DNA of 64,000 bases from Pseudomonadota bacterium (GTDB lineage Bacteria > Myxococcota_A > Polyangia > JAAYKL01), in contig JALNZK010000002.1 of NCBI GenBank assembly GCA_023229365.1, positions 126,343 to 190,342 on the forward strand, in the 5' to 3' direction. The first letter of the stretch is position 1; every line of letters begins with the position of its first letter. Both the position numbers and the translations under genes were made by a program. The notes beneath the pieces are model-generated. The model made no database searches and was not told where the DNA came from. It was given only the letters and a program-made list of their open reading frames with translations. Positions 1-64,000 of the stretch are shown piece by piece.

Positions 1-282
1 TGTTTGTTATAATGGTTGGCCTTAGTCCAATCTCTCTACAATATGATACCAATTGCAAAATGTCTGGATAGATGGTTGGCTCTCCACCAGTAATGTCTAC
101 AAATTTATTTTTGTATACAGACCTAAAAGTATGAGCATCCCTTTTGCAACAATCTAAAGAATACCACTCTTTAGGCACGGTTACATTATCTGCATAGTAG
201 CAAAATCTACATCTTAAATTACATTTAAACCCAATGTATAAAACGGCTCTTTTTGTGAATTTACTTTGTTCAATTTTAAGCA

Positions 283-1011
283 TTATAACATTTTCAATAA
301 TTTTAATCGCTTCCACAAATCAAACATTAATAATGAATATTTATGAAAACAACTGGGCATTTGCTGCATTTGCTCCGATTGTTCACAATCAAAATAACGA
401 TATGATTTAACCATAACATCTCTTACATCTGGTTGATTAAAATAACCAGACAAAGAGGATGGGTTGAAATTATGCACTGATAATATTTGCTCAAGATATG
501 TCTCTTCTGCTCGTGGGATATTGTCATTTGCCGAGCCATCATGCCCATACATATCCCAATTAGCAGGAGTTCTGAATGCGTAATTATTGCTTTGATAGTC
601 AAAAAGATAAGTCGGAAATGGATGTTTAGCCAATTGCACGGAATTGCCGTAAAAATAACGCAAATAATGCCACCTAATAAATCTTCCAAATTGTGCAGAT
701 TTTAAAACACAACAAATATTTGGATCAAACCAATCATCATCATCAATCGGTAAGATTAGATTATTTTCATCTCTCAATAAACCCTGCATTTTTGGATCAT
801 TTTCATAAACGACAAGATCGGCCTGAATGTCCGCTAAATTAACTTTCTGTATTTCGTGTAGTGCAATTCTAAATTCGTGATATGGTATATTGAACAAAGA
901 ATTCCATGTGTCAATGACTAATTCTGCTCTAAATACTTTTGTGTAAAAACTAGATGGAAAATATTGACGAGACCATACTTGATCCTGGCGAATTACTATT
1001 ATTATCTTCAT
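283..1011 (-). CDS. hypothetical protein, possibly glycosyltransferase-like (acidic DDDD patch); first gene of an overlapping 4-gene minus-strand operon
   Basis: 242-aa ORF whose stop overlaps the next gene start; no confident motif. Confidence 0.45.
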   Translation of the reverse strand: MKIIIVIRQDQVWSRQYFPSSFYTKVFRAELVIDTWNSLFNIPYHEFRIALHEIQKVNLADIQADLVVYENDPKMQGLLRDENNLILPIDDDDWFDPNICCVLKSAQFGRFIRWHYLRYFYGNSVQLAKHPFPTYLFDYQSNNYAFRTPANWDMYGHDGSANDNIPRAEETYLEQILSVHNFNPSSLSGYFNQPDVRDVMVKSYRYFDCEQSEQMQQMPSCFHKYSLLMFDLWKRLKLLKML

Positions 1012-1481
1012 GTATGACCCAATGTTGTGAAAACCTGTCCAAGGTAATTCACAACAAACTTCTCCATCCCTGGATATTTACTCTCTCTGTTCCCGGCTAT
1101 ATTTAGTGTTTCTATGTTGTGTTCCTTTATCCAATCCACAACCTCTTGCACAGGTCGTGGATTCTCCACATCCACATCAATGATTGGTTTTTCAAACCTG
1201 CTGCAAGATTGAGAAGTCAATATTTCACCCGCCGAGTCAAAATCAAATGCGAATCGTATTGTGCCATCGCCCATCTTGGCATTGGCGTGAGTTCTGGGCA
1301 CATAACTATCCGTATTGGTTTCCCAAAGCCCAAAACGTTCAATCAACTCTGGTTTTGTCCCAGCTTCTGTTTTACACCCTTTGGGACACCAACCACCAGT
1401 CTTTATCCCAAATTTCTCGGCGGCTATAAGCCCACCTAAATCCGCCCCCGTCTGGGCACCACTACAAACCATTTTTAACAT
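1008..1481 (-). CDS. SLOG-superfamily protein (YpsA / molybdenum-carrier-like)
   Basis: N-terminal SGAQTGADLGG...GGWCPKG and later GDGTIRF, IAGNRES resemble the MoCo-carrier/YpsA SLOG Rossmann motifs. Confidence 0.5.
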   Translation of the reverse strand: MLKMVCSGAQTGADLGGLIAAEKFGIKTGGWCPKGCKTEAGTKPELIERFGLWETNTDSYVPRTHANAKMGDGTIRFAFDFDSAGEILTSQSCSRFEKPIIDVDVENPRPVQEVVDWIKEHNIETLNIAGNRESKYPGMEKFVVNYLGQVFTTLGHT

Positions 1482-2002
1482 ACAATTACCTTATTCCTTT
1501 GCCAAAACTCTTCTACTGTGCCCTTTCCAGCCCATTCCCTCGCTGGGCCACCTGTAATAGCATTTGGATACACAAATGGCACCTTCATGGGACTTAACTC
1601 ATAACCAGAACTGGTAAGCCCTCTAATTTCCAATAATTTTTCAGCATTGGGATTGAAGTGCATCCCCAGTGCCCGAAATGCCCGGCGTACAGATACGTCC
1701 TGAATATGCCTCGGCACAGCCTTTGTGTCATGATTGCATCCAGAAACTACATTCGATGGATCATTGTCATAACAGTCTCTGTATTGGCTGGCCATGCCAT
1801 GAAAAATACTATATTTATCTTCCTTTATATACAGCAAATAAGAAACATCATACAAAAGAACAGCCTCATTAAATGTAAGAATTTCATCATAAAACTCCCA
1901 ACATTCTTGCCAGTTTCCCTCGCCACAATAAGCATCAAACATTTTCTCCCACTTTGTCCGATCCTTGCCAAAATATCCTGGCTTGGCTATGATTTCCATC
2001 AT
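1475..2002 (-). CDS. hypothetical protein
   Basis: 175-aa ORF translationally coupled to both neighbours. Confidence 0.45.
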   Translation of the reverse strand: MMEIIAKPGYFGKDRTKWEKMFDAYCGEGNWQECWEFYDEILTFNEAVLLYDVSYLLYIKEDKYSIFHGMASQYRDCYDNDPSNVVSGCNHDTKAVPRHIQDVSVRRAFRALGMHFNPNAEKLLEIRGLTSSGYELSPMKVPFVYPNAITGGPAREWAGKGTVEEFWQRNKVIVC

Positions 2003-3012
2003 CAGTCCTCATTTTTCTTGGGAATAAACCCAAATCCATCACTCTCGTCAGATTTGGGACGCTCTTCAATCATAATTCTCAATGTTTCCACGGCATCCTT
2101 GTATTCTTCTCCTAAAATGCACACCCCAATAAACAACTCTTTCAAATGTGCAATAGAAAAACCACTCGTATCCTTTGTCCATTTGGCAATATCAATTTTA
2201 ATGGTGGGGTTTTGTTTCGCTAAATGCTCGAAATACAATTGTCTGCATTTCTTATTGGGATTGGGCATCATAAATCTTCTGTCAAATCTGGAAGGACGAT
2301 TGATAATTCGATCCCCCAATTTCTCTGGATAGTTCGTGGTTGCTAAAAAAACCACCCGTTCAATTTTCTCAACACCATCCAAAATATTGAGCACCTCCGA
2401 CTCTCCGTACTCTTCCAACAAGGAATCAATGTCTTCCATCAATACCACAATCTTTGTGTCAGGCTGCACTTCTCTGAATAATCGCACCCCCTCCAAAAAC
2501 ATATGAGGCACAGAATTAAACTTGAACACAACGCCGCCACGTTCAATTACATCGGCCATAACGATCTGAATGGTACAACTCTTGCCAGAACCCGCTGGAC
2601 CCCACAGAATCAATCCACGGCGATAGGTGAGCCCAAAATCGGCATAGGTTTGCTCTTTTGTCCAGAAGTTCTGAATCTCTGCCACAACCTTTGCGGATTC
2701 GCTATCAGGAAACCGTAATAACCCTTCTGTTTTTACCTGCACCTTCTCAAAATAATATCCCTTGGTGTTAGAAAATTTAATTTCATAAACACCTGGACAT
2801 AGCAAAGGAAATGTCTTTCCAGCAGGAAAGAAACGAGTACCATCAGATGTGGTCCATTGTGTCATACGTCCAAATTTTTCTTCTTCTTCATCCATTATAG
2901 CATAGGGGTTTTGAGAATTTCTGGGCATCTTGGTCATAATAGCCCCCAAATTGATGGTGCTACCTTTTTTTTCCAAAATATCATTTAATATTCGCTGACT
3001 CTCAACTGACAT
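2002..3012 (-). CDS. AAA+ ATPase
   Basis: Walker A ILWGPAGSGKSC and Walker B VVLMEDID. Confidence 0.7.
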   Translation of the reverse strand: MSVESQRILNDILEKKGSTINLGAIMTKMPRNSQNPYAIMDEEEEKFGRMTQWTTSDGTRFFPAGKTFPLLCPGVYEIKFSNTKGYYFEKVQVKTEGLLRFPDSESAKVVAEIQNFWTKEQTYADFGLTYRRGLILWGPAGSGKSCTIQIVMADVIERGGVVFKFNSVPHMFLEGVRLFREVQPDTKIVVLMEDIDSLLEEYGESEVLNILDGVEKIERVVFLATTNYPEKLGDRIINRPSRFDRRFMMPNPNKKCRQLYFEHLAKQNPTIKIDIAKWTKDTSGFSIAHLKELFIGVCILGEEYKDAVETLRIMIEERPKSDESDGFGFIPKKNED

Positions 3013-3104
3013 CCTTTATCTCCTTGTTGAAGTTAAAATTCTACAGAGTTATTATAAAAGAAATGATTGATAATGTCCATATATAAAATCTGAGGTATTT
3101 AAAA

Positions 3105-3464
3105 ATGAAAACTTTTCAACAATTTATGGAAATGGCTAGAGTGGCAGCCATAAAACCAGCTATCAAGTCGCAAATGAATCGAGAGATCAATGCAATTGCC
3201 AAAGGGTTTCATGATAAAATACCCCTCTCGCCAATCTTTGCCGTTCTGGAAAAACTGGGCTACCAAGCCGTGCAAGAAGATGGCACCCCGTGGTCGGGAA
3301 TGCTGGTCGGCGGGGGAGAGTGCGGCAGCGAACAATCTAGAAGCCAAGTGGCCAACATTGACATTGTTCGCAAAGAAGATAATACCCCAATGAACAATGC
3401 CCTCTACCTATCCTGGTGTAAAATGCCATCAGGCCGATATGAAGTCGTTGCATACATTAGTTAA
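3105..3464 (+). CDS. small internal-protein-like polypeptide with a CTS-like N-terminus (MKTFQQFMEMARVAA)
   Basis: N-terminus closely resembles the T4 IPIII capsid-targeting sequence MKTYQEFIAE as I recall it; GAGGT ribosome-binding site upstream. Confidence 0.6.
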   Translation: MKTFQQFMEMARVAAIKPAIKSQMNREINAIAKGFHDKIPLSPIFAVLEKLGYQAVQEDGTPWSGMLVGGGECGSEQSRSQVANIDIVRKEDNTPMNNALYLSWCKMPSGRYEVVAYIS

Positions 3465-3465
3465 T

Positions 3466-3501
3466 AAAAAAAGCCCCGCTCATCCGAAAATGAGCGGGGC
3501 T
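3466..3501. terminator. bidirectional rho-independent terminator between convergent genes
   Basis: GCCCCGCTCAT-loop-ATGAGCGGGGC hairpin; T-run on the minus strand. Confidence 0.6.
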
Positions 3502-3524
3502 TGCCTTCGGCACCGACCCAGACG

Positions 3525-4868
3525 CTATTTCTTTTTAGTAGGCTGAACCATATTCGGGTCCAACGACAAATCCTTAGCGGTCTTCGCTGTCAACAGGGCG
3601 ATCAAATCAGAAGCTCCATTTTGTGCTCCTGCGGTGCCAGTTGCTCCATTTCCCATAACAATCGACGGCACCCAACTTCCCTCATGCTTCGCAATAGCTT
3701 CGGCATAAGCCTTGTTGATTTCAACCCAAGCGGCCAATTTCTTTTCCAAAGCACCGTCAGCCTCCATCACCAATGTGCGACGTTTGGCTTCACCTTCACC
3801 CAAGGCAATTTGCTCTTTCTTTGTCATTTCGGCTGCTTGTGCTGCCAACTCGGCCACCTTCAATTCCTGGGCAGCCTTGGTTTCGGCCACGGACTTTTCC
3901 TGCTTCGCCTTAGTTTCAGCCACAGTCTTGTCCTGGTCAGCCTTGGCAACTTCCTTAGCGGCAACTGTCTTTTGCTCCCACTCAGCCTTGGCAGCATTAG
4001 CTTCACCTTGCTTCTTGGTTGTAATACATTCCTGCTCGGCTTGTTTCGCAGTAGCCATAGCGATCTGAACTTGCATAGTCAGTTTTTGCTGCTGGCTAAT
4101 TTGTTCTTCAACCTGCGGATCGTATGCAACTTCATTGATACTAAGATTAAAAACCTTAATCCCAAATTGCTTCAAAGGACTTTCTTCTGCTCTCTTTGGC
4201 TTTCCGTCCTTATCAGTAACTAACTCAACTTTGGCAATTGTCTTAATAGCACCTGTAAGAGGGTCAGTTGCCTGCTCTTGAGTAGTCTTGGTAAGATAAA
4301 CACCATTCTGGATTTGATCCTCAATCAAATTAAGCAATTCATTCCGGCGTTCGGCATAAGATTCCTTTGAACTCATGGTCGGGCCAGTCATATAAATTGA
4401 CTTCTCGATGATTGTGCGAATCAATTGCTGTTCGACCGCCAAATGGCTTCCATATTGCTGATGAATACGTGTTAGATGCTCTTCATCCAATGGCATCTCC
4501 CAACTAATACCGCCTGACAGTTGGGCATGCCCACCGTCATTGAATCGGATTTTGATAGAGTTGTCTGCGGCAGCAGCCCCTTGGTCATTCTTGGCAGAGA
4601 ACCAAAACTGTGACCGTCTATCATAGCAAGTTACTTTGCCGAATCCTTGATACTTCACGCCCTGTGATGTGTACCAATCTAGTTGGCCTTTGACCGGGCT
4701 CTGAATTACCATAAGTTGTTTGGCGTCCAAGTTCTCAAAAAATCCAAACAAACTAAAACACACAACAACACACAAAATCACAGAAACCAACAACAACAAC
4801 ACTTTTCTCGGGTCCATTGAGTTCTCTCCTTGATACGAGGGTTCAGAATAAACACTACTACGCTTCAT
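3525..4868 (-). CDS. SPFH/flotillin-like membrane protein (YqiK/FloT-like)
   Basis: N-terminal TM helix, SPFH-like core, C-terminal EA/KA-rich coiled-coil repeats (VAETKAKQE...). Confidence 0.6.
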   Translation of the reverse strand: MKRSSVYSEPSYQGENSMDPRKVLLLLVSVILCVVVCFSLFGFFENLDAKQLMVIQSPVKGQLDWYTSQGVKYQGFGKVTCYDRRSQFWFSAKNDQGAAAADNSIKIRFNDGGHAQLSGGISWEMPLDEEHLTRIHQQYGSHLAVEQQLIRTIIEKSIYMTGPTMSSKESYAERRNELLNLIEDQIQNGVYLTKTTQEQATDPLTGAIKTIAKVELVTDKDGKPKRAEESPLKQFGIKVFNLSINEVAYDPQVEEQISQQQKLTMQVQIAMATAKQAEQECITTKKQGEANAAKAEWEQKTVAAKEVAKADQDKTVAETKAKQEKSVAETKAAQELKVAELAAQAAEMTKKEQIALGEGEAKRRTLVMEADGALEKKLAAWVEINKAYAEAIAKHEGSWVPSIVMGNGATGTAGAQNGASDLIALLTAKTAKDLSLDPNMVQPTKKK

Positions 4869-5104
4869 TTCATTTGCCTTTCTTCAATTTCTATTTCTGC
4901 TTGCAATGCTTTCAATTGTCTTTTCTTTTTTGCCAAATCCACCTCCTCTTTGGCTGATGCTAATGCGGCATCAACTGTTTTGTTTTTCCGCTTAAAAATA
5001 GGAAAAGTTGGTCGGCCCAAAAGAATAGGAGCGATTACTTGGGTTATGGTAAACCCAACTATCAACACCACAATAATAAACTGGACAGCTTCTAAAAAGA
5101 CCAT
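4865..5104 (-). CDS. NfeD/YqiJ-like small membrane protein, partner of the flotillin
   Basis: 79 aa with TM helix then a charged coiled tail; overlaps the flotillin start; mirrors yqiJ-yqiK / nfeD-floT operons. Confidence 0.45.
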   Translation of the reverse strand: MVFLEAVQFIIVVLIVGFTITQVIAPILLGRPTFPIFKRKNKTVDAALASAKEEVDLAKKKRQLKALQAEIEIEERQMK

Positions 5105-5162
5105 ATATTACCCTCCATTGATTCCAAAGATTATAACCAATTTAGGATTTCTTTGCAAGATA

Positions 5163-5195
5163 AAAACCCGGCTGCACTTGCGTGCAACCGGGCTC
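5163..5195 (-). terminator. rho-independent terminator downstream of the 5210..5638 gene
   Basis: CCCGGCTGCAC/GTGCAACCGGG hairpin followed by a T-run on the minus strand. Confidence 0.5.
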
Positions 5196-5209
5196 GAAAG
5201 GAGACGCCG

Positions 5210-5638
5210 TTATTTTTCATCTAAAGAACGCAATGCTGTAGTAAGAAGGAACAAATCTATTCTGTCATCCTGAGACCAACCAGCATCGCCCGCACCACAT
5301 ACGCAAACAAATTGCTCGGCAGTTGCAGCGGCAATAATATCTGCTTTTTCCTCTTCTGATAGTTTTCTCACGCAAAAAACATCATGCATATCAAGTCTGC
5401 AACATGCACACAGAGTTTGCAAAAGCCTTGAGTTAAATTCCCCATCCTCAAATTCAACTTGATGAATTATTTTGGATAGAATTCCTTTTGGCAACCCAAT
5501 ATGTTCTTCTAGTGTCGCCAATTCAACATCTTCTTTGGCTCGCTTGCGAAAAGACTCTGCAACACCTTCGCAGATTCTTTTTTTTACTCCAGGCATACCG
5601 CCGTCAAAATATTCCCAAACGCATTTTTCATCAAACAT
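5210..5638 (-). CDS. hypothetical protein
   Basis: 142-aa ORF. Confidence 0.45.
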   Translation of the reverse strand: MFDEKCVWEYFDGGMPGVKKRICEGVAESFRKRAKEDVELATLEEHIGLPKGILSKIIHQVEFEDGEFNSRLLQTLCACCRLDMHDVFCVRKLSEEEKADIIAAATAEQFVCVCGAGDAGWSQDDRIDLFLLTTALRSLDEK

Positions 5639-5640
5639 GG

Positions 5641-6174
5641 TTAAACTTTCGGCAAAATTCTTGCCTTGATGTCTGCGATGATTTTTTCTTTGTCATAATC
5701 AGGGGCATCTTCGTGGGATGTGTGACCTGGACCGTATAATTTATTCAGGTTCTTTACGTCATCATCTTCGGCATCTGGATTATCCCAATCTTGATCTGCA
5801 TTGCCGTATGCTTGCTTTGTGTCTGTATTCCACGGATTGCCATCTGTAGGAATATAGGCTCGTAATTTTTTGCCATCCCAGTAGACCACAAAGAAGACTG
5901 GTATTTCCCAATCGCCGCCAGCACTGACACCAAAAAAAGTCATGCCGTTGTCTAATGTGTTGTAACCAAGCAATCCCTCTAATTCATAACAACAATTGCT
6001 GGTATCTGTGGTTACATTTTCAAAATCGAATTCGACCTTGAAATCACTTCGCACAAAATTGTAATCATACACATTACGTTGGGATGCACCGATTTTCCCA
6101 GCCAATTCAACAGCTTCAATAGGGGCAAAAAATCTTGGCATTTTTATTTCCTGTGTTCTACAACAGCTTGGCAA
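5641..6174 (-). CDS. hypothetical protein
   Basis: 177-aa ORF, acidic C-terminus. Confidence 0.45.
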   Translation of the reverse strand: MPSCCRTQEIKMPRFFAPIEAVELAGKIGASQRNVYDYNFVRSDFKVEFDFENVTTDTSNCCYELEGLLGYNTLDNGMTFFGVSAGGDWEIPVFFVVYWDGKKLRAYIPTDGNPWNTDTKQAYGNADQDWDNPDAEDDDVKNLNKLYGPGHTSHEDAPDYDKEKIIADIKARILPKV

Positions 6175-6741
6175 AACTTAAACACATCTTCGCCAGACCA
6201 TCCGTTTTTCGCATATTGTGCCATCAATGACACAAATTGAATATTAGTGGAGGTGCTGGGAATCGCACCCAGGTCACGCACGGCACGCCAATGAGTTTCT
6301 ACATGTGTATCTTGCCGTTTATGTCGTCTGTATAAGCCACAGCAAGCAAAGGCTCATACGACCTATCGGCGTTATCTTAGTTCAATTTACGCCATCTACA
6401 TTGAACGCAGCCAAATTTTTGACGGGTTTTTGGACGCCTTGGCGAGCTTCCTCAACCCGTGGCCACTCACGCAGCCAGTGCAACGTAATCGTTAGCAACT
6501 AAATTTTTGACCAACTTTTTTACATGGCCTGTTGGTCAGCCATGACATGCAACTCAAGGGCTAAAACCGTCGTTCGATTCTATTCACCCCCGTTTCGGCT
6601 TTTTGCCATCCACACACAGTTTACGAAGAAGCCGAAAACTCCCTCACTGTCTTTCAAACGCATGAATGGGGCCTGTACGCTAAGCTTTCGCTTCGGTCAG
6701 GTAACGCCATTATACTTCAGAAACTTAGTTTGTAAACCCCA

Positions 6742-7125
6742 TTAGCTCCAACCATTCTCTTCACTCCATCCGGGGGGATCATAATAAGGCTTTGGCTCCC
6801 ACATCAAATCATGCTCTGTTTTTTCGAATTTCACATTGTATTTACGAACAACGGCGTCAAAGTCCAAATTCTTCAATATCTCCCACCACTTTTTCCACTC
6901 TCTGGCATCCTCTGGAGAGATTGGACCACCACGCACCGCATACAAGGTTTTTTTTATCAAAGAACTATCGTGCAAAAATTCGGCTGAACAAGTAAGCATG
7001 GCATCCCTCGCACCCTTTTGAGGGGAGGCAGGGCCATAAACACATTTAGAATATGGAATGAGCCCCAAATCAAATGCTTCTTGAACAGTCATTCGAGCAC
7101 AACCAGATTGTTTATCAAACCACAT
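6742..7125 (-). CDS. hypothetical protein
   Basis: 127-aa ORF. Confidence 0.4.
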   Translation of the reverse strand: MWFDKQSGCARMTVQEAFDLGLIPYSKCVYGPASPQKGARDAMLTCSAEFLHDSSLIKKTLYAVRGGPISPEDAREWKKWWEILKNLDFDAVVRKYNVKFEKTEHDLMWEPKPYYDPPGWSEENGWS

Positions 7126-7157
7126 GTTATTTACTCCTATATTGCTATACGAACATC

Positions 7158-7421
7158 ATGAATAAAAAGAGTAAAAAACACCTGGATAAAAAATGCTGTT
7201 TCTGTGGGGAAACTGATTATTCTACATTAGATGTCCACCGCATCCTCCCCGGCAGCGATGGTGGAAAATACACAGAATCTAACACCATCACTTGCTGCTG
7301 CAAGTGTCATAGAAGAATTCATGCAAAAGAAATTTCCATATTAGGAAAAAGATTCTGCACAAATGGTCGATACTTGGTACATTTTATAGAGGGTGCAAAA
7401 GAACAGTTTAGAGAAATCTAG
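7158..7421 (+). CDS. HNH endonuclease
   Basis: CCFCG...DVHRILPGSDGG...N...CCCKCHRRIH HNH/zinc motif; start moved to the internal ATG at 7158. Confidence 0.7.
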   Translation: MNKKSKKHLDKKCCFCGETDYSTLDVHRILPGSDGGKYTESNTITCCCKCHRRIHAKEISILGKRFCTNGRYLVHFIEGAKEQFREI

Positions 7422-7621
7422 CCACCCTTAAAGGCTTCCCCCAAGCCGTAGAGAAATGCACCAATCAATCCCATCCAATACCCCAAAGCAGGAAGTAGAA
7501 AAACTGCAATCATTTTCCAAATACTCGGGTCTGGTTTGGCTCCCATAATCAGGGCAAACAACATTCCAACACCACCCACAAGGGCCAAAAAAAATCCGAT
7601 TAAAACATAAACCCAGAACAT
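7418..7621 (-). CDS. small membrane protein
   Basis: 67 aa, two hydrophobic helices. Confidence 0.4.
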   Translation of the reverse strand: MFWVYVLIGFFLALVGGVGMLFALIMGAKPDPSIWKMIAVFLLPALGYWMGLIGAFLYGLGEAFKGG

Positions 7622-7630
7622 GTAGCCTCC

Positions 7631-8458
7631 TTAAATATATGCTGCAAATTTCCCTCGAACTGCTGCCTGAACCACATCGGGTTTCACCCCCTTAGCCAGC
7701 AAATACTTTGCAAACTCCTCTGGGGTGTTTGGCTCTACTGGTTTAGTACGTAAACTTTTACGCATCTTCTCTTCTGCCACGTTCATAAGAATCTCCAAAA
7801 AACTCTTCCCTGATTCTATATCCAACCCCGATCCTCGACCCATTAGGTCCATCAATTTGAAAACAATCCATATTTTAATCTTGCGATCTGGGGCGAATTT
7901 GCCATCAATTCCAATTGATGCCTTAATGTGTCTACTAAGTCCCTTCTCACTAAACTCCATATGTTTTGGAACTACAAACCACACAATTTCCTTATCTTCT
8001 GGTGATAGGTTGTCCAGAATAGACTGCCACTTATTGCCTAATTTTTTTATTTGCGGCTCATAATGCTCTGGGTCTTCGTGAGCATGGGCTGTCCATTTCC
8101 CTGGTCCGAAGTCAGGTGACATCATCTGTTTTACAGTGTGCCCAGGAAAATCAGACAACGGTTTGATGGTATTATCGGGATATTTGTAGCCTGCGGTGGA
8201 GGCTTTGCCCACATCATGCAGCCAAGCAAGTATCCTCAAAAGCATTATATCCCCATCGCTGACCGATGGCAAGTTTGAAAAAGCCTCTTCTCCCCTAGCT
8301 TTCTCAAACATTTTCACAGCTACAGGCAGAGCTTTTCTAACAAGCCTTGTGTGTAAAAACACAGACCCCTCTGGGTGCCATTGTGCGGACTGTGGCACAT
8401 TTTTCAAAATATCCCGTAAGCTGCTCATTTCTAACCAATTTTTGAATTCCATTAACAT
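7631..8458 (-). CDS. HD-domain phosphohydrolase (CCA-enzyme-type HD) with a CTS-like N-terminus (MLMEFKNWLEM)
   Basis: H...LHT and AWLHDVGK HD motifs; N-terminal MEFKNWLE. Confidence 0.6.
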   Translation of the reverse strand: MLMEFKNWLEMSSLRDILKNVPQSAQWHPEGSVFLHTRLVRKALPVAVKMFEKARGEEAFSNLPSVSDGDIMLLRILAWLHDVGKASTAGYKYPDNTIKPLSDFPGHTVKQMMSPDFGPGKWTAHAHEDPEHYEPQIKKLGNKWQSILDNLSPEDKEIVWFVVPKHMEFSEKGLSRHIKASIGIDGKFAPDRKIKIWIVFKLMDLMGRGSGLDIESGKSFLEILMNVAEEKMRKSLRTKPVEPNTPEEFAKYLLAKGVKPDVVQAAVRGKFAAYI

Positions 8459-8512
8459 ATCTATTGTAGAAAATTATAGTTTCTACACTAAATACAGACA
8501 AGAGGTAAAATT

Positions 8513-8701
8513 ATGGCCTTTCAATTAGACAAAGAGAATGCGATGATTGCAGGCGTATGCAGTGGACTTGCCAAGGATTTTAGCTGTGACCCATTTATTA
8601 TCAGGATATTATTTATAATATTCTTTTTAGCTGGCGGTAGCGGAATACTCCTTTACCTCATCCTTTGGCTTCTAATGGCGTTAAATACACAAGGAAAATA
8701 A
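8513..8701 (+). CDS. PspC-domain small membrane protein
   Basis: IAGVCSGLA...D....R..F...G.G...Y...W pattern plus a TM helix. Confidence 0.55.
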   Translation: MAFQLDKENAMIAGVCSGLAKDFSCDPFIIRILFIIFFLAGGSGILLYLILWLLMALNTQGK

Positions 8702-8702
8702 T

Positions 8703-9929
8703 ATGAAATATCCCAAATTCAACAAGTTTCTCGAAAGAAAAGACCCAGAGTTGGTTCGCAAACCCAAAATTATCAAAACAGGCGACAAGCTAACTGGAGC
8801 CGATGATCTTTGCGGCGAACCCAATAAGCCACCCAAAGAAGCCAAGACACACAAAAATATAAAAAAAGTAGCCGATGAGCAACCTCAGGTCAAAGAAGGA
8901 TTATGGGCTAAGTTTTTGGAAAAAAAGCAGGCAAGCTCTGTGGTAGAAAAACCAGCCACGGAAATTATTGCTGACTATCCCTTCAAGCCACCCGTTGCTC
9001 CTCCCGAAGCCAAGACCAAGGGAAAAAATTGGGATACTAAGGCTCCCAAAGCCAGCAAACCCGCTGCCTATAAGCAAGGCACAGATGCTAAGCCCAAAAA
9101 TAGTGATGAAGGACTGGGTAACTTAGGGAGTATTCCCCGAGAAGAAATTAAACTCAAGGCAGGCGATTCACCACATATACCGGGCGGAAAAAGTGTTGGG
9201 GATTACACTACAAAAACAGAGACCTTCTTAAAGAAAACAAAAGGCATGCCCCTGAGCGAATTCACCCAATACATGATTAAAGAAGAGCGATCTGTTGAGG
9301 GCGTTCATCAAGCAGAAGTGCCACAAGCTATTAAATACATTGCTTCAGTAGCCAACAATGAAAACATTTTGCGAGATTTGGTTGTGGCGTTGAGACAAAA
9401 AAAATTAATCGGCAGCCTGATGGAAATGTTGATGGAATATCCTGAGTCTTATCGATCCCTTACTAATCTTTTGGGAGAAGAACAAAAAGGCTCTATGCGT
9501 TGCAATGCATTAGTACGAGCCATGAATGAAATCGTTGGTCCTCCTATTGGAATAGACAATATAGGAGACGATGAAGAAGTCACCCGTCGCATTGGTGATG
9601 ATGGCGAACCAGAAGATTTTGAAGACGATGACGAAGATTATCCAGAGGATGATGATGATTTTGAAGATGAGGATGAACTAGGTGACGAAGATGAATTAGG
9701 CGATGAGGATGAACTAGGTGACGAAGATGAATTAGGCGATGAGGATGAGCTAGGTGACGAAGATGAGTTAGGCGATGAACTAGGTGGTGAAGATGAATTA
9801 GGCGGCGAAATGCCTGGAATGGGGAAACACATAATGGGCATGATGGGCAAACATATGGGAATGCATCGAGGAAAGTTTGCAATGGACCATCTTATTCATG
9901 CATTAAATCAATATATGAAAAGAGATTAA
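8703..9929 (+). CDS. acidic protein with DEDELG tandem repeats and an M/G/H-rich tail
   Basis: AAGGAAAA ribosome-binding site; 36-bp periodic DNA repeat at 9661-9822 encoding (DEDELG)n; N-terminus MKYPKFNKFLE is weakly CTS-like. Confidence 0.6.
   Translation: MKYPKFNKFLERKDPELVRKPKIIKTGDKLTGADDLCGEPNKPPKEAKTHKNIKKVADEQPQVKEGLWAKFLEKKQASSVVEKPATEIIADYPFKPPVAPPEAKTKGKNWDTKAPKASKPAAYKQGTDAKPKNSDEGLGNLGSIPREEIKLKAGDSPHIPGGKSVGDYTTKTETFLKKTKGMPLSEFTQYMIKEERSVEGVHQAEVPQAIKYIASVANNENILRDLVVALRQKKLIGSLMEMLMEYPESYRSLTNLLGEEQKGSMRCNALVRAMNEIVGPPIGIDNIGDDEEVTRRIGDDGEPEDFEDDDEDYPEDDDDFEDEDELGDEDELGDEDELGDEDELGDEDELGDEDELGDELGGEDELGGEMPGMGKHIMGMMGKHMGMHRGKFAMDHLIHALNQYMKRD
9661..9822 (+). repeat. in-frame tandem repeat (18/36-bp unit) encoding DEDELG x ~8
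   Basis: gatgaggatgaactaggt / gacgaagatgaattaggc alternating units. Confidence 0.8.
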
Positions 9930-10388
9930 ATGAACACATCATTCAATGAATGGCTGAAACTTCATGAAAAGTGGGATATCATAGGCCCAAACACTCCCGT
10001 TCCTAAAGACACAGATGAAGACGACGATCCCTGGGAAGATTGGGGCGACGATGAGGACTGGGAGGATGAAGAGCGACGAATGCGAAGAGGGCACGCATTA
10101 ACTGGAGTTCGAACACCAGTAAGTGATTTGGGAACCACTCAAGGAAGAGCCTTGGGAAAAGATTCTCGACTTCCCCGTGGAATGCACATAGTAGACCCTG
10201 ATAAAGAAGAGCTACAAAATGCTAAACAATACCTTGGGGCAGAATATTACAGGCTAAGAAACAAATTAGAAAAAGGTGTCGCCACCCCAGAAGAAAAACA
10301 TCTACTGAGGACATTAGCCAGAAAACACATAGAAGGAATCTACCACCGTAAAAAACCTGCTACTGTGCGTAAATTCACATCCTTCTAA
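9930..10388 (+). CDS. acidic CTS-like protein (MNTSFNEWLK)
   Basis: ATG overlaps the preceding stop (TAAATG); D/E/W-rich region. Confidence 0.5.
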   Translation: MNTSFNEWLKLHEKWDIIGPNTPVPKDTDEDDDPWEDWGDDEDWEDEERRMRRGHALTGVRTPVSDLGTTQGRALGKDSRLPRGMHIVDPDKEELQNAKQYLGAEYYRLRNKLEKGVATPEEKHLLRTLARKHIEGIYHRKKPATVRKFTSF

Positions 10389-10548
10389 TCATCCTTATCT
10401 AGATGATGATACAACCATTCGATTGTATCATCATCATAGCCCAAATTTCTGAAACTTGCGTAATCCCCTGGAAAATCCCTTGTGGGCTCGCATGTAAACA
10501 CTGTCTCTTTGAGCTTTTTGAAGAATGCCTCATCCATCGCCTTGTCCA

Positions 10549-11133
10549 TTAGTAGCTCTCCAACATTTCGTACCACCATCTGATGCTTTCAAGTCCCTCG
10601 GCAGCTAAATCTCTGCCGTCCAGAGCTAAATGGTTATCTTGGCCGGGCATAACAGTATATTTTGCCCTGATTCTACCAATGGCATACTTGACGTGTGCTA
10701 ATACGCCTTCCTCTTCCAGAATTGATAACATCTCCTCTGGCATTTTCGATTTATACACATCCATCACCCTTTTAATTCTATTGGCAATCTCTGTGTATTG
10801 CTCGTCTGTAATTTCCAATGAAACAATTGGAGCACCGAGCATTGCAAAAACAAATTCTTTTCGCACCATGCTGTCACCTTTCTTGGTGTAATCTAACTTC
10901 TGTTCATTTTTTGGCATGTTAGTAGTAATTTGCATTGCCTGCTTCTCTTTGGCACTAACAGCGGGAAACTCCACCACAACTGTCTTTTCTACCATATCAA
11001 TAACCCGCATCATACCCCAAAAGAAGCCATCCTCATTTTTGCAAAACTGGACAGCTTGATTTAAATAATCAAATTCCTGTCCATCGTATTTCCATCCTTC
11101 ATCCTGTAGTCGGCTTTCTATTCTGTATCTCAT
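10549..11133 (-). CDS. hypothetical protein
   Basis: 194-aa ORF in a minus-strand operon. Confidence 0.45.
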   Translation of the reverse strand: MRYRIESRLQDEGWKYDGQEFDYLNQAVQFCKNEDGFFWGMMRVIDMVEKTVVVEFPAVSAKEKQAMQITTNMPKNEQKLDYTKKGDSMVRKEFVFAMLGAPIVSLEITDEQYTEIANRIKRVMDVYKSKMPEEMLSILEEEGVLAHVKYAIGRIRAKYTVMPGQDNHLALDGRDLAAEGLESIRWWYEMLESY

Positions 11134-11438
11134 TCAATTACCTTATAGCCCCATTCTTTGGCTTTTACCAATACTTCTTTATGGTAAGCGTCTTTAATTT
11201 CTTGCGAACAATGCGATGGATATGGCTTACAAGTCAATCGCCGTCCTATATCTGCCATCAATTTCTCTCTGGTAGGAGTATCGTCTGCACCATATTTTGC
11301 CATATCCATCAATATATCCCACTCACCATCCATCAAACCACGGATTTCACTCTCTGTAAGATCAATGCTCAAACAATCCGCAATCATGTCATGGATATCA
11401 ACAATATCATCAGGCTCTAATTCAATCGAACACTTCAT
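11130..11438 (-). CDS. hypothetical protein
   Basis: 102 aa. Confidence 0.45.
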   Translation of the reverse strand: MKCSIELEPDDIVDIHDMIADCLSIDLTESEIRGLMDGEWDILMDMAKYGADDTPTREKLMADIGRRLTCKPYPSHCSQEIKDAYHKEVLVKAKEWGYKVIE

Positions 11439-11673
11439 CTCTTATCCACCCTACTATATCTGTGGTTGTTTTATTGCCAAATTCTTTCTCGGTAGCTTCG
11501 ACTACACTATGGTCGAACGTATGATAATGACCATATCGAAATGGATGATGATTATCGCTATCGTAGGCATCACACCATTCCCAGCCGAGTTGTTTTAACT
11601 TACCAACAACATCTAATTCCTGCAATCCATCGGGCACCTGTATTAACCATTCTCTATGCTCATAAACTATCAT
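11422..11673 (-). CDS. hypothetical protein
   Basis: 83 aa. Confidence 0.4.
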   Translation of the reverse strand: MIVYEHREWLIQVPDGLQELDVVGKLKQLGWEWCDAYDSDNHHPFRYGHYHTFDHSVVEATEKEFGNKTTTDIVGWIRDEVFD

Positions 11674-12173
11674 TCTAAATCTTCTTCTTCAATTTCCTCG
11701 GTGGTATCTTCTTTGTCTTTCCTTGCATTGTCTACAAAATCTTGAATGCTGTCTCTCCACATGCCATGTCGTTTGACGATACAAGCAAACTCTTCCATAT
11801 CGTGCGGCTTACAAGATAATTTGAGCACCGGCTCTTCATCATCCTTTTCTTGATATTCTGCCGCCGTATGACACAATTCGTGGTCAACCAAAGCAATACG
11901 CTTATCTTCTGGAAGAACATCCCAAATTGGCTCAGAAATTGTAATAACAAAGAATGGATCACCACCACTTTGTTTGTCAGCAGCCAAGTAGGCATTGAGA
12001 TTGGTTATTTTTCGACATGTGCCCCAAACTTCCGAATCGCCCTTCATAGGAACCTTATCTATGAATAAATAATCCACCCGCACATTGAAATCCACAATGT
12101 GTTGATGATATTTGGGAATCAACTCATCAGCAATTTTTTTAACTTCTGGAGCGTCTTTGTAAGTTGTTGTCAT
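11670..12173 (-). CDS. putative zinc metallopeptidase (HExxH)
   Basis: VDHELCHTAAE motif. Confidence 0.5.
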   Translation of the reverse strand: MTTTYKDAPEVKKIADELIPKYHQHIVDFNVRVDYLFIDKVPMKGDSEVWGTCRKITNLNAYLAADKQSGGDPFFVITISEPIWDVLPEDKRIALVDHELCHTAAEYQEKDDEEPVLKLSCKPHDMEEFACIVKRHGMWRDSIQDFVDNARKDKEDTTEEIEEEDLE

Positions 12174-12469
12174 TTTTTATTCCTTTCGTTCATTATGTTG
12201 TAAATTAAGTCCCATAACTCGCATGGAACATTATCAGCTATTTCACCAGAATTTTCATAATCCCAAATTATTTTACTGGCATTACTAAACAATTGTTTGG
12301 ATGGTTTATATCCGCCCAGTTCATGTATAGCTCTACTTGCCACTATTTTACTTTTTTGTGACACATTTAACAATAGGATTTTATGGAGATATTCATCCAA
12401 TATTTCTATCGGAGTGTTGCTTTTTGTCTCTGGGACAGTTGTGTAAGAGATTCTTTTTGGAAACTTCAT
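12170..12469 (-). CDS. hypothetical protein
   Basis: 99 aa. Confidence 0.4.
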   Translation of the reverse strand: MKFPKRISYTTVPETKSNTPIEILDEYLHKILLLNVSQKSKIVASRAIHELGGYKPSKQLFSNASKIIWDYENSGEIADNVPCELWDLIYNIMNERNKK

Positions 12470-12472
12470 AAA

Positions 12473-12835
12473 TCACCAAACTGTTGCTGCTATTAGACCT
12501 GCACCGTCTGCCGCCCACTCAAAGGCAGTCTTTTTAATTACTGTAACCCCATCATCTTGTGTCACAGACAATTCTGTTTCAAGAGGAACTTCGTTGACTT
12601 CTATTTCGTCCACAGGACAATCAAGTAAATGATCTACCAACACTTTAGATAAATCACTTAAGTCAGTGCCTTCTGGAACCAATGGTTCTAAATATAATCG
12701 CAAAGCCTCATCTTTAGATTCGGCAGCGAACCACCATTGTTCTCCATCGTCAATTTCATACACATTCATTATTCTCTCCTCTACTGGATGTTCATAATTT
12801 GGAAGAGAAGTCTCGTACTCATATCTGCTTGTCAT
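12473..12835 (-). CDS. hypothetical acidic protein
   Basis: 120 aa. Confidence 0.4.
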   Translation of the reverse strand: MTSRYEYETSLPNYEHPVEERIMNVYEIDDGEQWWFAAESKDEALRLYLEPLVPEGTDLSDLSKVLVDHLLDCPVDEIEVNEVPLETELSVTQDDGVTVIKKTAFEWAADGAGLIAATVW

Positions 12836-13061
12836 TTTTATCCTTTATGCCTAAAACTTTACTAGTATAATCGACTTTATTACGACTTCCAGAATACAAA
12901 GCAATTGAATTATCAATAATTTCAACTTCTATGTCTGCTGCACATAAGTCGTAATCTTCGAATGTTTTATCTTCGTTATAAATCCTAAAAAAATATTTCT
13001 TCACAAAAGGGCTATACAACAAAAATCCACGCACACCTTTGGCTGGCTTTTCTTCGTTCAT
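12819..13061 (-). CDS. hypothetical protein
   Basis: 80 aa. Confidence 0.35.
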   Translation of the reverse strand: MNEEKPAKGVRGFLLYSPFVKKYFFRIYNEDKTFEDYDLCAADIEVEIIDNSIALYSGSRNKVDYTSKVLGIKDKNDKQI

Positions 13062-13393
13062 TTTGATGCCTTTTTGCGAACTTTCCTAATCTTATGCGGA
13101 CAAAAATTAGTACCCGTTGTTTCCGATACTTTTTCTTCCCCCATATAAATAAAAACTATGGCTGATCCTGTTAGCACCGCTGATGGTCTTGGCTTATATG
13201 GCACAGCCAAGATACCATCTTGTGCTATATTGACATAAGAAAACAAGCCCCGCTGCCCCATCGCCAGCTTTTCCCCAGTTTGAGTAACATAATATGGACC
13301 ACCAGAGCAACGAAATACATCCCCTGGATGTAGCGTGACCTTAGGGCTATACTTAAAAGGTTCGGCAGGTGGTTTAGGTTGCTTTTTTTTCAC
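13058..13393 (-). CDS. hypothetical basic protein
   Basis: 111 aa, K-rich ends. Confidence 0.4.
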   Translation of the reverse strand: MKKKQPKPPAEPFKYSPKVTLHPGDVFRCSGGPYYVTQTGEKLAMGQRGLFSYVNIAQDGILAVPYKPRPSAVLTGSAIVFIYMGEEKVSETTGTNFCPHKIRKVRKKASK

Positions 13394-13409
13394 TCAAACA
13401 CGCTCTTTA

Positions 13410-14747
13410 TCATAATGGCTTGTCATCAAACCTGATTTTCATTTGCTTGCCACCACGAGCAGGGCTCAGGAACCTTGATGATAACAGATCATACTTCACC
13501 GGGTCAACATCAGTTATTCCCAAAAGATAATTTATCATAAACCCGGCACCAGAGCCTCTGCCCGGCCCTCTTGCCGTGCTTCCCGTGCCGCCGTATAACT
13601 CGATGCATTTCTGACGGGCAGCGTCAACCATCATTTTTTGAATAATAAAATACGAAGAAAACTCCTTCTCTTTCACCAAGGTGTATTCTTCCTGCATTCT
13701 GGACAAGTATTCTCTAGTCTTTGGTATGCCTCTTTTAGTCGCACCCTCTTGGATAAGTTTTTTCAACACTTCATCATCATTGGGAATTTTTGGCAATTTT
13801 ACCGAGCGATCCAGTTGCACTCCCTTGCATTGTTCGCATATACGCACAGTATTTGCCTTGGCAGCATTAAACAAATCCTTATCGAGATAAGGGTCAGATG
13901 CCCATTTCTCATTGATCTCCTCTTCGGATTTCATCCAGAGATTAGTGTCTTGCAACTCAAAATATTCTTCAGCTTTACCTTCGGCAACGGCTTGCTCCAT
14001 ATCGGCTACCGTTCTCTTAGAGCCAGTCATAAGCATTAACCGTTGCATTTTGCTGTCTTCTTTTTTGCAATAATGACAGTCTTGTGTGAGCACTAACGGA
14101 ATGCCTAATTTTGCATGTGCTTGAACAATGAATTGGTTGTAGGGCTTTTGTTTAACAAAATCCAACAACATGATTTCCAAATAATAATTTTCACCAAACA
14201 AGTTGTGATATTTCTTGATGGTCTCTATAGCCATTTCGGGACCGAAGTTTTTAAATGCTTGTCCCACTGGACTATTAAAACAACCGCTGCCAACCATCAA
14301 CCCCTCTTTATGCTGCACTAATTGATCCCAATTAATGCGAGGCTTATAGTAGAAGCCGTGTAGCCATCCAAAAGAAGTTAAACGAACAAGATTTTTATAT
14401 CCTGTCTCGTTTTTGGCCCACAAGGTCATGTGATATGACTTCTGCATCGCCTTGCGGGCTTCTGGTGGCATCTCTTTAAGATACTGCTGCATAGTCTCGC
14501 CCTTTTGCACACAGGGCTGTTTTGGTTGATAATAGATTTCTACGCCAAAAATTGGCTGCAAACCGTGTTTATCGCAGCAAGCGATTTGGTTAGGAACAGC
14601 ACTCATCATGCCGTGATCGGTAATGCAAAGATATTGTTGATTTATTTCTTTGGAATAAATCGCATACTCTTCAACTGTGCCGTATCCATCCAACAAAGAA
14701 TAATGAGAATGGCGATGCAAATGCTCGAAACCAACTATGTCATTCAT
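13410..14747 (-). CDS. DnaE-like DNA polymerase III alpha N-terminal fragment (PHP domain plus start of palm); truncated or split gene
   Basis: HLHRHSHYSLLDG PHP motif; GPGRGSGAGFMINYLLGITDVDPVKYDLLSSRFLSP matches the DnaE thumb/palm entry, then the ORF stops. Confidence 0.65.
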   Translation of the reverse strand: MNDIVGFEHLHRHSHYSLLDGYGTVEEYAIYSKEINQQYLCITDHGMMSAVPNQIACCDKHGLQPIFGVEIYYQPKQPCVQKGETMQQYLKEMPPEARKAMQKSYHMTLWAKNETGYKNLVRLTSFGWLHGFYYKPRINWDQLVQHKEGLMVGSGCFNSPVGQAFKNFGPEMAIETIKKYHNLFGENYYLEIMLLDFVKQKPYNQFIVQAHAKLGIPLVLTQDCHYCKKEDSKMQRLMLMTGSKRTVADMEQAVAEGKAEEYFELQDTNLWMKSEEEINEKWASDPYLDKDLFNAAKANTVRICEQCKGVQLDRSVKLPKIPNDDEVLKKLIQEGATKRGIPKTREYLSRMQEEYTLVKEKEFSSYFIIQKMMVDAARQKCIELYGGTGSTARGPGRGSGAGFMINYLLGITDVDPVKYDLLSSRFLSPARGGKQMKIRFDDKPL

Positions 14748-14944
14748 ATGTGTTTTTTCAACTCTTCAGTAAAACGAGCAATGATTTCATCAACAGAAAC
14801 CTCGCCAGCTTCTATGGCTTTCTCAATATCGCCCAAAACCAACTCTTCATCACCCTTCCTGTCATAATACAGGAAATTGGCAATTAAGTCACTAACATTT
14901 ACCAAAATTAAATCACGTCTATTCATATTCACCTCCATCATCAT
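14744..14944 (-). CDS. hypothetical protein
   Basis: 66 aa, overlapping junctions. Confidence 0.35.
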   Translation of the reverse strand: MMMEVNMNRRDLILVNVSDLIANFLYYDRKGDEELVLGDIEKAIEAGEVSVDEIIARFTEELKKHI

Positions 14945-15104
14945 CTTCGTGCTCTAATGCATTCATTTTACGATTGTTGCATTTAGAGCAGTGGAGTATT
15001 GCATACAACTCCCCATCGTCTAATCCTTCTGATTGCTTATGCAGTGTGGGCAGTTGGCACTTATCACACCAACATGTTCGTTTATTGACATAGCCCATCT
15101 TCAT
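14919..15104 (-). CDS. zinc-ribbon protein
   Basis: CxxC...CxxC. Confidence 0.35.
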   Translation of the reverse strand: MKMGYVNKRTCWCDKCQLPTLHKQSEGLDDGELYAILHCSKCNNRKMNALEHEDDDGGEYE

Positions 15105-15227
15105 CCTCTGCTATTAATTCTTGTGATCCACAACGAGGGCAATATTCACAGGGCGACTCTTGTCCATCATTGTCCCAAATCACTTCATACCGTAAGTCGC
15201 AATCTTGACATTTAAGCATAATCGTTC

Positions 15228-15464
15228 CTATCCATCATCATAATTAAATTCATGTTCACTTGGCCATTCGCTTTCCAACATGCCTATTTCTTCCTGCACA
15301 AGCTCTATTGCTTCAAGAATGTGCTCTATGGCGGCCCTTGGTGACAACTCTTCATTTCTTACATGCCTAATATTTCTTGCTATCTTTTCCCTTAGCTCAT
15401 TTATTTTAGGCCAGTAAGGCTCCATTATTTCTTTGCTCCGTGGGATTGTTTCCATTCTTCCCAT
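15228..15464 (-). CDS. hypothetical protein
   Basis: 78 aa. Confidence 0.35.
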   Translation of the reverse strand: MGRMETIPRSKEIMEPYWPKINELREKIARNIRHVRNEELSPRAAIEHILEAIELVQEEIGMLESEWPSEHEFNYDDG

Positions 15465-15682
15465 TCATCTTGAGCTTCCTTGGCTTCTTTGTCCAACTCA
15501 GCCATTTCGTTCTTCCACGCTTCATGAACAGATTTGAACGATGCTGTCTTTTCCTTTTTTTCTGCATGTAGTTCTGCAATTTTTGCAGAAAACTTCACAA
15601 ATTCATCACTCAATAATAATTCTACATTTTCCATTTTTTTTAACCTTTCTATGTAACCCGCACAGGGTAGTCCATTTCCCAC
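15425..15682 (-). CDS. hypothetical coiled-coil protein
   Basis: 85 aa K/E-rich. Confidence 0.35.
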   Translation of the reverse strand: MGNGLPCAGYIERLKKMENVELLLSDEFVKFSAKIAELHAEKKEKTASFKSVHEAWKNEMAELDKEAKEAQDEWEEWKQSHGAKK

Positions 15683-15867
15683 TTTCCAACAACTTCCAGT
15701 GTTATATCAAGTGGCTCAACGCCATCGTCAGGATAGTGGTCGAAAACCAATCCATCCGTGGTTGAACCAATGCGATGGTCAATATAATACACTTCGTTAT
15801 TCTCTGCTAAAACCAACACGGTTCCGCCATCTAAATAACTATTTTTAACCCAAGCTTTCATAAACAA
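15649..15867 (-). CDS. hypothetical protein
   Basis: 72 aa. Confidence 0.35.
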   Translation of the reverse strand: MFMKAWVKNSYLDGGTVLVLAENNEVYYIDHRIGSTTDGLVFDHYPDDGVEPLDITLEVVGKWEMDYPVRVT

Positions 15868-16280
15868 TTTTCTTCTAAATATTTTTCAATTCTGTCTATC
15901 AAAGGCTGATTGGGCATCCCACTATAAAGTGACTCCAAACATTCGCCCAACAATTCTTCGGCAGTGTCCCGTAACGCTTCGGGGGCTTCCAATGGCTGCT
16001 TTTGCCCCCATACAACTTGTTGAATACCAAGGGATTGCAAAAATTCTATCCCCTTACGGGTTTTTTGTCTTTTGCCCTCACGATATTCAAAATGAGATTC
16101 CATATCCTGTGAAAACCCATCGTTTTCACCGTCCCATTCTGGCAAGATTTTCCAAATTTCCTTGCCAAAGCTCACATCATTAATGTGTAGATTTTTTTTC
16201 CAAAAATCCTTTTCCACCAGCCAAATCCCACCCTCTTCGTCATGGTCGCCCAACATGTAATACAAGTCTGAAGTTTTCAT
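15858..16280 (-). CDS. hypothetical protein
   Basis: 140 aa. Confidence 0.4.
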   Translation of the reverse strand: MKTSDLYYMLGDHDEEGGIWLVEKDFWKKNLHINDVSFGKEIWKILPEWDGENDGFSQDMESHFEYREGKRQKTRKGIEFLQSLGIQQVVWGQKQPLEAPEALRDTAEELLGECLESLYSGMPNQPLIDRIEKYLEENCL

Positions 16281-16292
16281 TAGCAGATTCCT

Positions 16293-17891
16293 TTATCCAA
16301 TGATTTTGTCATATTCCTGTCTGTTGACCGCAACAACAGTATCTGGTGATCTGGTGACATAGATCAATTCCTCGCCATCTTTGTCCCTGGTAGCCAATAT
16401 GACTTCTCTGTTCAACCCCCACAATCTTCGCAGAGAAAGGATGGTATCCTTTGCATAGGAAGGATATAGCGGATATCCATCCCACTGATGCTGTAACAAC
16501 ATGTGCCCTCTATTTAAATGGTTGGGATCAGCCAGCCGAACATCTGGCAATCCGCCGTTCAAATAATCGCCAATTAATTTCTTTTTAATTTTCTTATAGT
16601 CACGACTCTTGATTACATACTCTCCATTAGGTCGATGTTCCCACTCAAAGAATTCATATTTATTGCAAAAATCTTCTGTGAAGAATTCTGAAATAGCGGT
16701 GAAATCATTATAGAATTTTCTAACCTCTAATACTTTATCGTGCCCCAAGCCCAATTTTTCATCCCAATCTTCCCGCTGCTTGATATCTCGGCACTCATCA
16801 TACAGGGGTCCAAACTGGCCCTTATTCCAACGTTCTTCAATATCTTGAAAAATACAGAATCCTAATTTATAGGGATTCATCGAATACTTGCCGCCCAATA
16901 CCCCCATTTTGTGAATAGCATACTCAACAATGCCATTATCGTGTTCTGACTGGCCCAGACTAACGAAACCCTGTACTGCCATTAAGTTAAAATCAACAAA
17001 ACTAGCCCAGCCTTCGTTGAGCATTTTGGTCGGTCGTTGAGGACTGAAATATATTTCTTCCTCATAAATCATAGCAACAATATCAGACTGCCAAGGCTGC
17101 AAAGGTGCATAATCTCGAATGTACCGCAAAATGTCTTTTGTTGGCTCTTTGAAAATGTTTAATTCTTCGGCCACCTCCCTTTTTTCCAACCTCTTCCTTT
17201 GCTCCTTCATCCATTCTTCTGGATTGAGCCAAGGTTCCATATAATCATGCCCCTCTTGAACCGGCAAATGTTTTGGATGATGATAATGCCTCACGTCCTG
17301 TTTGATCGGGTCTTTAAATTTTCTCTGCTCCCAAGCACTAGCTGGATCGACCAACGTGGTAATTCTTAGCACATGATCTAAAAATTCTGTGACTTTTTCT
17401 TTGCCCCATCGTTGCATGTATTTGCGAATTCGAGTACCATGATTCGCCAATTCATTCATCATATTTTGACTAGTTGGCGAAAAGTAAACATTATTTTTGA
17501 AAAAGTCATTATGTCCTAAAGCATGAGCAACAACCGTAACATTATCCACCAACGTATTGGAATCGAGACAGTAAATATAACAAGGATTGCTATTTACAAC
17601 CATTTCGTAAATGCGATGCAGCCCATGTTCATAACCTTGTTGCAATTCATTGTATTCCATTCCCCAACGCCAATGCGGATAACGAACAGGGAATCCACCA
17701 TAGGATGCTACTTCGCTAATTTCATCATAAGTCAGCATCTGCACGACTGTTGGATAATACACCAATCCAAAGTCGGTTGCTGCTTTCATAATATTGGGAA
17801 TGACATTTTGCAATTCCTTAGGCAACACTACGCCAGGGATTGTGCTATCACCCATCAAGATCGGAGAACCACGCATCATTTTGCTTGCCAC
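16293..17891 (-). CDS. spoVR: SpoVR/YcgB-family protein
   Basis: 532 aa, SpoVR-like length and composition; immediately downstream of the DUF444 gene. Confidence 0.75.
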   Translation of the reverse strand: MASKMMRGSPILMGDSTIPGVVLPKELQNVIPNIMKAATDFGLVYYPTVVQMLTYDEISEVASYGGFPVRYPHWRWGMEYNELQQGYEHGLHRIYEMVVNSNPCYIYCLDSNTLVDNVTVVAHALGHNDFFKNNVYFSPTSQNMMNELANHGTRIRKYMQRWGKEKVTEFLDHVLRITTLVDPASAWEQRKFKDPIKQDVRHYHHPKHLPVQEGHDYMEPWLNPEEWMKEQRKRLEKREVAEELNIFKEPTKDILRYIRDYAPLQPWQSDIVAMIYEEEIYFSPQRPTKMLNEGWASFVDFNLMAVQGFVSLGQSEHDNGIVEYAIHKMGVLGGKYSMNPYKLGFCIFQDIEERWNKGQFGPLYDECRDIKQREDWDEKLGLGHDKVLEVRKFYNDFTAISEFFTEDFCNKYEFFEWEHRPNGEYVIKSRDYKKIKKKLIGDYLNGGLPDVRLADPNHLNRGHMLLQHQWDGYPLYPSYAKDTILSLRRLWGLNREVILATRDKDGEELIYVTRSPDTVVAVNRQEYDKIIG

Positions 17892-17903
17892 TATTTATTT
17901 CCT

Positions 17904-27041: not shown

Positions 27042-28445
27042 CTATGTAGATTTTTTAATTTTTTCCACTATATTTGTTGTTGCATAACCTTCCACTCTTG
27101 GAAAAACAACCACTTCTTTAGCCACATCCGATCCCACAATATAGGGCCAAGTATTGTCCTTTACCAAAACATCGGGTTTAATTTGAGCATAAATATCATG
27201 TAGCTCATCATTACTATTAAAAGGCATCACAAAATCTACGCATTCCAATGCTGCCAGCATTCGCATCCTGGCTTGCAAATCATTTACAGGTCTGCCTTCG
27301 CCCTTAAATCTCTTTACTTGCTCATCCGTATCCACAAGCACAAGCAATTTATCTCCTTTCGATTTGGCAAATTTAAGAATTTCCATATGTCCAAAATGCA
27401 AAATATCAAAACACCCATTAGTAACCGCCAGTTTGTATGGCCTATTGTTTAAACACTGTATATCGATCATTTTGCTGCCTACAGGATCAATACGTGCATA
27501 TACCTCTTGTAAACAAATGGGTTCATTATATTTCTTGCCAACATAGACTGCTCCTGCCTCGTAAGCTATTTGCACAGCATCCACAATATCTAAAGCATGG
27601 GCCATCGCTAATCCAAGAACAGAAATAAAACAATCACCAGCCCCAATAACAGATGCACAGTCCGAGCTATATGGAGAATGATAATCAAAATATTTTTCCA
27701 TTACTTTGCCATAAACGCCATCACCACCATGAGTAATAACAACCGCCATACAACCCAATTGCCGCTGAAAGAAATCGCATTGATTTTGCCAATGCACAGA
27801 AGGAATATGACTTAATTCTTCTGCTTCTTTAGCATTGGGCTTAAATATTGTGCAACCATTCCAAAGGCAAAGCGGTCCTTTTTTCGGATCAATTATGCTA
27901 ATTGTGTCTCGTTCTTTTTTGAACCATTGAGTTTTATTAGCCCCTGATAAGACTCCCTTGTTGTAATCAGCATATATTGTCACAGCAACATCGGATACTT
28001 CATCATAGGCTGCAAGTAAATCCTTTTGATATTCCACAATATCTTGCAATCCATAATTTGGCACCTCGATATCCCAACGACTAAGGGGGAAATTATCTTG
28101 ATAGAATCTTCTTTTACGTGGAATAAAAGAAGGCGAAGATAAAGTCTCACATCCACTAATATCAACACCAATGGATTGATAAAGTGGACGACTTTCTATA
28201 TCCAAAAATCCAAAGAGTTTAACATCCGTGTTAAAATATTTAAATTGATTTGCTAGATTTCCAGCACCACCAGGAACAACTACATCTGGTCTTTCATTAG
28301 TGCCCAGCATCCTTACAATAGGAAACTCGGGAGAGAGTTTATCTGCAACGACGTTGTAGTATTCGTCAAGGAGACAATCACCTATGACAACAATTGTTGG
28401 TCGATATTTATTGACCCTTCTAATTAGTGTTTTTAATGCTTCCAT
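27042..28445 (-). CDS. hldE: bifunctional sugar kinase (PfkB) / nucleotidyltransferase, HldE(RfaE)-like heptose-7-P kinase / heptose-1-P adenylyltransferase
   Basis: PfkB-like N-domain (GGAGN, DTNGAGD-like) plus C-terminal GCFDILHFGHMEILKFAK cytidylyltransferase motif. Confidence 0.7.
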   Translation of the reverse strand: MEALKTLIRRVNKYRPTIVVIGDCLLDEYYNVVADKLSPEFPIVRMLGTNERPDVVVPGGAGNLANQFKYFNTDVKLFGFLDIESRPLYQSIGVDISGCETLSSPSFIPRKRRFYQDNFPLSRWDIEVPNYGLQDIVEYQKDLLAAYDEVSDVAVTIYADYNKGVLSGANKTQWFKKERDTISIIDPKKGPLCLWNGCTIFKPNAKEAEELSHIPSVHWQNQCDFFQRQLGCMAVVITHGGDGVYGKVMEKYFDYHSPYSSDCASVIGAGDCFISVLGLAMAHALDIVDAVQIAYEAGAVYVGKKYNEPICLQEVYARIDPVGSKMIDIQCLNNRPYKLAVTNGCFDILHFGHMEILKFAKSKGDKLLVLVDTDEQVKRFKGEGRPVNDLQARMRMLAALECVDFVMPFNSNDELHDIYAQIKPDVLVKDNTWPYIVGSDVAKEVVVFPRVEGYATTNIVEKIKKST

Positions 28446-28595
28446 GCATTAAAAGAGTTTCATCATAAAAAATTCTAAGGCACACACCGATTTTTACGAG
28501 CGGCCAAAATTTTCTTGAGTCGCCGCATCAAAAGCTTGGCTTTCTTTGGTGGCATATAACCAATGTCAATGTAAAAAATACGTTTTTGTTGCATA

Positions 28596-29054
28596 TTAAA
28601 TTCCAGTGCAAAGAACAGCCTCGGCAATGTGAATACCTTCATCCAAAGTATGAACATGAAACCCAATACACTCTTGAATAATAGGATGTTCGTGAACATT
28701 CCCCTCTTTTTCCATCACGAGAACAATAGGTTTTCGCAACATATCAGCCCAGGCAATTTCCATACAAGTGCCGATGGAAACCTTTGTGGCACCCAATAGA
28801 TTGACAAAAAGCATGTCACAAGCCATTACTGAGTAACGGTCTCGGCAAGTAATTCCCTTGCGGCAACTCAATGGAATTCCCTCATAAGATAGGCCAATTA
28901 CCTTTTCCTTTTCTAGGTATTGTTTTCCACGCATTGGTGAAACAGCAACAATATACTCAGGCAATTGATCTGAAACATATTCCCGCCAACCAACAGAATC
29001 GCCATAAGTCAATCCAGTAATCGGCCCCGCCAAATAGAGCTTACGTCTGTTCAT
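28596..29054 (-). CDS. nucleoside 2-deoxyribosyltransferase-like protein
   Basis: KLYLAGPITG start typical of the NDT/Rcl family. Confidence 0.45.
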   Translation of the reverse strand: MNRRKLYLAGPITGLTYGDSVGWREYVSDQLPEYIVAVSPMRGKQYLEKEKVIGLSYEGIPLSCRKGITCRDRYSVMACDMLFVNLLGATKVSIGTCMEIAWADMLRKPIVLVMEKEGNVHEHPIIQECIGFHVHTLDEGIHIAEAVLCTGI

Positions 29055-29056
29055 TT

Positions 29057-29581
29057 TTAATCCTTCACTAACTGTCCATCGGGTTTAATTCTTTTCCATC
29101 CATCTTCAAACTTATGAAAAAACTTAACATAATTCAGGGGCAGAGCTAAAAACAATTCATTTTGGGTTCGTTGTCCATTTACCTTGTTGAAAGTAGCCTT
29201 GCGACGTGTGTGGTTTCTTTCCTTGGCATGTCTTAAATCCTCTCCCTGAATTACAGCGATTGTATCTTGGTGATGATTTGACATAATAAAAACATCACAC
29301 TGAGTATCGGCTTTTCTTCCTCCAACGTCCACAGTCGTGTAACTCAACCAAGCCCCAGAAACATTCCACACATCTTTGACCTCGGCTTCCACCTTTAACA
29401 GCTTGCCACTTTCCATACAATAACTATTGTCAAATTCTTTAAATCTTTCCGGTTGTTCTTCCAGTGGAATTGTGGGATGTGCCAGCCCTGTGCTGGTCAA
29501 AAAGTCTAAAGCCACCATTTTTCCTTGTTTGTCATAAATTTGTTTTAATATAGCAGCATACGGTTTACTATTATCACTCAT
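29057..29581 (-). CDS. hypothetical protein
   Basis: 174 aa. Confidence 0.45.
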   Translation of the reverse strand: MSDNSKPYAAILKQIYDKQGKMVALDFLTSTGLAHPTIPLEEQPERFKEFDNSYCMESGKLLKVEAEVKDVWNVSGAWLSYTTVDVGGRKADTQCDVFIMSNHHQDTIAVIQGEDLRHAKERNHTRRKATFNKVNGQRTQNELFLALPLNYVKFFHKFEDGWKRIKPDGQLVKD

Positions 29582-29602
29582 AAATTTTCCTTTCTATAAA
29601 TT

Positions 29603-30010
29603 TTATTCAGATTGGAGATAAACTCTCCTTCCAAAATCTGATTCTTCTTTCACTTTCCAATCCTGATGCCAATACGGCTTGAACGGATCAGGCACAACTA
29701 ATAATCTTATGGGAGCGTCTCCCCACACAGGGTTCCAACTAGTATAGCCCATAAAATCATCAAATAGTATATCAATTTTTAATTCTTTTAACAATACAGC
29801 TTTGCACAACTCTCCATATTTTGCATAATCTGCACAGTAGATGTGGTCAGAAGCTACCGATATATCATTCATTTGCAGCATTTCTTCCACATAAGCCTTA
29901 TCATGCATATCTGTGATGATGAAGACTTCGCATGTTGTGTTATTTATCAGTTCTTTGAATTGATCTGGGTATTTGCTAATTACACCACCGATATCAAGGG
30001 CAAGTTTCAT
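29603..30010 (-). CDS. hypothetical protein (possible HAD-like)
   Basis: LALDIGGV start. Confidence 0.4.
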   Translation of the reverse strand: MKLALDIGGVISKYPDQFKELINNTTCEVFIITDMHDKAYVEEMLQMNDISVASDHIYCADYAKYGELCKAVLLKELKIDILFDDFMGYTSWNPVWGDAPIRLLVVPDPFKPYWHQDWKVKEESDFGRRVYLQSE

Positions 30011-30122
30011 TTTCTTTGAACAATGTGTGGAAATTTTCTTCTACAAGCTTTCGAGCCTCTTCTGTCCATGTTCTTTTTCTAACCACCTTTCGTCCATTCT
30101 ATATTCTAAACTATTTAACATA

Positions 30123-30611
30123 TTAATCCTTCCATTCATAAAGTCTTATTTTTGCAAAACCTTCTTCTATCGTAGGTTTTTGCCAATCTTTTATGTGTCG
30201 CTCTGCAACCCATAACCAATATGCGTAATCATGCCCTCTATTATCGCTATTGGTTCTAAGGGCGGCGTGTTCCTCGGGACTCCACAAAGGAAACTCTATG
30301 GCCCAAATGGGAACATCCAAACAACTGGCTAAGGCGACCCATCTCTTCCTGCTTCTAATTGTGACATTGACACCACGATCAACAATCACATTGCGGCCCA
30401 TAGCAACGGCAATGTGCAGAATATGATCCTCCACAGATTTATACAAAGGCTTCAGAGCCTCTTCATAAAGTTTATAATTGCCGCCATGTACTGCATCGAC
30501 TATAGCATCGTCACTAACAACAACCCAACCTTCCTTGGCTCGTTGATTAGTGTATGTGCTTTTACCAGACGCTATTGTACCCACTAATACTTCTATCATT
30601 TCTCCTCCCAT
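30123..30611 (-). CDS. P-loop kinase (AAA_33 / polynucleotide-kinase-like)
   Basis: VLVGTIASGKST Walker A. Confidence 0.6.
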   Translation of the reverse strand: MGGEMIEVLVGTIASGKSTYTNQRAKEGWVVVSDDAIVDAVHGGNYKLYEEALKPLYKSVEDHILHIAVAMGRNVIVDRGVNVTIRSRKRWVALASCLDVPIWAIEFPLWSPEEHAALRTNSDNRGHDYAYWLWVAERHIKDWQKPTIEEGFAKIRLYEWKD

Positions 30612-31561
30612 GTCGCATGTGCCCTAAATTCATCTAAATTCTTGGCATTAAAATAACTCATTGAGCTACGCAGCCCATCAGAGAAACGAGTAACCAAATC
30701 TTCCAAAGACTCGCCTTCATACTCCAAAAATCTAACCCTGCCTTCAATATATTTCGGATTATTGCGGTATTCTTTTTGAATTTCAAAAGACGCTGAGCCA
30801 TGATAAACTTTTACAAACTTGCCGTCTTGTTTTACAAGCTCAGCGGGGCTATCAGAAGTAGCCGCAATGCAACTGCCCAACATTACCATATCTGCCCCTA
30901 CCGCTATGGCCTTACACATATCTCGGGGCTCTTGAATGCCGCCATCAGCTATCAATAATGCATTCTTCTTGACAGAAGCACATTCCATAATACTGGATAC
31001 CATTCCATAAGAAATACCTGTTGCATTTTTGGTAGTACAAGCTGCCCCGCCCGCAATACCTACTCGAATAGCTATAACATGTGGCAAAGAATCCAGCCAT
31101 TGATAGCATTCCTTGGAAGCAACATTACCCACAATAAAACCTATTTCATCAACCGACATTCCATGCCCAAGCGACTCTATGACTTTGGCTAGTTTGGCAT
31201 TTGCTCCATTGGCAGTATCAATACAAAATATTTTACAACCCACCTCACGTAATGCATGAAACCTTTCTACAGAATCCCCATTAATACCTATGGCACACGC
31301 AGAGCCATGCATATTATCTGATTGTCTTGAGTGTTTCCAACACTCAATTTGTTCATTGATTGGCATGAAACGATGAATAATTCCCATGCCACCTAATCTT
31401 TCCATTCTAAAAGCAACCGTCCCGTCACAAACATCTTTCATTGGAGCAGCAACAATAGGCACAGACATAGCCCGAACCTTGGTGCTTATATCATCTCTTG
31501 ATTCAATATTAGATACCACTCTCGGCACTAATGTAATATCATCAAATCCTAAACTTCTCAT
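30596..31561 (-). CDS. guaC: GMP reductase / IMP dehydrogenase-family TIM-barrel enzyme
   Basis: GFDDITLVPR, GIAGGAACTTK, DGGI..PRD..KA...GADMVMLGS. Confidence 0.7.
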   Translation of the reverse strand: MRSLGFDDITLVPRVVSNIESRDDISTKVRAMSVPIVAAPMKDVCDGTVAFRMERLGGMGIIHRFMPINEQIECWKHSRQSDNMHGSACAIGINGDSVERFHALREVGCKIFCIDTANGANAKLAKVIESLGHGMSVDEIGFIVGNVASKECYQWLDSLPHVIAIRVGIAGGAACTTKNATGISYGMVSSIMECASVKKNALLIADGGIQEPRDMCKAIAVGADMVMLGSCIAATSDSPAELVKQDGKFVKVYHGSASFEIQKEYRNNPKYIEGRVRFLEYEGESLEDLVTRFSDGLRSSMSYFNAKNLDEFRAHATWEEK

Positions 31562-31798
31562 ATAATTCTTCTTTTCTTTTCGACAACACAACCTTGAATA
31601 GGATATCTAAAAGCCCATTGCATCGGGCGACAATTGCTACATGCGGCGTAGGCAGGTATCAATCTCAAACAAATAAATTGATTATTGTCAAATTCACTGC
31701 CTATTTGCCAACCAAAACATCTAAGAATTGGATTAAATAATACCTTCAACAAACTGCGATGATTGATTACTTTGTCATCTTTCCAAATAATACCGAGA

Positions 31799-32479
31799 TT
31801 AAGCTGCTGCATTTTTTACACAATCCCAAAGCACCCACTTGTCATCAATGAGCTTAAATGTTGTTAAATCCTTGCCAAAAGTAGATGAAAGAGGCGGTAT
31901 AAACATGGATACCTTTGGCGATCTATCTCTATCATCTGGGAACTTTGTAATCTGAACACCCCATTCTTTAGGAAGATTTTCAGGAAACACAGTCCATCTT
32001 TCTTTCTTCTTTTGAATCCATTCTAATTTAGTTTGTATGTTTTCCAAATATTCTAAGCACCTACAATAGGAATACCATATAATCTCAAACTTAATTAAAT
32101 GTATCCAAGGCCCAGTTTGATAAGCATGCCAATCATACTTGTGGGTAAAATCTCTGCCTTTTTTAATTTTATCAAGATCAAGCAAATCCAAAAACCTATA
32201 CACACCTTGTGAAAGAACCTGATGTATATCTGTGCCATCCTGCCTATTGTGAATAGAAATCCATTGATCTACAACACCTCGATACACAGCATCTAATTTA
32301 TCTTTTCTATCCACCAACGGTGTTGCTAGCTCTGCCTTACCATTAAATTGAAAATCATTAATCACACCAAATAAAATATCTTGATAAGGTTTTGTCGCAT
32401 TAAACGCCTCTCCCGATGATATCTCATTTAAATGCACTATTCTTTTATTCATCCTGTTTCCTCCCATAAACAACCACAA
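31799..32479 (-). CDS. hypothetical protein
   Basis: 226 aa. Confidence 0.45.
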   Translation of the reverse strand: MWLFMGGNRMNKRIVHLNEISSGEAFNATKPYQDILFGVINDFQFNGKAELATPLVDRKDKLDAVYRGVVDQWISIHNRQDGTDIHQVLSQGVYRFLDLLDLDKIKKGRDFTHKYDWHAYQTGPWIHLIKFEIIWYSYCRCLEYLENIQTKLEWIQKKKERWTVFPENLPKEWGVQITKFPDDRDRSPKVSMFIPPLSSTFGKDLTTFKLIDDKWVLWDCVKNAAA

Positions 32480-32634
32480 ACACTACAACGATATTGTGGG
32501 TAATTATTACCATTCATATAGTCCAGTATGGAGATTTTTGCCTCCCTGATGGACCTGCCGACAGTTTTGCACTTCGGGCATTCCCTGTTTTTCCAGCCTA
32601 CATCTATTATTTTTACTTTGTTTCCTTTGTCCAT
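32449..32634 (-). CDS. zinc-ribbon protein
   Basis: CPKC...CSVCGC. Confidence 0.35.
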   Translation of the reverse strand: MDKGNKVKIIDVGWKNRECPKCKTVGRSIREAKISILDYMNGNNYPQYRCSVCGCLWEETG

Positions 32635-33182
32635 CGCTCCACCACAAATCCTTCATATTCCTCTATAATTTCTCTGTCCCACATATGTGGAAATTCTGGA
32701 AAGAAAGTGTCGCCTTCATATTTGCCAGGAATTTGGCTCACCAGCATTTCGTCCACTAAATCTAGCTCCAGAGCTTGTTTATAAATACTTGCTCCACCGC
32801 AAATAAAAATCCCTCTCTCTGGATAGTTCTGACGTGCAAAATCAACAGCTTCTTTCACACCAGCAATAAACACTACCTGGGTGCCAAACATTTCGTTCAC
32901 CTTGCCCAACTTTACTCGCCTCAAACACTGTTCGCCATCAATCGAGCAAGAATATTTGGTGTATCCTGATTCGCCCTCAGGGGCGACAACAATATTGACT
33001 CGATATAAAAGTGGCTTGAAAGGCAAATTCTCATAGGTGGTCAAACCAAAGATTACTGTCTGCCCACTGGTTCTTTCCTTAAACAATTTAAGGTCTCTTG
33101 GAACTTTCCAAGGCAACCCATTCTTGCTGCCAATTAAACGATTTGATTCTTCTGCCCAAGCTACTAATAATGTCGTTTTCAT
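32613..33182 (-). CDS. folA: dihydrofolate reductase
   Basis: LPWKVPRDLKLFK, GDTFFPE; aligns with FolA over its whole length. Confidence 0.8.
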   Translation of the reverse strand: MKTTLLVAWAEESNRLIGSKNGLPWKVPRDLKLFKERTSGQTVIFGLTTYENLPFKPLLYRVNIVVAPEGESGYTKYSCSIDGEQCLRRVKLGKVNEMFGTQVVFIAGVKEAVDFARQNYPERGIFICGGASIYKQALELDLVDEMLVSQIPGKYEGDTFFPEFPHMWDREIIEEYEGFVVERWTKETK

Positions 33183-34030
33183 GTAAATAATAGTAATTGT
33201 TGTAATCTATGTGGTCTGTTTTTGAATTTTTTATAATACTCTTTGTCGGCCTCTATGGCAAAGAAATGCCGATTGGTTTGCCGAGCCGCCAATGCTGACG
33301 TACCACTTCCGGCGAATAGATCGCAAATCAAATCGCCTTCATTCGTGGTGAGTTGAATGATCTGCCGAGCCAGAGCCAGAGGTTTCTGCGTGGGGAATCC
33401 TTCCTTCTCTTTGTCGCTAAGTTTGAACTCCCAATCTGGCCCTATTTCCTCAATTCTCTTACGAATGACATCGCCGCCATTCCTTTTCACCACTATTGGA
33501 TTGAGAGCGGCCTTGCCCTTGGAGAAATATAGGATAGGCTCCCAGGATCGTTTCATTGCCCCTTTTAAATCTCCACCAACGGAAAATAGCTTTCGCCAAG
33601 CAATTGTGCCTTTGTAGGTAAACCCACAATCTTCAAAGCAATGAGCATGCTTCATTACAACATGCTCCATATCCCCATGTATGAACATAAATGAATTTGG
33701 CTTTAAAACACGATAACACTCGGCGGCCAAAACATTCCAATCAATACCCTTGCCATCATCCCCCAGAATGTGTTTATCAAACTTAGACTTGCTAACACCG
33801 GCTTTGTTCCATTTTTTATCCCCAGGAATATTGCTTTTATAACTACATCCATAGGGTGGATCAAAATACATTAAATTAAATGCATCAGAGGGCACTTCTT
33901 TTATTATATCTTCCCAACGACCTAATACAAATTGATCTATAATTTTCATAACCATAATAATATCATAATTAGTAAAATAATTCAATAGCAAAGAAAAAGG
34001 ACTCACACCCTTGCGAATGTGAGTCCCCAC
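33179..34030 (-). CDS. beta-class N6/N4 DNA methyltransferase
   Basis: DPPYG (motif IV) precedes FAGSGTS (motif I). Confidence 0.75.
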   Translation of the reverse strand: MGTHIRKGVSPFSLLLNYFTNYDIIMVMKIIDQFVLGRWEDIIKEVPSDAFNLMYFDPPYGCSYKSNIPGDKKWNKAGVSKSKFDKHILGDDGKGIDWNVLAAECYRVLKPNSFMFIHGDMEHVVMKHAHCFEDCGFTYKGTIAWRKLFSVGGDLKGAMKRSWEPILYFSKGKAALNPIVVKRNGGDVIRKRIEEIGPDWEFKLSDKEKEGFPTQKPLALARQIIQLTTNEGDLICDLFAGSGTSALAARQTNRHFFAIEADKEYYKKFKNRPHRLQQLLLFT

Positions 34031-34058
34031 TTTTACAAAAGACCACGCTTTTGTTTCT

Positions 34059-34397
34059 TTACACGCCTTTCTTCACCAAATCCAAAAGGTCTTCTCTTTG
34101 GTAGGTGGTGGAAACAAGCATATGCTCGGGCATACGCTTGCGAAGGCGACGACCACATTGTTTAATCTGGGCGATCTTGTCCTTGCGGAACGACTTGATG
34201 GGGGCTTCCTTGTAATCACGCACATCTATGCCAGAGCGTAATTCATAACCCTTGACAACATCTGTAGTGTCATCAATAACCAACACTGTTCTGCGGACGG
34301 GGTGCGAGTGATTACCTTTGTAATAAAACCTCGCAACAGGCAAATCTTTTACGACATCGTATTCTTGCATAACACACCTCAAATAAAAAAGGATCAA
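34059..34397 (-). CDS. hypothetical protein
   Basis: 112 aa. Confidence 0.4.
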   Translation of the reverse strand: MILFYLRCVMQEYDVVKDLPVARFYYKGNHSHPVRRTVLVIDDTTDVVKGYELRSGIDVRDYKEAPIKSFRKDKIAQIKQCGRRLRKRMPEHMLVSTTYQREDLLDLVKKGV

Positions 34398-34437
34398 TTG
34401 ATTGATTTACTTAACTTATCAAATTGAATAACAATTG

Positions 34438-35457
34438 TCAAGATGATTTTGGTGGCGGGCAATAGAAAATAATTTCATGCGACTCCTTCACAAAATCTGC
34501 ATCTCCTCTCTCTATTCTATTTTTGCCCATGCGAGTTTCTCCCTGACCCATCGTGTATTGCCAAACAGGACAGCTACTATCATATCCTTTGTATAATTCT
34601 CTTATTTTTGGACAATCATTATAAGATAACACAAAGCCTCCCTTGTGATTTTTTAAACATTCGGCTAATAGGTCATGTTTAAATCCCTCATGATGTATTG
34701 GAATATTACGCATTGGATAAATTCCCTTAAACATTTTGGAGTCCTCTCCAATGTAATATGGAGGATCACAATAAAAGAAATCATTTGGATGCTTTTTAAA
34801 TACATCTGCAAAATCTGCACACTCAACCCTCAATTTTCCTGGGCTGAATTCTTGCACCATCTTAAGCATTGATGTATATTTCTTTTCATTTAGATAAATT
34901 TTACCTGACCAGCCCAAAAACCCTGGCCCGTAAGATAAATTAAAATTAAAGAAATAATGAACAGCTAAATCAATCCCCTCTAATTTTTGTTTTCTATCCC
35001 ACTCTTTTTGCATATTTTCTTCTGCCAATGATTTATATCGCTTAAATCTATGACAAGCCTTACTCCAGCTTTCAAAATTCTTGGTTGTCTTGTCCCAATG
35101 ATCTTCTAATCTGTCCTTAACCTCATCATATGTTTTTTGATCGGGTTTTAACTTTTTGAGTTCTTGATACATAGCCTCGGGCTGCTCTATTTGATACTTC
35201 CAATAATTGACCAATATATCAAAAATATCATACCCAATTACTTCTACGCCTACATCCTTGCTCATTGCTATTTCAACAGAGCCGCCTCCAAAGAAAGGCG
35301 ACACCACTCGTTCCACTCCTTCTGGCACTAATTCAAGCACATGTCCAACACCCAAACTTTTGCCGCCTGCATATCTGATGGGCGAATTTACCACTCGTTT
35401 GTATTTTTGGTTTGTAATACTTTTTAAGAAATTAATTCTACGCTCTGTTGTATTCAT
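34438..35457 (-). CDS. Dam-like (D12 class, alpha) N6-adenine DNA methyltransferase
   Basis: RYAGGKS, FFGGGS, DPPYY. Confidence 0.75.
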   Translation of the reverse strand: MNTTERRINFLKSITNQKYKRVVNSPIRYAGGKSLGVGHVLELVPEGVERVVSPFFGGGSVEIAMSKDVGVEVIGYDIFDILVNYWKYQIEQPEAMYQELKKLKPDQKTYDEVKDRLEDHWDKTTKNFESWSKACHRFKRYKSLAEENMQKEWDRKQKLEGIDLAVHYFFNFNLSYGPGFLGWSGKIYLNEKKYTSMLKMVQEFSPGKLRVECADFADVFKKHPNDFFYCDPPYYIGEDSKMFKGIYPMRNIPIHHEGFKHDLLAECLKNHKGGFVLSYNDCPKIRELYKGYDSSCPVWQYTMGQGETRMGKNRIERGDADFVKESHEIIFYCPPPKSS

Positions 35458-35459
35458 TA

Positions 35460-36284
35460 TTATATTTCTCCATTATTTATTTTTGTTTTATCAGTCAATG
35501 GCTTTGTAATTAAATCATGAAACTTTTCACGAATATTGGTAGGCCATGCTTTGTGTCTTTCTTGAAAATTCCATTCTGGATAGTCGCCCTCTATTTCTTT
35601 AAACTGACATTTGCACTTATCTTCCATTTCCTTATAGGCATGTATCTCTTGGCTTTCCTCAGAATAAAGACCTTTTACAGGTGCCATTACGCCATCGGCA
35701 GTAATTGTGTAAATTTCTACTTTTTTCCCTTCTGTCAAGCATTCCTTAATCAAATATGCTACACCAAACGACCTAATACTCGGCTTGCCCTGCATGCCTG
35801 CTTTTTGATAAAAAGAGAGAGTAAACTTTATTCCACCCTTGCATTGAGACCCACCTATTTTTACAATTCTTCCATCAACAACAATCAAATACACTCTTGC
35901 ATTATCTCTGGTGTCTAAATTTTCGTTATAAATAAATTTTGGGAAGCCATCTGTGTCCAAAATCGCATTAGCAATCTTTGTTGCATTTGTTGCTTCTTGT
36001 ATGTTAAATGTCCTAAAAACTACATTCACCAATTTTTTTTGTTCTTTTTTTACCTGCTTCGGTTGCGATGATTTTGTATAAAACACATGCCCACACTTAC
36101 AAGATGAGCATTTGCTTCCTATGATTTCCTCACAACTCGGGCATCTCTTTTGCCCCCTTCCCGGCCTTTTATATCCTTGATTAAAATCAAATTCTATTTG
36201 TGCTACATTCATGTTTTCCTCAGGGTTTATGGGATTTATATTAAACACCATAATACACAAAAGAAAACAAATAGTCAAATGCAA
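35460..36284 (-). CDS. hypothetical zinc-ribbon protein
   Basis: CPSCEE...CSSCKCGH. Confidence 0.45.
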   Translation of the reverse strand: MHLTICFLLCIMVFNINPINPEENMNVAQIEFDFNQGYKRPGRGQKRCPSCEEIIGSKCSSCKCGHVFYTKSSQPKQVKKEQKKLVNVVFRTFNIQEATNATKIANAILDTDGFPKFIYNENLDTRDNARVYLIVVDGRIVKIGGSQCKGGIKFTLSFYQKAGMQGKPSIRSFGVAYLIKECLTEGKKVEIYTITADGVMAPVKGLYSEESQEIHAYKEMEDKCKCQFKEIEGDYPEWNFQERHKAWPTNIREKFHDLITKPLTDKTKINNGEI

Positions 36285-36285
36285 T

Positions 36286-36456
36286 TTAATTATGATTTCC
36301 CTCCATTAAATTCTTTATCTCCGAAATGCGGAACCTCCTGTGATTTCCGGGTGTCCGCACGCAGTTTATTTTTTTGTCCTTCTCCCAATTTCTTAATGTC
36401 ATGACAGAAACTCCCAACATCTTCGCTGCCTGCCTCGGGCTAATTAGTTTGTCCAT
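36286..36456 (-). CDS. small HTH DNA-binding protein (excisionase/AlpA/MerR-like); not in the ORF track because it is under 60 aa
   Basis: My translation of the minus strand: MDKLISPRQAAKMLGVSVMTLRNWEKDKKINCVRTPGNHRRFRISEI...; AAGGA ribosome-binding site. Confidence 0.5.
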   Translation of the reverse strand: MDKLISPRQAAKMLGVSVMTLRNWEKDKKINCVRTPGNHRRFRISEIKNLMEGNHN

Positions 36457-36543
36457 AGTTCTATCCTTATATAGTAGGTTTTTATATAATTTTACAAATA
36501 TTTTAGAAAAAATGTGAAAAAATCTATAAAAATCAATTTATTC

Positions 36544-36561
36544 ACACTATATAAGTATAGT
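36544..36561. promoter_or_regulatory. operator-like perfect inverted repeat CACTATA-TAAG-TATAGTG with flanking GTGAAAA(A)TC direct repeats
   Basis: seen directly in the sequence; lies in the divergent intergenic region between the HTH gene and the GIY-YIG operon. Confidence 0.4.
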
Positions 36562-36593
36562 GAAAATCATTCACTATTACAAGGAGAAACAAA

Positions 36594-36743
36594 ATGAAAT
36601 ACACAATCAACCAAGTAGCCACCTGTGGTTGTGAAATTTTAAATGAAAAGAGAGAGGTCTTCGCATGGGCAGTAGACCGCATTTCCGCCGAGATCATTGC
36701 GAAGGCATTGGAAATATATGCAAAAACACAGGAGGAGAAATGA
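36594..36743 (+). CDS. small ORF (49 aa) translationally coupled to the GIY-YIG gene
   Basis: AAGGAG ribosome-binding site; ATGA overlap with the downstream start. Confidence 0.3.
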   Translation: MKYTINQVATCGCEILNEKREVFAWAVDRISAEIIAKALEIYAKTQEEK

Positions 36744-37474
36744 ATTACATAATTTATAGAATAACCAATAAAATAAATGACAAAAAATATATTGGATTTT
36801 CAAGCAAGTCATTGGAGGAAAGATGGAACAAACATTTGCGAGACGCCAAGGCAGGAAGAGACACGTATTTGTGCCGAGCTATTAGAAAATATGGCGGTGA
36901 TAATTTTGACAGAGAAGTAATTTACACTGGCGACGATATATCCTATACCAAATATGTAATGGAAAATAAATTTATTATAGAAAACGAAGCACATTGCACT
37001 ACTGGCAAGGGCTACAATATGACAATGGGTGGAGATGGAACGCTGGATCATACTCATTCTGAAAGCACTCGCCGTCAAATGAGCATATCTCACACTGGCA
37101 TGAGATTGTCAGAGTCGGCAAAACAAAAATTAAGTGAGCAAAGAAAAGGGGTGGGCAATCCTAATTTTGGGAAACCGCCTTCTTTGGAAACAAGGAAGAA
37201 AATAAGCCAAGCTAATATGGGTCGCAACCACTCCGAAGAAGCAAAGAACAAAATGAGCGAACAAAAGAAAGGGGATAATAATCCAAATTTTGACAAACCC
37301 CCATCCCAAGAAACCAGAGAAAAAATAAGTGCATCACTTAAAAGAAGATATGCAATGAATGGCAATCCCAATTTTGGCAAATCACCATCCAAAGAAACAA
37401 GAGAAAAAATAAGTGTATCACTTAAAAAAAGATATGCAATGAATAAAACTACGGATACCACAACTCTCCATTAA
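36740..37474 (+). CDS. GIY-YIG homing endonuclease (seg/I-TevI-like) with NUMOD-like repeats
   Basis: MNYIIYRITNKINDKKYIGFS, and a C-terminal repeated GNPNFGKPPS.ETR.KIS; GGAGGAG ribosome-binding site. Confidence 0.8.
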   Translation: MNYIIYRITNKINDKKYIGFSSKSLEERWNKHLRDAKAGRDTYLCRAIRKYGGDNFDREVIYTGDDISYTKYVMENKFIIENEAHCTTGKGYNMTMGGDGTLDHTHSESTRRQMSISHTGMRLSESAKQKLSEQRKGVGNPNFGKPPSLETRKKISQANMGRNHSEEAKNKMSEQKKGDNNPNFDKPPSQETREKISASLKRRYAMNGNPNFGKSPSKETREKISVSLKKRYAMNKTTDTTTLH

Positions 37475-37988
37475 CGAGAATTGGATTACAGCCAATTTTT
37501 CCACTATAAAACTCCAACTCCACGCCGCAGTCTCTCAACAATTGCAGCCCAGCATCCACAGATGCTTTCCAGCGGTCGGGCGTCATATCCATTCGTTCTT
37601 TGTGTCCAATGACTTTCTTAATGCCCATCAATGCTATTGCTCTCGCACAGTCCGAACAAGCCAGCCACTGGCATATCATTGTTAATCCTTCCGTCGATCT
37701 TCGCCTTGCCAGAGAGAAAAGGGCATTACGCTCCGCATGCTCAATATAAAACAATTTCTTTTCACGGTCAGTAATCATGTCCTCCGTCACGGTTATTTGA
37801 GAAGGAAATTCATTACGACCTTCTGACAATATCTCCCACCTATCATCGAGTGGCGTATCAGCATAATCTTTGCCAATAATGGTTATATTGCCAACTATTA
37901 TCGCCCCATTTTGATTGGAACGATCAGGACTACCGGCAGCTAATTCATAACATCTAGCCAAATGTTTTTTTATATTTTCTTCATTCAT
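37449..37988 (-). CDS. dCMP deaminase
   Basis: HAERNA and ACSDCA zinc-ligand motifs; start set at the ATG at 37988 (the track start is a TTG). Confidence 0.75.
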   Translation of the reverse strand: MNEENIKKHLARCYELAAGSPDRSNQNGAIIVGNITIIGKDYADTPLDDRWEILSEGRNEFPSQITVTEDMITDREKKLFYIEHAERNALFSLARRRSTEGLTMICQWLACSDCARAIALMGIKKVIGHKERMDMTPDRWKASVDAGLQLLRDCGVELEFYSGKIGCNPILVNGELWYP

Positions 37989-38032
37989 ATCATAAATAAT
38001 ATCATAATTGGTAAAACAATTCAATGGCAAAA

Positions 38033-38692
38033 ATGCAATTCAAACAATGGTTATTACATGAGCGTTACGGTCAATACAACACTAACAACACCATCATTGT
38101 TGATGTTCAGCCCATGTATGCACAGCACATGAATTTTGGCATTAAAAACTTCGCTGAATTTTTAAAACAAACCTTAAAAAATCGAAAAGTAATATATTTT
38201 TTTAACGGAGATTCTATTGGTTCCAATGATAACAAAGAGGAAATTTCCAATTGGCTTGCAGAATCAGCCAGAGAAAATACGCCATATCCAGAAGACGACG
38301 ATGAAGAAATATACTGGCAAGATCACGAAGACACCTACTCATTGTTCCATAACCGATGCCTATGGTATGATAAAGGTTATGGCTTCTTTAGGTCATGGAT
38401 GGATCATGGAGTCAGTGATGCCACTATTATTAAAACAATTAGATATATGATAATGAAACGCATCAATGACTCTAGAGACTTGGGAGAGGAAGAGCTTCAA
38501 CTTATTACAAATGGAGAAGACATCCCATTGCACGACCCTTTGTTTATACCCTCCATTCCTCTGAATATTTTAAAACAATTCAGTGGAGCATTCCTTTGTG
38601 GAGGTGGTAAAAATGAATGCTTAAAAGAAGTGACACTTCTCATGAATGCTCTAAATATAAAATATACAATTCTTTCAGAATTTACATATTAA
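38033..38692 (+). CDS. CTS-like protein (MQFKQWLLHE), function unknown
   Basis: CTS-family N-terminus. Confidence 0.5.
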   Translation: MQFKQWLLHERYGQYNTNNTIIVDVQPMYAQHMNFGIKNFAEFLKQTLKNRKVIYFFNGDSIGSNDNKEEISNWLAESARENTPYPEDDDEEIYWQDHEDTYSLFHNRCLWYDKGYGFFRSWMDHGVSDATIIKTIRYMIMKRINDSRDLGEEELQLITNGEDIPLHDPLFIPSIPLNILKQFSGAFLCGGGKNECLKEVTLLMNALNIKYTILSEFTY

Positions 38693-39609
38693 ACCGCTAC
38701 CGGAATTTTAATGGCCGCTTGCGGGTTGTAATCTACAATCTCAAAATCACTCATCTGATACGAATAAATATCATCAGCCTTGTGCAAAATTAGCTTTGGA
38801 GAATCAGGTTTCGGTCTAGCCAGATATTCCTCAACGGCTGGTATTTGATCCTCGTAAATATGAGAATCCGCTGTGCTGTGAATAAATTCATAAGGCTCCA
38901 AATCGCATTGCTGAGCCAACATATAAATTAAAGCACTGTAAAATTGAATGTTTGCTGGAATTCCCACAGGGAAGTCACAACTGCGTTGGGTCAACATCCC
39001 ACTCAATTTACCATCATGCACAAAACACTGGAAAGTATAATGGCAAGGCGGCAGCCGCATTTTCCATGTATCTAACGGATTCCACAACGAGAATAGATTT
39101 CGTCGGTCATCGGGATTTTCTTTTAAGGTTTTGACCATGTTGGCAAGTTGGTCAAAACCACCCGCTCCATATTTCACCTTAAAATCCTGATCGCATTCAG
39201 TGACGGTGAATTCCTTGTCTCCGTCTCCATATTCGCCGCCAAAATGCCGTAGCTGGAAGCCGTATACAGGACCAAAGCTGCCCGGTATGAATCCATGTTT
39301 CTTTTCAAAATCATGATCTACCCACGGGGTCCATATCCCAGACCCTAATGCAATTAGATCATTGTTGTTGGTAGAGCCTGAGAGAAACCACAACAATTCT
39401 CCAAAGATAGCCTTGGGCCACACTTTTCTCCCAGTTAGAAGGGGAAAATGCTCATTGATTCTGTATCGGCTTTGGATGCCAAAAACAGCAACAGTTCTTA
39501 CCCCCGTCCTGTTTTCCTTCCAAACTCCATTCTTAATAATGTTGCGTAAAGCATCGTCATACGCCTGTAGGATGTATGTCATCTTTATTTCCCCATGCAG
39601 CTTTTGCAA
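38689..39609 (-). CDS. thyA: thymidylate synthase (ThyA; dUMP-specific, Asn retained)
   Basis: RRNLFSLWNP, LPPCH, DFPVGIPANIQFY. Confidence 0.85.
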   Translation of the reverse strand: MQKLHGEIKMTYILQAYDDALRNIIKNGVWKENRTGVRTVAVFGIQSRYRINEHFPLLTGRKVWPKAIFGELLWFLSGSTNNNDLIALGSGIWTPWVDHDFEKKHGFIPGSFGPVYGFQLRHFGGEYGDGDKEFTVTECDQDFKVKYGAGGFDQLANMVKTLKENPDDRRNLFSLWNPLDTWKMRLPPCHYTFQCFVHDGKLSGMLTQRSCDFPVGIPANIQFYSALIYMLAQQCDLEPYEFIHSTADSHIYEDQIPAVEEYLARPKPDSPKLILHKADDIYSYQMSDFEIVDYNPQAAIKIPVAV

Positions 39610-39794
39610 ATCTCGTCTTTAGTTTTTCGAGAACTTGGTGCAACCGCCCCAAATCCTCCGTGGTCCAGCCATCTTCGTCAACCAGACTCTCAATAGCATC
39701 CAATAATTCATCTTTAGAAATCAAGCATGTAAATCGTGCGTTCATAATAAAGCTATTTTATAACAAAACACAAATAAAGGCAATATATAAATTT

Positions 39795-40022
39795 ATGAAA
39801 ACCTTTGCCCAATGGCTGGAGCATAATTACAACAACTCTGGCAATAAAATGGTACAGAAATTATGGAAATTCCAGGCAGAAAACCCGAACTCCTCATTTA
39901 GAGAATTCTGGCTGTTGCACGGCAATAACGACAAGAACGACCGTGAATTATGTCAGCAAGAATTCTATGGAATGAAAAACACACATGGGCAGCATGTTTC
40001 GGCAGCCGACTTGTTGAGGTAA
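39795..40022 (+). CDS. small CTS-like protein (MKTFAQWLEH)
   Basis: 75 aa; late-promoter-like TATATAAATTT upstream. Confidence 0.5.
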   Translation: MKTFAQWLEHNYNNSGNKMVQKLWKFQAENPNSSFREFWLLHGNNDKNDRELCQQEFYGMKNTHGQHVSAADLLR

Positions 40023-40023
40023 T

Positions 40024-40773
40024 ATGAATTTTAAATTGTGGATAGAGAATGACGAAGAATACGATACCTTTGGCGATCCCAAAGAATGGCATATCGGACA
40101 ACTAGGCATCCTTGACGAATTTGGGCTAAAAGATTTCGCCGTCATTCAAGTTATCCGATTTGAAGATGTTCCACAGGCTGATCCTGAATATTATAAAATG
40201 AAAGACCGCAATACTGTCATCTCTCTCAATAAATTTGGTGGCTCAACCTACAAAAGAGGTGAAAGTGTTCCTGTTAAAATTATTCAAGCATTCGGAAGTA
40301 TATCAAAAAGTCACAAAGTTCATTTCTATGTCGGTGCCCAAAACCTCTATCGCACCATTGATGACCTTATAAAAAAAGAAATGAAAGTGCTTTACCCAGA
40401 CCTACTTATACAATTTTGGAACTCTCCACAATATCGGGCACTTATTACTGAATTTCCACAACTAAAAATAAAAAACCAATCCCCTCTGGATCAGATTCAA
40501 TACCAAGTCTACGACATTCAGGGATATACAGTCTATGTGATACCAGAGCCCCGAGTTCTAAAAAGACAAGCAGAATATCGAGCGTCTGGATATCCCCACC
40601 CTTTGCACGCCTACTACTTTGCCATTCCTGAGTTGAAGACTAGATCGCAAGACGAAAAAACAAGCCAATGGCTAAGGACGCAAAAAATGGGTGAAAATGG
40701 CATGTTCACCAGCGAACGAGAAGCACTAACTGGGGCGGAAAAATATATTAACTATTTATTTTATGGAGAATGA
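40024..40773 (+). CDS. CTS-like protein (MNFKLWIEND), function unknown
   Basis: 249 aa. Confidence 0.5.
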   Translation: MNFKLWIENDEEYDTFGDPKEWHIGQLGILDEFGLKDFAVIQVIRFEDVPQADPEYYKMKDRNTVISLNKFGGSTYKRGESVPVKIIQAFGSISKSHKVHFYVGAQNLYRTIDDLIKKEMKVLYPDLLIQFWNSPQYRALITEFPQLKIKNQSPLDQIQYQVYDIQGYTVYVIPEPRVLKRQAEYRASGYPHPLHAYYFAIPELKTRSQDEKTSQWLRTQKMGENGMFTSEREALTGAEKYINYLFYGE

Positions 40774-41318
40774 ATTTCATTTCCCCAAGAAGTCCAACCC
40801 TCTCTACACACCCTCGCATACATATCTAACCTTGGGTCGGGCGAAAGCTTTTCCACTAACTGATAGAACTCATCGGGCTTTTCGCTGTGTTTACCCCTGG
40901 GCCATTCGAAACAAGTCCCATCCGTCGCCTGAGCATGTCTGCCGCCTTGCCCAAATGGATTGCCATGCCTCGATCCTACTCTGGCAACCAAAATATATTC
41001 TGTATTGCAACGAAACCTACCGACGCCCAACCCAGGCTTCTTCCATGTCCACAGAATTATTGGCTGGGCTCCCCAAGTCTTTGCCACCTTATAGCCCCAA
41101 TCCACATGCTGAGCAATGCACCAAATGTATAAATGGGCCTGTGTGGCTATCGGCGGCTTCATATAGCATATTTCTTCCAAGCTCATGGTTGGATAGAAAT
41201 TTGTGGGATAAGCCTTGCTTTTTGCGTTCTTAAACCCACTATTCAATGTCGGTGTCCACGGGGGATCAACTACAACAGTTTTGAATTCTGTGTCGAATTC
41301 TAATTCTCTATATACCAT
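40761..41318 (-). CDS. MT-A70-family adenine methyltransferase
   Basis: VVVDPPW motif. Confidence 0.65.
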   Translation of the reverse strand: MVYRELEFDTEFKTVVVDPPWTPTLNSGFKNAKSKAYPTNFYPTMSLEEICYMKPPIATQAHLYIWCIAQHVDWGYKVAKTWGAQPIILWTWKKPGLGVGRFRCNTEYILVARVGSRHGNPFGQGGRHAQATDGTCFEWPRGKHSEKPDEFYQLVEKLSPDPRLDMYARVCREGWTSWGNEIHSP

Positions 41319-42066
41319 TTAATCGCTCACAAGCAATATTAAAATATTTTTCTTCTTTTTCTATACCAATAAATTGACGACCAGTATCTGCACAAGCCAC
41401 CAATGTGCTGCCAGAGCCTGCTGTGTTATCCAAAACTACCTCGAAATCCTTAGTGTAGGTGTAAATTAAATATTCCATTAATGCCACCGGCTTCTCTGTT
41501 GGATGATATTTACATTGCGACGAATGCTTAGGACAATATAATATACTTTTAGGGTATTTCATCCCACTTAAATCATCTTCCACTCTTTCTGAAATCAATC
41601 TGGTTTCCGAGACGTTCTTTTTTGATGCCCCTTGTTTGTGGTTAGGCTTACCCGGAATTTTAATAGGATAATATGGTGATTTGCCTTTGCTGAAAACTAC
41701 AATATTTTCATGTTGTTTTAAAGGCTGGTGCTTGGCGTTAGCAAAATTGGTGGGATTTTCTTTGTTCCAAATCCATTCGTATTTAAACCAATCCATGTTG
41801 CTCTGTATAAGTATAGTCGTAAAAGGTTGACTAGCTGTAAAGACAAAAGCACCATTACCGATAATAATTCTCTTGTATTGTTCCCACAATTTATCTAAGG
41901 GAATGACCGAATCCCATTTGCAATAAGTCGTTCCGTAAGGAAGGTCGCAGATTACAGCATGAACACTGTTATCTGGGATGAGCCGCATAACCTCTAAGCA
42001 ATCCCCTAAAATCAAGGAATTCGGCTCTACCTTCCCTATGTCTTTGTAGTCCTTAATGAATTTCAT
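41308..42066 (-). CDS. beta-class N6/N4 DNA methyltransferase
   Basis: DLPYGT then NTAGSGST. Confidence 0.7.
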   Translation of the reverse strand: MKFIKDYKDIGKVEPNSLILGDCLEVMRLIPDNSVHAVICDLPYGTTYCKWDSVIPLDKLWEQYKRIIIGNGAFVFTASQPFTTILIQSNMDWFKYEWIWNKENPTNFANAKHQPLKQHENIVVFSKGKSPYYPIKIPGKPNHKQGASKKNVSETRLISERVEDDLSGMKYPKSILYCPKHSSQCKYHPTEKPVALMEYLIYTYTKDFEVVLDNTAGSGSTLVACADTGRQFIGIEKEEKYFNIACERLNGI

Positions 42067-42076
42067 TTTTTACACT

Positions 42077-42451
42077 TCACAACAATTCTTCTCTAACGGC
42101 ATTCCACCCAGGGAACCCTCCCAGATTACGATCATCAATAACGCATTGACAATGTGGCTTCCTTTTTAATACGCCATAAGGACGAGGCTCATCCTCTGGC
42201 AAGGTCTCATTTATACCATCAAATTCTATTCCATTTCTACGACAAAATTCTATGGCTTGTGTAAGAAAATTGCCCTTAGGCTCATCTTCTCTGCAAGTCC
42301 ATAAAACAAGCTTATATCCCGCTGCCTTTAAATCTTGCATTGTTTCAAAAGCACCGGGCAATGGCTTGCCAATATCTGGCCATGCGAACTCAACAATAGT
42401 GCCATCAAAATCTATAAACAGTGTATGATATACATTCATTGCTGCATCCAT
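42077..42451 (-). CDS. HAD-superfamily small phosphatase-like protein
   Basis: FIDFDGTIV DxDGT motif. Confidence 0.45.
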   Translation of the reverse strand: MDAAMNVYHTLFIDFDGTIVEFAWPDIGKPLPGAFETMQDLKAAGYKLVLWTCREDEPKGNFLTQAIEFCRRNGIEFDGINETLPEDEPRPYGVLKRKPHCQCVIDDRNLGGFPGWNAVREELL

Positions 42452-42639
42452 AATTCTGTTGCTTTAGCACGTCGATCTGCTTTTAATTTATCTTTAGCAT
42501 CACACTCATCGAAATGATCCTGAATCTCATCCACTTTTTTACCACAACGCAAACAAACTCTTCTTTGTAGAAATTTGCCACAAGAAAGATGCGATTCTAA
42601 AATCTCCCAATCATGAAATCCAAAACTGCAAAGATTCAT
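42436..42639 (-). CDS. zinc-ribbon protein
   Basis: CLRCGKK...C. Confidence 0.35.
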   Translation of the reverse strand: MNLCSFGFHDWEILESHLSCGKFLQRRVCLRCGKKVDEIQDHFDECDAKDKLKADRRAKATELWMQQ

Positions 42640-44051
42640 ATTGCCTCCAAAAATGACTTATCAAATTCCTTGGGAATGCCAAAATAAAACCTTTGGCAGG
42701 TTTTCTTTAAGTTTTTATACCATGCCGAACGGGATATATGCAAGATGTATTCAAAAACATACTTGTAATCCAAGTCCGTATTGGCCCTCCACCACACCTT
42801 AAAATCATCCTGTAAATTATCTTCTACTCCATCTATGGGCACAGTACGATTCGCACCAGGGCTTGAATTACGATTTACATCAAACTCGCAGTACCCAAAG
42901 TAGTCGGTTGATCCCTTGTTGGGATTGCCAGGGAAGTAGAATGATGGGCAGGGGTCTCTGTTTAACTCATAAACAAATGACCCCTTTTTTAAGAATGGAT
43001 GCCTGAAATACCATCGATTTTCATTGCGATGCTGGATAGGCTTATAATTATCAATATCACTTATGACATCTAAACTAAACCCTGGTAGTGTCTTGATTTC
43101 CTTTACATAATTGGCCACCACTTTTCGCTTATCTGCCTTGCCCAGGGACACCAGATGCAAATGTCCCTCATAGGTCAAATAATCCAACATGCTCCATGTT
43201 TCTGGATTTGCTGTAAACAAAAGACAAAGCCTCTGTTGAAAATGTTCTAATGGCTCATCTTTAATCGAGAGGAAAATGGACTCACATGGCACGCTTCCGA
43301 GGTTGGTCTTTTTAAATATTTTTTGAAAAGGGATGTAATCCAGTTCATGGTAGAAATCAGCCACTTTTGCGAGCTTGCCATTGTGAAAATAATACTCACC
43401 GGGCTCTGTTCCTACCTCAAAAGAAACATACACCAAGTCTCTATTCACACCAGGAAATTCCTTGGGTAAATCCCAAACACTAATCAGCGTTGCGTATTGC
43501 TTCAAGAACTTCTTGAAAGAAAGATAAGCCTTAGAATTATTGTCGAATATGGCTTTGGGCAGTATGTAATGGATGTAGCCCTTTTTCCCAGTAAGCAAAA
43601 TAAGGTCTACGGTATGCACTAAAAAAATTACCGACTCTTCCCGCATATTGGTGATGCCATATTTCTTCATCAAATTCTTGACAAAGGGCTTGCGTTCAGA
43701 GAGCGAATAGGCTGGGGAACGGAATGGCGGGTTGCCAATAAAGGTTACGCTGGTGCCGTCATCCGTAGGTGGGTCAATAAAATCATAGAAATTACCTGTC
43801 ATTATAAATTCTTTGCCATGATATTGTTTAACAATATCTGAGTCTATTTCTATGCCCAAAATATCAGCATCTGGAAATTTCTTCTTGATTTTATCAACAA
43901 ACACACCTACACCGCAACTCGGTTCAATTATGTATTCTGTCTTGATTTCTGTGCGAGCCAAACAAAAATCAGCTATTGAATCAGGTGTTGGAAATTGACC
44001 TAAAAGAATTTCTTTACTTGAAATATCTTTGTTTATTGAAGAATTAGCCAT
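42636..44051 (-). CDS. gamma-class N6-adenine DNA methyltransferase with a C-terminal recognition region
   Basis: FPTPDSIADF, EPSCGVGVF, GNPPF. Confidence 0.7.
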   Translation of the reverse strand: MANSSINKDISSKEILLGQFPTPDSIADFCLARTEIKTEYIIEPSCGVGVFVDKIKKKFPDADILGIEIDSDIVKQYHGKEFIMTGNFYDFIDPPTDDGTSVTFIGNPPFRSPAYSLSERKPFVKNLMKKYGITNMREESVIFLVHTVDLILLTGKKGYIHYILPKAIFDNNSKAYLSFKKFLKQYATLISVWDLPKEFPGVNRDLVYVSFEVGTEPGEYYFHNGKLAKVADFYHELDYIPFQKIFKKTNLGSVPCESIFLSIKDEPLEHFQQRLCLLFTANPETWSMLDYLTYEGHLHLVSLGKADKRKVVANYVKEIKTLPGFSLDVISDIDNYKPIQHRNENRWYFRHPFLKKGSFVYELNRDPCPSFYFPGNPNKGSTDYFGYCEFDVNRNSSPGANRTVPIDGVEDNLQDDFKVWWRANTDLDYKYVFEYILHISRSAWYKNLKKTCQRFYFGIPKEFDKSFLEAI

Positions 44052-44090
44052 AATAAAACAGCCCTGTTAAACATTTCAACAAGGCTGTCC

Positions 44091-44130
44091 CTAAGACGGG
44101 ATAAGACGGGATAAGACGGGATAAGACGGT
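44091..44130. repeat. 4 tandem copies of the 10-mer ATAAGACGGG
   Basis: directly visible; immediately 3' of the methyltransferase gene. Confidence 0.8.
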
Positions 44131-44486
44131 CACTGGGATTCGAACCCTTTAGCCCCAATAGCAGACCGTTGTTTCCAAGATCATCGGCTTTTGCCAGTTG
44201 GTTCTCGGAACACCACTGAGTTTGTGGCTCAAGTTGGCCATTTAATAAATTTTAAAACGTTAAATAAATATTGGGCTTTCGCCCTATTAGTATTAAATAT
44301 ATAATATCACATATAAATTACTTTGTCAACTTCTTTTTCTTTTTCTTTTTGAAAAAATCATCTTCATCAGTGTTAAACATCTGCGGGAATTTTCTTTGTA
44401 TCATTGGCAAAGAAGGTCTAGCAAAAACAGCTATGCAACTCGTGCCAGTTGCATTTTCTTTTATAATTTCTTTTTCAATCCAATTT

Positions 44487-44942
44487 TTAAAGTTTATAGA
44501 GAGCATATCCAGGGGCTACCTCCGAAGTAGTTATGTTTACCGCCTGGAAAAATTTCTTACTTGTTTTGTTCCACGGACACACACGCAAATATCTGCCTCT
44601 CCGATTGGCTATCTCTCTAGCCTTCTGCATCAATCGACTGCCATAGCCCTTTCTGCGATACTGCCGCTTCACATAAACATAAGTGCGAAGACACTTGCTG
44701 TTTTTAGATAGTCGGAAATCACACATCGCCCAACCCAAGAGATTATTGCCAGAGTACAGAGCGATGGCTAAATAATCACCCTTCCTGGGGTCTGATTCAT
44801 TGGCAGCCGCATGCATGTAATCCTCTTTGTCGTCAGGCGTTGCATCACGCAAATACCTGCGGCTTGCTGGATTGATGCGAGCGTAATCTTTAATCAACCA
44901 TCTCATCTTCCTAAAACCCTCATTTTTTGAGCAATATACCAC
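44487..44942 (-). CDS. GNAT-family N-acetyltransferase
   Basis: RRKGYGSRLMQKA acetyl-CoA motif A. Confidence 0.6.
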   Translation of the reverse strand: MVYCSKNEGFRKMRWLIKDYARINPASRRYLRDATPDDKEDYMHAAANESDPRKGDYLAIALYSGNNLLGWAMCDFRLSKNSKCLRTYVYVKRQYRRKGYGSRLMQKAREIANRRGRYLRVCPWNKTSKKFFQAVNITTSEVAPGYALYKL

Positions 44943-45196
44943 TTTCCACCTTGTCCAGCAGGCCGTTTGAATTCATAATAATCCTTGAACTCAACCTTAT
45001 ACCACAGCCTGCCCTTCATGGAAAGATGGGGACAAGGGGCACAAGCGATGTGCCAACCAGGACGAAATGAATACCCCTTAGTTGGGTACTCTTTGGCATC
45101 TATCCACTGACCTATGGGAATAATGGCTTTTCTATTAATGAAAAGAGAGCCAAGAGTGCCATTCTTACGCATTCGAAATAATTTATAGCCAATCAT
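44903..45196 (-). CDS. hypothetical protein
   Basis: 97 aa. Confidence 0.35.
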   Translation of the reverse strand: MIGYKLFRMRKNGTLGSLFINRKAIIPIGQWIDAKEYPTKGYSFRPGWHIACAPCPHLSMKGRLWYKVEFKDYYEFKRPAGQGGKWYIAQKMRVLGR

Positions 45197-45232
45197 ATTG
45201 TTGTTGTAATATAATTAGCCATAAATGTCAAG

Positions 45233-45775
45233 CTATTGTATAGGGGTTGCTTGAGGGATGCCGCCTGGACCGGGTAGACTTCCAGGTATTCCACCACCGG
45301 CACCAGGACCAGTTGCCTTATCTTGGAACATGACTTTTTTGAACCAGTCATAATCAACATACTGCGGTATTCGTTTAGTGGCTCGGGCACCTTGGGGAAC
45401 AATTTTCCACTTCATTCCTTGCCTGCCTGTTAAATCTCGTAGTCCTTTAGTTCCCGCTTTTGTAGTGGGCAAGAAATCAATTTTCATTCCCTTAATTTCT
45501 TCTCCGTCATTATCAACAGCTTTTACGGTAAAAGCTCGCAAGTTAGAAAGATTTCCGCCAGAGGGACCGATCCATGATCCAACGAACGTCTGCCCTCTTA
45601 GATCGTTAGGCTCAATACCTAATTCATAAGCTAAATTATTCCAGTCGGGCATTGGTTGGCCTCCACCCGGCATTCCTCCCGGCATTCCTCCCATAGGCGG
45701 TGCTCCTTGCATCCCTCCCATTCCAGGTGGCGGGGGTGGTCCTTGTTCCATAAATTGTCGAAAAGATAATGTCAT
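45233..45775 (-). CDS. Gly/Pro/Met-rich CTS-like protein (MTLSFRQFMEQ)
   Basis: GPPPPPGMGGMQGAPPMGGMPGGMPGGG low-complexity segment; the long upstream extension in the track is rejected. Confidence 0.45.
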   Translation of the reverse strand: MTLSFRQFMEQGPPPPPGMGGMQGAPPMGGMPGGMPGGGQPMPDWNNLAYELGIEPNDLRGQTFVGSWIGPSGGNLSNLRAFTVKAVDNDGEEIKGMKIDFLPTTKAGTKGLRDLTGRQGMKWKIVPQGARATKRIPQYVDYDWFKKVMFQDKATGPGAGGGIPGSLPGPGGIPQATPIQ

Positions 45776-45794
45776 TATAAAGATATATACCTCT

Positions 45795-46232
45795 ATGAAC
45801 ACAACATTTGAACATTTTGTCGAAGAAAAAGCCCAAAACAACAAAGAGCAAATAAAAGCTATGTTAGGCTCCAATGATTTTGTTTTCTTCTTTGAAAAAA
45901 ACAAAGAAATTTTTGGTGCCCCCGAAGAGAGCCGACTTATGTTTGCCCGCATGAAAAACCCAGACCCCGAAGATAATGACTGGGTTAAAGAAGCTAATTT
46001 CAGCGGATTAAACCTCAATAGAGCCCTAAAGGGAGAGAAAACAGAAAGTCTATTTTCCCATACTGATTTGACCAAAATCAAAATATTGGACCAAGAAGAA
46101 GCATATGATAAATTGTCCAGATTAACTTCGGATACAGATAAGATAAAAACCGTTCTTTCTGACGATGATAATCCGCACCCAGAAGCTCCTGATGCGGCTC
46201 CAGGCATCCAACAATTAAAAGACAAAAAATGA
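45795..46232 (+). CDS. CTS-like protein (MNTTFEHFVEE)
   Basis: 145 aa. Confidence 0.45.
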   Translation: MNTTFEHFVEEKAQNNKEQIKAMLGSNDFVFFFEKNKEIFGAPEESRLMFARMKNPDPEDNDWVKEANFSGLNLNRALKGEKTESLFSHTDLTKIKILDQEEAYDKLSRLTSDTDKIKTVLSDDDNPHPEAPDAAPGIQQLKDKK

Positions 46233-47035
46233 ACTTTAGGCTATTTTTAGAGCGAGAAGAGGGTGCTATAGAATGGGATACATATTATCCCAAGTGGACT
46301 CCACGACAACTTGGCGATAGGGGCATGATATCCGCATACGTTTCTAATAAACATATCAGCATTGACCAAAGCCCCTATCATCCGATGTTGAAAAAAGCCC
46401 TAAGGATATTGCTGCGACAAAAGCCACATTTAGCAAACAAGCCCTTGGATTTTGATGGTTGGTCACCAGGAACATTACAACAATTCTTATATAGCTCAGA
46501 ACCTATTGCCCCTAAAGATACACTCCCACAATTTATGTATCACGGCACATCCCTCCATCGCTGGGAACACATTAAAGAAGATGGCTTAAAACCCCTAATT
46601 GCGAGTGGTGGAGAATATGGGGCAGAGCCAATGAGTGCTCCACTTACCAACCCTAATAATGTTTACTTATCTGCAACTTTTGGAGCAGCTACCAGATTGG
46701 CCGCTTACGACGCTTCCAAAAAAGGAACAGGCGATGTTCCTGTTGTGTTGAAAATTAACACCAAACAACTTGATCCTCAAAAAATCAGACCTGATGAAGA
46801 GTCTCGTGCTACAACATGGCAAAAAAGTCTGCATGGCTTAAACACTATCGCCTACGAAGGCGAGATACCACCACAATCCATAGAACTCTATAAAGCTTGG
46901 AATCAACAAACGGATAAGTGGGAAAACCCAGGACAGTGGCTAGAGCCAACTGATTTTATAGCTCAACAAATGCTTCACAGGACAGGATATAAAGACATTC
47001 CCAACAGCACCGGCAAATATAAGTGGGCTAAATAG
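46229..47035 (+). CDS. Tpt1/KptA-like RNA 2'-phosphotransferase / ART-fold protein with a CTS-like N-terminus (MNFRLFLERE)
   Basis: LRILLRQKPHLAN...DFDGW vs KptA LSFVLRHKPE...DREGW; MYHGTS...GLKP...VYLSATF...VPVVLKI vs KptA LYHGTA...GL...VHLSAD...PVIL. Confidence 0.6.
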   Translation: MNFRLFLEREEGAIEWDTYYPKWTPRQLGDRGMISAYVSNKHISIDQSPYHPMLKKALRILLRQKPHLANKPLDFDGWSPGTLQQFLYSSEPIAPKDTLPQFMYHGTSLHRWEHIKEDGLKPLIASGGEYGAEPMSAPLTNPNNVYLSATFGAATRLAAYDASKKGTGDVPVVLKINTKQLDPQKIRPDEESRATTWQKSLHGLNTIAYEGEIPPQSIELYKAWNQQTDKWENPGQWLEPTDFIAQQMLHRTGYKDIPNSTGKYKWAK

Positions 47036-47194
47036 CAAAAAACGCTATCGGCCCCAAAGCCAAACAAAGTAAAAAACAAAATAAAAAAGAAACCCATTCT
47101 GTCAAACTCTTCGGCACACCACATTGCCAACTCACTCTACAAAATTGCATAAATCCAAGTAACATCCATATCAACAACACAATTAAAAGAAAAT

Positions 47195-47887
47195 ATGCCA
47201 TTTCGGCCTCCTTTTAATATATATATCAATATGACATTGCCATTTGAAAACAATAAAGACGTAAGAAAGTACCAGTGTTTTGTCTGTGGAGTGCAGTTCT
47301 TAGAACTCAACGAAATGACAGAGCACATCAAAGAAAAACACCAAGAAGGCAGAGATTATGTGCTTTGTCCTTTGCTCTATTGCAAATGTTGCGTTAGGGA
47401 TTTAGTTCATCATTTTAAAGCACGTCACCCTTCTCAGCCCCTGCCCAAAAACAGACAAATGAAAGCTATTGTATGGAAAGATTTTACCGCCCAAGGAACG
47501 GCAAAAAAGAAAAAACAAAGATTTAAAGAGGGTTGGTATGTTTCTACAAAAATGAATAAGCAATTTTATTTTAGAAGCGGTTGGGAAGAAACTGTATTCG
47601 AATGTCTGGACCAAATGAATGAAGTAGCCGCTTATGAAGCAGAGCCTTTTAAAGTTCCCTACATCTGGGAAGGCACTCAGCACGAATACAATCCCGACAT
47701 TCTGGTGGTGTTTAATGATGGGCGTAAAGAGGTTTGGGAAATAAAACCATCAGATCAAACCTCTTTACAACAAAATAAAAATAAATGGCATGCAGCTAAT
47801 GAAATGTGTAAAGCTAGAGGATGGGAATTTATTGTAATGACAGAGAAGGGAATCAATCAATTAAAGAAAAGGGTTGGAAAGAAATGA
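47195..47887 (+). CDS. C2H2-type zinc finger fused to a PD-(D/E)xK nuclease-fold domain
   Basis: CFVCGVQF...H....H zinc finger; NPDILVV...EVWEIKP. Confidence 0.45.
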   Translation: MPFRPPFNIYINMTLPFENNKDVRKYQCFVCGVQFLELNEMTEHIKEKHQEGRDYVLCPLLYCKCCVRDLVHHFKARHPSQPLPKNRQMKAIVWKDFTAQGTAKKKKQRFKEGWYVSTKMNKQFYFRSGWEETVFECLDQMNEVAAYEAEPFKVPYIWEGTQHEYNPDILVVFNDGRKEVWEIKPSDQTSLQQNKNKWHAANEMCKARGWEFIVMTEKGINQLKKRVGKK

Positions 47888-48462
47888 CTTTTCGCATCTG
47901 GTTGGAACAGAATCGTCCACAAGTTGAGCCGAATTTTTCAATGCAAGTCTGGGATGCCTGCATTAAGCACGTTCCTGTTGGTACTACTATTTACCGAGGG
48001 TTTAGAATCCATAAAGATTTGCGAAAAATGACCATTCGACAAATTCTCTCACAATCTTTTAAAAGCAATGCAAAACCCTTCGATCCGTGGACTTTGGATT
48101 TTGCCGTAGCTCAAAGATTTGCTGCCGGGGCTCACAGCAATGCTGATGGAACATCAGGAAGAATGGAAGACACAGCCAGAGTAATTGTATCAGCTAAAAT
48201 TGTCCAACATAGAAATGTAATAGATTTGAAACAATTTGGCGACAAAATAATGGGCCACAACGTAAGCAAAGGCAGTGGCATTAACACCTATTGGCAACCT
48301 AGAATGATTGGCAAAGCAACAATCGATGATCGTGATGTGGAAAATGAAATACCCATTTTAAGAACCGCCTATGCTAACCCTCAACTATTTCCTTTAACTG
48401 GATATTGGACAGAAGAAAACGGACAATGGGTGCAAGGAAACAAACCAGCAGCCTTATCTTAA
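47884..48462 (+). CDS. CTS-like protein (MTFRIWLEQN); possible R-S-E-type ART (IYRGF, SQS)
   Basis: ATGA overlap with the upstream stop; weak ART motifs. Confidence 0.45.
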   Translation: MTFRIWLEQNRPQVEPNFSMQVWDACIKHVPVGTTIYRGFRIHKDLRKMTIRQILSQSFKSNAKPFDPWTLDFAVAQRFAAGAHSNADGTSGRMEDTARVIVSAKIVQHRNVIDLKQFGDKIMGHNVSKGSGINTYWQPRMIGKATIDDRDVENEIPILRTAYANPQLFPLTGYWTEENGQWVQGNKPAALS

Positions 48463-48773
48463 AACCCATCAATAAAAATAACAGTCTCTACACCTTCTTT
48501 GCTTTCTAAATATACTGTATCTGGCTCTATTGTGTTATCTATCACAAGCTCCAATCGCCGTTCTCCAAATCCTGTTTCTAATTGCTCCTCAAAACTTGGC
48601 ATACAATAAAAAGTAGAGGCAATATCACTGGTAGTTCTGAGTTTGGTGGTGCTGAAACCACAACGCCCTTTGATGAAATAATGCAATGCATTAATTTTTT
48701 CAACTTCAGTGGCGGGTGGATGGTCAACAACTATATTAAAGTCATAAGTTAAAGCGTTCATGATCTTAGCCAT
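48459..48773 (-). CDS. hypothetical protein
   Basis: 104 aa. Confidence 0.4.
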   Translation of the reverse strand: MAKIMNALTYDFNIVVDHPPATEVEKINALHYFIKGRCGFSTTKLRTTSDIASTFYCMPSFEEQLETGFGERRLELVIDNTIEPDTVYLESKEGVETVIFIDGF

Positions 48774-49975
48774 TCCCTAAATCCCATCTTACGCAACATT
48801 TCCTTGGTGTTATGTTGCATAATATGTTGCCCAATTTCTTTGCCTTGTAATTCGGCTGCCCCTGGAACTTCATCCCTGTTCATCAATTGGTGTGTTCGCA
48901 ACTGTTGAATAGCACGAGTATCCAGACCATGCAACTGACTCCATGCTTCCAAATCCTCAGGTGACATATCCCGCTGCCCTTTTCTCAGACTCCACAAGAA
49001 GGCAGGATGCTCTTTTAGCTTATCTTGAATATTGGGCAAATGAAGCAAATTGACCAAATACACCACATTGTCCACTTCATCATTAGTGTATTTTAATTGA
49101 TTTAATTTTCTTCTGATCTTTTCCACATCATTGAGCCGCAACAGATGGGCAACCAATATAACAGGATTCTTGGTCTCCACATAATCATGGCTGACCACTA
49201 ACCCTGGAAATACATATTTTTGCAACAATCCTAATTGATGATAGAGACTTACATAACCCACAACTGATTTAGCAGATTTTAAACCCTTAATAAATTCGTC
49301 TCTGACCCGCTCGGGTGCCACAGCCACGCCATTATCGCTTGCCAGCCCATTATTGACTCGTTTTTCAATAGCCGCACGAGTTGCTTCATCAATGCCTCTG
49401 ATGTCGCCATGATTTACACGGCAATAGAACCGCACATATCTTAAAACTCTCAGAGCATCCTCGCCAAACCGTTGGTCGGGATCACCCACAGTTTTAACAC
49501 GTCGCTCTTTCAAGTCTTGTAATCCGCCAACCAAATCAACCACTTCATGACTGTCTAAATCATAATAAAGAGCGTTGATTGTTAAATCTCTTCTTTCGGC
49601 ATCGTCTTGGATATGGGAAAATTTATCAGCTACTTGACGACTGCCAGAATCCTTGCGAAAAGTGGCAATTTCATAATCTTCATTACCAATTGAGGCTATA
49701 ACCACCCCGAATTGATTTCCTACAGCACCTTTGGTATGGTTAATGCCACCAGCTTTAAGAATTTCCATTACTTCTGTGGGCTGTGCATTCGTGGCTAAAT
49801 CGAAATCTTTGGGCTGTTTTCCCAATACTGCATCTCGTACTGCACCTCCCACCAAATATAGATGTTTGCCCGATTTTTTAAATACTCTATGAATAACATG
49901 AATATCCTCTGGCAAATTGATTGACAGGTGCATTCGCACTTCTTTACTTTCTAAAAATTGCATAAAACTAACCAT
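48758..49975 (-). CDS. cca: CCA-adding tRNA nucleotidyltransferase (class II NTase head) with a CTS-like N-terminus (MVSFMQFLES)
   Basis: HLYLVGGAVRDAVLGKQPKDFDLAT, RRDLTINAL. Confidence 0.8.
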   Translation of the reverse strand: MVSFMQFLESKEVRMHLSINLPEDIHVIHRVFKKSGKHLYLVGGAVRDAVLGKQPKDFDLATNAQPTEVMEILKAGGINHTKGAVGNQFGVVIASIGNEDYEIATFRKDSGSRQVADKFSHIQDDAERRDLTINALYYDLDSHEVVDLVGGLQDLKERRVKTVGDPDQRFGEDALRVLRYVRFYCRVNHGDIRGIDEATRAAIEKRVNNGLASDNGVAVAPERVRDEFIKGLKSAKSVVGYVSLYHQLGLLQKYVFPGLVVSHDYVETKNPVILVAHLLRLNDVEKIRRKLNQLKYTNDEVDNVVYLVNLLHLPNIQDKLKEHPAFLWSLRKGQRDMSPEDLEAWSQLHGLDTRAIQQLRTHQLMNRDEVPGAAELQGKEIGQHIMQHNTKEMLRKMGFREWLRS

Positions 49976-49994
49976 ACCTTATATATAATATAAA

Positions 49995-50639
49995 ATGAAC
50001 TTTAGAAATTGGATAGAGCACAAATGGTACGAATTTAAAGATACCGTGGAATTATATCACGGCACCTCTAGTGCCTTGCTTCCAATTATTAAAACGAATG
50101 GATTGGTGCCACCTGATGAGTGTTTAGAGTCATATGCTATTAAAATAATCAAATCATATGGAGTTGCCGCAAGCCCGCAATTAATGGAATGGATTCACAA
50201 ATACGCAATTTCATCAAGAGCTAATGAACCAAACAACAAAATAGCTAACGTAATTTATTTAACTCCCAAATTCGAGAATGCAAAAAACTACGCAAAATCC
50301 ACCCATAAATTTGGGGGAGAAATGGCGGCTGACATTTGGCGAGCTATCAATGTAATTGAAAGCAAAAAAAGAGGTTTGCCAAAAATGCAGGAAATTATAC
50401 CTCCCATTTACAAAGAATCTCATCCTGTAGTATTAGAAGTAGAAATCCCATCTAAATGGATGAATACATATCATGATTTAGCACAACGATATAAAGATGC
50501 ATTAGACTACTGGGCAACCTTGAAATCTAAGCCAGATGTTCACGATTTTATGGAGAAAGAATTTGGTCGCTTTGAAATAAGAGTAGAAGAGACTATTCCT
50601 GCGTCAATGATAAGAAAAATTCACGCAATAATGTCCTGA
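49995..50639 (+). CDS. Tpt1/ART-fold C-lobe-like protein with a CTS-like N-terminus (MNFRNWIEHK)
   Basis: LYHGTS...GLVP...VIYLTP. Confidence 0.5.
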   Translation: MNFRNWIEHKWYEFKDTVELYHGTSSALLPIIKTNGLVPPDECLESYAIKIIKSYGVAASPQLMEWIHKYAISSRANEPNNKIANVIYLTPKFENAKNYAKSTHKFGGEMAADIWRAINVIESKKRGLPKMQEIIPPIYKESHPVVLEVEIPSKWMNTYHDLAQRYKDALDYWATLKSKPDVHDFMEKEFGRFEIRVEETIPASMIRKIHAIMS

Positions 50640-51271
50640 AATATCTTGTGATTCTCTGAATCTTTCCCTGGGATGGCAAACACTACGTTTTCAAACACTT
50701 TGTCAAATTCACCACCCTTCAAAAACACCTTAAATGTAGTAGCAATCATGGCGGGAGAATTATTAAATATTCCACATCCCCATGCTCCAAGAATTAAATG
50801 TTTGTGGTTGTGAACAGCGGCAATTTCAAGAATGCGACGAATACGATTCACAATCAGCAAAGTGTCTTTTGGCTCGGGATTAACCACCGCTGGCATGGAA
50901 ATTACAGCTACCGAATAAGGATCAACAGGGTCTAATTGCTTGTCTTTATTCACCACCACATTAGAGCAATATATAGCATCTAGTCCATTGCGAGGAAGAG
51001 GATAGTATTTATGAATCTCAGGAATATCTAACAATTCTGGCAAATTGGAACGACGAAAAAGGTCTTCTTCTTGAGTGCGAATCGGCATACGCAAATTGCG
51101 AACTGATTCGTAGCCCCCACCAGGACGCTTATGAGAAGCAAAATTTAAACAACAAGCGTGGTCAAACTCAGCGGCTGTTGTGAATGTGTCATTATCAACA
51201 ACTGAGAATTGTGTCTGCTCCACCACAGGAGATGGCACAAATGAGAACCCCTCTGAATATAATTGAATCAT
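50621..51271 (-). CDS. PARG-like macrodomain protein (DUF2263 / TIGR02452 family)
   Basis: LNFASHKRPGGG...QEED...RRS and LILGAWGCGIF. Confidence 0.6.
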   Translation of the reverse strand: MIQLYSEGFSFVPSPVVEQTQFSVVDNDTFTTAAEFDHACCLNFASHKRPGGGYESVRNLRMPIRTQEEDLFRRSNLPELLDIPEIHKYYPLPRNGLDAIYCSNVVVNKDKQLDPVDPYSVAVISMPAVVNPEPKDTLLIVNRIRRILEIAAVHNHKHLILGAWGCGIFNNSPAMIATTFKVFLKGGEFDKVFENVVFAIPGKDSENHKIFQDIIA

Positions 51272-51274
51272 AAT

Positions 51275-51553
51275 CTACCAATGTTCTTTGGTGTTTAATG
51301 TATGAATAAAATTTCCAATCTCCTGCAATACCTTTTCAGCATCATTACCTTCTGCCTCAAAAATTATTTCGCTGCCTGATTGAATGCCCATAGAAAGCAT
51401 TTCCAACACAGAGCTAACATGTGCTCTTTCGCCATTATGTACAAGTATTACTTTAGCTGAAAATGGCTTAATTAACGCTGCCAACGCTGTGCATGGTCGA
51501 GCATGTAAGCCGCAAGGATATGTTAAAATAAGGGTTTTTGTCACTCTGTCCAC
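51275..51553 (-). CDS. HPr-like phosphocarrier protein
   Basis: GLHARP (His15 context) and ...SSVLEMLSMG... (Ser46 context); 92 aa. Confidence 0.6.
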   Translation of the reverse strand: MDRVTKTLILTYPCGLHARPCTALAALIKPFSAKVILVHNGERAHVSSVLEMLSMGIQSGSEIIFEAEGNDAEKVLQEIGNFIHTLNTKEHW

Positions 51554-51870
51554 CTATTATTTTGAGAATGATCTTCTTCTATCCACCTTTGGGCCTGTAA
51601 ACAATCTCTTCTATAAGGACAATGCAAAGCACAATAACAAGCCCGATAGCCAGCATTAAATCCTGATGCGTATAGCTTTAGAAAATGCTCTTCGGCAAAT
51701 TCCCACCCCACATCCTTGTGTTGCTCTTCAGATAAATACCATTTATCCTCCTCAATTGCATGTTGCATTATTTTAGCCTGGAGGATAAAAAAATCTTTGT
51801 TAGTACAAACTTGCTGCATGGCACCTCCTTGCAGATTATTTATACTTGTTATGCTGGTGTTTCCAGCCAC
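51541..51870 (-). CDS. hypothetical Cys-rich protein
   Basis: 109 aa. Confidence 0.35.
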   Translation of the reverse strand: MAGNTSITSINNLQGGAMQQVCTNKDFFILQAKIMQHAIEEDKWYLSEEQHKDVGWEFAEEHFLKLYASGFNAGYRACYCALHCPYRRDCLQAQRWIEEDHSQNNRWTE

Positions 51871-52382
51871 AAATCCCCAGATTTTTCTATTGCCAAATCT
51901 TCATAGGGTGCAGTTCTTCTTCTATACATTTCGTCAATTACATCTGTAAAAACGCCAAGAAAGAAAATGCACTCTTCTGGGGTGTAAAATTCTCGCTGAC
52001 TCATCACCGCTCGCCACAATGCTCCCTTTATAAAAGATCGCATACAATATCTCGCCGGGGGTCTACCTGGAGCATCACCTGTTAGTCCCCAACACAAACT
52101 GGATAGGCTATAATTCAAGTCACCAGCCATATCCTCTTTGTTGGCTGGAAGGGTTCTTGCTAATTCAGTGGCATATTCTTTTAGCTTTGCTCCCATTCCA
52201 GTTATAGTGGTATTAGGAAACTTCGGGTCAGCCAATCTTTTTATTTCACGTACTAAACTGCTTGAAAAAGTGGCAACCAAAGTGGCTTGTATCATTGGTG
52301 ATTCATTACTGGGAATTAGCCCCATCACCTTTGCAATTATTGCATCGTACTTCGATCTATTTTCGTTCTTGATGTATGGCAT
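51849..52382 (-). CDS. hypothetical protein
   Basis: 177 aa. Confidence 0.4.
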   Translation of the reverse strand: MPYIKNENRSKYDAIIAKVMGLIPSNESPMIQATLVATFSSSLVREIKRLADPKFPNTTITGMGAKLKEYATELARTLPANKEDMAGDLNYSLSSLCWGLTGDAPGRPPARYCMRSFIKGALWRAVMSQREFYTPEECIFFLGVFTDVIDEMYRRRTAPYEDLAIEKSGDLWLETPA

Positions 52383-52391
52383 TTTTATTCC

Positions 52392-52997
52392 TTATGTTTT
52401 ACTTGCGATTATAGACTGCACTTTTTCTTGTTGTGCGTTTTTTACGACTTCCCGCTCTTCCATTCTTTGTTCTAAAATATCACCCATTATGGCACTATTG
52501 CGTATATATTCCGAAGCTCTTTGTAGAGTTTGATAATCCTCAGCGAAATAAGAAAGACCAAAATTACACCTAAAGCACAACAGCCCTCTAATTTTTCCAC
52601 AGTTATGATCGTGATCTACATGTAATCGCTTGCCTTCCTTAGGCGGCTTACCACAAATAGCACACCCACCGCCTTGTTGCTCAAGCATAAAACTATAATC
52701 ATCTATAGTCAACCCATACTGTCTGAGTTTTTTGATATGGTTGTAGTCTTTGTCTTTTTTGGCTACCCACTCTTTTTGAACTTGCTTCTTGCGTTGCTTG
52801 TTTTTTTTGGTCCACTCTACACAATTATCCTTCTGTTTCTTTAAATACTCTGGATTATTTTGCTTAAGCCATTTGTCATAACAACTCTTGCACAACCCTC
52901 TTGCCCAAACTGGCCTATCGCTATGCACAGAACACATTTTACTGGCTTTTATATCTTGCTTCAATCCACCCTGTTTGTTTTTAATTTTCTTTAACAC
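52392..52997 (-). CDS. Endonuclease VII-family (T4 gp49-like) junction-resolving / HNH-type nuclease with an N-terminal zinc ribbon
   Basis: CAICGKP...RLHVDHDHNCGKIRGLLCFRCN. Confidence 0.7.
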   Translation of the reverse strand: MLKKIKNKQGGLKQDIKASKMCSVHSDRPVWARGLCKSCYDKWLKQNNPEYLKKQKDNCVEWTKKNKQRKKQVQKEWVAKKDKDYNHIKKLRQYGLTIDDYSFMLEQQGGGCAICGKPPKEGKRLHVDHDHNCGKIRGLLCFRCNFGLSYFAEDYQTLQRASEYIRNSAIMGDILEQRMEEREVVKNAQQEKVQSIIASKT

Positions 52998-53058
52998 AAC
53001 TTCCCTTCTGCCAATTGTTTGCCTTATGTATTATATAGTAATTGGCAGAAATATTTTT

Positions 53059-53457
53059 TCATCTATTTTTCAAAATATTTGGAAGATTGTCTAGTTCTTT
53101 TGGCAAAATGCCCGCATTTATCATCTCTTGAGTTTCTAATAAACAGCAAGCGTTCCAAATCACCGCACTCAGGTGATCTTCGTCTTGTAGTCCTGCTGTA
53201 AATTTAAATGCGTGCCGAAGCATAGAATCCAAATACCTGCTCAGGGGAATACCCTTTGCCCAATTTGAATCTCCATATTTCCTAGCCCCGTTTTCAAAAT
53301 GTTGTGCCAGTCGGGTAATCGCATAATATGGCAACAAATCAAACCTTCCCTTGCCATCTTGGGTGTCCCTAACAGCCCCGGTGCCAAACTCTTGTCTAGC
53401 CCCTGAATCCATTACCTTGTCGAATTTAGTTGGTGTCTCGCTCATGTTAAACCTCAC
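53059..53457 (-). CDS. possible dATP/dGTP diphosphohydrolase N-domain-like protein
   Basis: DSGARQEFGTGAVRD..GKGRFDLLP. Confidence 0.4.
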   Translation of the reverse strand: MRFNMSETPTKFDKVMDSGARQEFGTGAVRDTQDGKGRFDLLPYYAITRLAQHFENGARKYGDSNWAKGIPLSRYLDSMLRHAFKFTAGLQDEDHLSAVIWNACCLLETQEMINAGILPKELDNLPNILKNR

Positions 53458-53502
53458 TTGTAATCTCTACATACTATACTATAATGTGATGCAGAGGTCA
53501 AT

Positions 53503-53838
53503 ATGTTAAAAAAGAAAAAATTAAAACCAATTTGTAAAAATTGTAGTTTATTTGATCGAAACAACAGCATATGCAGAGTGGTTATTTTATCCGAAGGTGA
53601 ACGCATCAACATTCCTGTTGACCCCGATGATAAGTGTTTTTTCAACAATAAGTTTACTGCTCTTGAAGAAAAAGCAGGGAAAATTGTTGAAGAACAATTT
53701 AAGCCAGAAATTGAACAAGTCCGATGGTGGGTAGAAGACCCAGAAACTGGACAACAAACTAAGGGAAACGGCGTTGTAAAAATGCAATATCCAAAAAACT
53801 TTTTCTCTCCCGAGGATAAAGATGTTCGAAAAAATTAA
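53503..53838 (+). CDS. zinc-ribbon protein
   Basis: CKNCSLF...C. Confidence 0.4.
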   Translation: MLKKKKLKPICKNCSLFDRNNSICRVVILSEGERINIPVDPDDKCFFNNKFTALEEKAGKIVEEQFKPEIEQVRWWVEDPETGQQTKGNGVVKMQYPKNFFSPEDKDVRKN

Positions 53839-54460
53839 ATACAAATACTGGGAAATAGTGCCGTATGATTGGCGACCTTGGCAAATGTGGTATCGCTTCA
53901 AGTCCTTTATTTGGACTCGCCCCACAGTTATCAAGCCTCGCTATTTACCTTATACTTGGTGCGACAGAATGGAAATGCTGCCCCATATGATGTTTGAGAT
54001 ATTATCTCAATTCATTGAACAAGAGTGCTCGCCTGGGCATGTGGATTGGGAAGCTTCCGATCACAAGATTCGTGTGGTAAAAGACGATTCTATTGATCCC
54101 GGTAGCGGCCTTCCATTGGACCCCGGCAAAATGGTCAATGTTCGTGACGAAATGCAGGAACTTTATGATTGGTGGCATAATGTTTATATGAAAGAATATA
54201 AAGAGGTAGAAGAAATTCTTTGGGCAGAAGCCAGAAAACACGAGCCAATTGACCGATGGGAAGAAGACGATGATAAAAAAATGGCTGGACTCTACGGCGA
54301 AACCCTTTATAAATGGGAGCAAAATTTTAAAACCACCGAAGATGAAGAAATTTATCACGATTGTTTAATGGCACTCAACAAATTAGAAGCCAATCAACAC
54401 AAAGCATTATTAGCAAGGATGCACAGAATAGTCAATCTGACTGGTTATTTGTGGACGTAA
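53822..54460 (+). CDS. hypothetical protein
   Basis: 212 aa. Confidence 0.45.
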   Translation: MFEKIKYKYWEIVPYDWRPWQMWYRFKSFIWTRPTVIKPRYLPYTWCDRMEMLPHMMFEILSQFIEQECSPGHVDWEASDHKIRVVKDDSIDPGSGLPLDPGKMVNVRDEMQELYDWWHNVYMKEYKEVEEILWAEARKHEPIDRWEEDDDKKMAGLYGETLYKWEQNFKTTEDEEIYHDCLMALNKLEANQHKALLARMHRIVNLTGYLWT

Positions 54461-54475
54461 TATCTATATACTTCT

Positions 54476-54829
54476 ATGAGTTTTAGACAATTTGTAGAAG
54501 ATGCTGCGGCTTGGGATGCTTTTCAAGACGTTTTCTTTGTTGGAGAATACGAAGGGCAAGCAAGTGATTTCTATTGCTGGCTTCGCCAACGCTGGAGTGC
54601 CAATCAATCCCCTCAAGATTATGATTACAAAGGATTGGAAAGATTGTTTGCTGATTGGAAAAAAAGCACAGTTCGTGGTGCATGGTGTGCAAAAATGGAT
54701 CGAAGTCGAGATCGCAAACGAAGAAAAGACTTCGGCCCAGGCAAATATTGGGCACCTACATCAGCAGGTGTCTTCCTAAATAAAAACTTTGTAAAAGGAT
54801 GGAGAGGTATCAATCCAGCAAACCCATGA
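54476..54829 (+). CDS. CTS-like protein (MSFRQFVEDA)
   Basis: 117 aa. Confidence 0.45.
   Translation: MSFRQFVEDAAAWDAFQDVFFVGEYEGQASDFYCWLRQRWSANQSPQDYDYKGLERLFADWKKSTVRGAWCAKMDRSRDRKRRKDFGPGKYWAPTSAGVFLNKNFVKGWRGINPANP

Positions 54830-64000: not shown

Follow-up and report, generated by a model that had tools for sequence, protein, structure and literature searches.

The N-Terminal Gene and Its Product

The 64-kb stretch of DNA analyzed here (the window) codes for the N-terminal part of a DnaE-type DNA polymerase (Pol III alpha). The gene (13410..14747, minus strand) starts with ATG and codes for a protein of 445 aa. In our view, it codes for the N-terminal subunit of a DnaE that is encoded by two genes. 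The assignment is based on the ORF itself, on Pfam, on phrog_405 and on an AF2 model. Two Pfam domains are found, PHP (aa 9-193, E 4.9e-42) and DNA_pol3_alpha (PF07733; aa 327-431, corresponding to profile positions 2-98 of 260, E 6.3e-23), and both matches are far beyond chance. The PHROG search returned phrog_405 ("DNA polymerase") with E 1.8e-115. A preliminary description of the window had proposed a DnaE fragment with a PHP domain and the entry to the palm at this position. ORF, domains and the characteristic GPGRGSGAGF...FLSP segment were all recovered. Its ATG overlaps the stop codon of an upstream 66-aa ORF, and the gene is closed by tandem stop codons (13407..13412, minus strand), a TGA at 13412-13410 followed by a TAA at 13409-13407.

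The PHP domain core (aa 9-193; 14169..14723, minus strand) is the first of two hallmarks of DnaE that are present in the N protein. All nine metal ligands of PHP domains are found (H11, H13, D20, H45, E70, H106, C156, D223 and H225). PHP proofreaders are known from DnaE1 of Taq and of M. tuberculosis and, by analogy, the PHP domain of the N protein is likely an active 3'-5' exonuclease.

The second hallmark is a Pol-beta-like palm with a G[GS] motif. The palm-entry or NTP-binding subdomain (aa 327-431, up to the RFLSPAR helix; 13455..13769, minus strand) is supported by PF07733, by the AF2 model and by an alignment with residues 384-459 of Taq Pol III alpha. In this alignment, the GPGRGS motif (aa 394-399; 13551..13568, minus strand) is opposite the GPGRGS of the Taq enzyme. 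G[GS] is the triphosphate-binding motif in the Pol-beta-like nucleotidyltransferase superfamily, and the role of GPGRGS is assigned on this basis. The protein then continues for only 14 aa beyond the GPGRGSGAGF...FLSP segment. This tail, GGKQMKIRFDDKPL (13413..13454, minus strand), is clade-specific, as seen from the consensus of 117 homologs and from its position in hhalign comparisons, and the protein terminates with ...GPGRGSGAGFMINYLLGITDVDPVKYDLLSSRFLSPARGGKQMKIRFDDKPL.

The N ORF ends before the catalytic aspartates (D401, D403 and D555 in E. coli), so that it has none of them; they are present in the partner gene described below. Thumb, fingers and HhH are missing from the N ORF and from the whole 64-kb window, and the corresponding domains PF17657 and PF14579 are found in the partner gene. 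The adjacent downstream ORF (111 aa, 13058-13393) has neither a Pfam nor a PHROG match, in agreement with its earlier description as unrelated.

Conservation and Integrity of the N-Terminal Half

The best 120 homologs of the N protein in a collection of 5.8 billion proteins, which show 53-97% sequence identity, were compared. Nearly all of them (116 of 120) have a length of 441-484 aa and share a common end point. The remaining four are longer, carrying either an intein or an additional C-terminal extension. The tail follows the consensus RFLSPARGG[KR]x[MIL][KR][LIF][RK]F across 117 homologs. In an alignment of 110 sequences (A2), the nine PHP ligands are invariant or at least 90% conserved. 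Within the GPGRGS motif, G394, R397, G398 and S399 are invariant, while P395 and G396 are at least 90% conserved. R425, F426, R431, G433 and F440 are also invariant or at least 90% conserved. An identical N protein is encoded on four independent contigs from different samples, two of which belong to the 0.2-1 Mb class.

Distant stand-alone proteins (387-470 aa, 31-41% sequence identity) end at the same site and have similar RGG-h-x-h-x-h tails, examples being RFLSPTRGGKLMKLEV, RFLSPSRGGRQMDFSF and RFLNPARGGKFIKLGL. The split architecture is thus older than the immediate clade. A search at the level of 50% representatives added distant lineages, and intein-bearing representatives dominate in this set.

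A continuation of the gene was searched for with the 1179-aa full-length DnaE of the closest GenBank relative (LR756511.1), which was compared by tblastn to all six frames of the 64-kb window. The match is limited to aa 3-433 of the query (window 14744-13455). Accordingly, there is neither a frameshifted continuation nor a C-terminal half within the 64 kb, so that the earlier statement that DnaE does not continue nearby holds for the complete window. No contiguous dnaE emerged upon re-examination of the reading frames of the window, as nothing beyond aa 433 is found in any frame. The ORF that crosses position 1, at the left edge of the window, was considered as a candidate for the C-terminal half, but it codes for a radical SAM protein and not for DnaE.

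The possibility had been raised that the N ORF is a decaying pseudogene, and an assembly or frameshift artifact of a full-length dnaE may also be suspected, given that full-length genes (1176-1194 aa) occur in a sister clade. We consider either explanation hardly credible. The N ORF shows none of the signs of a pseudogene, such as variable truncation, degraded motifs or a lack of like-shaped orthologs. The length and end point shared by 116 of the 120 closest homologs, the invariant catalytic ligands, the identical protein on four independently sampled contigs and the absence of downstream DnaE homology in any frame all argue against decay and against artifacts. The same holds for the AF2 model of the N protein, which has an overall pLDDT of 90.9 and is confident up to about aa 425. 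It matches solved Pol III alpha structures with E about 1e-22 to 1e-24. Only the tail is modeled poorly (pLDDT <50-62, with 427-437 <50). The N ORF is an intact N-terminal subunit, neither a pseudogene nor an artifact.

The Partner Gene

When the C-terminal 746 aa of the DnaE from an unsplit relative were used as query, 12 full-length proteins (1176-1194 aa) were retrieved, followed by more than 100 stand-alone C-terminal proteins. The latter mostly have 820-950 aa, lack a PHP domain and show the domain series PF07733, PF17657 and PF14579. Many of them are encoded on contigs of 0.2-0.67 Mb. Their catalytic P-D-I-D-V-D motif is found at about residue 85-90, and D95, D97, D99 and D254 are invariant in the alignment of the C proteins (A1).

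The C gene that belongs to the N gene of the window was found by a look-up of a 242-aa protein encoded in the window. This led to a contig of 100,493 bp (L096; ENA ERZ27247350:k141_1665208), which is 99.6-99.9% identical to window positions 1-11047 (11 kb compared) and which also carries an identical N gene. On this contig, a C gene coding for 872 aa starts at position 18231. Its product contains positions 100-259 of PF07733, followed by PF17657 and PF14579 (fingers, HhH), and has the aspartate motifs PDIDSD and KVDVL. The C protein has an OB-like C-terminus in addition to thumb, fingers, HhH and all three catalytic aspartates. The distance from the stop codon of the N gene to the start codon of the C gene is 20,592 nt, with both genes on the same strand and the C gene downstream. 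Transferred to the window, the C gene would start about 7.2 kb beyond position 1 (the left edge), on the minus strand. The proposal that the gene is split and that its remainder is encoded elsewhere proved correct; the remainder lies shortly beyond the window edge, on the strand of the N gene and 20.6 kb downstream of it. The first 13.4 kb of the 20.6-kb spacer (1..13409, minus strand), as delimited by comparison with this contig, consist of unrelated cargo genes.

The Break Site and the Overlap of the Two Halves

The PF07733 palm model is divided between the two proteins, with positions 2-98 in the N protein and 100-259 in the C protein. In terms of the Pol-beta-like fold, the break follows the G[GS] motif and precedes the metal-binding strand. 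It is not a clean cut. The C proteins begin with about 85 extra residues (RLxxELxEIxAQNExxYFLxLxxxKxRYPxNxNNLLVPYLLGIVxDFDI...PDIDVDY). Upon hhalign comparison, aa 3-78 of the C fragment match residues 323-417 of the N fragment (probability 93.7%, E 1.9e-7). A match is also obtained between the C extension and the same region of unsplit DnaE (99.5%, E 1.5e-22). A stretch of roughly 75-95 aa is present in both the N and the C protein as a vestigial duplication, with an identity of only about 16% between the two copies.

The duplicated segments have degenerated reciprocally. The C extension lacks an insert of about 19 aa which carries the GPGRGS loop, and the GS motif is found in none of 92 C extensions. 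Conversely, DxD is found in none of 117 N tails. In hhalign, MKxRF from the N tail is placed opposite DvDF from the catalytic P-D-x-D-x-D-F strand of full-length DnaE, with low per-column confidence. In this alignment, the hydrophobic positions of the strand are kept in the N tail, which has Lys/Arg in place of the aspartates.

An intein, an intron or a homing endonuclease had been named as a possible cause of the fragmentation. A search for intein signatures at the break had also been suggested and was performed with Pfam on both sides of the junction. Neither the N tail nor the 88 N-terminal aa of the C protein gave a match to a Hint/intein domain. Split-intein junction residues are also missing, as there is no Cys/Ser at the N break (tail ARGGKQMKIRFDDKPL) and no HN-C/S/T in the C extension. 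The same Pfam scan served as positive control, since it detects true inteins in four relatives, inside the GPGRG|S motif in two of them (L010 and P0053) and in the fingers in the two others (P0223 and P0239). Further intein-sized insertions near aa 225 (the D223/H225 motif of PHP), which are seen as alignment breaks, are putative inteins. There is no intein at the DnaE break. The intein insertion exactly within the GS motif of relatives of the N protein indicates that this motif is functionally constrained. With own start and stop signals for both genes and with the genes being near-adjacent in some relatives (see below), a mobile element as the cause of the split found no support.

The two halves might nevertheless become joined covalently, after translation by a split intein, or at an earlier stage by RNA trans-splicing or programmed DNA excision of the spacer. 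There is precedent in DnaE with split inteins and in fractured genes (PMC3919608, PMC2677866). Inteins are common in the DnaE family studied here, and overlapping homologous segments superficially look like flanking repeats. We nevertheless consider covalent joining very improbable. Intein domains and junction residues are absent despite a scan that detects true inteins elsewhere, and the C extension is homologous to DnaE palm helices rather than to an intein. With about 16% identity, the overlap is too diverged for homologous excision, no recombinase is seen in the spacer, and the spacer varies in content and in length (0.3 to 20 kb). The tandem stop codons that close the N gene also argue against joining.

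Gene Order and Separate Expression

The arrangement of the two genes was analyzed at 61 loci from IMG/VR that were found with a profile of the C protein. At 43 of these, the N gene is located at most 10 kb upstream of the C gene on the same strand, and at 4 more it is 10.7-12.9 kb upstream. The spacing is very variable among the loci, about 0.3 to 20 kb overall, and the spacer content is variable too. At two loci (L056 and L050), the N and C genes are near-adjacent, with 343 nt or one small reverse gene between them, and each still has its own stop and start codons.

The window and its relatives have a common gene order: PrkA, DUF444, SpoVR, small ORFs, N, ..., AAA ATPase, cpYpsA-like, C. In the window, the cpYpsA-like ORF is followed by the ORF for the 242-aa protein and then by the radical SAM gene that crosses the left edge. 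The spacer genes include those for PhageMetallopep (metallopeptidase-like), SPFH/Band_7, AAA, cpYpsA, two radical SAM proteins and a methyltransferase; a recombinase was not seen among them. For a RecA-like ORF, the look-up gave no record.

On its upstream side, 63 nt separate the C gene from a divergent neighbor, so that it has an intergenic region of its own and is not merely a downstream cistron of the N gene.

One Enzyme or Two

The preferred interpretation is that the two genes, which occur in a large clade of huge phages, encode one DnaE-type (C-family) replicase that assembles noncovalently from two subunits. We consider this likely. Subunit 1, the product of the N ORF, would contribute proofreading through its intact PHP domain, along with that part of the palm which binds NTP and carries GPGRGS. 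Subunit 2 would contribute the three catalytic aspartates, thumb, fingers, HhH and the OB-like C-terminus. The chains would not be spliced, and their noncovalent association would build a single active site from both, to which subunit 1 would supply the GS motif for triphosphate binding and subunit 2 the aspartates for metal binding. The physical association of the halves and the composite active site are inferred, while the split with its conservation, the partner gene and its location, the overlap and the lack of an intein are direct results.

An alternative, also raised in part by the preliminary description, is that the two proteins are independent enzymes. The N protein would then be a free PHP 3'-5' exonuclease with a structural remnant of the palm, and the C protein a self-sufficient polymerase devoid of PHP. 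This would fit with the conservation of all nine PHP ligands, with the separate expression signals of the two genes and with those helices of the C fragment that are homologous to the palm entry and are predicted with confidence. PHP-less DnaE-like polymerases accompanied by a separate exonuclease gene also exist, for example at a Pbunavirus locus (L097). GPGRGS has no role in PHP chemistry, however, yet it is invariant in the N proteins and a target of inteins. Because this motif is missing from all 92 C fragments, the C protein alone lacks a hallmark of the Pol-beta-like fold. For a free exonuclease, the conserved strand-like tail of the N protein would serve no apparent purpose, and the order and strand of the N and C genes are kept across diverse contigs. 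On balance, independent enzymes are unlikely, though this is the strongest of the competing explanations. The repurposed stand-alone exonuclease of the preliminary description thus retains a small share of the probability, its weakness being the invariant GPGRGS and the synteny with the C half.

To return to the assembled two-subunit enzyme, each gene keeps a degenerate copy of the segment present in the other one, namely the pseudo-catalytic Lys/Arg strand at the end of N and the approximately 85 aa of palm-entry helices at the start of C. These overlapping vestiges probably stabilize each half, and they may act as docking interface or as folding elements. It is tempting to propose that a single C-family active site is formed from two chains, which are kept in contact by the vestigial palm copies that each of them carries, the charge-reversed pseudo-strand among them. 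This specific version is tentative, and we would give it slightly less than an even chance. An argument against the composite site is that homologous helices are present in both halves and cannot share one place in a canonical palm. The C fragment alone might fold and work with its own vestigial helices.

For the C protein, the AF2 model was computed for that of a relative (P0231), the contig of which also carries an N gene. The model has a pLDDT of 81 and matches solved Pol III alpha structures. The N-terminal extension is modeled as confident helices (pLDDT 75-91). Two parts are weak, the catalytic strand (90-104) and the region of the third aspartate (205-256), both with pLDDT <50. The low-confidence segments at the junction of both models would fit with folding upon assembly, but low pLDDT values at the junction could merely reflect shallow alignments (35 sequences for C).

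If the proposal is true, duplication, degeneration and complementation would have occurred naturally within one catalytic domain. The phage could, in addition, gate replication via the separate transcription units for the two halves. If the site is indeed composite, the conserved intein-free break in the palm would mean that a catalytic center can tolerate being constructed from two chains.

Comparison with Known Systems

Among bacterial replicases, DnaE is the archetype of a single-chain enzyme. Taken together, the two genes described here code for the same domains in the same order as canonical single-chain DnaE1/Pol III alpha (E. coli 2HNH, T. aquaticus 2HPI/3E0D, M. tuberculosis 5LEW/7PU7). 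In contrast to the canonical enzyme, there are two genes, 20.6 kb apart, and the palm is broken after the GS motif and before the catalytic strand. Also different are the vestigial segment of 75-95 aa on both sides and the Lys/Arg pseudo-strand that terminates the N protein.

The closest precedent is the split "minimal" Pol III alpha from group 2.2 jumbo phages, where an NTP-binding protein and a Mg/DNA-binding protein are encoded by distant genes (Iyer et al. 2021, PMC7824862). It was proposed that the split proteins reconstitute the enzyme in these other jumbo phages (PMC7824862). The minimal enzyme consists only of the nucleotidyltransferase core and a template-binding domain, and in these T4-like phages it accompanies a family B polymerase (PMC7824862). 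The boundary is the same as in the genes described here, which are likewise distant and phage-encoded. The minimal enzyme is, however, described as being devoid of PHP and of further Pol III domains (PMC7824862), whereas the genes described here code for a full PHP domain, fingers, HhH and an OB-like region. An overlap or duplication, as present here, is not mentioned in the text on the minimal enzyme (PMC7824862). While the minimal enzyme is found beside a family B polymerase, none was detected among the 30 window ORFs that were scanned.

In cyanobacterial DnaE with its split intein and in metagenomic "fractured genes", two genes for DnaE or for another replication protein also result in one functional protein (PMC3919608, PMC2677866). 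These are joined by split-intein trans-splicing, while intein parts are absent from the break in the phage genes. The positions of the breaks also differ, since the split-intein site in Synechocystis DnaE is at about residue 774.

A two-gene polymerase without inteins reportedly occurs in the T4-like Aeromonas phage Aeh1 (Petrov and Karam in 2006), where the family B polymerase is said to be encoded by two genes (gp43A/gp43B) with others between them and to assemble noncovalently. This is a precedent from an unrelated polymerase family (B, while the phage genes described here belong to family C). We know of no reciprocal vestigial duplication in gp43A/gp43B.

Polymerases from other phages were considered and rejected. 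In Staphylococcus Sextaecvirus (e.g., S-CoN_Ph9, L101), DnaE is annotated as two consecutive "DNA polymerase" genes. This is a different split, with a break at about aa 700, adjacent genes coding for 699 and 518 aa, an adjoining HNH endonuclease and only 24% sequence identity. Pbunavirus matches that seemingly cover the N tail turned out to be a contiguous PHP-less Pol III alpha of 1035 aa. DnaE from Bacillus phage Kirov is unsplit.

We did not find a description of a PHP-containing split DnaE in huge phages in the literature. The intein-free, overlap-bearing, full-size two-gene DnaE is widespread in huge phages and is a variant of the known theme of split polymerases. It offers a natural system for studying how the PHP/palm module of Pol III alpha communicates with the polymerase core. 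There are also consequences for genome annotation. Thousands of proteins of about 450 aa annotated as "DNA polymerase III alpha" and PHP-less fragments of about 850-900 aa from huge phages would be enzyme halves rather than products of broken genes.

Phage Context and Evolution

The relatives of the window are huge phages, with contigs of up to 0.57-0.67 Mb. A megablast search against GenBank/INPHARED did not reveal a near-identical phage. The only relative with about 50% identity is LR756511.1, an uncultured phage of 595 kb. Its DnaE is unsplit and shows 49.8% sequence identity to the N protein. PF07733 has been reported as a signature gene of the cluster that contains the largest jumbo phages (PMC9123017). 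The preliminary description had assumed a T4-like phage, for which DnaE would be unexpected. This premise finds no support, as the sole T4-type signal seen is a faint match to gp13 and as the 30 ORFs scanned do not include a family B polymerase.

In a neighbor-joining tree, computed without support values and rooted on DnaE from a Streptomyces phage, the 57 split and the 12 full-length sequences form sister clades. Given that the outgroups are unsplit, this tree is read most simply as one fission event, which took place in the ancestor of the split clade. A route by which the split originated is suggested by the reciprocal vestigial duplication. The fission may have occurred via duplication of the gene, followed by complementary truncation of the two copies, which would explain the overlap between the N and C proteins. 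The spacer would later have been enlarged by insertion of cargo genes, from about 0.3 kb to 20 kb. The variable cargo of 0.3-20 kb between the two halves marks a hotspot of gene insertion in the genomes of huge phages.

Inteins and C-terminal extensions in the DnaE halves

Many orthologs of the DnaE N gene (window 13410-14747, minus strand) carry an intein inside the GPGRG|S motif. Among them are an ortholog at locus L010 (9995-12589) from a related phage, in which the intein includes LAGLIDADG, the protein P0053, and sequences among the representatives P0241-P0258. Other N-fragment orthologs have an interruption close to the PHP motif D223/H225, and in two C fragments (P0223 and P0239), inteins are located in the fingers. 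None of the inteins in these relatives of the two halves is positioned at the split junction, which lies in the palm between the GPGRGS motif and the catalytic aspartates.

In 28 of the 117 N-fragment orthologs (P0009, P0010, P0025, P0033, P0048, P0074 and others), the protein runs past the conserved tail into an acidic stretch with the terminus [CAS]PF. This extension is reminiscent of bacterial SSB with its acidic tip, DDDIPF, and may be a motif for binding a partner. The N protein from the window ends with just ...FDDKPL.

Staphylococcus phage S-CoN_Ph9 (L101 4983-9212) has a different phage DnaE, annotated as two consecutive genes that are both labeled "DNA polymerase", with products of 699 aa and 518 aa, and directly followed by an HNH endonuclease. 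This split is independent and is at another site than that of the DnaE from the window.

The spacer between the polymerase halves

The left window edge cuts a minus-strand ORF (window 1-320) which starts with MLKIEQSKF...CNLRCRFC, a radical SAM signature. In L096, the near-identical ENA contig that carries both halves, its counterpart is a radical SAM gene of 356 aa, followed by a methyltransferase and then a second radical SAM gene, all three being within the polymerase spacer. A length difference of ca 30 nt between window ~9684-9774 and L096 1244-1364 affects a locally repetitive stretch inside the ORF 8703-9929; otherwise, L096 is 99.9% identical to the window. The spacer also codes for a PhageMetallopep-family protein (window 11670-12173, minus strand; PHROG label "transposase"). 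In L072, a locus from a related phage, its homolog (9447-10004) is directly upstream of the C-terminal polymerase gene, which suggests rearrangement inside the spacer.

Genes flanking the DnaE N gene and additional, possibly partial genes

PrkA (window 21873-23948), DUF444/YeaH (17904-19172) and SpoVR (16293-17891) form a minus-strand trio in this phage genome (16293-23948). In related huge-phage contigs, the trio is likewise immediately upstream of the DnaE N gene.

The match of a minus-strand ORF of 238 aa (window 20253-20969) to the catalytic domain of class I Glu/Gln-tRNA synthetases is only partial: it covers profile positions 3-74 of 314 and one further stretch. This ORF is adjoined by one of 344-364 aa without a clear family (region 19219-20969, minus strand). 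The 238-aa ORF could be GluQRS-like or a fragmented synthetase.

At the right edge, a 267-aa ORF (window 63173-63976, minus strand) matches only the C-terminal portion of the RecA model (profile 150-262), and contig lookup returned no exact record of it. Because the N-terminal ATPase portion is absent from the window, this could be a further case of a gene that is split or interrupted.

Homing endonuclease and nucleic-acid modifying enzymes

A homing endonuclease with GIY-YIG and NUMOD3 domains (window 36665-37474) is encoded on the plus strand, opposite to the surrounding minus-strand gene run. Nearby are a thymidylate synthase (38689-39609) and two ORFs without assigned family (37449-38030, minus strand; 38024-38692, plus strand).

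DNA methyltransferase genes are clustered in window 33179-44051: two of the N6_N4 type (33179-34030 and 41308-42066), a Dam-like D12 enzyme (34438-35457) and a weak Eco57I-like match (42636-44051). Window 46229-49975 holds a group of RNA-end enzymes, listed as a Tpt1/KptA-like 2'-phosphotransferase (46229-47035), a TnsA-like/endonuclease I-like protein (47195-47887) and a member of the CCA-adding/poly(A) polymerase family (48758-49975).

Follow-up and report, generated by a model that had tools for sequence, protein, structure and literature searches.

ADP-ribosyltransferases and a CCA-type tRNA nucleotidyltransferase with a putative capsid-targeting leader in an apparent variable island of a huge phage

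The window analyzed here is a 64-kb (64,000 nucleotide) stretch of DNA whose 340 kb parent contig was deposited as a "Proteobacteria bacterium" MAG. Its ORFs lie where the initial annotation had placed them, and those of interest, most of them opening with a short leader peptide, are the following (ART, ADP-ribosyltransferase).

45233..45775, minus strand: 180-aa Gly/Pro/Met-rich protein, leader MTLSFRQFME
45795..46232, plus strand: 145-aa ORF, leader-like start MNTTFEHFVEE; precedes the 268-aa ART gene and overlaps it
46229..47035, plus strand: 268-aa ART-fold protein (from profile searches and family conservation), leader MNFRLFLE
47884..48462, plus strand: 192-aa protein, leader MTFRIWLE
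48758..49975, minus strand: 405-aa class II CCA-adding/poly(A)-polymerase-family tRNA nucleotidyltransferase, leader MVSFMQFLE
49976..49994, no strand: 19-nt TATA-rich spacer ACCTTATATATAATATAAA separating the start codons of the divergent CCA enzyme and 214-aa ART genes
49995..50639, plus strand: 214-aa ART-related protein, leader MNFRNWIE, with H22, Y88 and a conserved FE[IV]R strand
50621..51271, minus strand: 216-aa bacterial-type poly(ADP-ribose) glycohydrolase (PARG, macrodomain), no leader
51275..51553, minus strand: 92-aa HPr-family phosphocarrier protein, no leader
54476..54829, plus strand: 117-aa protein, leader MSFRQFVE; runs into the 5' end of the mini-ART gene
54826..55242, plus strand: 138-aa minimal H-Y-E-type ART (YHGT, GFYLTP, GKEVVLF), leader MKFKQWLE
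3105..3464, plus strand: 119-aa protein starting MKTFQQFMEMARV
about 7631..8458, minus strand: 273-aa putative HD phosphohydrolase, leader MEFKNWLE, 40 kb from the island
8703..9929, plus strand: 408-aa protein, relaxed leader MKYPKFNKFLE
26487..26795, minus strand: 102-aa protein, leader MSFRSWLE
40024..40773, plus strand: 249-aa protein, leader MNFKLWIE

The 405-aa protein is supported as a full-length class II CCA-type nucleotidyltransferase, as had been annotated: it matches the PF01743 PolyA_pol head (1e-35), RNA-binding domain PF12627 and phrog_2244 (1e-49), contains GGAVRD, DFD, ERRDLT and EDALR motifs, and matches human TRNT1 (1e-30) and E. coli PAP (1e-28). The PARG is a genuine microbial type (PF10021, 1.5e-12; TIGR02452, 6.8e-31) whose Gly-rich and other catalytic loops and residues are intact, with PGGG, QEE and GAWGCGIFNN aligned to T. 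curvata PARG 3SIG (9e-23). Its homologs in phage records (20 hits) come almost only from the largest genomes, that of ART-rich phage G included; the sole exception is a 23-kb fecal "Bacteriophage sp." record. Only 3 nt separate PARG from the HPr gene, which precedes it in the same orientation, and the HPr product (PF00381, 1e-18; TIGR01003, 8e-19) has GLHARP (His) and VSSVLEM (Ser) sites. The 273-aa protein does carry the leader ascribed to it, but its assignment as an HD protein is marginal (HDIG E 0.049; an H...HD-x-GK signature, HDVGK, is present), and a PDB search gave no significant match.

Translated in six frames, the window contains the tetrapeptide YHGT at exactly three places (nt 46538, 50055 and 54859), each inside one of the three ART ORFs and followed by the [VI]YL[ST]-like motif previously noted (NVYLS, IYLT or FYLT). 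Profile searches support the proposed ART fold; that with the 268-aa family finds Tpt1 (8e-6) and DarT1 (1e-3). This family comprises 771 clusters, and six phage G proteins are among the BFVD matches. G106, T107, G119 and D189 are invariant and H105, Y146, D191 and Y209 nearly so (the AF2 model of the 268-aa protein is of moderate quality, pLDDT 65.6). Judged from its sequence, the 268-aa protein belongs to a distinct H-Y-D (PDED) ART family and is not Tpt1, the role of the PDED aspartate being predicted. The 214-aa protein shares phrog_13493 with it, aligns with its family (hhalign 96.9%, E 1.6e-10) and has a candidate H-Y-E triad in an alignment of seven homologs. The 138-aa mini-ART also aligns with the ART family (hhalign 93%), matches the Exotoxin-A catalytic domain (E 0.018) and is 33% identical to a leader-bearing mini-ART of viral contig L085 (L085:126-605); the weak PDB matches of its profile are almost all ARTs. 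Both smaller proteins are assigned as ARTs from profile similarity that spans the first two motifs. By these comparisons, and because BLASTP joins them in the motif alone (E 0.009 and 0.004), the three are only remote relatives within one superfamily, for which the earlier term "paralogs" is too strong.

The source of the window is best explained as a huge phage. Its closest complete relative is LR756511 (595 kb), whose PrkA is 68% identical to that of the window. Homologs of gp20, gp21 and gp23 lie there in T4 order (a T4-type portal–protease–capsid module), and this evidence for a T4-type head comes from the relative alone, not from the window phage; no head or structural genes were found in the 64-kb window. 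The roughly 45–55 kb segment is best explained as a variable accessory island flanked by conserved anchor genes, which encodes three His-Tyr-acid-class ARTs, the class II CCA-type tRNA nucleotidyltransferase and several uncharacterised proteins. The 192-aa protein has a single homolog, no match in Pfam, PHROG or PDB searches and an AF2 model of pLDDT 32, and the 117-aa protein has no match in family searches (Pfam, PHROG). The 180-aa protein is conserved in LR756511 beside an endonuclease, starting there with MTLGFRQFVE.

In LR756511 the interval between the same anchors contains entirely different, unrelated genes. No homologs of the three ARTs (tblastn, 1e-4) or of HPr were found in that genome, a YHGT scan of it yielded one unrelated ORF, and its CCA enzyme and PARG homologs lie elsewhere, no more than 12 kb apart. 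We see a variable island here and not an operon: with genes on alternating strands and no counterparts of the ARTs in LR756511, what ties ARTs, CCA enzyme, PARG and HPr together is association rather than operon structure. The single "module" of the initial annotation does not survive these observations, nor the lack of a leader on PARG and HPr. The alternating strands and the comparison with LR756511 would also fit a hyperplastic island that gathers unrelated accessory genes, with ARTs, CCA enzyme, PARG and HPr independent of one another. We regard this as possible but doubtful: the independent contig L085 has a leader-ART, a small leader protein and a leader-CCA enzyme in a row (adjoined by a gp2-like DNA end protector), polyvalent protein P0075 combines a PolyA_pol head, ART-PolyVal and a 268-aa-type ART domain, the CCA enzyme and PARG remain near each other in LR756511, and the large-genome phages with PARG homologs include phage G, for which at least 10 ARTs are reported (PMC9503650).

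The leader is 8–10 residues long (consensus M-x-F-[RK]-x-[WF]-[LI]-E) and opens at least 12 window ORFs, where 0.27 would be expected. The pattern M.{0,3}F[RKM].[FWY][LIVM][EDQ] is matched by 10 ORF starts, and a relaxed motif by nine of 89 non-overlapping ORFs (0.27 expected), a count from which three more leader ORFs dropped out solely through the choice of ORF start. Leader codons vary synonymously. The peptide is genuine and occurs far more often than chance would allow. Of 12 leader genes, 5 have a TATATA[TA]A box upstream, against only 1 of 66 other genes, and these boxes resemble the T4 late promoter. The 49976..49994 spacer is a candidate bidirectional late-type promoter; another 19-nt TATA-rich spacer separates the 145-aa ORF from its divergent neighbor.

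The capsid-targeting sequence (CTS) of T4 IPIII is MKTYQEFIAE (PMC8442874), to which the start of the 119-aa protein is the window's closest match; MKTFQQFME (window) and MKTFKQFFNE (a mini-ART of Caulobacter phage Cr30) are intermediates. The leader also recurs on ARTs and CCA enzymes of unrelated viral contigs, and 26 of 154 representatives of the 268-aa ART family from other metagenomes have it. In IMG/VR it is found at true ORF starts of CCA enzymes, YHGT ARTs, NUDIX, ART-PolyVal and nucleotidyltransferases, with arrays of 10/12 ORFs in contig L018 and 6/8 in L095, and in LR756511 on 19 of 897 ORFs (1.9 expected). In the related contig L062, a gp21-like protease (phrog_207, 8.6e-49) lies between small, basic, IP-like leader proteins, four in all. 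The tagged domains (ART, NUDIX, nucleotidyltransferase) mirror the repertoire of polyvalent proteins (P0031, for example, is NUDIX, ART-PolyVal and DarA_C), a class predicted to be packaged in heads and injected (PMC5512222).

The leader is best explained as a short variant of the T4 CTS, and because of this resemblance the enzymes that bear it in the island (three ARTs and the CCA enzyme) are probably packaged in the capsid and injected alongside the genome. The CTS-like peptide initially annotated on the ARTs, CCA enzyme and distant HD protein is thus present, and comparative evidence ties it to T4-type head assembly. It is unlikely that the leader is instead some other N-terminal signal (a chaperone- or partner-binding, degradation or localisation tag) on enzymes that act only in the producing infected cell. 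Such a signal would suit a window lacking structural genes, a leader on 13% of its ORFs, housekeeping-type enzymes included, and a cleavage context in which Glu directly follows the aliphatic residue (W-L-E), unlike the L/I-x-E consensus of the T4 prohead protease. On the other hand, the leader grades continuously into the experimentally defined CTS, and the L062 protease neighborhood, the LR756511 head module, the polyvalent-like domains and the promoter-like boxes all argue for capsid targeting.

Quite unlikely, too, is a toxin–antidote or writer–eraser pair like DarT–DarG, in which the main task of PARG is to neutralise ARTs, whether those of the phage itself or those of host defences, and the tRNA enzyme plays no part. 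Among structural matches DarT1 ranks second, and its profile match is significant; the PARG active site is intact, and the 214-aa ART and PARG genes overlap tail-to-tail by 19 nt; but these genes are convergent and not co-transcribed, the PARG is of TIGR02452 rather than DarG macrodomain type, and LR756511 keeps PARG while a tblastn search at 1e-4 finds no homologs of these three ARTs there.

Jumbo phages are known to carry KptA and CCA enzymes (PMC7824862), and the 268-aa protein does contain the reported Tpt1-like LR-x-KP...D-x-x-GW string (LLRQKP and DFDGW) and barely exceeds the PF01885 cutoff (26.8 against 26 bits), but the initial proposal that it is a divergent Tpt1/KptA RNA 2'-phosphotransferase (catalytic His to Gln), repairing RNA ends with the CCA enzyme, HD protein and an Appr>p-processing PARG, is very improbable: the match is limited to residues 91-122 (some 32 positions around HGT, within the NAD-binding beta1-alpha1 stretch), the NCBIfam equivalogs score 12-21 bits against cutoffs of 231-239, Tpt1 has about 40 more residues between D-x-x-GW and HGT, a deeper family profile aligns the N-terminal region with another part of Tpt1, no counterparts of Tpt1's other two catalytic arginines were found, and family-wide conservation favors the PDED acid motif. 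Nor is "His to Gln" a change of a conserved catalytic residue, because positions R63 (K/R/E/A) and Q64 (Q/K/E/A) vary among 154 sampled family members; the altered catalysis once suggested is not supported. The 64-kb window showed no RNA ligase, 2H phosphoesterase or Pnkp phosphatase, and this also speaks against the RNA-healing context. PARG-type macrodomains are glycohydrolases and are not known to process Appr>p.

We lean, somewhat beyond even chances, toward a huge-phage variable island whose leader-tagged ARTs and CCA enzyme are packed and injected while the leaderless PARG stays behind. The folds and families, how they are conserved, and a leader that is non-random, recurs elsewhere and has particular genomic associations are observed; the route proposed below, from late expression through packaging, cleavage and injection to targets, is inferred. 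Leader genes would be expressed late from TATATA-type promoters; the leader would dock the proteins on the prohead core, a gp21-family prohead protease would cut it off after Glu, and the mature enzymes would be ejected together with the DNA. The ejected ARTs would then modify host macromolecules using NAD+; since Tpt1 and DarT, which are closest to them in structure, act on nucleic acids, RNA or DNA may be as likely a target as proteins. The injected CCA enzyme would mend the 3' ends of tRNAs ahead of all phage gene expression. The leaderless PARG would remain cytoplasmic and strip ADP-ribose marks, and so may either shield the phage factory from its own ARTs during their synthesis or erase host defensive ADP-ribosylation.

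The window is a fragment of a huge phage genome that has been binned as a bacterium. The database entries for its proteins read 'MAG: hypothetical protein M0R80_021xx [Proteobacteria bacterium]' and come from a 340-kb contig, and this contig is probably mis-binned, since both its gene content and its relatives are those of a huge phage. When searched at the nucleotide level against phage records, the region had no match. At the protein level, PrkA shares 68% identity with its homolog in LR756511, a 595-kb uncultured phage that is the closest complete relative, and the helicase, endonuclease, and PARG share 48–51% with their LR756511 counterparts. Nucleotide-metabolism enzymes, several DNA methylases, a PrkA/DUF444/SpoVR trio, a tmRNA, and homing endonucleases are present, and no structural genes were found in the window.

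Several of these genes merit description. The phage-encoded tmRNA gene (6247–6591, minus strand) has the tag peptide ANDYVALAA (ARAGORN). The PrkA serine kinase, DUF444 (YeaH-like), and SpoVR-like genes are clustered (16293–23948, minus strand) as in the bacterial stress operon, and PrkA homologs also occur in Thermus phages, RsoM2USA, and other huge phages. What a 445-aa ORF (13410–14747, minus strand) encodes of DNA polymerase III alpha is limited to the PHP domain and the initial part, so this replicative polymerase gene is split or truncated. The N-terminal domain of a dATP/dGTP diphosphohydrolase (PF18909, 3.7e-20; 53059–53445, minus strand) is encoded in one minus-strand run with endonuclease VII, DUF6899, HPr, and PARG; together with five DNA methylases (N6_N4, D12, and MT-A70 types) at 33–44 kb, this gene is a hint of widespread DNA modification. 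A GluRS/GlnRS catalytic-domain protein (PF00749, 1.8e-23) and a circularly permuted YpsA SLOG-family protein (PF12694, 4.2e-35) are also encoded; SLOG domains have been counted among the components of the NAD/ADP-ribose network (Iyer et al. 2022).

The ORFs named in the initial annotation, which proposed a packaged RNA-end repair module, are all present:

7631–8458 (minus), HD protein, 40 kb from the others
46229–47035 (plus), 268-aa YHGT protein
48758–49975 (minus), CCA enzyme, 405 aa
49995–50639 (plus), 214-aa YHGT protein
50621–51271 (minus), PARG-like macrodomain
51275–51553 (minus), HPr
54826–55242 (plus), 138-aa YHGT protein (mini-ART)

The six-frame translation of the window contains three YHGT sequences, all of them in the named ORFs and each followed by a [VIF]-Y-L-[ST] strand. 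The three proteins are mutually very distant and are joined by profile comparison (at 96.9% and 93%). They are ADP-ribosyltransferases (ARTs), with the split β-sheet fold of that superfamily's H-Y-[E/D] clade, and are not Tpt1 enzymes or orthologs. The NAD+-binding His of strand 1 and Tyr of strand 2 are H105 and Y146 in the 268-aa protein (conserved in 152 and 154, respectively, of 157 aligned domains of its family), H22 and Y88 in the 214-aa protein, and H13 and Y41 in the 138-aa protein; E194 and E118 of the latter two are candidate catalytic glutamates, identified by alignment only. In the best-supported model, the ARTs would comprise a new H-Y-D family and a minimal H-Y-E type.

The initial annotation had placed these proteins with Tpt1/KptA and read an LRQ in place of LRH as a catalytic His-to-Gln change. 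Tpt1/KptA (PF01885) is in fact the best structural and sequence neighbor of the 268-aa protein, and the two have in common the l-Y-H-G-T...I...G-L-x-P NAD-binding element and a V-[YH]-L-S strand. The Pfam Tpt1 match is marginal (26.8 bits, cutoff 26), and covers residues 91–122 only, and just 16 of 60 family members touch PF01885. The NCBIfam Tpt1 equivalogs (PRK00819) give 21.5, 14.4, and 12.6 bits against cutoffs of 231–239, a tenfold shortfall, and the 268-aa protein has no full-length match to a Tpt1/KptA model above curated threshold. Tpt1 biochemistry has defined an Arg-His-Arg-Arg catalytic tetrad. Across 154 family members, the columns of R63 and Q64 are K/R/E/A and Q/K/E/A; the tetrad is therefore not a feature of the 268-aa family and the His-to-Gln argument fails, and counterparts of the other two catalytic Arg residues were not found in the alignments. 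Tpt1 enzymes join an N-terminal winged-helix RNA lobe to a C-terminal NAD lobe. Unlike Tpt1, the family has a shorter N-terminal region, which aligns inconsistently, and an invariant acidic PDED motif. The Tpt1 annotation of the YHGT proteins, attractive but wrong, is corrected accordingly.

An exhaustive profile search with the 268-aa protein found 771 clusters at E ≤1e-3, 195 of them at ≤1e-10. A 60-sequence family profile matches Tpt1 structures at 8e-6, only over l-Y-H-G-T...G-L-x-P, and DarT1 at 1e-3 over a longer stretch. Residues H105, G106, T107, G119, L120, P122, Y146, L147, D189, D191, and Y209 are invariant or nearly so; within the PDED motif, D189 is invariant and D191 nearly so, these being candidates for the catalytic acid that the clade has on strand 5, and E210 is variable. 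The conserved pattern of this family thus appears to be His, Tyr, Asp, which is the configuration described for the ARTs of polyvalent proteins (Iyer et al. 2017, PMC5512222). A tblastn search of phage records with the 268-aa protein gave no match, and the family consensus gave one weak match, in LR756508. In many members the family domain lies inside a protein of 700–3,700 residues; Pfam scans identify these as polyvalent proteins, a class predicted to be packaged and injected (PMC5512222; PMC9503650). Their other domains include ART-PolyVal, NUDIX, and DarA_C (P0031), topoisomerase IB (P0042), and SprT and HAD_SAK_1 (P0067). In the 1470-aa metagenomic protein P0075, an N-terminal PolyA_pol/CCA-type head, an ART-PolyVal domain, and a 268-aa family ART lie in one chain, so an ART and a CCA-type nucleotidyltransferase are joined elsewhere in a delivery-associated protein class.

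None of the three window ARTs matches ART-PolyVal (PF18760) at E ≤0.1; that model does match elsewhere in the polyvalent proteins with the 268-aa family domain, and in one IMG/VR protein with the leader. The window effectors resemble the polyvalent proteins (Tox-ART-HYD2/PF18760) in their repertoire of ART, NUDIX, and nucleotidyltransferase, in the occurrence of the 268-aa family domain beside ART-PolyVal within such giants, and in their His-Tyr-Asp-like conservation. They differ in that they fall below PF18760, have their conserved acid in a PDED motif, and are encoded by separate genes with their own short tags rather than as one giant MuF- or portal-linked polypeptide. DarT-DarG offers another parallel, being an H-Y-E clade ART (DarT1 is the second-best structural match) adjoined by an ADP-ribose-removing macrodomain. 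In the window, however, the macrodomain is of the bacterial PARG type and not the DarG type, the genes are convergent rather than arranged as an operon, the ARTs bear a capsid-type tag, and the element is a phage.

That macrodomain was correctly recognized at the outset. It matches Pfam PF10021 (1.5e-12, 48.6 bits, cutoff 23.5) and NCBIfam TIGR02452 (6.8e-31, 107.8 bits, cutoff 50), and its glycine-rich, diphosphate-binding loop, whose absence would have spoken against the assignment, is present. Alignment with the Thermomonospora curvata PARG (3SIG; TIGR02452/DUF2263; 9e-23) shows conservation of NFAS-x-x-x-PGGG, QEE, and GAWGCG-x-F-x-N-x-P (GAWGCGIFNN in part), with a 6-residue insertion between GGG and QEE (spacing 13, against X6-8 in the signature). 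The window PARG differs from that of T. curvata in being about 50 residues shorter at its N-terminus, in being phage-encoded, and in adjoining HPr. Its 20 matches in phage records are almost exclusively from the largest genomes (LR756511, Lak phages, phage G, and LR756502), the exception being one 23-kb fecal 'Bacteriophage sp.' record. The HPr gene precedes PARG on the same strand with a 3-nt gap, and its identification also holds (PF00381, 1e-18, 67.6 bits, cutoff 23; TIGR01003, 67.3 bits, cutoff 47.9); both phosphorylation sites are apparently intact, the His in CGLHARP and the Ser in VSSVLEM. HPr homologs in phage records are few and mostly in short fragments, and none was found in LR756511.

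The CCA enzyme was likewise well assigned, as a full-length class II enzyme with a PF01743 PolyA_pol head (1e-35) that aligns with TRNT1; the motifs GG-x-VRD/D-x-D, RRD, and ED-x-x-R are visible in its translation. It scores 150.8 against an NCBIfam equivalog cutoff of 290, with the pcnB and CCA models scoring alike; CCA addition, as against A addition or poly(A) synthesis, is thus its putative specificity. Class II CCA-type enzymes occur in 370 phage records and are common in large phages, and split nucleotidyltransferase and HD genes are also found in Aeromonas phage 65. The window enzyme differs from these in bearing a capsid-type leader, which implies that it would be delivered as a protein. 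CCA enzymes with this leader are found in at least four other independent contigs or genomes (L049/L076, L003, L085, and LR756502), and that of LR756511 has a looser leader-like start. One tblastn alignment, which begins at residue 2 of the enzyme and pairs its N-terminus with Aeromonas phage 65, is spurious, as it runs past the annotated start into upstream non-coding frame. Matches of the HD protein to PDB were insignificant and leave its putative HD assignment no stronger. The IYRGF, TLD...AQRFA, and ENE strings of a 192-aa tagged protein (47884–48462) raised the idea of an R-S-E ART, which we do not claim; the protein has a single homolog and no match in PDB, Pfam, or PHROG, is unrelated to the H-Y family, and gave an AF2 pLDDT of 32.

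The ART, CCA, PARG, and HPr genes alternate between strands. They lie between conserved anchors, a tagged MTL[SG]FRQF gene and a ZnF-TnsA endonuclease on one side and a CxxC protein and helicase on the other, between which LR756511 has unrelated content and no YHGT ART; the interval is therefore a variable island. The anchor endonuclease (47195–47887, plus strand) joins a C2H2 zinc finger to a nuclease domain of TnsA-like/endonuclease I-like type; it shares 50% identity with an LR756511 protein, and PHROGs labels its relatives 'head closure'. The association of ART with CCA enzyme is recurrent, as seen in their adjacency in viral contig L085 and their fusion in P0075, and CCA and PARG genes lie within 12 kb of one another in LR756511. 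The window yielded neither an RNA ligase nor a 2H protein or Pnkp-type phosphatase, which leaves a Tpt1-style healing pathway without partners; the window also differs from the T4 Pnk/Rnl tRNA repair system, as neither a ligase nor a kinase-phosphatase partner was seen. The initial interpretation is about half borne out: its ARTs, PARG, and CCA enzyme stand, its Tpt1 identity and His-to-Gln change do not, and its healing pathway lacks support.

Ten window ORFs begin with the N-terminal peptide M-x-F-[RK]-x-[WF]-[LI]-E; a relaxed motif is found on 9 of 89 ORFs where 0.27 is expected, and additional tagged ORFs, including 45795–46232 (MNTTFEHFVEE), had been missed through start-codon choice. PARG and HPr do not carry it. 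The tag is present on 26 of 154 ART-family representatives from other metagenomes and, in LR756511, on 19 of 897 ORFs (1.9 expected), one of which is 1 kb from the capsid gene. In 41 kb around the CCA gene of LR756502, the one leader-like ORF is the CCA gene itself (MIITKYAKFLES). A back-translated pattern matched 95 stretches in IMG/VR (an internal-match subfamily, MNFR-x-WME-x-QDW, was set aside as unrelated), and the tagged proteins include CCA enzymes, YHGT ARTs, NUDIX and ART-PolyVal proteins, and other nucleotidyltransferases. By our own estimate about 20 of these matches would be expected by chance; what decides against chance is that most lie at true ORF starts and that several contigs contain arrays of them, nearly all ORFs being tagged in some (10 of 12 in L018, 6 of 8 in L095). 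In L085, three tagged genes follow one another, for a mini-ART (33% identical to the window 138-aa protein), a 99-aa protein, and a CCA enzyme, and a gp2-like DNA end protector adjoins them. A DNA- or RNA-level element is ruled out, as the tag codons differ synonymously and the upstream DNA is unrelated between genes, so it is the peptide that is under selection.

The capsid-targeting sequence (CTS) of T4 is MKTYQEFIAE (PMC8442874), in which positions 4 and 7 govern targeting and 8 and 10 govern processing (PMC9026906). The tag has the corresponding attributes: it lies at the extreme N-terminus, is about 10 residues long, and has aromatics where targeting is determined in T4 and an aliphatic residue and Glu where processing is. 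As in the CTS of T4 IPI-III, two aromatics three apart are followed by an aliphatic residue and a terminal Glu (compare MKTFQQFME and M-x-F-R-x-W-L-E), and the window ORF at 3105 starts MKTFQQFMEMARV. The window tag differs in having 8 residues rather than 10, with the Glu one residue closer and directly after the aliphatic residue instead of in L/I-x-E, and in being carried by H-Y-type ARTs, a CCA enzyme, and an HD protein, whereas T4's is on small basic internal proteins. T4 Alt is also an ART delivered with the DNA (packaging in our case is inferred only), but it belongs to the R-S-E ARTs and its propeptide differs. MKTF-, MITF-, and MNF-type starts are found together in the same contigs, and gp060 of the cultivable Caulobacter phage Cr30, which is described as T4-like, is a 106-aa YHGT mini-ART that starts MKTFKQFFNE; the adjacent small gene gp059 (both at L100 3992–4605) starts MKTFKITGTD. 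LR756511, searched as a whole genome sequence for head genes and leaders, has homologs of T4 gp20 (3e-32), gp21 (5e-21), and gp23 (1e-30) in the T4 order. Neither a gp21-family prohead protease nor a prohead core is encoded in the 64-kb window. Another likeness to T4 is an array of four small tagged proteins (MNFKQWLE, MKTFNEWLIE, MKSFNEWVLTE, and MKSFQQYIE) in the related contig L062, next to a head maturation protease (phrog_207, 8.6e-49) with 60% identity to that of LR756511.

Of 12 tagged genes, 5 have a TATATA[TA]A box in the 45 nt upstream, as against 1 of the 66 other genes. The T4 late promoter is TATAAATA, of which this box is reminiscent. In two divergent pairs of tagged genes, the start codons are exactly 19 nt apart, with TATA-rich spacers at 45776–45794 (TATAAAGATATATACCTCT) and 49976–49994 (ACCTTATATATAATATAAA); these suggest bidirectional promoters and, possibly, leaderless mRNAs. 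Most genes here have no obvious Shine-Dalgarno sequence.

In the model best supported by the sequences, individually tagged effectors (ARTs, CCA enzyme, and HD protein) would be loaded into a T4-type head and then injected, and a cytoplasmic PARG would act as eraser. As a broader proposition, which we offer tentatively and consider somewhat short of probable, a large clade of uncultivated phages with T4-type heads, including genomes of 340–600 kb, may use the short cleavable tag M-x-F-[KR]-x-[WF]-[LI]-E to load a modular and fast-changing set of separate enzymes (CCA enzyme, HD hydrolase, and an undescribed family of H-Y-D ARTs related to Tpt1 and DarT, which modify nucleic acids) into the capsid. 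Packaged ARTs, CTS tags, polyvalent effectors, and phage CCA enzymes are each already known singly. A short CTS variant of huge phages that tags separate enzymes, a tRNA 3'-end repair enzyme among them, was not found in the searchable literature, and this combination, with the CCA enzyme included, appears to be new.

The first seconds of an infection are decided by injected proteins, which to our knowledge have been established experimentally in only a handful of phages. If the tag acts as proposed, the 'ejectome' of uncultured phages could be read straight from sequence, and the injected arsenal would become predictable for thousands of uncultivated phages, the largest known included. The ART family, with its 771 clusters and its occurrence also in polyvalent proteins, is a sizeable uncharacterized NAD-using group, and its closest relatives act on RNA and DNA, not on proteins. 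Under the proposed model, repair of tRNA 3'-ends and NAD-dependent modification of nucleic acid or protein would start as the DNA enters, and a pre-made CCA enzyme that enters with it would be a new counter to host tRNA-targeting defenses, in place ahead of phage transcription.

What the first reader, a model, noticed from the sequence alone, without database searches (positions are those of the whole stretch)
51275..51553. Phage-encoded HPr-like phosphocarrier protein
The 92-aa ORF carries the His15 context GLHARP and the Ser46 region of PTS HPr. A phage has no obvious use for a sugar-PTS component. It could titrate HPrK/EI signalling or carbon-catabolite control, or act as a phosphate relay for a neighbouring enzyme. 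It sits directly downstream of the PARG-like gene, separated by a 3-bp gap.
Basis: partly seen in the sequence, partly recalled or inferred. Interest (0 to 1): 0.55.

Follow-up and report, generated by a model that had tools for sequence, protein, structure and literature searches.

The report
Huge-phage HPr with a four-cysteine partner
A very large phage carries a genuine copy of HPr, the small bacterial protein that passes phosphate in sugar uptake and nutrient signalling. It belongs to a distinct phage-linked HPr lineage that always sits just after a small four-cysteine protein of unknown function, which suggests these phages tap into the host's nutrient-status relay.

Summary
The ORF is an HPr-family gene (Pfam PF00381 67.6 bits, E 1e-18; TIGR01003 above its cut-off). 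The GLHARP histidine aligns with His15 and a serine aligns with Ser46. The predicted fold matches 40 solved HPr/Crh/NPr structures.

The real gene is 51275-51544 (-), 89 aa. It starts at a GTG that overlaps the stop codon of the upstream gene. The window is part of a huge phage; identical genes lie on contigs up to 340 kb.

The protein belongs to a small monophyletic HPr clade of 16 sequences, defined by a C-terminal LN(T)xxxW tail. His15, Arg17 and Pro18 are invariant in the clade. Ser46 is kept in 14 of 16. dN/dS is about 0.13.

The PARG-like neighbour is not conserved. The constant neighbour, in 7 lineages, is an upstream, translationally coupled 80-92 aa helical protein with four invariant cysteines. 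It carries the C-terminal tail motif of kinase-linked DUF4032 proteins.

No EI or EIIA homologue is in the window. No phage HPr has been described in the literature I searched.

Most likely this is a His-phosphorylatable HPr that host enzyme I charges and that works with the 4-Cys partner. That mechanism is inferred, not shown.

The parts
51275..51544 (-). HPr-family phosphocarrier gene, 89 aa. The GTG start at 51544 overlaps the upstream stop codon. His14 corresponds to His15, Arg16 to Arg17 and Ser45 to Ser46. It has a clade-specific C-terminal tail, LNTKEHW.
   Evidence: PF00381 scores 67.6 bits and TIGR01003 scores 67.3 bits. An identical 89-aa product is called in public assemblies. The top 40 Foldseek hits are all HPr/Crh/NPr. 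Clade alignment.
51541..51819 (-). Conserved partner gene: a 92-aa all-helical protein, probably starting at MQQVCTNKD. It has four invariant cysteines (C5, C63, C67, C73). It carries the motif IEEDKWYLSE..DVGW, which is shared with the C-terminal tail of Kdo-kinase/DUF4032 proteins.
   Evidence: Alignments A1 and A4. DUF4032 tail match. AF2 model with pLDDT 86 and four helices. It lies immediately upstream of HPr in 7 lineages.
51541..51555 (-). Translational-coupling junction: Shine-Dalgarno AGGTGG (51555-51550), a 5-nt spacer, the GTG start of HPr (51544-51542), which overlaps the TGA stop of the partner gene (51543-51541).
   Evidence: Read directly from the sequence. Overlapping or nearly abutting junctions also occur in L003, L008 and L091.
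50621..51271 (-). Downstream PARG-like macrodomain gene (TIGR02452 family), 3 bp after HPr. It is a variable neighbour and not part of the conserved module.
   Evidence: TIGR02452 scores 107.8 bits and PF10021 scores 48.6 bits. It is next to HPr only in the window lineage and in the ERZ1426851 contig. It is absent.
51849..52382 (-). Upstream DUF6899 gene. It is syntenic with the pair only in the closer relatives.
   Evidence: PF21840 scores 47.5 bits. Synteny is seen, and is absent.

Best explanation
The gene encodes a genuine HPr-family phosphocarrier of a phage-specific subfamily. It is made in the infected cell together with a small 4-Cys helical protein from the translationally coupled gene just upstream.

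The most likely mechanism is as follows. The phage encodes no enzyme I nearby, so host enzyme I (or EI-Ntr) charges the phage HPr on His14 (equivalent to His15) from PEP. The phage HPr then competes with host HPr/NPr for phosphoryl flux. Depending on its phosphorylation state, it acts with the 4-Cys partner on a target that is not yet known. The module would therefore read or rewire the host's PEP-dependent nutrient-status relay during infection.

Shown here: family membership, active-site conservation, purifying selection, and the conserved pairing.

Inferred: phosphorylation by host EI, physical binding to the partner, and the downstream effect.
For: HPr family membership and fold.

A distinct clade: 16 sequences are monophyletic among 134 HPrs, and they coincide exactly with the set carrying the LN(T)xxxW tail.

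Active site: Gly13 is present in 15 of 16 members. His15, Ala16, Arg17 and Pro18 are present in 16 of 16, down to about 40% identity. Ser46 is present in only 14 of 16. This favours a His-dependent function.

Selection: dN/dS is 0.12-0.15 for HPr and 0.07 for the partner.

Pairing: the partner gene lies immediately upstream, overlapping or abutting HPr, in 7 independent lineages whose other neighbours differ.

Specificity of the pairing: none of 69 ordinary metagenomic HPr loci has the partner.

Orphan status: no window ORF resembles the neighbours of bacterial HPr genes, and that comparison set included confirmed EI and EIIA.

Possible docking surface: the clade-specific residues are mostly away from helices 1 and 2. 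They are Y9, F62 and N84/W89 in the C-terminal helix and tail (Q55 lies just after helix 2). This would leave the canonical partner face free and offer a new surface.
Against: The host is unknown, so I cannot show that it has EI.

Only 64 kb of a roughly 340 kb genome was visible, so a phage EI or EIIA elsewhere is not excluded.

The residue after Pro18 is Cys or Ser in the clade rather than the usual Ala. This could alter phosphotransfer.

One relative (P0005) is called as a 57-aa product lacking the His region. This is either a pseudogene or an assembly or gene-calling error.

Confidence: 0.45

Rival explanations
1. Phosphorylation-independent regulator or decoy. The phage HPr acts purely by binding, as cellular HPr binds Rsd, glycogen phosphorylase or CcpA. 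It would sequester a host HPr partner, or it would titrate HprK/P through Ser46. His15 would be kept only because it lies in the binding surface.
For: The PDB hits include HPr bound to Rsd, glycogen phosphorylase, FruR, CcpA and HprK. This shows how versatile the helix-1/helix-2 face is. Ser46 is kept in 14 of 16 members. The phage HPr is an orphan, with no EI or EII nearby.
Against: The full phosphotransfer signature G-L-H-A-R-P is invariant at about 40% identity. Ser46 is lost twice (Asn, Asp). Crh, the known binding-only paralogue, has lost His15; this point is from established knowledge. A pure decoy would not need a conserved co-translated partner.
Confidence: 0.25
2. Simple phosphoryl sink or auxiliary metabolic gene. 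The phage HPr boosts or drains the sugar-PTS flux to change sugar uptake. The neighbouring small protein is unrelated.
For: The active site is intact. Huge phages commonly carry host-like metabolic genes. This window has thymidylate synthase, DHFR, a tmRNA and a CCA-adding enzyme.
Against: It is not a recent host copy. The nearest cellular HPrs are only about 30-43% identical and of mixed taxonomy. The clade has its own tail and its own conserved partner. Neither feature would be needed to top up host HPr.
Confidence: 0.15
3. The gene is not phage-encoded. It is an ordinary bacterial HPr on a MAG contig, as NCBI labels it (a Proteobacteria bacterium).
For: NCBI names P0001 'MAG: HPr family phosphocarrier protein [Proteobacteria bacterium]'. 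No virion structural gene lies inside this 64-kb window.
Against: The window carries these phage-type genes: Dda-like helicase, UvsX-like recombinase, phage-type DNA polymerase, endonuclease VII, dCMP deaminase/thymidylate synthase/DHFR, many DNA methylases, homing-endonuclease-like genes and a tmRNA. I saw no ribosomal or other housekeeping genes among the ORFs I translated. A related partner/HPr pair lies 4.6 kb from a Gp23 major capsid gene. A capsid-targeting-like N-terminal tag recurs on about 10 genes.
Confidence: 0.04

Closest known systems
HPr (PtsH) of the bacterial PEP:sugar phosphotransferase system (PF00381 / TIGR01003)
   Same: It has the same family, fold and length. The G-L-H-A-R-P active-site signature has His15 and Arg17 in place, and Ser46 sits at the N-cap of helix 2.
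   Different: It is encoded by a huge phage with no ptsI/crr or other PTS gene nearby. It scores far below every NCBIfam HPr equivalog cut-off, for example 38.2 against 153 for NF008104. It has Cys/Ser instead of Ala19 and a clade-specific LN(T)xxxW C-terminal tail. It is always paired with a 4-Cys protein.
NPr (PtsO) of the nitrogen-related PTS, a regulatory HPr paralogue that transports no sugar
   Same: Both are small HPr paralogues with an intact His site and a presumed purely regulatory role. JGI annotated one clade member (P0132) as NPr.
   Different: It scores 38.9 against a cut-off of 119 for the NPr equivalog. It has no rpoN/ptsN/hprK-type neighbourhood. In the fold search NPr ranks below HPr (rank 40).
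Crh, the catabolite repression HPr of Bacillus
   Same: Both are HPr paralogues used for regulation rather than transport. Crh appears among the sequence and fold hits.
   Different: Crh lacks His15 (it has Gln) and works only through Ser46-P; this is from established knowledge. In the phage clade the pattern is the reverse: His is invariant and Ser is dispensable in 2 of 16 members.
DUF4032 (PF13224), the C-terminal domain of Kdo/WaaP-type kinase-like proteins. This is the closest known relative of the partner protein.
   Same: The partner's first helical hairpin carries the motif (L)E(E/N)(D/N)KWYLSE.(A/H)G.DVG, which ends full-length Kdo-kinase+DUF4032 proteins. 24 of 25 family members hit PF13224 positions 130-160. 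The profile of full-length proteins hits only this ORF in the window, at E 1.3e-7.
   Different: Only about 30 of the 163 model positions match, and the window protein scores 16.1 against a gathering score of 23.8. It has no kinase domain. It adds two helices and three cysteines that the kinase proteins lack.

Membership tests
HPr family (PF00381 / TIGR01003) | The profile score exceeds the curated threshold. | tested here: met
   PF00381 scores 67.6 against a cut-off of 23. TIGR01003 scores 67.3 against a cut-off of 47.9.
HPr family (PF00381 / TIGR01003) | The active-site histidine lies in G-[LIM]-H-[AT]-R-P, at the position of His15 with Arg17. | tested here: met
   GLHARP aligns with the His15 signature of E. 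coli, B. subtilis and Mycoplasma HPr. The signature is invariant in 16 of 16 clade members.
HPr family (PF00381 / TIGR01003) | A serine is present at the regulatory position 46. | tested here: met
   Ser45 of the 89-aa protein aligns with Ser46. The serine is kept in 14 of 16 clade members.
HPr family (PF00381 / TIGR01003) | The protein has the open-faced beta-sandwich fold (beta-alpha-beta-beta-alpha-beta-alpha). | tested here: met
   The AF2 model has the element order E-H-E-E-H-E-H and pLDDT 75.8. The 40 best PDB matches are all HPr/Crh/NPr, with TM 0.52-0.69. The model's confidence is only moderate.
HPr family (PF00381 / TIGR01003) | PEP- and enzyme I-dependent phosphorylation occurs on His15. 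| not testable with these tools
   This needs a biochemical assay.
Canonical PtsH / NPr / FPr / DhaM orthologous groups (NCBIfam equivalogs) | The score exceeds the equivalog cut-off. | tested here: not met
   The best equivalog scores are 38-50 bits, against cut-offs of 110-766. I file it as an HPr-family member but not as any named orthologue.
Canonical PTS operon context | The gene is linked to ptsI (EI), EIIA or hprK. This is typical of HPr genes but not defining. | tested here: not met
   I ran blastp with ORFs flanking 69 bacterial HPr genes, including confirmed EI and EIIA_2, against all window ORFs. Only the HPr itself matched.
DUF4032 (PF13224), for the partner protein | The whole domain matches above the gathering score. 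| tested here: not met
   The window protein scores 16.1 bits against a gathering score of 23.8, over model positions 130-160 only. This is homology of a local motif, not membership of the domain family.
Microbial-type PARG / TIGR02452 macrodomain, for the downstream neighbour | The profile score exceeds the cut-off, and the GGG...QEE catalytic motif is present. | tested here: met
   TIGR02452 scores 107.8 against a cut-off of 50. PF10021 scores 48.6 against 23.5. The translation contains PGGG...TQEED. The spacing between the two motif parts is longer than the usual one as I recall it; I did not test this.

The most novel reading that the evidence does not exclude
The HPr and its 4-Cys partner form a phage-encoded two-protein switch. 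It couples the host's PEP/enzyme I phosphorylation state to a host target. That target could be the Kdo-type kinase-like DUF4032 proteins, whose C-terminal tail the partner mimics. The phage would then time or tune its takeover according to host nutrient status. This would be the first viral use of the PTS phosphorelay as a signalling input.
Probability: 0.2. Interest if true: 0.8.

Novelty: new variant of a known kind. Interest (0 to 1): 0.58.

Why it matters
HPr is the hub of bacterial carbon and nitrogen status signalling. It controls sugar uptake, catabolite repression, sigma-factor availability, glycogen use and, in some bacteria, (p)ppGpp.

Here a virus carries its own conserved HPr with the active site intact, plus a dedicated partner protein. 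This implies that some huge phages intervene directly in that relay. I found no paper describing this in the searched literature. PHROGs gave no family match for this HPr, and BFVD, the library of predicted viral structures, gave no significant match.

The finding also gives a first functional handle on a widespread, uncharacterised 4-Cys 'mini-DUF4032' protein family, and on the C-terminal tail of the DUF4032 kinase-like proteins.

The hypothesis can be tested directly with standard PTS biochemistry.

Tried and rejected
- **Megablast of 5 kb around the gene against GenBank phages:** no match.
- **tblastn of the HPr against the same collection:** only weak hits (below 36% identity). They fall in unannotated faecal 'Bacteriophage sp.' fragments, in short transduction-like records and in Salmonella contigs. 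These look like bacterial DNA, not relatives.
- **IMG/VR scans with the protein and with the clade alignment:** one false hit, a portal protein sharing EMLSMGIQ, and one unrelated HPr between a TnpB gene and a sigma factor. A wider clade alignment was too variable to scan with.
- **The single metagenome scan:** I reused these as a negative control for the partner and as a source of EI and EIIA queries.
- **PADLOC:** no hit for the HPr, the partner or eight neighbours. A defence or anti-defence reading therefore has no support.
- **PHROGs:** no family for the HPr, the partner, the PARG-like gene or DUF6899.
- **The 'phosphate relay to the PARG-like enzyme' idea:** rejected, because that adjacency is not conserved.
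- **A recent host origin of the HPr:** rejected. The nearest cellular hits are about 30-43% identical and of mixed taxonomy, for example Xenorhabdus and Firmicutes.
- **Promoter and terminator scan:** not above the shuffled background. Its best hit is TTGACC-17-TATAGT at 53501-53473 (-), in front of the block of six minus-strand genes.

Full report
**What is at the coordinates**

The mechanical ORF 51275..51553 (-) of 92 aa exists. It is an unambiguous HPr-family protein:
- Pfam PF00381 scores 67.6 bits, E 9.9e-19, covering 80 of 81 model positions.
- NCBIfam TIGR01003 scores 67.3 bits against a cut-off of 47.9.
- 33 solved HPr/Crh/NPr sequences match, down to E 2e-13.

In these alignments GLHARP lies on the His15/Arg17 signature, and the second Ser of 'VSSVL' lies on Ser46.

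An AlphaFold model (pLDDT 75.8) has the HPr order of secondary-structure elements. Its 40 best PDB matches are all HPr, Crh or NPr, with TM 0.52-0.69.

The true start is the second GTG at 51544, giving 89 aa:
- Public gene calls give an identical 89-aa product.
- AGGTGG lies 5 nt upstream of this GTG.
- GTGA overlaps the stop of the upstream gene.

**Phage or bacterium**

NCBI labels the identical protein as coming from a 'Proteobacteria bacterium' MAG. It occurs on contigs up to 340 kb.

The window itself looks like the replication and host-takeover region of a huge phage. It carries:
- a Dda-like helicase, a UvsX-like recombinase and a phage-type DNA polymerase;
- endonuclease VII, a MazZ-like dNTP pyrophosphatase and a CCA-adding enzyme;
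- thymidylate synthase, DHFR, dCMP deaminase and many DNA methylases;
- a tmRNA.

A divergent copy of the same two-gene module lies 4.6 kb from a T4-type Gp23 capsid gene. I regard the phage origin as well supported.

**A distinct HPr clade**

An exhaustive HMMER search of 1.84 billion cluster representatives found only about ten 50%-identity clusters that align through the C-terminal Trp. Below them come ordinary HPrs at 30-43% identity.

Together with sequences taken from related loci, this gives 16 sequences. They form one clade in a neighbour-joining tree of 134 HPrs. That clade is exactly the set carrying a C-terminal LN(T)xxxW tail.

Conservation within the clade, which reaches down to about 40% identity:
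- His15, Ala16, Arg17 and Pro18 are invariant.
- Ser46 is kept in 14 of 16 members. It is Asn in P0128 and Asp in P0139.
- Clade-specific residues are Tyr9, Cys/Ser in place of Ala19, Gln55, Phe62, Asn84 and Trp89.

dN/dS between the window and a 75%-identical relative is 0.12-0.15. dS is near saturation, so this is approximate.

The nearest cellular HPrs have mixed taxonomy. This is an old, maintained lineage, not a recent host pick-up.

**The conserved neighbour is not the PARG-like gene**

Gene tables for seven independent lineages show only one constant neighbour. It is an 80-92 aa gene immediately upstream, overlapping or nearly abutting the HPr start.

What follows HPr varies by lineage:
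- a PARG-like gene in two lineages;
- an opposite-strand gene in two lineages;
- a Dam methylase in one lineage;
- small unknown ORFs in two lineages.

**The partner protein**

In the window the partner is 51541..51819 (-), probably starting at MQQVCTNKD. Its properties:
- It is under stronger constraint than HPr, with dN/dS 0.07.
- It has four invariant cysteines: C5, C63, C67 and C73.
- It is predicted with good confidence to be four helices (pLDDT 86).
- It has no solved structural relative.

Its first hairpin carries the motif IEEDKWYLSE..DVGW. This motif otherwise ends the DUF4032 domain of roughly 410-aa Kdo/WaaP-type kinase-like proteins.

Stand-alone homologues occur in other huge-phage contigs without HPr. 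They also occur in Kiritimatiellae, Lentisphaeria and Verrucomicrobiota MAGs, never next to HPr.

Conversely, none of 69 ordinary metagenomic HPr loci has the partner.

**No other PTS parts nearby**

I took all ORFs of at least 90 aa from the fetched stretches (up to 6 kb on each side) around 69 bacterial HPr genes. This set includes confirmed enzyme I and EIIA. I searched them against every window ORF, and only the HPr itself matched. Within these 64 kb the phage HPr is an orphan.

**Interpretation**

The invariance of the whole phosphotransfer signature, set against a dispensable Ser46, points to a His-dependent function. This is the opposite of the pattern in Crh.

With no phage EI in view, the simplest reading is that host enzyme I charges the phage HPr. 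The HPr would then act with its co-translated 4-Cys partner on an unknown target.

The clade-specific residues are mostly away from helices 1 and 2, in the C-terminal helix and tail. That region is a plausible docking site that would leave the canonical helix-1/helix-2 face free.

All of this is inference. What is shown is family membership, conservation and the pairing.

Three alternatives remain possible: a binding-only decoy, a plain phosphoryl sink, and, much less likely, a misassigned bacterial gene.

**Novelty**

PHROGs gave no family match for this HPr, and BFVD gave no significant structural match. BFVD does hold two metagenomic 'Siphoviridae sp.' proteins annotated as HPr-like, which match only weakly. 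Four literature searches found no description of a phage HPr, and one found no mention of DUF4032 at all.

The protein family is textbook. The phage-specific subfamily and its obligate partner appear to be undescribed.

Noticed in passing
window, gene starts at 7631-8458(-), 26487-26795(-), 39795, 40024, 44318-44506(-), 46229, 47884, 48758-49975(-), 49995, 54476, 54826 and others; also L089:4891: About 10-17 otherwise unrelated proteins begin with the same N-terminal peptide, M-x(0-4)-F-x-x-[WF]-[LIVM]-E. They include a Tpt1-like protein, the CCA-adding enzyme, an HD-domain protein and the 'YHGT' proteins. The strict motif falls in the first 8 residues of 10 of about 104 genes, against 0.17 expected from its internal frequency. 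The proteins show no pairwise BLAST similarity. The motif resembles the T4 capsid targeting sequence concept, in which diverse internal proteins share only an N-terminal tag (PMC3012670). It may mark proteins that are packaged in the capsid and injected. HPr and its partner lack the tag.
   Followed up: partly
window 6245-6591 (-): The phage encodes a tmRNA (Rfam RF00023, 119.6 bits; ARAGORN tag peptide ANDYVALAA).
   Followed up: partly
window 16293-23948 (-): Three adjacent genes look, from their translations, like a PrkA-like kinase (21873-23948), a DUF444/YeaH-like protein (17904-19172) and a SpoVR-like protein (16293-17891). This is the bacterial starvation-response trio, here inside a phage. 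Only the PrkA-like protein was scanned, and it matched phrog_22605 at 340 bits.
   Followed up: partly
window 46229-47035, 47884-48462, 49995-50639, 54826-55242 (+) and 50621-51271 (-): A cluster of small proteins with 'YHGT(S/T)'-type motifs surrounds a TIGR02452 PARG-like macrodomain and a CCA-adding enzyme. One of the small proteins weakly matches Tpt1/KptA RNA 2'-phosphotransferase (PF01885, E 6e-6). This suggests an NAD-dependent ADP-ribosylation or RNA-repair toolkit.
   Followed up: partly
L008:3080-3712 (-): In one divergent phage contig, a His_Phos_1 gene lies two genes upstream of the partner/HPr pair. His_Phos_1 is the histidine phosphatase superfamily, which from memory includes the phosphohistidine phosphatase SixA. 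This is a single instance.
   Followed up: no
ENA ERZ1426851 contig, gene at 2042-2215: The closest divergent relative has its HPr called as only 57 aa (P0005). It lacks the His15 region, and there is a 93-nt gap after the partner gene. This is either a pseudogene or an assembly or gene-calling error. No DNA was available to check.
   Followed up: no
L087:1629-3328 and L088:4217-5916: In another phage-like contig, a homologue of the 4-Cys partner (P0018) sits without HPr between a Clp_N/UVR-domain protein and a ClpP protease. In a 377-kb contig a homologue sits between a NADAR gene and gyrase B.
   Followed up: no
window 20253-20969 (-) and 8703-9929 (+): The first ORF is a 238-aa protein that, from its translation, looks like a truncated glutamyl-tRNA-synthetase (GluQRS-like). 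The second is a 408-aa protein with a long acidic (D/E)DELG repeat tract. Neither was scanned against family libraries.
   Followed up: no
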